From IMG/VR virus record IMGVR_UViG_3300009164_000062: 20,000 nucleotides of DNA; one strand, 5' to 3'. Source of the stretch: an uncultured virus (IMG/VR IMGVR_UViG_3300009164_000062) (taxonomy: Duplodnaviria > Heunggongvirae > Uroviricota > Caudoviricetes). This document shows, in pieces, positions 1 to 20,000 of the stretch. Numbering within the stretch: the stretch's first letter is position 1; the number at the start of each line of letters is the position of its first letter. The position numbers and the translations under genes are program-made. A model generated the notes under the pieces. The model had not been told where the DNA came from. It did no database searches and saw only the letters and a program-made list of their open reading frames with translations.

Positions 1-195
1 AAAAATATTATGGACACATTAACTAGTCACAATGTAGTCCCTGCATTGAGTTGTGGAATGAATGCAACATTAATACCACAAGTTACCGATAAGTTTGGTG
101 TTGATTACTTAGCGAATGTAGGCGGGGCATGTCACACACATCCTGATGGAATTAAGGCTGCTGTACGGGAATTACGAAATGCCATCGACAGATAA
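1..195 (+). CDS. C-terminal fragment of a RuBisCO large-subunit-like protein (probably form IV/RLP), truncated by the window edge
   Basis: Frame is open from base 1 (KNIMDTL...). PALSCGM and ANVGGACHTHPDGIKAAVRELR match the RuBisCO/RLP C-terminal motifs P-x-x-S-G-G and GGG-x-x-x-HP-x-G-x-x-A. Confidence 0.7.
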   Translation, partial: KNIMDTLTSHNVVPALSCGMNATLIPQVTDKFGVDYLANVGGACHTHPDGIKAAVRELRNAIDR

Positions 196-1132
196 CATCA
201 CAATACTTAAAGGCGGTTCTTTAAATTCAACATGTCTACATGAAAACTCTATGGGTAAGTTTGTTAGAAAAAAAATAGCTACAGATAAGAATAGAGAATA
301 TGGATATGTTCGATGGTATAGTCAGCTAAAGAAATTACAACGTTATAATAGTATGTTTCCTGGATTTGTTCCAAAGGTCTTGGATGCAGGAGTTAATGAT
401 AATGAAGCATACTTTGATATTGAATATATTGATGGTATAGATATTAAAACTTTGTTTAAGAATAATCTAATAGATGATGTAGAAAAGTTGAATCAATCAT
501 TATGGGAAGCGTTTGACTTGATACATCATAGGTCATATAGTCCACTGCGTAGTTCTCTTATGCTTTACTTTATGGAAGAAGTAGAACAGAAACTACATGA
601 TGCACTAGAGTTCCCAGAGTTCAGAGACTTTTACATGATGGATGTATATGAGTATAGGGGTGAAACATTTAGGGGCATGATCGGACAGCACGATAAGTTC
701 AAAAAACTATTCAATAGAGATATTACTAGTGAAGGCTATGTCCACGGCAATCCCACACTTGAAAACATACTATACAATACTGATACAAACAAAATAACCT
801 TTATTGATTTATATGAAGAAGGGATAGTTGATAGTAGATATTCAGATTATAGTCAGGTGTTACAATGCAGTAATAGTCACTATGGATTGATAAATGATTC
901 AATAGTAACAATTAATGATAATCAGATTATGTCCAATTATATTATACCAAATAAATTAGCAGAGTTCAATTCGTTGTTTATAGAAAATATTGAAGATAAC
1001 ACATCGTTGGTAATGCTATTTGAGGCTACCCAATATTTTAGAATGTTACCGTTTAAGTGTCATAGTGGTAACATATCTCACGCTAAGTTTTTTTATGGGT
1101 ATGGATGCTATCTAGTAAATAAATTACTATGA
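179..1132 (+). CDS. APH/choline-kinase-like phosphotransferase
   Basis: Gly-rich N-terminal loop (LKGGSLN), VRK, IEYIDG hinge, HGNPTLENILY and FIDLY motifs. ATG 179 overlapping the upstream gene end is preferred over 146. Confidence 0.7.
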   Translation: MPSTDNITILKGGSLNSTCLHENSMGKFVRKKIATDKNREYGYVRWYSQLKKLQRYNSMFPGFVPKVLDAGVNDNEAYFDIEYIDGIDIKTLFKNNLIDDVEKLNQSLWEAFDLIHHRSYSPLRSSLMLYFMEEVEQKLHDALEFPEFRDFYMMDVYEYRGETFRGMIGQHDKFKKLFNRDITSEGYVHGNPTLENILYNTDTNKITFIDLYEEGIVDSRYSDYSQVLQCSNSHYGLINDSIVTINDNQIMSNYIIPNKLAEFNSLFIENIEDNTSLVMLFEATQYFRMLPFKCHSGNISHAKFFYGYGCYLVNKLL

Positions 1133-2220
1133 TATGTAACATAAAAACATCACTCTTGATTGAATTTGAAATCCGTAAAGCTGTCAATGTATTATCGTTA
1201 TCCGAGGTTACTAGTAAAAGAAAAATTGTTATAATTGACAGAAATGTTTATGAGTTATATTCCGATCAACTATTTGATGACGTAGATTCGTTGTTATTTA
1301 TAGACTCGTCCGAAGAAAACAAAGATTGGGCAAATGCGGAAATGGTACTAACCTTCTTAGAAGAAAATAAAATATTACGTAGGTCAGAACCAGTCATAGC
1401 AATAGGTGGCGGAGTCTTATTAGACTTAGTAGGATTTTGCTGTAGTATATATCGTAGGGGTATTCCTTACATTCGTATACCCACGACATTACTAGCAATC
1501 GTTGACGCTAGTGTGGGAGCAAAAACAAGCATAAATCATTTTAATAGAAGAAATCGTTTGGGTAGTTTTTATCCACCACAACTAACATTGATTGACACTA
1601 CGTTTATCAAAACACAATCCGATAGAGAAATATCTAATGGCTTTGCAGAGATATTGAAATTAGCAATCGTGTTAGATAGTAAGTTGTTTGAATTAATAGA
1701 AACAGATTCAGATAAGTTACTACAGTGCAAATTTCAAAATACCACACATTCAACTGAAATAATTGAACGGGCAATTGCAGGTATGACCAAAGAACTTAAT
1801 GATAATTTGTGGGAGCAAGAATTAGAAAGACCAGTAGATTTTGGTCATTCATTCAGTCCTCTAATTGAAATGAAGAACCTACCTAATCTACTTCACGGAG
1901 AAGCAGTTATACTAGATTGTTTATTAAGTTGCTGTATATCAACTGTTAGAAACCTTCTTTCAGCGGATGAGTTAACTAGAATATTTAATTTGACTAGAAA
2001 AATGAATCTACCTGTAACTCATACTGATTTTTTAAATAGCACATTATTGTTAGAAGGCTTGTCTGATGTAATGAAGCACAGAAACGGAAATCAATACTTA
2101 CCTATACCAGCATCTATTGGACAGTGTAAAATCATCAATGACCTAACACCTACTGAATTAGAATCAGCAATACAACTAATGAGATTATATGAAAAAGACC
2201 ATATTGATTACTGGCACTAG
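1129..2220 (+). CDS. Sedoheptulose-7-phosphate cyclase (DHQS superfamily), 2-epi-5-epi-valiolone synthase (EEVS)-like
   Basis: IGGGVLLD, YRRGIPYIRIPTTLLAIVDASVGAK, ELNDNLWE, RPVDFGHSFSP and LLHGEAV. NLWE and DFGHSFSP resemble EEVS rather than AroB (LNxGHT) or DDGS (NLHE, AYGHTWSP). ATGA overlap with the upstream gene. Confidence 0.82.
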   Translation: MICNIKTSLLIEFEIRKAVNVLSLSEVTSKRKIVIIDRNVYELYSDQLFDDVDSLLFIDSSEENKDWANAEMVLTFLEENKILRRSEPVIAIGGGVLLDLVGFCCSIYRRGIPYIRIPTTLLAIVDASVGAKTSINHFNRRNRLGSFYPPQLTLIDTTFIKTQSDREISNGFAEILKLAIVLDSKLFELIETDSDKLLQCKFQNTTHSTEIIERAIAGMTKELNDNLWEQELERPVDFGHSFSPLIEMKNLPNLLHGEAVILDCLLSCCISTVRNLLSADELTRIFNLTRKMNLPVTHTDFLNSTLLLEGLSDVMKHRNGNQYLPIPASIGQCKIINDLTPTELESAIQLMRLYEKDHIDYWH

Positions 2221-2854
2221 TAGTGGTCTAGGTTTAGCTCTGGCAAAACACTATAGCAAGAATCACAATGTTATTGGATTAAGTAGAACCAATGTAGAAA
2301 TGCCTAATTATACTCATCATATTTGTGATATTAGTAACTTTGATAACGTATCTAAAACATTTTATTCCATCGGTGATAGTGAAATTGATTTACTGATTAA
2401 TAATGCAGGGGTATTTGATATGGTCAAGTTTACTCAAACATCTATCCATACTATTGACCGTGTTATTAATACTAACCTGTCAGGTGCCATGTATGTAACC
2501 AGATTAGCATTAGAGTCAATGCCAGATCATAGTAAAATAGTCTTTATCAATAGTGTAGCAGGATTAGAAGAATTAGAGAATCAAAGTATATATTGTGCTA
2601 GTAAGTATGGTCTAACTGCATTTGCTGGAATACTTGGTAAAGAACTAAGAGACAGACATATCAAAGTCTCTAGCATACACCCCGGTGGGATTAATACTCC
2701 ATTATGGGATAATACCCCATACCCGTTAGGAGATGCTACTAATGCAATGGATCCAAATTCTATAATAGAAATTATCGACCTAATTGTAAACAGTAAATAT
2801 GATATTGATTACAAAACTGTCAAAATGTTTCCGTCTATTGAATGGCATAACTGA
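2189..2854 (+). CDS. Classical short-chain dehydrogenase/reductase (SDR)
   Basis: TGTSSGLG cofactor motif, NNAG, catalytic S...YCASK, IHPGGINT. Confidence 0.93.
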   Translation: MKKTILITGTSSGLGLALAKHYSKNHNVIGLSRTNVEMPNYTHHICDISNFDNVSKTFYSIGDSEIDLLINNAGVFDMVKFTQTSIHTIDRVINTNLSGAMYVTRLALESMPDHSKIVFINSVAGLEELENQSIYCASKYGLTAFAGILGKELRDRHIKVSSIHPGGINTPLWDNTPYPLGDATNAMDPNSIIEIIDLIVNSKYDIDYKTVKMFPSIEWHN

Positions 2855-2864
2855 AAGATAAACT

Positions 2865-2981
2865 ATGAGAAACTTATTTCAAACACTATATTATAATACA
2901 ATTGGAAAATTAGTTAGAGAATACAAATATCGTAAACGACTTAAAGAGTTGAAGAAACGAGATCCATTTATCTATAAGTGA
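2865..2981 (+). CDS. Small basic protein, 38 aa (MRNLFQTLYYNTIGKLVREYKYRKRLKELKKRDPFIYK), not in the ORF track
   Basis: ATG 2865 to TGA 2979-2981 fills the gap between the SDR and the carbamoyltransferase. Its stop overlaps the next GTG (GTGA). Confidence 0.7.
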   Translation: MRNLFQTLYYNTIGKLVREYKYRKRLKELKKRDPFIYK

Positions 2982-4474
2982 CAATGAAAAATACAAATTA
3001 CATAGGAATATCCGCTGGATTCCATGATGCATCTTTAGCTGTAATCAAAGACGGCGACATATTATTTGCGGGTCATAATGAACGATATAGCGGGATAAAA
3101 AATGATAAAGATATAGGCTCTGCAATAGTCAAAGATGCATTGCAATATGTTCAAGGTGACTATGAGTTACATTACTATGAACGTCCTTGGTTAAAGTACT
3201 TGAGACAATTACGCTCAGGGGAAAATCCAAATTTAAACACATTATTTCCTAGCAGATACTTAGCTCAAGGTGCTTACAAGAGCCTAGGTAAAAAGAAAAT
3301 ACATACTCATGGTCATCATCTTTGCCATGCGGCTGCTGGGTTTCAAACAAGTAATTTTACAGAAGCCACAGTATTGATAATTGATGCCATTGGGGAGTTT
3401 GACACTATAAGCGTCTGGGATGCTAGATACGATAACAATCATAAAGCTGTGTATAAAAAAATATACAGTAAAAAATACCCTGACAGTTTAGGTTTATTTT
3501 ACAGTTCGTTAACAGATAGGATTGGATTAAAACCAAACGAAGAAGAATACATTACAATGGGTATGGCAGCATATGGTGATAGTAAATACTATCCACAGAT
3601 GCATATGGATCTGCTATCCGATAGTTACAACATAGATTTTAAAGACAATTTACATTTGGGATTTCCGGGTGAATATTTACCAGATGCTAGTAATGAAGAT
3701 TTAGCCGCCAGTGGACAATTACTATTAGAAGTCTTATTAAAAAATATATTACAACGTGCAAAAATTAACGGTTGTAGTAAGAATCTAGTATACGGCGGCG
3801 GTGTAGCACTAAACTGTTTAGCAAATAGATTTCTAGGAGAATACTTTGATAATATATGGATTATGCCTAGCCCCGGTGATAGTGGTAGTAGCCTTGGTGC
3901 TGCCGCTCTGGCTTTTGGGGGTAGAGTTAACTGGACCAATTCTTATCTCGGGTATGATATTCCTGGCCCTTATCCCGTTAATCAGTTATTGGATAGGCTA
4001 CTTACTGAACAAATTGTGGGAGTTGCCTCAGGACGAGCCGAGTTCGGCCCCCGCGCACTCGGAAACCGTAGCCTCCTTGCAGACCCTAGAGGCAGCAAGA
4101 TTAAGGAGAAAGTAAATGAAATTAAACGAAGACAGAAGTTCAGACCCTTTGCGCCAGTCATTCTGGAAGAGTATGTTCATAATTATTTTAACATGCCTGT
4201 CAATTGGCGTGATAGTCAGTATATGCAAGTCATCAGTACTTGTAGGTATCCTGACTTATATCCTGCTATCGTCCATGTTGACGGCACTAGTCGTGTCCAA
4301 ACTGTCCCGAATGATGGTAGCGGAATCAGAGAACTCCTTGAAAAATGGTATGTCTTAACTGGTTGTCCTATGTTGCTTAACACATCACTAAACATTAGGG
4401 GTGAGCCAATGGTTAATACTAGATTAGATGCAGATAGATTTGAAATGCATTATGGTATAAAGGTTCTTTCGTGA
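2978..4474 (+). CDS. Carbamoyltransferase, CmcH/NodU/TobZ family
   Basis: HDAS, HHLCHAA, IDAIGE, MGMAAYG, GGVALNC, EFGPRALGNRSLLADP, RPFAP, HVDGTSRVQTV, LLNTSLN. The start could be ATG 2984. Confidence 0.95.
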   Translation: MTMKNTNYIGISAGFHDASLAVIKDGDILFAGHNERYSGIKNDKDIGSAIVKDALQYVQGDYELHYYERPWLKYLRQLRSGENPNLNTLFPSRYLAQGAYKSLGKKKIHTHGHHLCHAAAGFQTSNFTEATVLIIDAIGEFDTISVWDARYDNNHKAVYKKIYSKKYPDSLGLFYSSLTDRIGLKPNEEEYITMGMAAYGDSKYYPQMHMDLLSDSYNIDFKDNLHLGFPGEYLPDASNEDLAASGQLLLEVLLKNILQRAKINGCSKNLVYGGGVALNCLANRFLGEYFDNIWIMPSPGDSGSSLGAAALAFGGRVNWTNSYLGYDIPGPYPVNQLLDRLLTEQIVGVASGRAEFGPRALGNRSLLADPRGSKIKEKVNEIKRRQKFRPFAPVILEEYVHNYFNMPVNWRDSQYMQVISTCRYPDLYPAIVHVDGTSRVQTVPNDGSGIRELLEKWYVLTGCPMLLNTSLNIRGEPMVNTRLDADRFEMHYGIKVLS

Positions 4475-7008
4475 TTGATTCGTCAGAATTAGATAGAAGG
4501 GAACAATTATGGTCAAGTGGTTATTGGGATATCCCTGAAAACATTGATACTAGTAATTTTGATTTTGATTGGAGACCATTCAAGTATGACAGACCATACA
4601 TACATCAGTTTGGTACACAACATCAAAAGACAGGTGGACCAAGATTTGTAATACCAAAAAACGAAGGTATAAAATATCAAACAAGCCAACATGCAATAAG
4701 ATTACCTACGCCAGACTTAAGAAATTGGAGACCACTAATAGCAAACGTAGAGTTTGATTATAGCTGGCATCCTGATGAAACAGAACCGCCTTTCGTGTAT
4801 GTATTTGGAAATCAATGGTATGACTCAGTTACAATGCCAACTATGCAGTACAAAATTTCAGGTGCAACTGAAAAAAAATATATTGATACAATTAAAGCCA
4901 CATTAACACCTGATAAAACTAATTGGATTATTCCAGATGATATAGAAGATGATTTTGATTATAGTTGGGTACCGAGTCCTACAGAGCCACCACTAATCTG
5001 GGAATTCGGAACACAACATCAAAAGACAGGTGGTCCTAGTTATGTTGCAAAAAACGGAGTTCATACTAAGTACTCATCGGCACTAATTGCTACTAAGAAA
5101 GACAATAAAGAAGATAGATGCTGGAGACCTTTATTACCTAACATTGATTTTGATTTTAGTTGGCATCCAGATAAAAATGATCCGCCCTACATATATGTGT
5201 TTGGCAATCAATGGTATGATAGTCTAACAATGCCTACGTTACTGTATCGTGTAAAGGGTGCTACTGAAAAGAAGTATATGACTGATATCAAAGTCACATT
5301 AACTCCTAATAAATCTATGTGGACTATACCAGATGACATAGAAGATGACTTTGATTATAGCTGGCTACCGCACCCAGACGAACCAGCATATATATGGCAG
5401 TTTGGAACACAATGGCAAAAAAATGGCGGCCCCAAATACAATGCGCCTAACGCAACTGTAATAAAACATTTTGATTTGCTCAGAGCAACTAAAAAAAATA
5501 ATAAAGATAATCGTGCATATAGACCAGTGGTCTCAAATGTAGAGTTTGATTATAGCTGGCATCCTGATGAAGACGAACCTCCTTACATATATGTATTTGG
5601 AAATCAATGGCATAACTCAGAAGATATGCCTACTATTTTGTATCGTGTCAAGGGTGCAATTGAAAAGAAATATATTAACGATATAAAAGCTACATTAACA
5701 CCTGATAAAGAAAATTGGGAAATACCTGAAGATATCGAAGACTCTAATTTTGACTATAGCTGGTGCCCAAAGCCAACTGAACCTCCTACTATATTTGTTT
5801 TTGGAACACAACATCAACGTACAGGCGGACCAACTTATCGTTTTAGAAATGGGACAGATAAAAAATATATTAATACAATGAGAGTTACAAAGAAACCTAA
5901 TATTCGCAATTGGCGTTTCATTGAGGTAATTGATAGAGATACATTTGACTTTAGTTGGCACCCCGAGGAACTAGAAGAAAAATTTAATCACATTGTTGGT
6001 ACTAAATTTCATACACCTGAAATAATGCCTGCAATCATGTACCGAGGTCATGATAACGCAACAGAAAACAAATATATTGATAAAGTGCAAGCTGATTTAA
6101 AGATAGATAAAATCGTTTATGAGGATAGCATATTTGATGCATGTATGGAGAATAAGTTTACAACAGCATACATGCATTTTGTAAAGGGTACAAGTAATTA
6201 TAATCACAACCTAATTAAAGCAGATAAAATCAGTGTGCATTTATTCCCAAGTGAAGCTATTATACCTAAAGCAGCCGTGACTTTCTTTTATGATAAGATT
6301 ACTGACTATGACTATGTTATTGAACACAAGTTTGAAGAAACAGTTGAACCACTGGATATTATATTCTTTAGTAATGGTGAGGCATGTGCGGATGCTAATT
6401 ATGAACATTTACTGTCACTTAATTTACCTAATAGGATCGTGCGAATTGATGGTGTTAAAGGTCGTGTAGCAAGTCAACATGCGGCAGCAAATGCTAGTAA
6501 TACCCCGTGGTATTTCTTAGTCAATGCTAAATTGAAAGTAAGAGATGATTTTGACTTCAATTGGCAACCCAACATATATAAATCACGCAGACATTATATA
6601 TTCAGAGCAACTAATCCTGTAAACGGGTTAGTTTACGGACATCAAGCTATTGTCGCTAACAATAAAAAATTAACATTGAATACTGTAGTACGCGGGTTAG
6701 ACTTTACTATGGATAGCACAACTGAAGTAGTAGATATTGATTCTGGTATAGCTATGTATAATACTAACGAATGGGATACTTGGAGAACAGCGTTCCGTGA
6801 ATGTATTAAGTTGTCACATGCTACCGACAATGACAGTAAGTTTAGATTAAGTATTTGGCTTACAAAAGGTGACGGAAAGTTCGGAGAGCAGTCCGTCAAC
6901 GGTGCAGAAGATGCGGTTAAATACTACAAAGAAGTTGGCGGGGATTTTAATAAACTTATGTTGACTTATGATTGGGAATGGTTGCGTATACGTTTTGACC
7001 AAAAATAA
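4471..7008 (+). CDS. Large protein with about 8 N-terminal FDYSW-type repeats and a C-terminal glycosyltransferase-like (GT-A-like) domain
   Basis: Alternating repeats visible in the translation. The C-terminal DIIFFSNGE...RIDGVKG...TPWYFLVNAK...TWRTAFRE segment resembles GT-A-like phage proteins. GTGA overlap with the upstream gene. Confidence 0.6.
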   Translation: MIDSSELDRREQLWSSGYWDIPENIDTSNFDFDWRPFKYDRPYIHQFGTQHQKTGGPRFVIPKNEGIKYQTSQHAIRLPTPDLRNWRPLIANVEFDYSWHPDETEPPFVYVFGNQWYDSVTMPTMQYKISGATEKKYIDTIKATLTPDKTNWIIPDDIEDDFDYSWVPSPTEPPLIWEFGTQHQKTGGPSYVAKNGVHTKYSSALIATKKDNKEDRCWRPLLPNIDFDFSWHPDKNDPPYIYVFGNQWYDSLTMPTLLYRVKGATEKKYMTDIKVTLTPNKSMWTIPDDIEDDFDYSWLPHPDEPAYIWQFGTQWQKNGGPKYNAPNATVIKHFDLLRATKKNNKDNRAYRPVVSNVEFDYSWHPDEDEPPYIYVFGNQWHNSEDMPTILYRVKGAIEKKYINDIKATLTPDKENWEIPEDIEDSNFDYSWCPKPTEPPTIFVFGTQHQRTGGPTYRFRNGTDKKYINTMRVTKKPNIRNWRFIEVIDRDTFDFSWHPEELEEKFNHIVGTKFHTPEIMPAIMYRGHDNATENKYIDKVQADLKIDKIVYEDSIFDACMENKFTTAYMHFVKGTSNYNHNLIKADKISVHLFPSEAIIPKAAVTFFYDKITDYDYVIEHKFEETVEPLDIIFFSNGEACADANYEHLLSLNLPNRIVRIDGVKGRVASQHAAANASNTPWYFLVNAKLKVRDDFDFNWQPNIYKSRRHYIFRATNPVNGLVYGHQAIVANNKKLTLNTVVRGLDFTMDSTTEVVDIDSGIAMYNTNEWDTWRTAFRECIKLSHATDNDSKFRLSIWLTKGDGKFGEQSVNGAEDAVKYYKEVGGDFNKLMLTYDWEWLRIRFDQK
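4525..6060 (+). repeat. Intragenic tandem repeat: about 4 copies of a ~130-aa unit, each made of two ~65-aa sub-repeats
   Basis: A-type W-x-IP-x-DI...FD[YF][SD]W...FGTQ[HW]Q[KR][TN]GGP occurs 4 times. B-type [WY]RP...FD[YF]SWHP...YVFGNQW occurs 3 times plus one degenerate copy. DNA repeats such as gtagagtttgattatagctggcatcctgatgaa lie near 4748 and 5539. Confidence 0.9.
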
Positions 7009-7037
7009 TTGTCCTTAGCTAAATAATGTAGTATACT
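7009..7037 (+). promoter_or_regulatory. Sigma70-like promoter
   Basis: TTGTCC-N17-TATACT followed by AAGGAG and ATG 7050. Confidence 0.5.
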
Positions 7038-7049
7038 AAGGAGACTATC

Positions 7050-7136
7050 ATGAGTTGGATATTATTGATATTGGGATCAGTGTTTTTGTATTATATGGTA
7101 GTCTGCAAAGATGCTATTGAAAAGATAGATGACTAA
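7050..7136 (+). CDS. Small membrane peptide, 28 aa (MSWILLILGSVFLYYMVVCKDAIEKIDD)
   Basis: Strong AAGGAG RBS upstream, and one hydrophobic helix followed by an acidic tail. Confidence 0.55.
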   Translation: MSWILLILGSVFLYYMVVCKDAIEKIDD

Positions 7137-7138
7137 TT

Positions 7139-7288
7139 ATGAAGCTAATACGTTACAGAGATGCGGGTATGGTTACATATACTTGGTTTTATGTAAACGA
7201 AAAGCAACAATGTATTAGTCCGTTTTTTGACAGCGAAGAGGAAGCTAGAGATTGGTTAGATTCAGTCTTTGACAAATCAAAAGAGTAA
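7139..7288 (+). CDS. Hypothetical protein, 49 aa (MKLIRYRDAG...SPFFDSEEEARDWLDSVFDKSKE)
   Basis: Starts 2 nt after the previous stop and ends immediately before the tmRNA acceptor piece. Confidence 0.6.
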   Translation: MKLIRYRDAGMVTYTWFYVNEKQQCISPFFDSEEEARDWLDSVFDKSKE

Positions 7289-7355
7289 GTTATTGCTGTA
7301 TGAAGCAAAGAGAAAAGTGTTCTGGACGGGGGTGCGAATCCCCCCAGGTCCACCA
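7289..7355 (+). ncRNA. ssrA: Permuted tmRNA, acceptor piece (normal 3' part, ending in CCA)
   Basis: GAC variable loop, T-arm GGGGG-TGCGAAT-CCCCC (7328-7344), acceptor 3' strand CAGGTCC (7345-7351), discriminator A and CCA (7353-7355). The 5' boundary is approximate. Confidence 0.9.
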
Positions 7356-7367
7356 TAAGGAAGTTTG

Positions 7368-7736
7368 ATGCGTATTAATGAGATTGCCGGTGCAAAACTA
7401 AGTTTCAATACAACAAAAGGTAGTAATACCATTGGTGTTGAAATGAACGTTGGCGGGCAATATGCAGGAACGTTTCAATACGATGCAGATAGTGGAAGAA
7501 GTTTAGTAGAGTTAGATCCAACCCTTCAAGGCAAGGGATTAGGTAAAATTCTAATACTAAAAGGAATCTATACTGCCATCATGTCAGGATTAGACTATGT
7601 AGAAGATGAGTCACGCACCCAAGCATTTGACAATGCTATGGATAGTTTGGCAGACTCGGGATACATAGTCAACGATGATGAGTATTGGTATGTTACCGGT
7701 GACGGTGAGCAGTATGTCAAACAAGTTTCTTTATGA
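7368..7736 (+). CDS. GNAT-fold (acetyltransferase-like) protein encoded inside the tmRNA intervening segment
   Basis: 122-aa ORF with AAGGA RBS at 7357-7361. VELDPTLQGKGLGKIL matches the GNAT acetyl-CoA motif A (Q/R-x-x-G-x-G). Confidence 0.62.
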   Translation: MRINEIAGAKLSFNTTKGSNTIGVEMNVGGQYAGTFQYDADSGRSLVELDPTLQGKGLGKILILKGIYTAIMSGLDYVEDESRTQAFDNAMDSLADSGYIVNDDEYWYVTGDGEQYVKQVSL

Positions 7737-7737
7737 T

Positions 7738-7962
7738 GGGCCTGACCTAGATTCGACAGGGCAACAAGTAATAGAGTGGACAGCACGGTAATGTGAAAAC
7801 CGTAGGGTTGGGGGAAAAGCAATAGTCGCTATGCTCATAGCATAGAAAGACGTTAGGCCCGGCCGAAGAAGCGAAAAAAGTAACCGCAAACGACTCACAG
7901 TTCGCATTAGCAGCCTGATAAAGGCAGCTTAGGGTAAGACATACCTCGTAACAGAAAATCAG
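7738..7962 (+). ncRNA. ssrA: Permuted tmRNA, coding piece (normal 5' part plus tag reading frame)
   Basis: GGGCCTG (7738-7744) pairs with CAGGTCC, giving the G3-U alanine identity pair. It is followed by GATTCGAC and by CAGGGCA pairing with TGTTCTG (7318-7324). Tag frame GCA AAC GAC TCA CAG TTC GCA TTA GCA GCC TGA TAA. The 3' boundary is approximate. Confidence 0.9.
7886..7918 (+). other. tmRNA proteolysis tag reading frame (A)ANDSQFALAA*
   Basis: Resume codon GCA follows an A-rich AAAAAAGTAACC context. The AND...ALAA pattern is typical of proteobacterial SsrA tags, with tandem stops TGA TAA. Confidence 0.92.
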
Positions 7963-7985
7963 AAAAGGCTCTTTGGAGCCTTTTT
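7963..7985 (+). terminator. Rho-independent terminator after the tmRNA gene
   Basis: AAAAGGCTC-TTTG-GAGCCTTTTT hairpin with a T-tract. Confidence 0.85.
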
Positions 7986-8100
7986 CTCTAAGTGTTTACA
8001 CTTAGTAAGAACAATGATTTTCACTATGTTATTTCTGATTTTTCCGTGTATAATAGTGATACATACTAAGACAGTATGTCAAACTTAACAGGAGAAAATT

Positions 8101-8172
8101 ATGTGGACAAAACCAACAGCATCTGATATGCGTTTCGGATTTGAAATCACAATGTATATCGCTAACCGCTGA
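8101..8172 (+). CDS. pqqA: Pyrroloquinoline quinone precursor peptide PqqA (MWTKPTASDMRFGFEITMYIANR)
   Basis: 23-aa ORF with AGGAG RBS at 8090-8094. W-x-x-P...R-x-G-F-E-x-T-x-Y signature with the cross-linked Glu and Tyr (E-x-x-x-Y). Not in the ORF track. Confidence 0.93.
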   Translation: MWTKPTASDMRFGFEITMYIANR

Positions 8173-8192
8173 TATGTATTGACTTCAAGATT

Positions 8193-8214
8193 AGGGCACT
8201 AGTTGCCCTTTTTT
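8193..8214 (+). terminator. Rho-independent terminator after pqqA
   Basis: AGGGCA-CTAGT-TGCCCT followed by a T-run. Confidence 0.75.
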
Positions 8215-8266
8215 CTTTACTCCTTTAGATAAATCTATATAATAGAACGTCAACTTAGGAGATATC

Positions 8267-8512
8267 ATGGCAAGTCTAACTACTTATTTTGAAAACAAAG
8301 CATACCGTCCTACGTATTATATCGGTGACCGTGTATTCGGTTATTATAAGAAGATTCCATTTGTAGGTACAGTGGGCAATGATCGTGTTATAAATTTAGA
8401 GGGGCCTGAAATTACTGTGCATTTAGATTTACCTATTAAAATAGATGGGCAAATTAAAAATATAGTAATTGTCAAACACAATGATATTAAACCTTTAAAG
8501 GAGTTTAAATGA
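8267..8512 (+). CDS. Hypothetical phage protein, small beta-rich (SH3/KOW-like) fold possible
   Basis: AGGAG RBS, TATAAT at 8238-8243, IGDRV...GTV pattern. Confidence 0.7.
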   Translation: MASLTTYFENKAYRPTYYIGDRVFGYYKKIPFVGTVGNDRVINLEGPEITVHLDLPIKIDGQIKNIVIVKHNDIKPLKEFK

Positions 8513-8631
8513 TATTGGAAGTAATTGTATACGGTTTTTTTACAGCATTCGGATGGTGGGGCGCAAATCATTATGTAATTGAACCCTATTTTCCACCTTC
8601 AATTGAGAAAAAAGAAGAATCAAAAAAATGA
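8509..8631 (+). CDS. Small membrane protein, 40 aa (MILEVIVYGFFTAFGWWGANHYVIEPYFPPSIEKKEESKK)
   Basis: ATGA overlaps at both ends with the flanking genes, and an N-terminal hydrophobic helix. Confidence 0.7.
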   Translation: MILEVIVYGFFTAFGWWGANHYVIEPYFPPSIEKKEESKK

Positions 8632-8915
8632 GTACCGAACAAGACAAATTCAATCATTCTAAGCGTTTACTCAAGGATGAAAACGCTATTAACAAACAAG
8701 TAAAGATTGCCAAAGCATCTGGTATGAAAGTCGATGAACCGCATAAGTTCGCCAAACATCATGCACTAGATTGCGGTAATCCAGAATGTTTTGTATGCGG
8801 TAATCCTAGAAAAACACACAAAGATAAGTTGACTACCCAAGAAAAACGTTTATTTCAAGACGTAGAGCAAGTACGTGATAGACACAGTAATGGTCTACCA
8901 AATAGCAATGAATGA
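8628..8915 (+). CDS. Hypothetical phage protein with Cys/His cluster (possible Zn-binding)
   Basis: KHHALDCGNPECFVCGNPRK motif and ATGA coupling. Confidence 0.7.
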   Translation: MSTEQDKFNHSKRLLKDENAINKQVKIAKASGMKVDEPHKFAKHHALDCGNPECFVCGNPRKTHKDKLTTQEKRLFQDVEQVRDRHSNGLPNSNE

Positions 8916-8944
8916 GACAATAATATTTCTGTCATATTCTACAC

Positions 8945-8952
8945 TATAAATA
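8945..8952 (+). promoter_or_regulatory. T4-type late-promoter-like motif TATAAATA
   Basis: Exact TATAAATA about 30 nt upstream of the RBS/ATG of the OMP gene. The AT-rich background lowers specificity. Confidence 0.45.
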
Positions 8953-8981
8953 TATAATCATTTAACACATAAGGAGATAAA

Positions 8982-9533
8982 ATGAGATTTACAAAACTAG
9001 CAGTAACATTCGCAACTTTATTGATTGCAGGTTCAGCAATGGCCGCAGGTGGCTATGCATCATTGGAATATTCTGATGAAAACAATCGTGCAACAAATGC
9101 AGGCAGTATCAAAGAAGCAGTAGTTGTTGGTACTAAAGATGGCGCAATGGATTACAGCATCAAAATGGAAAATAGCCAAACTGCATATGGCAGTGGTTCC
9201 ATTTCTCAAGGTCTAGAAGTACGTGTCAAACGAACTTTTGATATGTTCTACTTAGGTGGACGTTTGGGTGAGAAAGTTAATAGTAGCGAACACTTCAGTC
9301 ACTATGCAGTCGATGCAGGTGTAAAGATTCCCCTTGGTGCAGGATTCACTGGTGATGTTGGTGCTCGTTATCGTAATGCATTTGAGTCTGGTCATAGCTA
9401 TCGTACTACACGTGGCCATGTTGCAGTAGGTTATGCACTTACTAAACAAGATGCAGTTGCAGTTCGCTGGAGCCGTAGTTATGGTGATGAAGAAAAAGAT
9501 GCATGGCGTCTACAGTACACACGTAGTTTCTAA
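8982..9533 (+). CDS. Outer-membrane beta-barrel (porin-like) protein
   Basis: AAGGAG RBS, Sec signal peptide (MRFTKLAVTFATLLIAGSAMA), alternating amphipathic strands rich in Y/G, and a C-terminal BAM-type signal ...LQYTRSF. Confidence 0.8.
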   Translation: MRFTKLAVTFATLLIAGSAMAAGGYASLEYSDENNRATNAGSIKEAVVVGTKDGAMDYSIKMENSQTAYGSGSISQGLEVRVKRTFDMFYLGGRLGEKVNSSEHFSHYAVDAGVKIPLGAGFTGDVGARYRNAFESGHSYRTTRGHVAVGYALTKQDAVAVRWSRSYGDEEKDAWRLQYTRSF

Positions 9534-9546
9534 TTAGAAACAAAAT

Positions 9547-9571
9547 AAAAGGCTCTTCGGAGCCTTTTTTT
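9547..9571 (+). terminator. Rho-independent terminator
   Basis: AAAAGGCTC-TTCG-GAGCCTTTTTTT, with the same stem as the terminator at 7963. Confidence 0.9.
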
Positions 9572-9602
9572 ACCTCTATACTTCGGTGACATAAATTAGT
9601 GT

Positions 9603-9857
9603 ATGAAGATTGAAAACGCACTAGATTGGCAAGATGTCCATTCTGCCCTGCGTAAACAAATGAATAGTATTGGGTACAACCCCGATCTTCAAAAAATGCT
9701 AAACAATATTACCAATATGGTAAGTGAACTCAGTAAGACTGAAGTGGAAGCTAGACGTATTCGCAAATCTAATATAGTTGATATACAACTAGATAAAATT
9801 AACAAAGCAATAGATCATTTAGAAAAATTGTTGTTAATGGCTCAATTGATGCGCTAA
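9603..9857 (+). CDS. Hypothetical helical protein
   Basis: 84-aa ORF with coiled-coil-like heptads. Its end overlaps the stop of the convergent gene. Confidence 0.7.
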   Translation: MKIENALDWQDVHSALRKQMNSIGYNPDLQKMLNNITNMVSELSKTEVEARRIRKSNIVDIQLDKINKAIDHLEKLLLMAQLMR

Positions 9858-11206
9858 AGTTTCTTAACGTCAACTAACAAATCAAATCCAACTTCTTTGA
9901 TATCCATAACAAAGTTATGTTCTTTGGCAATATGTTCAAAGACTTTTCTACTGAACCCAGTACGATGACGCATGAAATCTACCCGATTCTTATGCACACT
10001 ATGACGATGCCCATAGATAATATCAATAGGACTAATTGGTCCACCCGCACTTTCATACACTACATCAAGTAGATCACCCGATGCAATCTTTTCACCTATA
10101 CTCTGTAGGTTAGGTGTCAAAATTCTGACATAGCCTCCCGGCTTACATACACGTAATAATTCGCTGATTACACTTGACACTTTAAAGTAATCAATGTGTT
10201 CAATCATATGCGATGTGTATGCACAATCTACAAAATTATTTGGTATGTGACTTATATCAGTTACGTCAGCAAGTATATCCGGATTGAATTTAGTGTCAAT
10301 GTCCAAGGACACTTCACGATACCCTTCAAACACTTCTGTGTACAATAAATCTTTAATGGGCATCCCCCCAAATCCAACGTTCAATACTGTTTTGTCAACT
10401 GCGGGTCGTAAAGGTTTGGGCCTATCATATCTGTCCCACCAATCACGCCAATTCATTTGATCATCCAATTCAGTATCGTATTGCATGTGTAATGCTAGAC
10501 TTGGAATAGGAACAAACAAATAATATCCTCTTTCCCTAAACAATTTATTGATAGTGTTATCTTCCATCTTGCTATCAACTTTATGTTTACCCATTGCTTC
10601 AAACACATCCCAATTATCAGTTAGAACCTTATGATGTACCATAAAACAACTAGCGGTCATTGGTAATGTTCTCCAATGACGACCTTGATGACGAATGATA
10701 TGGCTTTGTACTACTGTGTTTTCGGGTATATATTTGTATGGATCATCATATGGATAGATACATGTAAAATTACCCAATGCATAACTAGTAAACATCATGG
10801 TTTGGATCATGTCATAAATGGCAGTAGTATCGTATAGATAATCATCTTGTGCAAAGTACACAATCTCTTCACCATAATCACGACCATGTTCATAACAACG
10901 TAATATGCTTGGCATGATTCCATATGTGTCAAGTGCTATGAATTGTGTTTTGAATGTAGCAATGCTCAGATTATTTTTAATCTCATTTACTGTTGCCTCA
11001 TCACTATGATCATCAAATACAACTAATTCAAAATCACTATCTAAGTATAATTCTTTGGCGTAGTTCATGGTATCAACCAGGCTGCGACTACACCTTCTGG
11101 TTATTTCGCTTTTAGGTGCTTTACAAAATCTTTCATTATTGTTCATGCCCAAATAATGTTGGCTATCACCTTTGCTGTGGGTTTGGAGTACGACTAGTAT
11201 TTTCAT
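9854..11206 (-). CDS. Fusion of a GT-A/GT2-like glycosyltransferase and a class I SAM-dependent methyltransferase
   Basis: N-terminal LVVFDDHS and IVYFAQDDY. C-terminal VLNVGFGG, SLDID, SHMIEH and LRVCKPGG. Start placed at MKILVVLQ (11206) because the longer ORF runs through the divergent promoter. Confidence 0.8.
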   Translation of the reverse strand: MKILVVLQTHSKGDSQHYLGMNNNERFCKAPKSEITRRCSRSLVDTMNYAKELYLDSDFELVVFDDHSDEATVNEIKNNLSIATFKTQFIALDTYGIMPSILRCYEHGRDYGEEIVYFAQDDYLYDTTAIYDMIQTMMFTSYALGNFTCIYPYDDPYKYIPENTVVQSHIIRHQGRHWRTLPMTASCFMVHHKVLTDNWDVFEAMGKHKVDSKMEDNTINKLFRERGYYLFVPIPSLALHMQYDTELDDQMNWRDWWDRYDRPKPLRPAVDKTVLNVGFGGMPIKDLLYTEVFEGYREVSLDIDTKFNPDILADVTDISHIPNNFVDCAYTSHMIEHIDYFKVSSVISELLRVCKPGGYVRILTPNLQSIGEKIASGDLLDVVYESAGGPISPIDIIYGHRHSVHKNRVDFMRHRTGFSRKVFEHIAKEHNFVMDIKEVGFDLLVDVKKL

Positions 11207-11233
11207 ATATGTACTTAGTATTGGTTCCAGCGG

Positions 11234-11262
11234 TTGACAATAAATCCAGAGTCTGCTATACT
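11234..11262 (+). promoter_or_regulatory. Strong sigma70-like (early) promoter, probably giving a leaderless mRNA
   Basis: TTGACA-N17-TATACT with extended -10 TG. The ATG at 11269 sits at the expected +1. Confidence 0.8.
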
Positions 11263-11268
11263 TACAGT

Positions 11269-11736
11269 ATGGAAATCGAAATACTAGCACACGGAAACAC
11301 AAGTCAATCACGCATTGAATTGCTTACCAAAGCATCAAAATTCTATGCAAAATACTTAAACATCCAAAAATTTAACTATAAAGTACTAGTTGTAAGTGCC
11401 CCTAACTTACGCAAACACGACGGTAACAACGGCATTTGTAGTAAAACTGGTGATAAAGAAATCACTATTGCAGTAGATAGTACATTAGCATTACCTCAAC
11501 TGCTAATGACACTTGCCCACGAAATGGTTCATGCCAAACAGTATGTTCGTGGTCAGTATCGTGGTGAGTTATCACGTAACGGTAGAATGAAAAAAATCTG
11601 GTTGGGTAAACCGTATTCCGTTGCGTATTTGAAACGCCCTTGGGAACGTGAAGCCTTCCGCCGAGAAGGTGAATTGGTATTTGCACTACTTGATCAAGTT
11701 GCCCGAAAAATAAAAAAGAGTAAAAAAGTTGGTTGA
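11269..11736 (+). CDS. Putative zinc metallopeptidase (HExxH)
   Basis: TLAHEMVHAKQY and a downstream PWEREA. Start set at ATG 11269 by the promoter position, not 11116. Confidence 0.75.
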   Translation: MEIEILAHGNTSQSRIELLTKASKFYAKYLNIQKFNYKVLVVSAPNLRKHDGNNGICSKTGDKEITIAVDSTLALPQLLMTLAHEMVHAKQYVRGQYRGELSRNGRMKKIWLGKPYSVAYLKRPWEREAFRREGELVFALLDQVARKIKKSKKVG

Positions 11737-11761
11737 CAGTAATTCGTTTTACTGTTATACT
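11733..11761 (+). promoter_or_regulatory. Strong sigma70-like (early) promoter
   Basis: TTGACA-N17-TATACT with extended TG. The -35 box overlaps the upstream TGA stop. Confidence 0.82.
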
Positions 11762-11801
11762 ATGTTTTCGTTATTAGTAAGCCATCAACAAGGAGTCAAC
11801 A

Positions 11802-12905
11802 ATGGCATCTCAAGTCTCTGACAATCACACTATCACTAGTGTACAAACTCGCAAAGCAATTTTATCTGCTTTCAAAACTAAACGTCCCGTTTTTCTCTGG
11901 GGACCTCCCGGCATCGGTAAGTCTGATGTTGTTTCTGAAATTACTCAGGAACTAGGTGGTATTATGATTGATTTGCGTATGGCGCAAATGGAACCCACTG
12001 ACATTCGTGGTATTCCCTTCTTCAATAAAGAGAACGGTAAAATGGACTGGGCTCCCCCTGTTGACTTGCCTGATGAAGAACTTGCAAGTAAGTATCCAGT
12101 TGTAGTTTTGTTTCTTGACGAAATGAACTCGGCACCCCCATCAGTACAAGCGGCAGGTTATCAACTTGTACTTAACCGTCGTGTAGGTAAATATTTCTTG
12201 CCCGATAATGTCGTTATCGTAGCGGCAGGTAATCGTGATAGTGACAAAGGTGTTACTTATCGTATGCCGATGCCCCTTGCTAATCGTTTCATTCACCTTG
12301 AAATGCGAGCCGATTTTTCTTCATGGCAGACATGGGCTGTAAAAAACAACATTCACAAAGACGTTGTTGGTTACTTGTCGTTTGCAAAACAAGACATGTA
12401 CGACTTTGATGCTAAATCATCAAGCCGTGCGTTTGCAACACCCCGTAGTTGGTGTTTCGTTAGTGACTTGTTGAAAGACGAGGACAACATGGACACTGAT
12501 ACACAATTCAACTTGATTGCAGGTGCAGTAGGTGAAGGTCTTGCTGTTAAGTTTTCAGCACACCGCAAAATCTCAGGTAAGATGCCCGATCCTGCTGATA
12601 TTCTTGCAGGCAAAGTGAAAGACTTGTCTGTTAAAGAAATTAGTGCAATGTACGCATTGACTGTTGGTATGTGCTATGAGTTGAAAGATGCAGTAGAACA
12701 GAAAAAAGTTAAAGCAAAAGAGTTCCACGAAATGGCTCAAAACTTTATTGACTACATGATGAACAACTTTGAAACTGAGTTGGTTGTTATGGGTGCAAAG
12801 ATTGCATTAAAAACATACGAACTGCCTATCGAACCTAGTCAGTTGAGAAACTTTGACGAGTTCCACAAGAAGTACGGCAAGTACATTGTAGAAGCCGGTA
12901 ACTAA
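11802..12905 (+). CDS. MoxR/dynein-related AAA+ ATPase
   Basis: AAGGAG RBS, Walker A GPPGIGKS, Walker B LFLDEMN, sensor AAGN, arginine finger LANRF, TPRSW. Confidence 0.92.
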   Translation: MASQVSDNHTITSVQTRKAILSAFKTKRPVFLWGPPGIGKSDVVSEITQELGGIMIDLRMAQMEPTDIRGIPFFNKENGKMDWAPPVDLPDEELASKYPVVVLFLDEMNSAPPSVQAAGYQLVLNRRVGKYFLPDNVVIVAAGNRDSDKGVTYRMPMPLANRFIHLEMRADFSSWQTWAVKNNIHKDVVGYLSFAKQDMYDFDAKSSSRAFATPRSWCFVSDLLKDEDNMDTDTQFNLIAGAVGEGLAVKFSAHRKISGKMPDPADILAGKVKDLSVKEISAMYALTVGMCYELKDAVEQKKVKAKEFHEMAQNFIDYMMNNFETELVVMGAKIALKTYELPIEPSQLRNFDEFHKKYGKYIVEAGN

Positions 12906-12956
12906 GTTTACGTCAACATATAGTTGACTCCCTCGGAGCCGAAAGGTTCCGTTAAC

Positions 12957-12991
12957 GGGCGGGGATAGTGTGAATATTCCCGCCCTTTTTT
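12957..12991 (+). terminator. Rho-independent terminator after the AAA+ gene
   Basis: GGGCGGGGATA-GTGTGAA-TATTCCCGCCC followed by a T-tract. Confidence 0.8.
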
Positions 12992-13004
12992 CTAAGGATT
13001 TAAA

Positions 13005-13172
13005 ATGAAACATACTGCTCTTTCCGGTAAAAAATATTTTTATGCAATCGGTCAACGTGTCCGTGCAAAAGGTTGGTCTAAGGATCAAGGAATGGAATTC
13101 TATAAAATTGACTCAGCACAACCATATGCCCGAATCTCATTTGATAAAGGCTTTCGAGGATTATGTGCTTGA
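13005..13172 (+). CDS. Hypothetical protein, 55 aa (MKHTALSGKKYFYAIGQRVRAKGW...), not in the ORF track
   Basis: AAGGA RBS upstream, and it fills the gap between the terminator and the next promoter. Confidence 0.6.
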   Translation: MKHTALSGKKYFYAIGQRVRAKGWSKDQGMEFYKIDSAQPYARISFDKGFRGLCA

Positions 13173-13197
13173 CAATAAATACAGTTGGTAATATAAT
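13169..13197 (+). promoter_or_regulatory. Consensus sigma70 promoter
   Basis: TTGACA-N17-TATAAT, with -35 overlapping the upstream TGA. Confidence 0.88.
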
Positions 13198-13226
13198 ACT
13201 AGTATTAACTGATAAAGGAACATGCA

Positions 13227-14501
13227 ATGAGTGAAGTAATCGGCAAACGTAAAAAGAATCGTAGTGATAAGTTTGATAAACTTATTGGACCAACTGACCC
13301 TAAGATTGATGCACAGGCACGTGAACGATTAGTAGCGGCACGTATTGGTCTATTGTTGCGTCATAGTTTCTTTGGTAATCTTGCTACTCGCATGAAACTA
13401 GTTAACGCCGATGAATGGTGTGCAACAGCGGCAACAGATGGTTTAAAATTCTATTACAATAGCCGCTTTATTATGATGTTGAAGCCTAAAGAAGTTGAAT
13501 TCTTAGTAGGTCATGAAGTGTTGCACGTTGTTTATGATCATATGGGTCGCCGCAATGATAGAGATCCTCAAATCTGGAATATTGCTGATGACTATGCAGT
13601 TAATGCAGACTTGAAACGTCACAATGTGGGTCAATTCATTACTACTGTGCCTTGCTTGTATGAAACAAAATACGACGGTAAGCCAGCTGAAGAAATTTAT
13701 GATGACTTGATGAAGAATGTACAGAAAATCAATATTGATCAATTGATTGATATGTTGCTTGATGATCATATGGATGGTGATGATGGTGAAGGTGAGGGTG
13801 AAGGCGACGGTGATGGAAACAAGCCCGGTCGTCCACGTATGACACAAGAAGAAAAAGATCGTGCCCGTGCCGAAATGAAACAGGCAATTATTCAAGCCGC
13901 ACAAAGTGCAGAGGCTGGTACACTACCTAAAGGTGTTGAACGTCTTATTAAAGATGTAACTGAACCTCAAATGCCTTGGCGTGAACTGATTCAAACTAAC
14001 TTGACTAGTGCAATTCGCACTGACTATAGTTGGATGCGAACCAATCGTAAAGGTTGGCACATGGATGCTATTATGCCCGGTACTACTCCCGGTGAAGAGA
14101 TTGACGTTGTTGTTTCACTTGACATGTCAGGTAGTATTAGCGACAAACAAGCTAAAGCATTCTTAGGTGAGATTGCCGGCATGATGGATGCATTTGATGG
14201 TTACAAGGTACATGTATTCTGTTTTGATACTGATACATATAATCCGCAAGACTTTGATAGTGAGAACATGGACAGTATTGAAGAATACGAACCACAAGGT
14301 GGCGGCGGTACTGACTTTGATTGCATCTTTGATTATCTAAAGAAAAATGCTATTGAACCTAAACGTTTGATTGTGTTTACTGACGGATATCCTTGTGGTT
14401 CATGGGGCGACCCTGATTTTTGTGATACTACATGGATCATTCATGGGGACAAAAATCCAAATCCCCCTTTCGGTCAGTTTGCTTTGTATGAGGAAAAATA
14501 A
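13227..14501 (+). CDS. DUF2201-type putative metallopeptidase plus C-terminal vWA domain (partner of the MoxR AAA+)
   Basis: TAATDG, HEVLH (HExxH), WNIADD, an acidic G/D/E linker, MIDAS DMSGS, GGGGTDF and VFTDG. Confidence 0.9.
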   Translation: MSEVIGKRKKNRSDKFDKLIGPTDPKIDAQARERLVAARIGLLLRHSFFGNLATRMKLVNADEWCATAATDGLKFYYNSRFIMMLKPKEVEFLVGHEVLHVVYDHMGRRNDRDPQIWNIADDYAVNADLKRHNVGQFITTVPCLYETKYDGKPAEEIYDDLMKNVQKINIDQLIDMLLDDHMDGDDGEGEGEGDGDGNKPGRPRMTQEEKDRARAEMKQAIIQAAQSAEAGTLPKGVERLIKDVTEPQMPWRELIQTNLTSAIRTDYSWMRTNRKGWHMDAIMPGTTPGEEIDVVVSLDMSGSISDKQAKAFLGEIAGMMDAFDGYKVHVFCFDTDTYNPQDFDSENMDSIEEYEPQGGGGTDFDCIFDYLKKNAIEPKRLIVFTDGYPCGSWGDPDFCDTTWIIHGDKNPNPPFGQFALYEEK

Positions 14502-14754
14502 TAATCAAATTGATTTTCCGGACGGGTATGTTTATGAATCACCTGACGGTGGCGAAACTATTTACGCACGTCAGGTTGGTTCCAATGAAAGACACGTGCA
14601 TTATGAAAGTGAAAAAGTGAAATCTTTACGTGAAAGTCTACTAGAAGATAAAATGTGGGGCAAGATAAGACGTTTAGCAAAAACAAATGTCCCATTGGCT
14701 GATGCAGTTGATAAAGTCATTATGATTTACAATCTGGTAAAGGATAGAAAATGA
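14488..14754 (+). CDS. Hypothetical phage protein (YESPDGG motif)
   Basis: ATG 14488 overlapping the end of the vWA gene is more plausible than 14371. ATGA coupling to the next gene. Confidence 0.65.
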   Translation: MRKNNNQIDFPDGYVYESPDGGETIYARQVGSNERHVHYESEKVKSLRESLLEDKMWGKIRRLAKTNVPLADAVDKVIMIYNLVKDRK

Positions 14755-15074
14755 AAAAATATCTTGCAATGTGGGACATGTATGGTCTTGAATTTTTGTT
14801 TGATACAGACAAGTGGGAGAAAGAATATATGTGGAGTATTCTTTCTGAAAAGCCTAAGCCAACTACACCTAGTATTCAAATGATGATACTACGTGCTAAG
14901 GCTAATAATCAACGTTGTTATGAAATCTATGCATTCACCGCCGATGATGATTTAACAGAAGAATCAATAAAGTTAGCATTTGAAACTGCTCCTCAAGGCA
15001 TAGTAGATTTCATTCGTAAGAACGGTGAGAAAATTTATAGCGACCGAGCAACACAGAAAGCAGTAATTATATGA
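14751..15074 (+). CDS. Hypothetical phage protein
   Basis: 107-aa ORF coupled by ATGA overlaps on both sides. Confidence 0.75.
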   Translation: MKKYLAMWDMYGLEFLFDTDKWEKEYMWSILSEKPKPTTPSIQMMILRAKANNQRCYEIYAFTADDDLTEESIKLAFETAPQGIVDFIRKNGEKIYSDRATQKAVII

Positions 15075-15481
15075 TGTATATTGGAACAAGTTTAGGTGGA
15101 TGCTTGCAAAGCATGATGGCAAATGAAGTGTCCGAAAAGGAAGTTATGTTTATTGTAACACGTACCGACGCACCTGATTATGAGAGATTTATTAATGTTG
15201 TAAAGGCATATCATGCTCAGGGTAATCCGTTTGCATCACGGCCCGGTAACTATGAACTAGGTGATTATGAATTAGAAGATGTGTTAAAGTTAGCAGAAAC
15301 GCTTTGGTACATGGGTAAGATTCATCAACCTAGATCCTTTATTGGAGCAATGGGTTATCAACATCCATTTAAAGGTGGTGACCAATTATGGTGGCAAGTA
15401 GTGCCTACTAATACTAATAGTAACCCTGCCGCAGTAGATGCGTATGAAAAATATAAGATGTTGGATATACTAACGAGATGA
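15071..15481 (+). CDS. Hypothetical phage protein
   Basis: 136-aa ORF coupled by ATGA overlaps. Confidence 0.75.
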   Translation: MMYIGTSLGGCLQSMMANEVSEKEVMFIVTRTDAPDYERFINVVKAYHAQGNPFASRPGNYELGDYELEDVLKLAETLWYMGKIHQPRSFIGAMGYQHPFKGGDQLWWQVVPTNTNSNPAAVDAYEKYKMLDILTR

Positions 15482-15735
15482 ATGTAAATCCTTTGTTGTG
15501 GTTCAGTGAAAGAAAATTACAACATATCCCTCCTCATTTTATTAAAGCACCTACTGCAATAACAGAAGAATCATTATTTTGGGTAATGACTAAATGTCAA
15601 GGTCGTTATGCTATTGTAAGTGCAGAGGAAGATGTTAATGACATCATGTCTATATTTTCACTTACCCAAAATATATATTTTGAAGACCCGGCCGAAGCAA
15701 TGATGCACGAATTACGCTGGTCTGGCAGTAAATAA
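15478..15735 (+). CDS. Hypothetical phage protein (C-terminal FED...A...F/H-x-L-x-W-type motif)
   Basis: 85-aa ORF with an ATGA overlap. Confidence 0.7.
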   Translation: MNVNPLLWFSERKLQHIPPHFIKAPTAITEESLFWVMTKCQGRYAIVSAEEDVNDIMSIFSLTQNIYFEDPAEAMMHELRWSGSK

Positions 15736-15789
15736 ATTTACTTATGTAAAAATTGTATTAAATATGTTTAGAACCTCAAGGAGATAAAC

Positions 15790-16467
15790 ATGAGTTTTTT
15801 AAGACACGTAGGTAAAATTGGTGATCGTAAAGTTGCAATCATCTTCCGCCAAGTACCGGGCGAACCGCATATGGCTCTAGTAACTTTTACTGAGACATTA
15901 AACAGACACATTCACGACCCAATGATTAAATGCATTGAAAGTGATATTGGTCAAAATAGCAAAGATTTAGCAGATGCGTTGAATCGTACACATACACAAG
16001 ATGGTAAATACATCCTGCAAGTATTGCATGGTCAACGATTAATTAAAAAAGTACAAACTGATACAGTCATAGTCACACCTAATCCACAAACTAAAATCAA
16101 ACTCAATGAGTTAAATAAAATTTTAGATGAAATGGAAGCAGGTGAAAATGCAGTTAAACGTCTTGCTGAAATTGATGATTTAGCCCCAACTGATATTGCA
16201 AAACAATTCAAAGGTGTTGCTCCATCAGCCCCTGAAGGTATATTAGCTGATACTATAATTGCTAAAAGTCTACGTGACCAAGCCGCTAAAATGGATTTAG
16301 AAGCAAAAGGGTTAATGGCTGAGAGTCAACGATTACTTAAAGAAGCCGCTCAATTAGATGGTGCTAAAACCGTAACAGCTAAAAAATCTAAAAAGGCAGC
16401 AACAGTTATTGCAGAAGCCCCGGCTAAAAAACGAGGTCGTCCTGCAAAGGCAGCACTAACAGCATAA
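15790..16467 (+). CDS. Hypothetical phage protein with coiled coil and a Lys/Ala-rich tail containing an AT-hook-like motif
   Basis: AAGGAG RBS and C-terminal APAKKRGRPAKAA. Confidence 0.8.
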   Translation: MSFLRHVGKIGDRKVAIIFRQVPGEPHMALVTFTETLNRHIHDPMIKCIESDIGQNSKDLADALNRTHTQDGKYILQVLHGQRLIKKVQTDTVIVTPNPQTKIKLNELNKILDEMEAGENAVKRLAEIDDLAPTDIAKQFKGVAPSAPEGILADTIIAKSLRDQAAKMDLEAKGLMAESQRLLKEAAQLDGAKTVTAKKSKKAATVIAEAPAKKRGRPAKAALTA

Positions 16468-16473
16468 CATATA

Positions 16474-16770
16474 ATGACACCCGAATACATCAGAAAGTGG
16501 GAACACATACTTGAAGATGTTGACAAAGTAAAAGTACCGGTACAATTTATACGAAAAATAGTAGTACGAATGTCTGGTAAAAAACAACATACTATCAACA
16601 TTCAGGCATTAATGCGTCAAGGATTGGACCCTGAAGAAGTAGAAGAAGTCATTTCTCGCAAGCTACATGAATTGGATCCTTTAATTACAAGTTTTGAATT
16701 TATTCTTAATGTTGAGAGTATTGCAGAAACAGTACAACCAGAAACTGATAAATTACTTGGAAAGTTATGA
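16474..16770 (+). CDS. Hypothetical phage protein
   Basis: 98-aa ORF with ATGA coupling to thyA. Confidence 0.75.
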   Translation: MTPEYIRKWEHILEDVDKVKVPVQFIRKIVVRMSGKKQHTINIQALMRQGLDPEEVEEVISRKLHELDPLITSFEFILNVESIAETVQPETDKLLGKL

Positions 16771-17678
16771 AACAGTATCACGATTTATTGCAAGATATAT
16801 TAGATAACGGAGAAATAAAAGATGACAGAACTGGCGTTGGCACTATTAGTGTGTTTGGACGTAATCTTCGCTTTGATTTGCGTAGGGGCTTTCCAGCTAT
16901 CACTACCAAGCGACTCGCATGGAAAGCCGTCTGCGGTGAACTTCTCTGGTTCATCGAAGGTTCGCAAGACGAAAGGCGTCTTGCGGAGATCACGCATGGC
17001 AGCAAAGAAGGTACCGTAACAATCTGGACACCTAATGCACTTGCAAGTTATTGGAAAGATAAAGCAGGGTATGAAGGTGATTTGGGCCGTGTATATGGAG
17101 TACAATGGCGACACTGGCAAACACCAATAGTCCATAAAAATGAAACATTTAAAGATGATTTTGGTAACAGCTATAACCGCAATGGCAGCATCCATATCAA
17201 AGAAACTGACCAACTAAAGAACTTACTTGAGGGTTTAATCAAAGACCCCAATGGTCGTAGACACATAATCAATGCATGGAATGCAGGTGAATTAGACCAA
17301 ATGGCTTTGCCACCGTGTCACGTGATGAGCCAATTTTATGTCAACAAAAATAAAGAACTCTCTTGTCATATGTACCAGCGCAGTGTGGATGTGTTTCTTG
17401 GTTTACCTTTTAACATTGCTAGCTATGCGTTACTCACTCATTTGATTGCACATCATTGTGGATATAAAGTAGGTGAATTACTCATTAGCACCGGCGACAC
17501 GCATATCTATACCGATCATATTGACCAAGTAAAAGAACAATTAACACGTGCAGAATTTCCCTTACCAACGTTAATGTTAAATTCAAAAAAGAATAATATA
17601 TTTCAAATGACAATGCAAGATGTGCATTTAGAGAATTATCAAAGTCATGGCGCAATCAAAGCAAACATGGCTGTCTGA
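16767..17678 (+). CDS. thyA: Thymidylate synthase
   Basis: DRTGVGT, ELLWFIEG, GRVYGVQWR, MALPPCH, YQRSVDVFLGLPFNIASY, GDTHIY. Confidence 0.97.
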   Translation: MKQYHDLLQDILDNGEIKDDRTGVGTISVFGRNLRFDLRRGFPAITTKRLAWKAVCGELLWFIEGSQDERRLAEITHGSKEGTVTIWTPNALASYWKDKAGYEGDLGRVYGVQWRHWQTPIVHKNETFKDDFGNSYNRNGSIHIKETDQLKNLLEGLIKDPNGRRHIINAWNAGELDQMALPPCHVMSQFYVNKNKELSCHMYQRSVDVFLGLPFNIASYALLTHLIAHHCGYKVGELLISTGDTHIYTDHIDQVKEQLTRAEFPLPTLMLNSKKNNIFQMTMQDVHLENYQSHGAIKANMAV

Positions 17679-17919
17679 TGAAGCAACAATCGAATATGTT
17701 GTGCATAAAATCCCAATGGGGGATGTAGAAGATCCAGATTTGATGGTTGCTAGTCCTATATATGATTGGCAACAAACTTCGGCAGGGAAATATGTAATGG
17801 AAAATAGTTCTCCTACTCCGATGTGGAACAGATTGATTCATGGTCACGGTCATCTTTACACGATTACTGCATATTTTACCCCACAACAATTAACATATTA
17901 TAAGTTGAGATTTGAATGA
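17647..17919 (+). CDS. Hypothetical phage protein (GDVEDPD motif)
   Basis: 90-aa ORF between thyA and the epimerase, with ATGA coupling downstream. The start is uncertain. Confidence 0.65.
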   Translation: MAQSKQTWLSDEATIEYVVHKIPMGDVEDPDLMVASPIYDWQQTSAGKYVMENSSPTPMWNRLIHGHGHLYTITAYFTPQQLTYYKLRFE

Positions 17920-18878
17920 ATATTTTAGTAACAGGTGGATTAGGACTGATAGGTCACAATGTAGTTAAACGACTACAAGATCAAGGACATATTGTATCAA
18001 TCATAGATACAAGAACAAACTATGGAATTATCTCAAAAGACCAAATTGACTATCTAATGTACCAGCGTTTAAAAAAGATAGATGAGTATAACTGTGCAAT
18101 TTATAAAACAGATATTTCAGATAAAGATATTGATGGTATATTTCAGATTGAAGAACCTGAGATTGTAATTCATATGGCTAGCTTTCCTAGACAGAAAGTT
18201 GTTAATGCAAATCCAATGTTAGGTAGTCGTACTATGAGCGAAGGATTACTAAATTTGTTGGAAACTAGTGATAAATATGAAGTACGCAAGTTTATCTATA
18301 TCAGTAGTTCAATGGTATACGGAGACTTTACTGATGATGTTACAGAAGATGCTATATGTAAACCTCAAGGACAATATGGCATTATGAAATTAGCAGGAGA
18401 ATGGCTTGTTAGAGATTATACTCGCAGAACTAATCTTGTCCATACTATCATTCGGCCTAGTGCTGTATACGGACCTTTGGATGTGGAAGACAGAGTTATA
18501 AGTAAATTTTTACTTACAGCAATGCGCGGGGAAACTATCAAAGTTAACGGAGAAAAAGAGACATTAGATTTTACTTATGTTGATGATGCCGCAGATGGGA
18601 TTGTTGCAGCCGCACTCTCAGACAATACAGAGAACAAAACTTACAACATTACAAAAAGTCATAGTGTTACATTATTAGAAGCCGCCCGAATGGCACTAGA
18701 ACTAGCAGGTGGCGGGAACTTAATAGTAGGTGAGAGAGACCTTGATTTCCCTAGCAGAGGAAAATTAAATATTGATGCGGCCAGACGTGATTTTGGATTT
18801 GATCCTAAAGTTGATGTAGAAGAAGGATTTCAAATATACTATGATTGGTTAAAGTCAGACTCATATTTTAATAAATAA
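17916..18878 (+). CDS. NAD-dependent nucleotide-sugar epimerase/dehydratase (extended SDR)
   Basis: LVTGGLGLIG, SSSMVYG, YGIMK, RPSAVYGP, DFTYVDD. Confidence 0.93.
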   Translation: MNILVTGGLGLIGHNVVKRLQDQGHIVSIIDTRTNYGIISKDQIDYLMYQRLKKIDEYNCAIYKTDISDKDIDGIFQIEEPEIVIHMASFPRQKVVNANPMLGSRTMSEGLLNLLETSDKYEVRKFIYISSSMVYGDFTDDVTEDAICKPQGQYGIMKLAGEWLVRDYTRRTNLVHTIIRPSAVYGPLDVEDRVISKFLLTAMRGETIKVNGEKETLDFTYVDDAADGIVAAALSDNTENKTYNITKSHSVTLLEAARMALELAGGGNLIVGERDLDFPSRGKLNIDAARRDFGFDPKVDVEEGFQIYYDWLKSDSYFNK

Positions 18879-18882
18879 CTAT

Positions 18883-19332
18883 ATGTGGATAATATCATTT
18901 TTACCCGATTGGGTCTTTCATGCAATGTTAGCAGTAGGTGTACTGGGAACATTTGTCGGTTTTGTACTGGGTACGGTACCTAGTAGTATCAAACTATATG
19001 CCCTTCCTGTTCGTATTATAAGTTTATTAGTGTTATCACTAGCATTATATCTAGAGGGCGGACTAGCAGATTATAATGCATGGCAACTTAAAGTTAAAGA
19101 AGTTGAAGCTAAACTAGCAGAAGCAGAATTAAAGAGTGCCAAAGAAAATACAAAGATAGTGACTAAAGTAATTACAAAAACACAAATTGTAAGAACTCGA
19201 GGCGAAGATATTGTAAGATATGTTGACCGTGAAATAGTCAAATATGATACAAAGTTTGCTCCAGGTGGAATTTGTGAAATACCTAAAGAATTTATCAAAG
19301 CACATAACGATGCGGCAGAGGCACCAAAATGA
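18883..19332 (+). CDS. Putative inner-membrane spanin (Rz-like)
   Basis: N-terminal TM helices, then a coiled coil and a C-terminal Cys (CEIP...HN). Overlaps a lipoprotein gene. Confidence 0.6.
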   Translation: MWIISFLPDWVFHAMLAVGVLGTFVGFVLGTVPSSIKLYALPVRIISLLVLSLALYLEGGLADYNAWQLKVKEVEAKLAEAELKSAKENTKIVTKVITKTQIVRTRGEDIVRYVDREIVKYDTKFAPGGICEIPKEFIKAHNDAAEAPK

Positions 19333-19616
19333 ATTTACTTAAATTATTTGTACTAGCAATTTTTATTATACTTGCGTTGTTAGCAACAGGGTGTAGTACG
19401 GTAGTACCAGTAACCGCTAAATTCCCTGAAGTGCCAGATAGATTGTTGGTAACTTGCCCTCAATTATCAAAACTAGGTGATGAAGCTACGTTGAGTGATA
19501 TAAGTAAAACAGTTGCAATAAACTATACCACTTACTATGAATGTGCAGTTAAGCACGATGCATTCATAGAGTGGTATAAGATTCAAAAAGATATTTTTGA
19601 TAAAGCTGGTAAATAA
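19329..19616 (+). CDS. Putative outer-membrane lipoprotein spanin (Rz1-like)
   Basis: Lipobox LATG-C, Pro-rich segment (FPEVPDRLLVTCPQL), NYTTYYECA. Confidence 0.68.
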   Translation: MNLLKLFVLAIFIILALLATGCSTVVPVTAKFPEVPDRLLVTCPQLSKLGDEATLSDISKTVAINYTTYYECAVKHDAFIEWYKIQKDIFDKAGK

Positions 19617-20000
19617 TTAATCAGCGTTATTTTTGCACTTAGCACGTTTAGCGTTAGTCAATGCCCCGTAATCAACTGGCCATTCTTTTCCAGGCTGCAA
19701 CTCTGTAGCATTCTTTGGAAAAGCATATTGAACCCCTGCTTGTTTCTGTATATCACCTACTGATACACGGAACTTTGTTAAATCATTGCCCAGGTTAACA
19801 TATGGTTTTGTATGTGGGAATACCCATCCAGCAACTTGTCCTGTAGCTTGATTGATGACAATCTTGTAATAAGCATGCGGTACAATAACACCCTTACCGA
19901 TAGTCAAATCACCAGCGCCATACATAGCTCCAACGTATACTGTAAGAGGTTGGTTCAATTGCACAGCCCATCCCCTGACACTTGTTTCTAGTAATTTCCA
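19617..20000 (-). CDS. C-terminal part of a DNA/RNA non-specific endonuclease (NucA/EndA-like), truncated by the window edge
   Basis: Frame is open to base 20000 (WKLLETSVRGWA...). W-x-x-LE-x-x-x-R, VYVGAMY, VPHAYYKIVI and VSVGDIQKQAG are typical of this family. Confidence 0.8.
   Translation of the reverse strand, partial: WKLLETSVRGWAVQLNQPLTVYVGAMYGAGDLTIGKGVIVPHAYYKIVINQATGQVAGWVFPHTKPYVNLGNDLTKFRVSVGDIQKQAGVQYAFPKNATELQPGKEWPVDYGALTNAKRAKCKNNAD

What the first reader, a model, noticed from the sequence alone, without database searches (positions are those of the whole stretch)
1..7008. Phage cluster for a C7-cyclitol or unusual sugar: RuBisCO-like protein, kinase, EEVS-type cyclase, SDR, carbamoyltransferase and GT-like protein
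Seen: seven consecutive, mostly overlapping genes. Established: EEVS converts sedoheptulose-7-phosphate to 2-epi-5-epi-valiolone, the entry to acarbose/validamycin-type cyclitols and gadusol. RLPs act as enolases, isomerases or (de)carboxylases on sugar phosphates, and CmcH/NodU enzymes O-carbamoylate sugars. Inference: the phage may build a carbamoylated carbasugar or branched sugar for decorating virion proteins, host surface glycan or its DNA, or a small metabolite. This enzyme combination matches no pathway I recognise. The cluster continues upstream of the window.
Basis: partly seen in the sequence, partly recalled or inferred. Interest (0 to 1): 0.8.

Follow-up and report, generated by a model that had tools for sequence, protein, structure and literature searches.

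The report
Phage carbasugar genes inside glycan island
A fragment of a large freshwater phage carries genes that probably turn the common metabolite sedoheptulose 7-phosphate into a carbon-ring "pseudo-sugar", spliced between a RuBisCO-like sugar module and a carbamoyltransferase pair; I found nothing like it described for viruses, and no step has been tested at the bench.

Summary
The genes are real. There are six in window 1-7008, not seven, and the cluster runs at least 13 genes further upstream. The cyclase is an EEVS-type sedoheptulose-7-phosphate cyclase, not AroB. It scores best against ValA (283 bits; DDGS 188, DHQS 154), carries the Asp/Pro/His residues I recall as the EEVS fingerprint, and falls in a viral clade on the SH7P-cyclase side of a tree.

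The "one pathway" reading holds only in part. Comparison with 44 viral and 46 cellular loci shows three units:
- a RuBisCO-like (form IV, non-carboxylating) operon with its own sugar-1-P nucleotidyltransferase, cupin and GDPD-like protein;
- a kinase-like/EEVS/SDR trio;
- a carbamoyltransferase paired with the 845-aa protein, which has seven beta repeats plus a GT-A-like domain lacking DxD.

In this lineage the trio sits between the RLP and the carbamoyltransferase. It lacks the nucleotidyltransferase and DUF7796 partner it has in 23 other phage loci. The kinase-like protein has an APH fold, but Asn replaces the catalytic Asp.

Best reading: a reduced, phosphorylated and probably NDP-activated C7-cyclitol for a glycan.

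This scan reached the same two-cassette reading earlier on other phage DNA. Phage RLPs are already published. My searches found no paper on phage EEVS.

The parts
1..195 (+). C-terminal 64 codons of a 372-aa form-IV RuBisCO-like protein (full gene L001:6-1124:-). It is the last gene of the RLP-type operon.
   Evidence: PF00016. The alignment to P. horikoshii RuBisCO 2CWX keeps KPK, K-E-D-E, H327, S379, G381 and GG403/404. It changes E60G, T65N, W66P, N123G, H294Q, R295K and K334Y (spinach numbering recalled).
146..1132 (+). Kinase-like protein of the APH / MTR-kinase / fructosamine-kinase fold, with Asn in place of the catalytic Asp. The true start is probably at 179.
   Evidence: AF2 model pLDDT 89.1. 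Foldseek gives APH(2'')-IVa E 4.5e-08, prob 1.0, TM 0.54, plus MTR kinase and fructosamine-3-kinase. HGNPTLEN and FIDxYEE are invariant in 15 of 15 sequences. Asn stands at that site in 66 of 92 family rows and Asp in the 26 most distant. A natural kinase-cyclase fusion exists, P0313.
1129..2220 (+). EEVS-type sedoheptulose-7-phosphate cyclase (sugar phosphate cyclase superfamily).
   Evidence: ValA 4P53 E 3.3e-83, 283 bits, against DDGS 188, DHQS 154 and DOIS 81. Residues VDFGHSFSP and KHRNG. Tree. AroB model TIGR01357 scores 216 bits, below its cut-off of 305.
2189..2854 (+). Classical short-chain dehydrogenase/reductase, the presumed ketoreductase for the cyclitol ketone.
   Evidence: PF00106 1.7e-35. 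TGTSSGLG, NNAG and Ser...YCASK are intact. It is always next to the cyclase in viral loci.
2978..4474 (+). NodU/CmcH-type carbamoyltransferase, first gene of the carbamoyltransferase/845-aa pair. It follows a 123-nt gap.
   Evidence: PF16861 2.5e-48, PF02543 7.3e-33, phrog_1601 3.5e-89. The NodU equivalog model scores 136 bits against a cut-off of 1000. It is paired with homologues of the 845-aa protein in L103/104, L105, L106 and L107/108.
4471..7008 (+). 845-aa protein with about seven beta-rich repeats of roughly 65 aa (FDxSWxP...FGxQW), then a C-terminal GT-A-like domain (about residues 620-845) that lacks the DxD motif.
   Evidence: No Pfam, PHROG or PDB sequence hit. More than 3000 relatives, none with a common Pfam family. 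AF2 pLDDT 88.9. Foldseek lists only GT-A enzymes, best E 2.6e-3, prob 0.94-0.99. VIA Z up to 8.5 (rmsd 5.1, 208 aligned) on residues about 620-845. The upstream 315-aa protein g09 aligns to residues 658-782 (E 5e-12) and has D-G-D where this protein has N-A-K.

Best explanation
Window 1-7008 is the downstream end of a mosaic glycan-biosynthesis island of about 19 genes, on a fragment of a large freshwater phage. It holds three units.

(1) An RLP-type operon, upstream in L001. It encodes a twitch-domain radical SAM enzyme, a GDPD-like protein, two DUF7796 proteins, an SGNH-like protein, an unknown, a sugar-1-phosphate nucleotidyltransferase (g16), a metal cupin and a non-carboxylating form-IV RLP. 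Inferred role: it makes and activates an unidentified rare sugar from a ketose phosphate.

(2) A trio inserted after the RLP. The EEVS-type cyclase converts sedoheptulose 7-phosphate to 2-epi-5-epi-valiolone (inferred from family and fingerprint). The SDR reduces the ring ketone (inferred). The atypical kinase-like protein phosphorylates the new pseudo-anomeric hydroxyl (inferred, uncertain). The only nucleotidyltransferase in the operon, g16, would then make an NDP-cyclitol, and a transferase of the island would pass it to a glycan (inferred).

(3) A carbamoyltransferase plus a repeat/GT-A-like protein. This is a separately inherited tailoring pair.

Shown here: gene identities, cyclase subtype, RLP residue pattern, folds and the modular distribution. 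Not shown: any chemistry, the nucleotide used, or the acceptor.
For: Cyclase subtype:
- PDB scores rank ValA 283 bits > DDGS 188 > DHQS 154 > DOIS 81.
- Asp and Pro stand in VDFGHSFSP and His in KHRNG, as in ValA. DDGS has Ala/Thr there and AroB has Asn..His.
- 15 of 15 viral and metagenomic cyclases form one clade (100/100) on the SH7P-cyclase side, split 100/100 from 3 AroB.

Trio as a unit:
- Kinase-like, cyclase and SDR are adjacent in all 27 viral loci with enough context.
- 23 of these have their own NTP_transferase and a DUF7796-like gene directly upstream.
- A 728-aa natural fusion of the kinase-like domain with a DHQS-family cyclase exists.
- The SDR catalytic motifs are intact.

Kinase fold.

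Mosaic origin:
- g16 scores 160-238 bits to RLP-operon nucleotidyltransferases but 45-63 bits to trio-type ones.
- g12 and g13 match RLP-operon DUF7796 paralogues at 139-192 bits, against 42-62 bits for trio-type ones.
- L044 shows rSAM...RLP followed directly by a carbamoyltransferase. L105 shows g07-g09, rSAM and carbamoyltransferase/845-aa homologue with neither module.

Glycan context: neighbouring genes in related loci are GT2/7/8/11/25, methyltransferases, GDP-mannose dehydratases, DegT aminotransferases and epimerases.

Weak hint of expression: contigs at least 97% identical from three metatranscriptome libraries of two studies lie on the RLP tail, kinase, cyclase and SDR. RNA libraries can contain DNA.
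Against: - The kinase-like protein has Asn where APH-type kinases have the catalytic Asp (66 of 92 family rows; the motif rule is recalled). The phosphorylation step may therefore be wrong or unusual.
- In this lineage the trio has no nucleotidyltransferase or DUF7796 of its own. NDP-activation depends on g16 accepting a second substrate, which is untested.
- No ROK 7-kinase, epimerase, dehydratase or GT-B pseudoglycosyltransferase of the acarbose/validamycin route turned up in the Pfam scans.
- The record is only about 12% of a genome, so partners may lie elsewhere.
- The fingerprint residue rule comes from a paper I could not read.
- I could not reproduce a bacterial home for the trio: 0 of 301 Pelagibacterales, 2 weak matches in 401 Bacteroidota, and 0 of 5 RLP-bearing genomes.
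Confidence: 0.55

Rival explanations
1. One integrated pathway. The RLP, cupin, kinase-like protein, EEVS, SDR and carbamoyltransferase all act on one substrate line, for example the RLP reshaping a heptulose or cyclitol-pathway phosphate. The result would be a single carbamoylated product activated by g16.
For: The fused order NTP-transferase/cupin/RLP/kinase/EEVS/SDR is kept in this phage, L004/L005, L006 and L007 at 50-70% protein identity. Only one nucleotidyltransferase is present. The fused-type cyclases form their own subclade (98/90, 7 rows; the three with known context are all fused). Overlapping stop and start codons link RLP to kinase to cyclase to SDR.
Against: Each unit exists alone far more often. 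23 of 27 informative trio loci have no RLP. 7 viral and 46 cellular RLP loci have no kinase, cyclase or SDR within up to 10 kb. The carbamoyltransferase follows the 845-aa protein rather than the cyclase, and a 123-nt gap separates it from the SDR.
Confidence: 0.15
2. The trio makes a free small molecule rather than a glycan building block. This could be a cyclitol or cyclitol phosphate acting as a glycosidase inhibitor, signal or protectant.
For: Known EEVS products are mostly free metabolites such as validamycin, acarbose, kirkamide and gadusol (passages of PMC12904256; PMC4426668). Here the trio lacks its own nucleotidyltransferase and transferase, and its kinase-like protein is atypical.
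Against: In 23 loci a nucleotidyltransferase and a DUF7796-like gene directly precede the trio. No gadusol-type methyltransferase-oxidoreductase, ROK kinase or aminotransferase is next to it in this window. The surrounding genes are glycan enzymes.
Confidence: 0.15
3. The island modifies phage DNA, by sugar or cyclitol hypermodification of a base, rather than a protein or cell-surface glycan.
For: Phages do glycosylate DNA (recalled knowledge). The window also encodes a thymidylate-synthase homologue and a nuclease.
Against: The ThyA homologue passes the thymidylate synthase equivalog models (NF002497 331 bits against a cut-off of 327; TIGR03284 328 against 108). The Pfam scans found no hydroxymethylase-type or DNA-base-transferase family. 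Bacterial homologues of the RLP unit sit beside LicD, GT2, GT9 and GT25 genes, a cell-envelope context.
Confidence: 0.05
4. The cyclase is an ordinary 3-dehydroquinate synthase (aroB), carried as an auxiliary gene for aromatic amino-acid synthesis.
For: Source annotations call most homologues '3-dehydroquinate synthase'. The best NCBIfam model is aroB, at 216 bits.
Against: The aroB score is below its cut-off of 305. ValA scores 283 bits against 154 for the best DHQS structure. The DHQS-type Asn..His and Lys-site residues are replaced. The split from AroB has 100/100 support. No other shikimate gene is present.
Confidence: 0.02

Closest known systems
GDP-valienol branch of acarbose/validamycin biosynthesis: AcbC/ValA, AcbM/ValC, AcbO, AcbL, AcbN, AcbU, AcbJ, AcbR/VldB, AcbS (passages of PMC9200736 read)
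   Same: The logic matches. An EEVS cyclises sedoheptulose 7-phosphate, a reductase acts on the ring, a kinase puts phosphate on the pseudo-anomeric C-1, a sugar-type nucleotidyltransferase makes an NDP-cyclitol, and a transferase uses it.
   Different: No ROK 7-kinase, epimerase, dehydratase or 7-phosphatase was found, so a saturated rather than valienol-type cyclitol is expected. The kinase-like protein has an APH fold with Asn at the catalytic-Asp site. [quoted passage not shown] The setting is a phage glycan island, not an actinomycete antibiotic cluster.
[quoted passage not shown]
   Same: It is the best solved relative (E 3.3e-83, aligned over residues 25-362) and shares residues at the Asp/Pro and His sites.
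   Different: The phage enzyme belongs to a separate clade of 15 viral and metagenomic sequences. It lacks about 50 N-terminal residues of ValA (363 against 420 aa in the chain). Its activity is untested.
Phage 'form IV-like' RuBisCO-like proteins reported by Jaffe et al. 2019 (PMC6389311; abstract and passages read)
   Same: Both are divergent RLPs on phage contigs from many environments. They keep some but not all RuBisCO residues, their function is unknown, and they group with a Beckwithbacteria sequence. A Beckwithbacteria locus, L056, is also among my hits.
   Different: The passages I read describe no gene context for the phage RLPs. Here the RLP is tied to a nucleotidyltransferase in 41 of 46 cellular loci, to a cupin in 13 and to a GDPD-like protein in 20. 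It also occurs in complete Pelagibacter and isolate Legionella and Azospirillum genomes.
RLP-plus-cupin pairs of methionine salvage and the R. rubrum MTA-isoprenoid shunt, and bifunctional NTP_transferase+cupin enzymes of the ManC type (all recalled, not checked in a paper here)
   Same: An enolising RLP stands next to a metal cupin, and a nucleotidyltransferase next to a small cupin. The best small solved match of that cupin is titled mannose-6-phosphate isomerase (7ZVM, E 1.1e-4).
   Different: No MtnA, MtnB or MtnK set is present. The RLP differs from RuBisCO at seven substrate and catalytic positions. No substrate can be assigned.
NodU/CmcH/TobZ O-carbamoyltransferases
   Same: Both domains are present at full length, and it matches the phage family phrog_1601.
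   Different: It is far below the NodU equivalog cut-off (136 against 1000 bits). It is genetically paired with a repeat/GT-A-like protein of unknown role, and its acceptor is unknown.

Membership tests
[quoted passage not shown] | DHQS-family two-domain fold | tested here: met
   PF01761 3.5e-36 and PF24621 3.3e-22.
[quoted passage not shown] | Closer to characterised EEVS than to DDGS, DHQS or DOIS | tested here: met
   ValA 283 bits, DDGS 5TPR 188, DHQS 3OKF 154, DOIS 2D2X 81. In the tree the clade lies on the SH7P-cyclase side, 100/100 from AroB, but its position relative to the Nostoc DDGS is unresolved.
[quoted passage not shown] | Active-site fingerprint that separates EEVS from DDGS and DHQS (Asp and Pro after the metal-binding His, His near the C-terminus). 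The rule is recalled from Kean et al. 2014, which is not held. | tested here: met
   VDFGHSFSP and KHRNG in this protein. D..P and H stand in 15 of 15 viral and metagenomic rows and in 4 ROK-linked bacterial cyclases. The Nostoc MAA-cluster enzyme has A and T; 3 AroB have N..H and A/V.
[quoted passage not shown] | Converts sedoheptulose 7-phosphate to 2-epi-5-epi-valiolone | not testable with these tools
   Needs an enzyme assay.
Bona fide RuBisCO (forms I-III) | Full set of catalytic and substrate residues, including K334, H294, N123 and E60 (spinach numbering, recalled) | tested here: not met
   K334Y, H294Q, R295K, N123G, E60G, T65N and W66P in the alignment to 2CWX. These positions are invariant or conserved in 7 phage RLPs.
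Form IV RuBisCO-like proteins | RuBisCO large-chain fold with the carbamylated Lys and metal ligands (K201, D203, E204) retained | tested here: met
   PF00016 2.3e-33. KPK and K-E-D-E motifs are invariant. Placement in a named RLP clade was not tested.
APH / protein-kinase-like small-molecule kinases | Bilobal kinase fold | tested here: met
   AF2 pLDDT 89.1. Foldseek gives prob 1.0 and TM about 0.55 to APH(2''), APH(4), MTR kinase and fructosamine-3-kinase.
APH / protein-kinase-like small-molecule kinases | Catalytic-loop Asp of HxDxxxxN (motif recalled) | tested here: not met
   HGNPTLEN in 15 of 15 sequences. Asn stands there in 66 of 92 aligned family rows, and Asp only in the 26 most distant. 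The Lys (FVRK) and the Mg-binding Asp (FIDxYEE) are kept.
Acarbose/validamycin-type NDP-cyclitol pathway | ROK-family cyclitol 7-kinase (AcbM/ValC) next to the cyclase | tested here: not met
   The Pfam scans of the window and the upstream genes found no ROK family. ROK genes do flank the bacterial cyclases of R. rhizogenes, A. vitis, S. clavuligerus and B. bombysepticus.
Acarbose/validamycin-type NDP-cyclitol pathway | Dedicated cyclitol-1-phosphate nucleotidyltransferase | tested here: inconclusive
   An NTP_transferase lies three genes upstream of the kinase, but it is of the RLP-operon type. 23 other phage loci have a trio-specific one. Substrate is untested.
GT-A glycosyltransferases (for the 845-aa protein) | GT-A (nucleotide-diphospho-sugar transferase) fold | tested here: met
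   Residues about 620-845. Foldseek best E 2.6e-3 with prob 0.94-0.99, GT-A enzymes only. VIA Z 8.5 / rmsd 5.1 / 208 aligned, and Z 8.4 in the wide search. Z is middling.
GT-A glycosyltransferases (for the 845-aa protein) | DxD metal/nucleotide-sugar motif after the fourth strand (recalled rule; some GT-A families lack it) | tested here: not met
   The sequence reads ..FLVNAK.., where the homologous upstream protein g09 has ..LIDGDN... N685 and K687 are invariant in 32 relatives.
NodU/CmcH carbamoyltransferases | Kae1-like N domain plus YrdC-like C domain | tested here: met
   PF02543 and PF16861. It is not a NodU orthologue: 136 bits against a cut-off of 1000.

The most novel reading that the evidence does not exclude
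In this phage lineage the two sugar modules have become one machine. The RLP-operon nucleotidyltransferase and DUF7796 transferases have been co-opted to activate and install a phage-made C7 carbasugar. A surface or virion glycan would then carry a non-hydrolysable pseudo-sugar, next to a second rare sugar made by a new RLP/cupin reaction on a ketose phosphate. That would be the first carbasugar-containing glycan, the first assigned role for phage RLPs, and a new catalytic solution in an Asn-type kinase.
Probability: 0.2. Interest if true: 0.85.

Novelty: new variant of a known kind. Interest (0 to 1): 0.68.

Why it matters
C7-cyclitols are known as free antibiotics, enzyme inhibitors and sunscreens of bacteria and animals. 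A virus-encoded route, wired to sugar-activating and transferring genes, would mean that phages build glycans containing a carbocyclic sugar mimic that glycosidases cannot cleave. That would bear on phage-host recognition, resistance to depolymerases and rare-sugar biochemistry.

The finding also gives the published but unexplained phage RuBisCO-like proteins a concrete genetic context. They sit beside a nucleotidyltransferase, a cupin and a GDPD-like protein, and this set also occurs in SAR11 and other bacteria. That makes their function directly testable.

The family is large: more than 6500 cyclase relatives at E <= 1e-20 among the candidates scored. Close matches to this stretch occur in freshwater and lake metagenome runs from many studies.

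Tried and rejected
- GenBank phages. blastn of 1-7008 found nothing. tblastn with the cyclase found only bacterial-type aroB in mislabelled or contaminated records at 25-34% identity. tblastn with the RLP found nothing.
- Single-sequence PDB searches of the kinase-like protein, the 845-aa protein and the cupin gave nothing usable. Profiles or folds were needed.
- The genome search 'own' with PF00483 found no match, although hmmscan finds g16. I treat this as a miss of the tool's first look and draw no inference. tblastn found no second nucleotidyltransferase in the 44-kb fragment, but the record is only about 12% complete.
- Bacterial home of the trio. The kinase profile was not found in 301 Pelagibacterales genomes, gave only 2 weak partial matches (E 7e-8 and 4e-6) in 401 Bacteroidota, and the single protein was not found in 5 RLP-bearing genomes. 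No positive control genome was included, so this is 'not found', not 'absent'.
- Promoter and terminator scans were at chance level: 40 found against 40.4 expected, and 6 against 4.6.
- hhalign of the DUF7796 family against the 845-aa family showed no relation (prob 0.1).
- CDP-polyol / LicD idea for the RLP unit. It was prompted by a LicD gene beside the Legionella nautarum locus and weak IspD hits. I downgraded it because g16 scores best to sugar-1-phosphate nucleotidyltransferases.
- Kean et al. 2014 (ValA structure) is not held, and the ebo-operon paper gave no residue list. The fingerprint rule is therefore recalled.
- ARAGORN found no tmRNA, although Rfam did.
- RNA-library contigs leave several parts of the window uncovered. 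I draw no conclusion from the holes.
- Atlas look-ups gave only 'hypothetical protein' for the 845-aa protein, and 'capsular polysaccharide biosynthesis protein' / DUF7796 for g12. These are leads only.

Full report
**What is there.**
The window is the minus strand of G000:C1:2915-22914. G000 is a single 44,259-bp linear IMG/VR virus record with a CheckV completeness estimate of 12%. It is therefore a fragment of a much larger phage. Close homologues of its genes sit on contigs of 260-367 kb.

Window 1-7008 holds six co-directional ORFs:
- the last 64 codons of a RuBisCO-large-family gene;
- a weakly APH-like protein (146-1132);
- a DHQS-family cyclase (1129-2220);
- a classical SDR (2189-2854);
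- after a 123-nt gap, a NodU/CmcH-type carbamoyltransferase (2978-4474);
- an 845-aa protein with no family match, overlapping the carbamoyltransferase by 4 nt (4471-7008).

Upstream, in locus L001, the same strand carries 13 more genes. Reading towards the window they are:
- five unknowns;
- g09, 315 aa;
- a twitch-domain radical SAM protein (NF033640, 328 bits, cut-off 170);
- g11, 143 aa;
- two DUF7796-like paralogues, g12 and g13;
- a DUF6071 protein, g14;
- g15;
- an NTP_transferase, g16;
- a 108-aa protein, g17;
- the full 372-aa RLP.

**The cyclase.**
Against solved structures the best match is ValA, the validamycin EEVS (4P53, E 3.3e-83, 283 bits). It is well ahead of the DDGS 5TPR (188 bits), the best DHQS (154) and DOIS (81). 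The aroB equivalog model scores 216 bits, below its cut-off of 305.

In the residue-level alignment the phage protein reads VDFGHSFSP and KHRNG, where ValA reads VDFGHSFSP and KHRDG. The DDGS has IAYGHTWSP and LTRDG, and DHQS has LNLGHTFGH. I recall from Kean et al. 2014 that these Asp/Pro and His positions are the EEVS fingerprint. That paper is not held. The eLife gadusol paper confirms only that such a 14-site fingerprint exists (passages).

I built a 24-row maximum-likelihood tree. The reference rows are:
- four ROK-linked "sedoheptulose 7-phosphate cyclases" from plasmids, plus a fifth, not ROK-linked, from Streptomyces sp. NBC_00467;
- a Nostoc enzyme from a mycosporine-type cluster;
- three AroB.

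All 15 viral and metagenomic sequences fall in one clade (100/100). That clade lies on the SH7P-cyclase side, split 100/100 from AroB. All 15 carry the Asp/Pro/His pattern. The branching among EEVS-like and DDGS references is unresolved. No experimentally characterised EEVS sequence could be put in the tree.

**The partners.**
The SDR has intact TGxxxGxG, NNAG and Ser/Tyr-x3-Lys motifs.

The kinase-like protein folds with high confidence (pLDDT 89.1). It matches APH(2''), APH(4), methylthioribose kinase and fructosamine-3-kinase (prob 1.0, TM about 0.55). Its catalytic loop reads HGNPTLEN in 15 of 15 homologues, with Asn where this fold normally has the catalytic Asp (recalled motif).

A profile search of 1.84 billion representatives found 832 relatives at E <= 0.001, 338 at <= 1e-10 and 95 at <= 1e-30. 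I aligned this protein with the 91 of the 150 listed hits that have at least 295 residues. Of these 92 rows, the 66 closest carry Asn together with an ID-x-Y-E/D-E motif. The 26 most distant carry the canonical HGD with ID-P-N-x-E-like motifs. This looks like a remodelled but conserved active site rather than decay, though it makes the phosphorylation step an inference.

One relative, P0313 (728 aa), is a natural fusion of this domain with a DHQS-family cyclase.

**Three units, not one.**
Of 34 IMG/VR loci found with the cyclase, 27 have enough upstream sequence to judge. All 27 show kinase-like, cyclase and SDR side by side.
- 23 have their own NTP_transferase and a DUF7796-like gene immediately upstream and no RLP.
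- 4 (two near-identical to this phage, plus L006 and L007) have the fused order g16/g17/RLP/kinase/cyclase/SDR seen here.

Of 10 loci found with the RLP, 3 are those same fused contigs. The other 7 carry rSAM/g11/DUF7796/DUF6071/g15/NTP-transferase/g17/RLP, or parts of it, with no kinase, cyclase or SDR.

A scan of one genome per prokaryotic species found 46 loci with an RLP 33-52% identical. They include a complete Pelagibacter chromosome, SAR11 single-cell genomes, three Legionella species, Azospirillum oleiclasticum, Turneriella, Verrucomicrobiae, CPR bacteria and DPANN archaea. Of the 46:
- 41 have a g16-like nucleotidyltransferase beside the RLP;
- 13 have a g17 homologue;
- 20 have a g11 homologue;
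- none has the trio.

Their neighbours include LicD, GT2, GT9, GT25, a CMP-sugar-type cytidylyltransferase, methyltransferases, a radical SAM/SPASM enzyme and a carbamoyltransferase. Some MAG contigs may themselves be viral.

g16 is clearly the RLP-operon type: 160-238 bits to those nucleotidyltransferases, against 45-63 bits to trio-type ones. Both DUF7796 paralogues are likewise of the RLP-operon type. The trio therefore entered an existing RLP-type operon between the RLP and the carbamoyltransferase. Compare L044, where the RLP is followed directly by a carbamoyltransferase. The trio left its own activating and DUF7796 genes behind.

The fused-type cyclases form their own subclade (98/90). 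The fused genes have diverged together to 50-70% identity. This points to one old event, kept by selection.

**The carbamoyltransferase and the 845-aa protein.**
Homologues of the 845-aa protein were found in six contexts. In five a carbamoyltransferase lies directly or closely upstream: this phage, L103/104, L105, L106 and L107/108. In L105, L106 and L107/108 there are no RLP or cyclase genes in the locus. L010 is the exception, with a 1386-aa homologue and no carbamoyltransferase hit. L105 shows g07/g08/g09/rSAM/one ORF/carbamoyltransferase/homologue. That is this phage's arrangement with g11-g21 (the RLP unit and the trio) absent.

The protein family is very large (3113 hits at E <= 1e-5 among the candidates scored) and has no common Pfam family. 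The alignment shows about seven beta-rich repeats of roughly 65 aa, followed by a strongly conserved C-terminal domain.

The AF2 model is confident (pLDDT 88.9). Foldseek returns only GT-A enzymes, including ppGalNAc-transferases, SunS, WrtF, ArnC, GtrB, PBCV-1 A64R and mimivirus R699, at weak E (best 2.6e-3) but prob 0.94-0.99. VIA-align gives Z up to 8.5 (rmsd 5.1, 208 aligned) for residues about 620-845. The 50 rows of the Foldseek-independent search are glycosyltransferases or nucleotidyltransferases of that fold, as far as their titles tell. The Z values are middling.

g09 is a free-standing homologue of this domain (E 5e-12). It has D-G-D where the 845-aa protein has the invariant N-A-K. 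"GT-like" is right at the fold level, but catalytic competence is open. The repeats were not searched on their own.

**The RLP unit.**
Aligned to P. horikoshii RuBisCO, the phage RLPs keep KPK, the K-E-D-E carbamate/metal motif, H327, S379, G381 and G403/G404. They change E60, T65, W66, N123, H294 (Gln), R295 (Lys) and K334 (Tyr). Numbering is recalled. They should bind metal and enolise a phospho-ketose, but not carboxylate.

Other members of the unit:
- g17 is a small metal cupin with an HxH...E motif. Its profile hits quercetinase (8e-6) and a 113-aa protein titled mannose-6-phosphate isomerase (1.1e-4).
- g11 matches the catalytic N-terminal half of glycerophosphodiester phosphodiesterases (HRG..EN..E.D..HD; 3I10, E 1.7e-5).
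- g14 begins GDSWTYG, which I recall as the SGNH/GDSL block I.
- g16 scores best to sugar-1-phosphate nucleotidyltransferases.
- In L047 and L035 the g16 homologue is a longer protein (452 and 456 aa). In L047 it carries an N-terminal HAD_2 domain.

My working model is low-confidence inference. The RLP isomerises or epimerises a ketose phosphate. The cupin converts it to an aldose phosphate. A mutase and g16 then make an NDP-sugar.

Phage "IV-like" RLPs were reported in 2019 with function unknown (PMC6389311). A literature search for RLP together with cupin, nucleotidyltransferase, cytidylyltransferase and polysaccharide listed no paper holding the RLP term among the 15 shown of 58.

**Mechanism proposed for the finding.**
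1. [quoted passage not shown]
2. The SDR reduces it to a saturated epi-valiolol.
3. The kinase-like protein phosphorylates it at the pseudo-anomeric hydroxyl.
4. g16 activates it as an NDP-cyclitol.
5. A DUF7796 or GT-A-like protein of the island transfers it.

Step 1 rests on family and fingerprint. Steps 2-5 rest on gene linkage and on analogy with the GDP-valienol route (PMC9200736, passages). The carbamoyltransferase may decorate this or any other sugar of the glycan.

**Expression and habitat.**
Close matches to 1-7008 occur in 24 listed runs of 21 studies, labelled freshwater, lake water or simply metagenome. One of them may be the source sample.

Contigs from three metatranscriptome libraries (two studies), at least 97% identical, lie on the RLP tail and kinase (1-308, 438-619, 672-1152, 657-880, 919-1155), the cyclase (1408-1573) and the SDR (2277-2486, 2575-2981). 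RNA libraries can carry DNA, so this is a weak hint only.

**Novelty.**
I reached the two-cassette reading, before opening the scan's notes. The notes show that earlier agents reached the same reading on other phage genomes, so the scan has found this before on other DNA.

New here:
- the trio's loss of its own nucleotidyltransferase and DUF7796 in the fused lineage;
- the Asn-for-Asp clade structure of the kinase-like family and the kinase-cyclase fusion;
- the carbamoyltransferase/845-aa pair as a third unit;
- the GT-A-like fold without DxD;
- the GDPD-like and cupin assignments;
- the count of cellular RLP loci.

The earlier notes' claim that the trio also occurs in bacterial surface-sugar loci was not reproduced in the genomes I searched.

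Literature:
- 'valiolone' with 'phage' gave 4 papers, none on a phage gene by title or abstract.
- A six-term search pairing EEVS, cyclitol and SH7P-cyclase terms with viral, jumbo-phage and AMG terms listed no paper joining them among the 10 shown of 68.
- '3-dehydroquinate synthase' with phage, glycosyltransferase and carbamoyltransferase gave 2 irrelevant papers.
- A 2026 review of cyclitols has no occurrence of phage, virus or viral in its main text.

Noticed in passing
window 7294-7918 (+): A permuted (two-piece) tmRNA gene. Rfam RF04321 scores 90.8 bits (gathering 47), E 1.6e-17, over the full model, with an intervening segment of about 380 nt. The coding piece reads a tag ending ...FALAA before UGA. 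ARAGORN missed it. The ORF at 7365-7736 lies inside it and is probably spurious. This stretch has the highest summed contig depth in an RNA library (323) and in a DNA run (130), and several contigs skip about 352-391 nt here, so relatives differ in the intervening segment.
   Followed up: partly
window 9854-11311 (-): A 485-aa protein on the opposite strand with weak GT2/GT43 matches in its N-terminal half and a class-I methyltransferase domain at its C-terminus. It may be a further glycan-tailoring enzyme of the island.
   Followed up: no
window 17916-18878 (+): An NAD-dependent epimerase/dehydratase (PF01370 1.9e-42), closest to dTDP-glucose 4,6-dehydratase but below the cut-off. It is a second nucleotide-sugar enzyme, far from the island and just before the Rz/Rz1-like pair.
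   Followed up: no
window 11802-12905 and 13227-14501 (+): A MoxR-like AAA ATPase (phrog_1297, 3.7e-100) followed by a DUF2201 metallopeptidase-like/VWA protein (phrog_1314, 1.2e-110). The DUF2201 gene recurs near the carbamoyltransferase/845-aa pair in L106-L108.
   Followed up: no
L001:13244-19999 (-) and beyond (contig positions 47-8302 of the reverse strand): A single ORF of about 2751 aa at the upstream end of the record, followed by proteins with virion-structural PHROG matches (g02 phrog_11259, g03 phrog_14394). The glycan island therefore starts right after a structural block.
   Followed up: no
L087:8651-9502 (-), Legionella nautarum contig: A LicD-family gene (PF04991, 1e-42) lies about 500 nt upstream of the bacterial RLP/nucleotidyltransferase pair, on the opposite strand. 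This hints that in some bacteria the RLP product is transferred as a phospho-linked group.
   Followed up: partly
P0293 (480 aa): One homologue of the kinase-like protein carries a C-terminal GIY-YIG/NUMOD3 homing-endonuclease module. This suggests mobile-endonuclease activity around this cassette in some phages.
   Followed up: no
L047:7877-9235 (+) and L035:2425-3795 (+): In two viral loci the RLP-operon nucleotidyltransferase is a longer protein (452 and 456 aa). In L047 it is fused to an N-terminal HAD_2 domain (beta-phosphoglucomutase-like, 2e-32). L035 was not scanned. This may be the missing mutase or phosphatase step of the RLP unit.
   Followed up: no

Follow-up and report, generated by a model that had tools for sequence, protein, structure and literature searches.

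Why should the loop that a two-piece tmRNA precursor is assumed to discard as inert contain a protein gene, and why should the two ends of that gene be complementary to one another? The question arises from a 20,000-nt stretch of viral DNA, hereafter called the window. An earlier reading of the letters of this DNA (the sequence-only reading) had proposed that a long-range stem closes the spacer of a tmRNA gene, that the stem buries the ribosome-binding site and start codon of an ORF nested in the spacer, and that the termini of this ORF are co-adapted to the RNA. The window belongs to a 44-kb viral record, which CheckV estimates to be ~12% complete. As the record is only a small part of its genome, the phage is probably large, and the source of the window is probably a large phage of freshwater type.

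A permuted tmRNA gene with a 382-nt spacer

The window contains a circularly permuted two-piece tmRNA gene at positions 7294–7985 (+ strand, as are all features below unless noted). RF04321, the Rfam family of permuted tmRNA, matched 7294–7918 with a score of 90.8 bits against a gathering threshold of 47 (E 1.1e-16, model positions 1–213), and the alignment contains an inserted block of ~380 nt that separates the CCA end from the 5' acceptor strand. This alignment and the sequence place the acceptor piece at 7294–7355, with the T arm at 7328–7344 and the 3' acceptor strand CAGGUCC at 7345–7351; the discriminator A7352 and CCA (7353–7355) follow. The inserted block is the intervening sequence, or spacer, of 382 nt (7356–7737), and the same 382 nt were found in relatives. 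By analogy with other permuted tmRNA genes, the spacer would be missing from the mature tmRNA. It ends with a conserved 5' leader, TGAT (7734–7737), located directly before G1; the TG of this leader pairs with the CA of CCA, and its TGA is the stop codon of the ORF. The coding piece (7738–7985), which was defined by the RF04321 alignment, the tag translation and a hairpin, starts with the 5' acceptor strand GGGCCUG (7738–7744). The T arm, the 3' acceptor strand and CCA all lie upstream of the 5' acceptor strand, confirming the permuted order.

Other hallmarks of a tmRNA are also present. G7740 pairs with U7349 (P 0.999), forming the alanine identity pair G3·U70, and the tag reading frame at 7886–7918 translates as ANDSQFALAA, a tag with the hydrophobic LAA end followed by a stop codon. 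A terminator hairpin lies at 7963–7985; it was called on the − strand, as 7963–7984, and a U-rich tail, TTTTTCTCT, follows the hairpin on the + strand. A promoter scan of the window yielded sites that were no commoner than in shuffled sequence, with none just upstream of 7294. The SmpB gene was not seen in the 44-kb record, which at ~12% of the genome gives no evidence of absence.

ARAGORN reported no tmRNA gene in the window, presumably because of the 382-nt insert. RF01850, the betaproteobacterial-type tmRNA (gathering threshold 84 bits), did not match the window above threshold, so that RF04321 was the sole gathering-level match; a viral locus of the same spacer class (L013) scored 52 bits with RF01850, again below 84. 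When 20 loci of the same tmRNA family with other spacers were sampled, RF04321 matched all 20, RF01850 (beta_tmRNA) matched 11 and RF01849 matched 3. The passing of RF01850 by 11 of these 20 loci indicates that the lineage is beta-like; the window copy itself does not qualify. A search of a phage collection gave a single match, 71 nt in Xanthomonas phage BUDD.

The closing stem in the window

Folding of 7289–7985, a check that the sequence-only reading had suggested, yielded an MFE structure of −210 kcal/mol (z −4.9, 20 shuffles). The first of the two proposed helices, 7354–7362 paired with 7727–7735, was borne out, with all letters and coordinates correct. It consists of 9 bp with one G·U (C7354–G7735, A7355–U7734, U7356–A7733, A7357–U7732, A7358–U7731, G7359·U7730, G7360–C7729, A7361–U7728 and A7362–U7727), was present in the MFE structure, and had pair probabilities of 0.963–0.999. 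The helix opens with the last two nucleotides of CCA paired to the UG of the stop codon, and it adjoins the acceptor stem (7345–7351/7738–7744). Only A7352–U7737, which is paired in the MFE structure, and a C7353·A7736 mismatch lie between the two.

The second proposed helix did not hold up. The letters had been given correctly, as GTTTGATG (7363–7370) can pair with TGTCAAAC (7715–7722) after a 4-nt bulge, but this pairing had probabilities of 0.01–0.48, was absent from the MFE structure, and is specific to the window and unconserved. A rival continuation without a bulge (7363–7367/7726–7722) was chosen in the MFE structure with probabilities of 0.44–0.50. This continuation extends the first helix in register to 14 bp, 7354–7367/7722–7735, of which the run within the spacer accounts for 12 pairs.

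The 5' arm of this closing stem (7354–7367), defined by the MFE structure, the pair probabilities and covariation, comprises the last two CCA nucleotides and the first 12 nt of the spacer. The Shine–Dalgarno (SD) sequence AAGGA (7357–7361) lies within this arm, which ends one nucleotide before the ATG (7368–7370). The 3' arm (7722–7735) was defined by the MFE structure and the pair probabilities and is near-invariant in 36 nested relatives. As had been claimed, this arm is made of the last codons of the ORF, CAA GTT TCT TTA (Q V S L), plus the first two nucleotides of the stop codon. The duplex formed by the two arms has a predicted stability of −13.4 kcal/mol; a pairing with the 5' arm that is no worse than this was found for 66 of the 19,977 same-length segments of the 20-kb window. 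Thus, the complementarity seen in this single sequence is only moderately unusual, and it is the position of the stem together with its family-wide covariation that makes it more than chance.

Nested and free-standing relatives of the ORF

The nested ORF has 58 protein relatives. Viral contigs L003–L014 contain it within the same 382-nt spacer, and of the 15 loci put through a filtered Rfam scan, 9 gave RF04321. A metagenome scan for relatives of the ORF yielded 73 loci. All relatives with at least 75% identity were nested, including 13 full-length copies with a 382-nt spacer (L289–L297 and L299–L302) as well as partial copies, and the nested relatives at this level of identity end with QVSL, except for L007 (QVSF). 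At 71% identity or below, every readable relative formed part of a longer free-standing ORF (145 to >380 aa), and none of those at the metagenome loci had tmRNA ends beside it; eight short metagenome loci gave no reading frame and lie outside this comparison. The free-standing homologs have different termini, with N- and C-terminal extensions that include a Lys-rich tail. The nested form is without these extensions, a difference in sequence that is consistent with an ORF trimmed to fit its slot.

The nested relatives also distinguish between the two versions of the stem. The 3' arm, CAAGTTTCTTTA, was invariant across 36 nested sequences apart from three kinds of change: TCT to TCC in L301, L302, L346 and L361, which converts G7359·U7730 to a G–C pair, A7733C once (L007), and TGA to TAA once (L299). 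G7716 of the bulged helix was found only in the window, with C present in 35 of the 36 nested relatives, and this helix is further broken by an A at 7718 in L299 and L302 and by two more changes in L301. G7363A in L006 breaks a G–C pair of the bulged helix, but converts the corresponding in-register G·U to A–U. As the bulged helix fails in these relatives, we conclude that the conserved helix consists of 14 continuous pairs, 7354–7367/7722–7735. Compensatory changes were also found in the acceptor stem of L302 (A–U to G–C) and of L301.

The nested ORF

The nested ORF (7368–7736) encodes 122 aa and terminates with TGA at 7734–7736; its identification is based on the 58 relatives, pN/pS, an AlphaFold2 model and fold matches. 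AAGGA is placed 6 nt before the ATG, which is canonical spacing. The pN/pS ratio was 0.18 (all pairs, 13 sequences) and the frame was intact in 13 of 13 full-length nested metagenome loci. Judged by this substitution pattern, the ORF is under purifying selection.

AlphaFold2 modeled the product confidently, with a pLDDT of 88.5. Foldseek gave no match at E ≤0.001, and its top rows were acetyltransferases. The best VIA-align match was to a MYST domain with Z 8.1 (rmsd 3.8, 104 residues aligned), a value that is middling by the scale of this tool. Most of the VIA-align rows were GNATs, and the C-terminal half of the ORF also resembled winged-helix regulators with middling Z values of 6.4–7.2. 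The acetyl-CoA motif of GNAT proteins is Q/RxxGxG/A, and QGKGLGK is found at residues 54–60 of the ORF. Pfam GNAT did not match the window ORF at E values up to 1, PHROGs gave no match for it, and a long relative (P0055) scored 20.1 bits with PF00583, just under the cut-off of 20.7. We call the product a predicted GNAT-like mini-protein.

Conservation of the stem across the family

Viral contigs were scanned for the acceptor end of the window's tmRNA type, yielding at least 120 stretches. Pooled with the earlier loci, at least 118 had a 5' acceptor strand within 450 nt. One of these (L083) was dropped because its downstream sequence was not tmRNA-like, leaving at least 117 loci with at least 108 unique spacers of 30–382 nt. 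Pairing was scored in a fixed register in which spacer nucleotide i faces nucleotide −(4+i) before G1, such that positions 1–10 face −5 to −14.

Standard pairs occupied 93.2% of the cells at i = 1–10 in the 108 unique spacers among the matches listed. The corresponding value was 64.4% on average (sd 1.3, maximum 68.8%) for 1000 partner shuffles, and 40–61% when the register was slid. Four to six pair types were found at each of positions 5–9 of the stem. The 5' arms comprised 76 distinct decamers, of which 64 pair at 9 or more of the 10 positions and 72 at 8 or more, while none pair at 6 or fewer. The many distinct arms and the slid-register control make this result robust, even though the shuffles ignore relatedness. 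Among 97 unique termini, the leader before G1 was TGAT in 72 and TAAT in 16. Comparison with homologs having different spacer ORFs had been proposed as a way to examine the stem, and the pairing was both present and covarying in 108 unique spacers containing varied ORFs or none. On this comparative evidence, the closing stem is a lineage-wide RNA element that occurs with or without an ORF.

The same acceptor pattern was searched for in genome contigs. Almost all of the loci found (at least 121) were standard tRNA-like 3' ends. Among the genome-contig matches listed, GGGCC[AT]G was present downstream in 15, and only L190, on a MAG contig, has the tmRNA type of the window. RF01850 was above its cut-off in 0 of the 151 genomes of the class of genome G001, a tally that includes the unpublished G142 and G040; G001 itself gave no match.

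The spacer as a slot for small genes

The spacers of this family contain more than one kind of ORF. We defined an ORF as full-length when its start codon is no more than 25 nt from CCA and its stop codon falls in the last 20 nt of the spacer or beyond. Such an ORF was present in all 25 unique spacers of at least 120 nt among the matches listed, compared to a mean of 0.7 of 25 (maximum 3) when the spacer interiors were shuffled 200 times. We then grouped the 41 spacers that have an ORF plus an SD-like GGA, GAG or AGG within the first 10 nt. The start codon is 11–14 nt after CCA in 35 of these 41 spacers, and the TGA of the conserved leader serves as the stop codon in 26. The slot ORFs are mutually unrelated, and the SD sits in the 5' arm. 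Three of the products passed a Pfam cut-off: a DUF2061 membrane protein (72.6 bits), CxxCxxCC (29.4 bits) and PGDYG (27.8 bits), the last of which also matches phrog_419 (E 9.7e-12). Several others are hydrophobic peptides of 21–26 aa.

Six unrelated ORF classes end with SL, represented by L019 (KVSL), L133 (KVSL), L034 (PVSL), L055 (QVSL), L130 (RKSL) and L135 (IKSL). Four of the six have the VSL terminus, as does the window's own class (QVSL). These residues are encoded by the 3' arm, which is the complement of the SD-bearing 5' arm, UAAGGAAGUUU. The shared SL and VSL ends are thus direct evidence that the RNA shapes the ends of the genes. Together with the positions of the start and stop codons and the differing termini of the free-standing homologs, they support the claim that the ORF termini are co-adapted to the RNA. 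In aquatic phages the slot takes at least a dozen unrelated small genes, and the helix dictates their SD, final codons and stop codon.

The arm duplex is weaker in the 41 ORF-plus-SD spacers (mean −10.6 kcal/mol, 2.46 G·U pairs) than in the 41 spacers that lack both features (mean −14.4 kcal/mol, 0.88 G·U pairs). This difference would fit a trade-off between the stem and translation, but the weaker arms of the ORF spacers may reflect the pairing of a purine-rich SD with U-rich codons rather than selection for ribosome access.

Proposed mechanism and alternatives

We interpret helix 7354–7367/7722–7735 as the closing stem of the spacer of a phage two-piece tmRNA, and assign a probability of about 0.6 to this reading as a whole, including the inferred roles in processing and translation. 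In the primary transcript the stem would stack on the 7-bp acceptor stem, with the stack interrupted at the cleavage site by the conserved C74·A(−2) mismatch. In doing so it would clamp together the two halves of the tRNA-like domain, which lie 382 nt apart, and would let RNase P cut between 7737 and 7738 and the 3' end mature at A7355, freeing the spacer. Because the nucleotides of the stem double as the ribosome-binding site, an open state that is translated and a closed state that can be processed would be mutually exclusive. The SD would be single-stranded only until transcription reaches the 3' arm, or for as long as ribosomes hold the helix open. The ORF would most likely be translated co-transcriptionally, ahead of the 3' arm that is made ~360 nt later. 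Once the last ribosome leaves the UGA, the stem would close, hiding the SD and committing the RNA to tmRNA maturation. As the SD would be free only transiently, translation and maturation would be alternative fates of one transcript, and ORFs that enter the slot would be trimmed to fit.

Two features weigh against this mechanism. With C75 and A76 paired to the leader, recognition of the CCA end by RNase P could be hindered rather than helped; the TAAT found in 16 of the 97 leaders loses the C75–G pair, indicating that this pair is not essential. In addition, the 5' arm includes only 12 spacer nucleotides, and since a helix of approximately −10 to −13 kcal/mol is able to breathe, it may repress only weakly. 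We consider roles of the stem in processing and in the repression or coupling of translation, both of which had been suggested by the sequence-only reading, to be plausible.

For the nuclease step, a serious alternative is that the spacer is released by initial cuts of RNase III, rather than of RNase P and a 3' endonuclease, in the long quasi-continuous helix of ~22 bp. Such cleavage would resemble that at rRNA processing stems and 23S rRNA intervening sequences. The 7-bp acceptor stem, A73–U(−1), the C·A mismatch and the 14-bp stem add up to about two helical turns, and the length of the helix is tightly kept: the in-register run is 11–13 bp in 60 of the 108 spacers among the matches listed, which with CA/UG and the acceptor stem gives ~21–23 stacked pairs. 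An ORF-bearing intervening sequence (IVS) in the 23S rRNA of Coxiella is reported to be excised by RNase III (PMC4990558). However, the helix has a conserved mismatch and several G·U pairs, tRNA-like ends normally arise from RNase P cleavage and 3' trimming, and a cut within the stem would strip the SD from the released ORF RNA. On balance we think RNase III cleavage unlikely, and prefer processing of the two ends by tRNA-type enzymes.

It has also to be considered whether the stem evolved for the gene rather than for the tmRNA, i.e. as a hok-like fold-back repressor of translation unrelated to tmRNA maturation. The SD and the border of the start codon are within the 5' arm, and many slot ORFs encode very hydrophobic peptides of 21–26 aa, expression of which might need tight control. 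This explanation is contradicted by the ORF-less spacers. The paired fraction was 0.939 in the 38 spacers of less than 80 nt, much the same as in the 25 spacers of at least 120 nt (0.948), and the stem is stronger, not weaker, in the 41 spacers that have neither an ORF nor an SD. As the short ORF-less spacers (30–79 nt) are paired equally well, the stem was not built for the ORF of the window; its presence in ORF-less spacers further indicates that it predates and outlives any ORF. A dedicated fold-back repressor is therefore very improbable.

The arms could instead be terminal inverted repeats that act at the DNA level in the recombination or mobility of spacer cassettes. The locus is mosaic: the same 382-nt cassette was found in three T-arm backbones, single T-arm types host 15–21 spacer lengths, and the ORF of L003 is 99.7% identical to that of the window despite tmRNA flanks that are only ~65% identical (ungapped). 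However, the family stems contain 171 G·U cells compared to 26 A·C cells, an excess that is expected from selection on the + strand RNA and not on a DNA repeat. Moreover, the anchor points of the arms are the CCA end and the RNase P site rather than any recombinase gene, and exchange could equally use the conserved acceptor strands that flank the spacer. We regard this explanation as highly unlikely. Finally, chance pairing of an A/G-rich SD region with U-rich final codons, which the equally good partners of the 5' arm elsewhere in the window might suggest, is refuted by fixed-register covariation that extends to 76 distinct arms and greatly exceeds both the shuffled and the slid controls, and its likelihood is negligible.

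Lake metatranscriptomes contain contigs of the window's spacer class in four runs (X15–X18, Logan contigs), with DNA carry-over possible. Three records of 431, 431 and 438 nt extend over 7333/7326–7744, and one of 367 nt extends over 7378–7723. These contigs, which by their nature cannot show RNA ends, overlap the acceptor piece by only 23–30 nt and the coding piece by 7 nt; as these overlaps are shorter than the 31-letter rule for bridging, they do not prove an uncut precursor. They do not cover 7100–7269 and 7984–8100, which proves nothing, and their depths cannot be ranked. Apparent joints near 7358/7730 in contigs were rejected, as the letters between the two sides are undetermined; the joints probably come from relatives with other spacers.

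A broader extension of the closing-stem reading is that the spacer serves as a general, exchangeable expression slot with tmRNA maturation as its switch, such that the cargo is translated only before the 3' arm is made and the released ORF RNA is then either silenced or a near non-stop substrate of tmRNA. We consider this extension unlikely. If it is true, RNase P cleavage would leave the released RNA with a single nucleotide between its stop codon and its 3' end and with the SD held inside a terminal helix; this ORF RNA would be silenced, or would become a near non-stop substrate of the very tmRNA from which it was released. The production of small, often membrane-active proteins would then be timed to the installation of the phage's ribosome-rescue RNA.

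According to the closing-stem reading itself, one transcript would serve as a messenger and also as the precursor of a stable RNA, two fates that would be structurally exclusive. The locus would thereby offer a compact natural system for the competition between translation and RNA processing, for overlapping RNA and protein constraints on gene ends (the shared C-terminal VSL), and for phage shuffling of cargo between conserved RNA scaffolds. In practical terms, tmRNA finders can miss genes of this kind, as ARAGORN did here and as the filtered Rfam scan did in part, with RF04321 reported in 9 of 15 loci.

Comparison with known systems

The order of acceptor piece, spacer and coding piece in the window is that of RF04321, RF01850 and the tmRNAs of Caulobacter and the OM43 phage Melnitz, and known two-piece tmRNAs share with the window a tRNA-like domain and a tag reading frame. 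In the Rfam consensus structures of RF04321 and RF01850 the spacer is an unpaired loop, whereas the family of the window has a covarying closing stem and protein genes for which the stem supplies the SD and the stop codon. Two-piece tmRNAs are already known from phages; the study of phage Melnitz predicted a two-piece form for 53 of 133 unique phage tmRNAs (PMC9004378). A 2025 paper on a tmRNA database, in which the intervening sequence is defined, gives a tRNA-Ala gene and a repetitive element as spacer contents, and the word ORF is absent from its main text (PMC11915505). Among the papers covered by our literature search, none describes an ORF in a permuted-tmRNA spacer.

Closest in function is the ORF-bearing IVS of Coxiella 23S rRNA (S23p). 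Both are stem-closed, ORF-bearing inserts in a stable-RNA precursor; the Coxiella insert is cut out, leaving the RNA in two pieces, and that of the window would be removed with the same outcome. The ORF of the Coxiella IVS, which as noted above is excised by RNase III, is described as apparently untranslated and decaying (PMC4990558). In contrast, the ORF of the window has a pN/pS of 0.18 and a canonical SD, and its slot is occupied by many unrelated genes.

In the hok mRNA of type I toxin–antitoxin systems, the two RNA ends pair and keep the translation start of a small gene hidden up to the time of RNA processing. The family of the window resembles hok in that paired RNA ends cover the translation start of a small gene, often one for a membrane peptide. 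This resemblance is functional only: no antisense RNA was seen at the window, and the pairing belongs to a tmRNA precursor and exists without an ORF.

Group I introns in the T-loop of tmRNA are another case in which a part of a tmRNA gene that can be removed houses a protein gene, with 36 of 883 intron forms reported to bear a HEG (PMC11915505). These introns self-splice, their exons are rejoined and their ORF serves intron mobility. The spacers described here differ in presumably being released by tRNA-type end processing, in the absence of rejoining, and in the diversity of their cargo. Relative to these systems, the permuted-tmRNA spacer described here has a conserved architecture, with a helix anchored on the CCA end and the RNase P site, and it is used as a slot for genes.

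Mosaic organization of the tmRNA locus

The nested ORF of the window (7368-7736, +) is 99.7% identical to its counterpart in L003, a viral contig carrying the same tmRNA family, and the tmRNA parts flanking the ORF on either side are only ~65% identical between the two, in an ungapped alignment. Among the matches listed (L003-L014, the viral contigs with the nested ORF, together with the window), the same 382-nt cassette is preceded by three different T-arm types. At least 15-21 different spacer lengths were found within single T-arm types among the family loci listed. By sequence comparison, the tmRNA locus is a mosaic. The near-identical ORF within diverged flanks, the cassette behind three T-arm types and the many spacer lengths per T-arm type together suggest that spacer cassettes were swapped between tmRNA scaffolds, or that scaffolds were swapped around cassettes.

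The acceptor stem also varies. The A7346-U7743 pair is replaced in a compensatory manner by G-C in one metagenome locus (L302) and by U-A in another (L301), and U occupies both positions in the viral contig L012.

Occurrence and genomic neighbourhood

A single locus among the 121 genome-collection loci listed matched this tmRNA type. This locus, L190, is a 20.6-kb contig of a MAG (genome_contigs), and is probably a phage contig that was binned into a bacterial MAG.

Outside the tmRNA, free-standing homologs of this ORF (metagenome loci L303-L355; protein relatives P0047-P0057) form domains within larger phage proteins, whose lengths range from 145 to >380 aa. Many carry a Lys-rich tail at the C-terminus, with an end resembling ..HWCANMKSGKKK.

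In several family members, tRNA genes are found no more than ~1 kb from the tmRNA gene: L081 has three, whereas L091 and L047 have a single one each. None was found in the 20,000 nt of the window. Upstream of the tmRNA region is a carbamoyltransferase gene (2978-4474, +; Carbam_trans_N, E 7e-33; Carbam_trans_C, E 2.5e-48). The 845-aa ORF at 4471-7008 (+), which matches no Pfam family, has about four internal repeats of ~150 aa each, with the recurring motifs FGTQHQKTGGP and FD(Y/F)SWHPDE..PP(Y/F)(I/V)YVFGNQW(Y/H).

ORFs in other spacers

The spacer ORFs of L027, L043, L060, L018 and L023/L072/L090/L099 extend beyond G1, the first nucleotide of the coding piece, and stop 10-36 nt into the mature coding piece, such that RNase P cleavage would remove the stop codon. 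The 80-93 nt spacers of L054, L091, L095, L110, L134, L030, L052 and L076 contain SD-led ORFs of 21-26 aa, with the leader TGA just before G1 serving as the stop. Nearly all of their residues are hydrophobic, e.g. a short polar head followed by an I/V/L/F run, and the products look like small membrane peptides.
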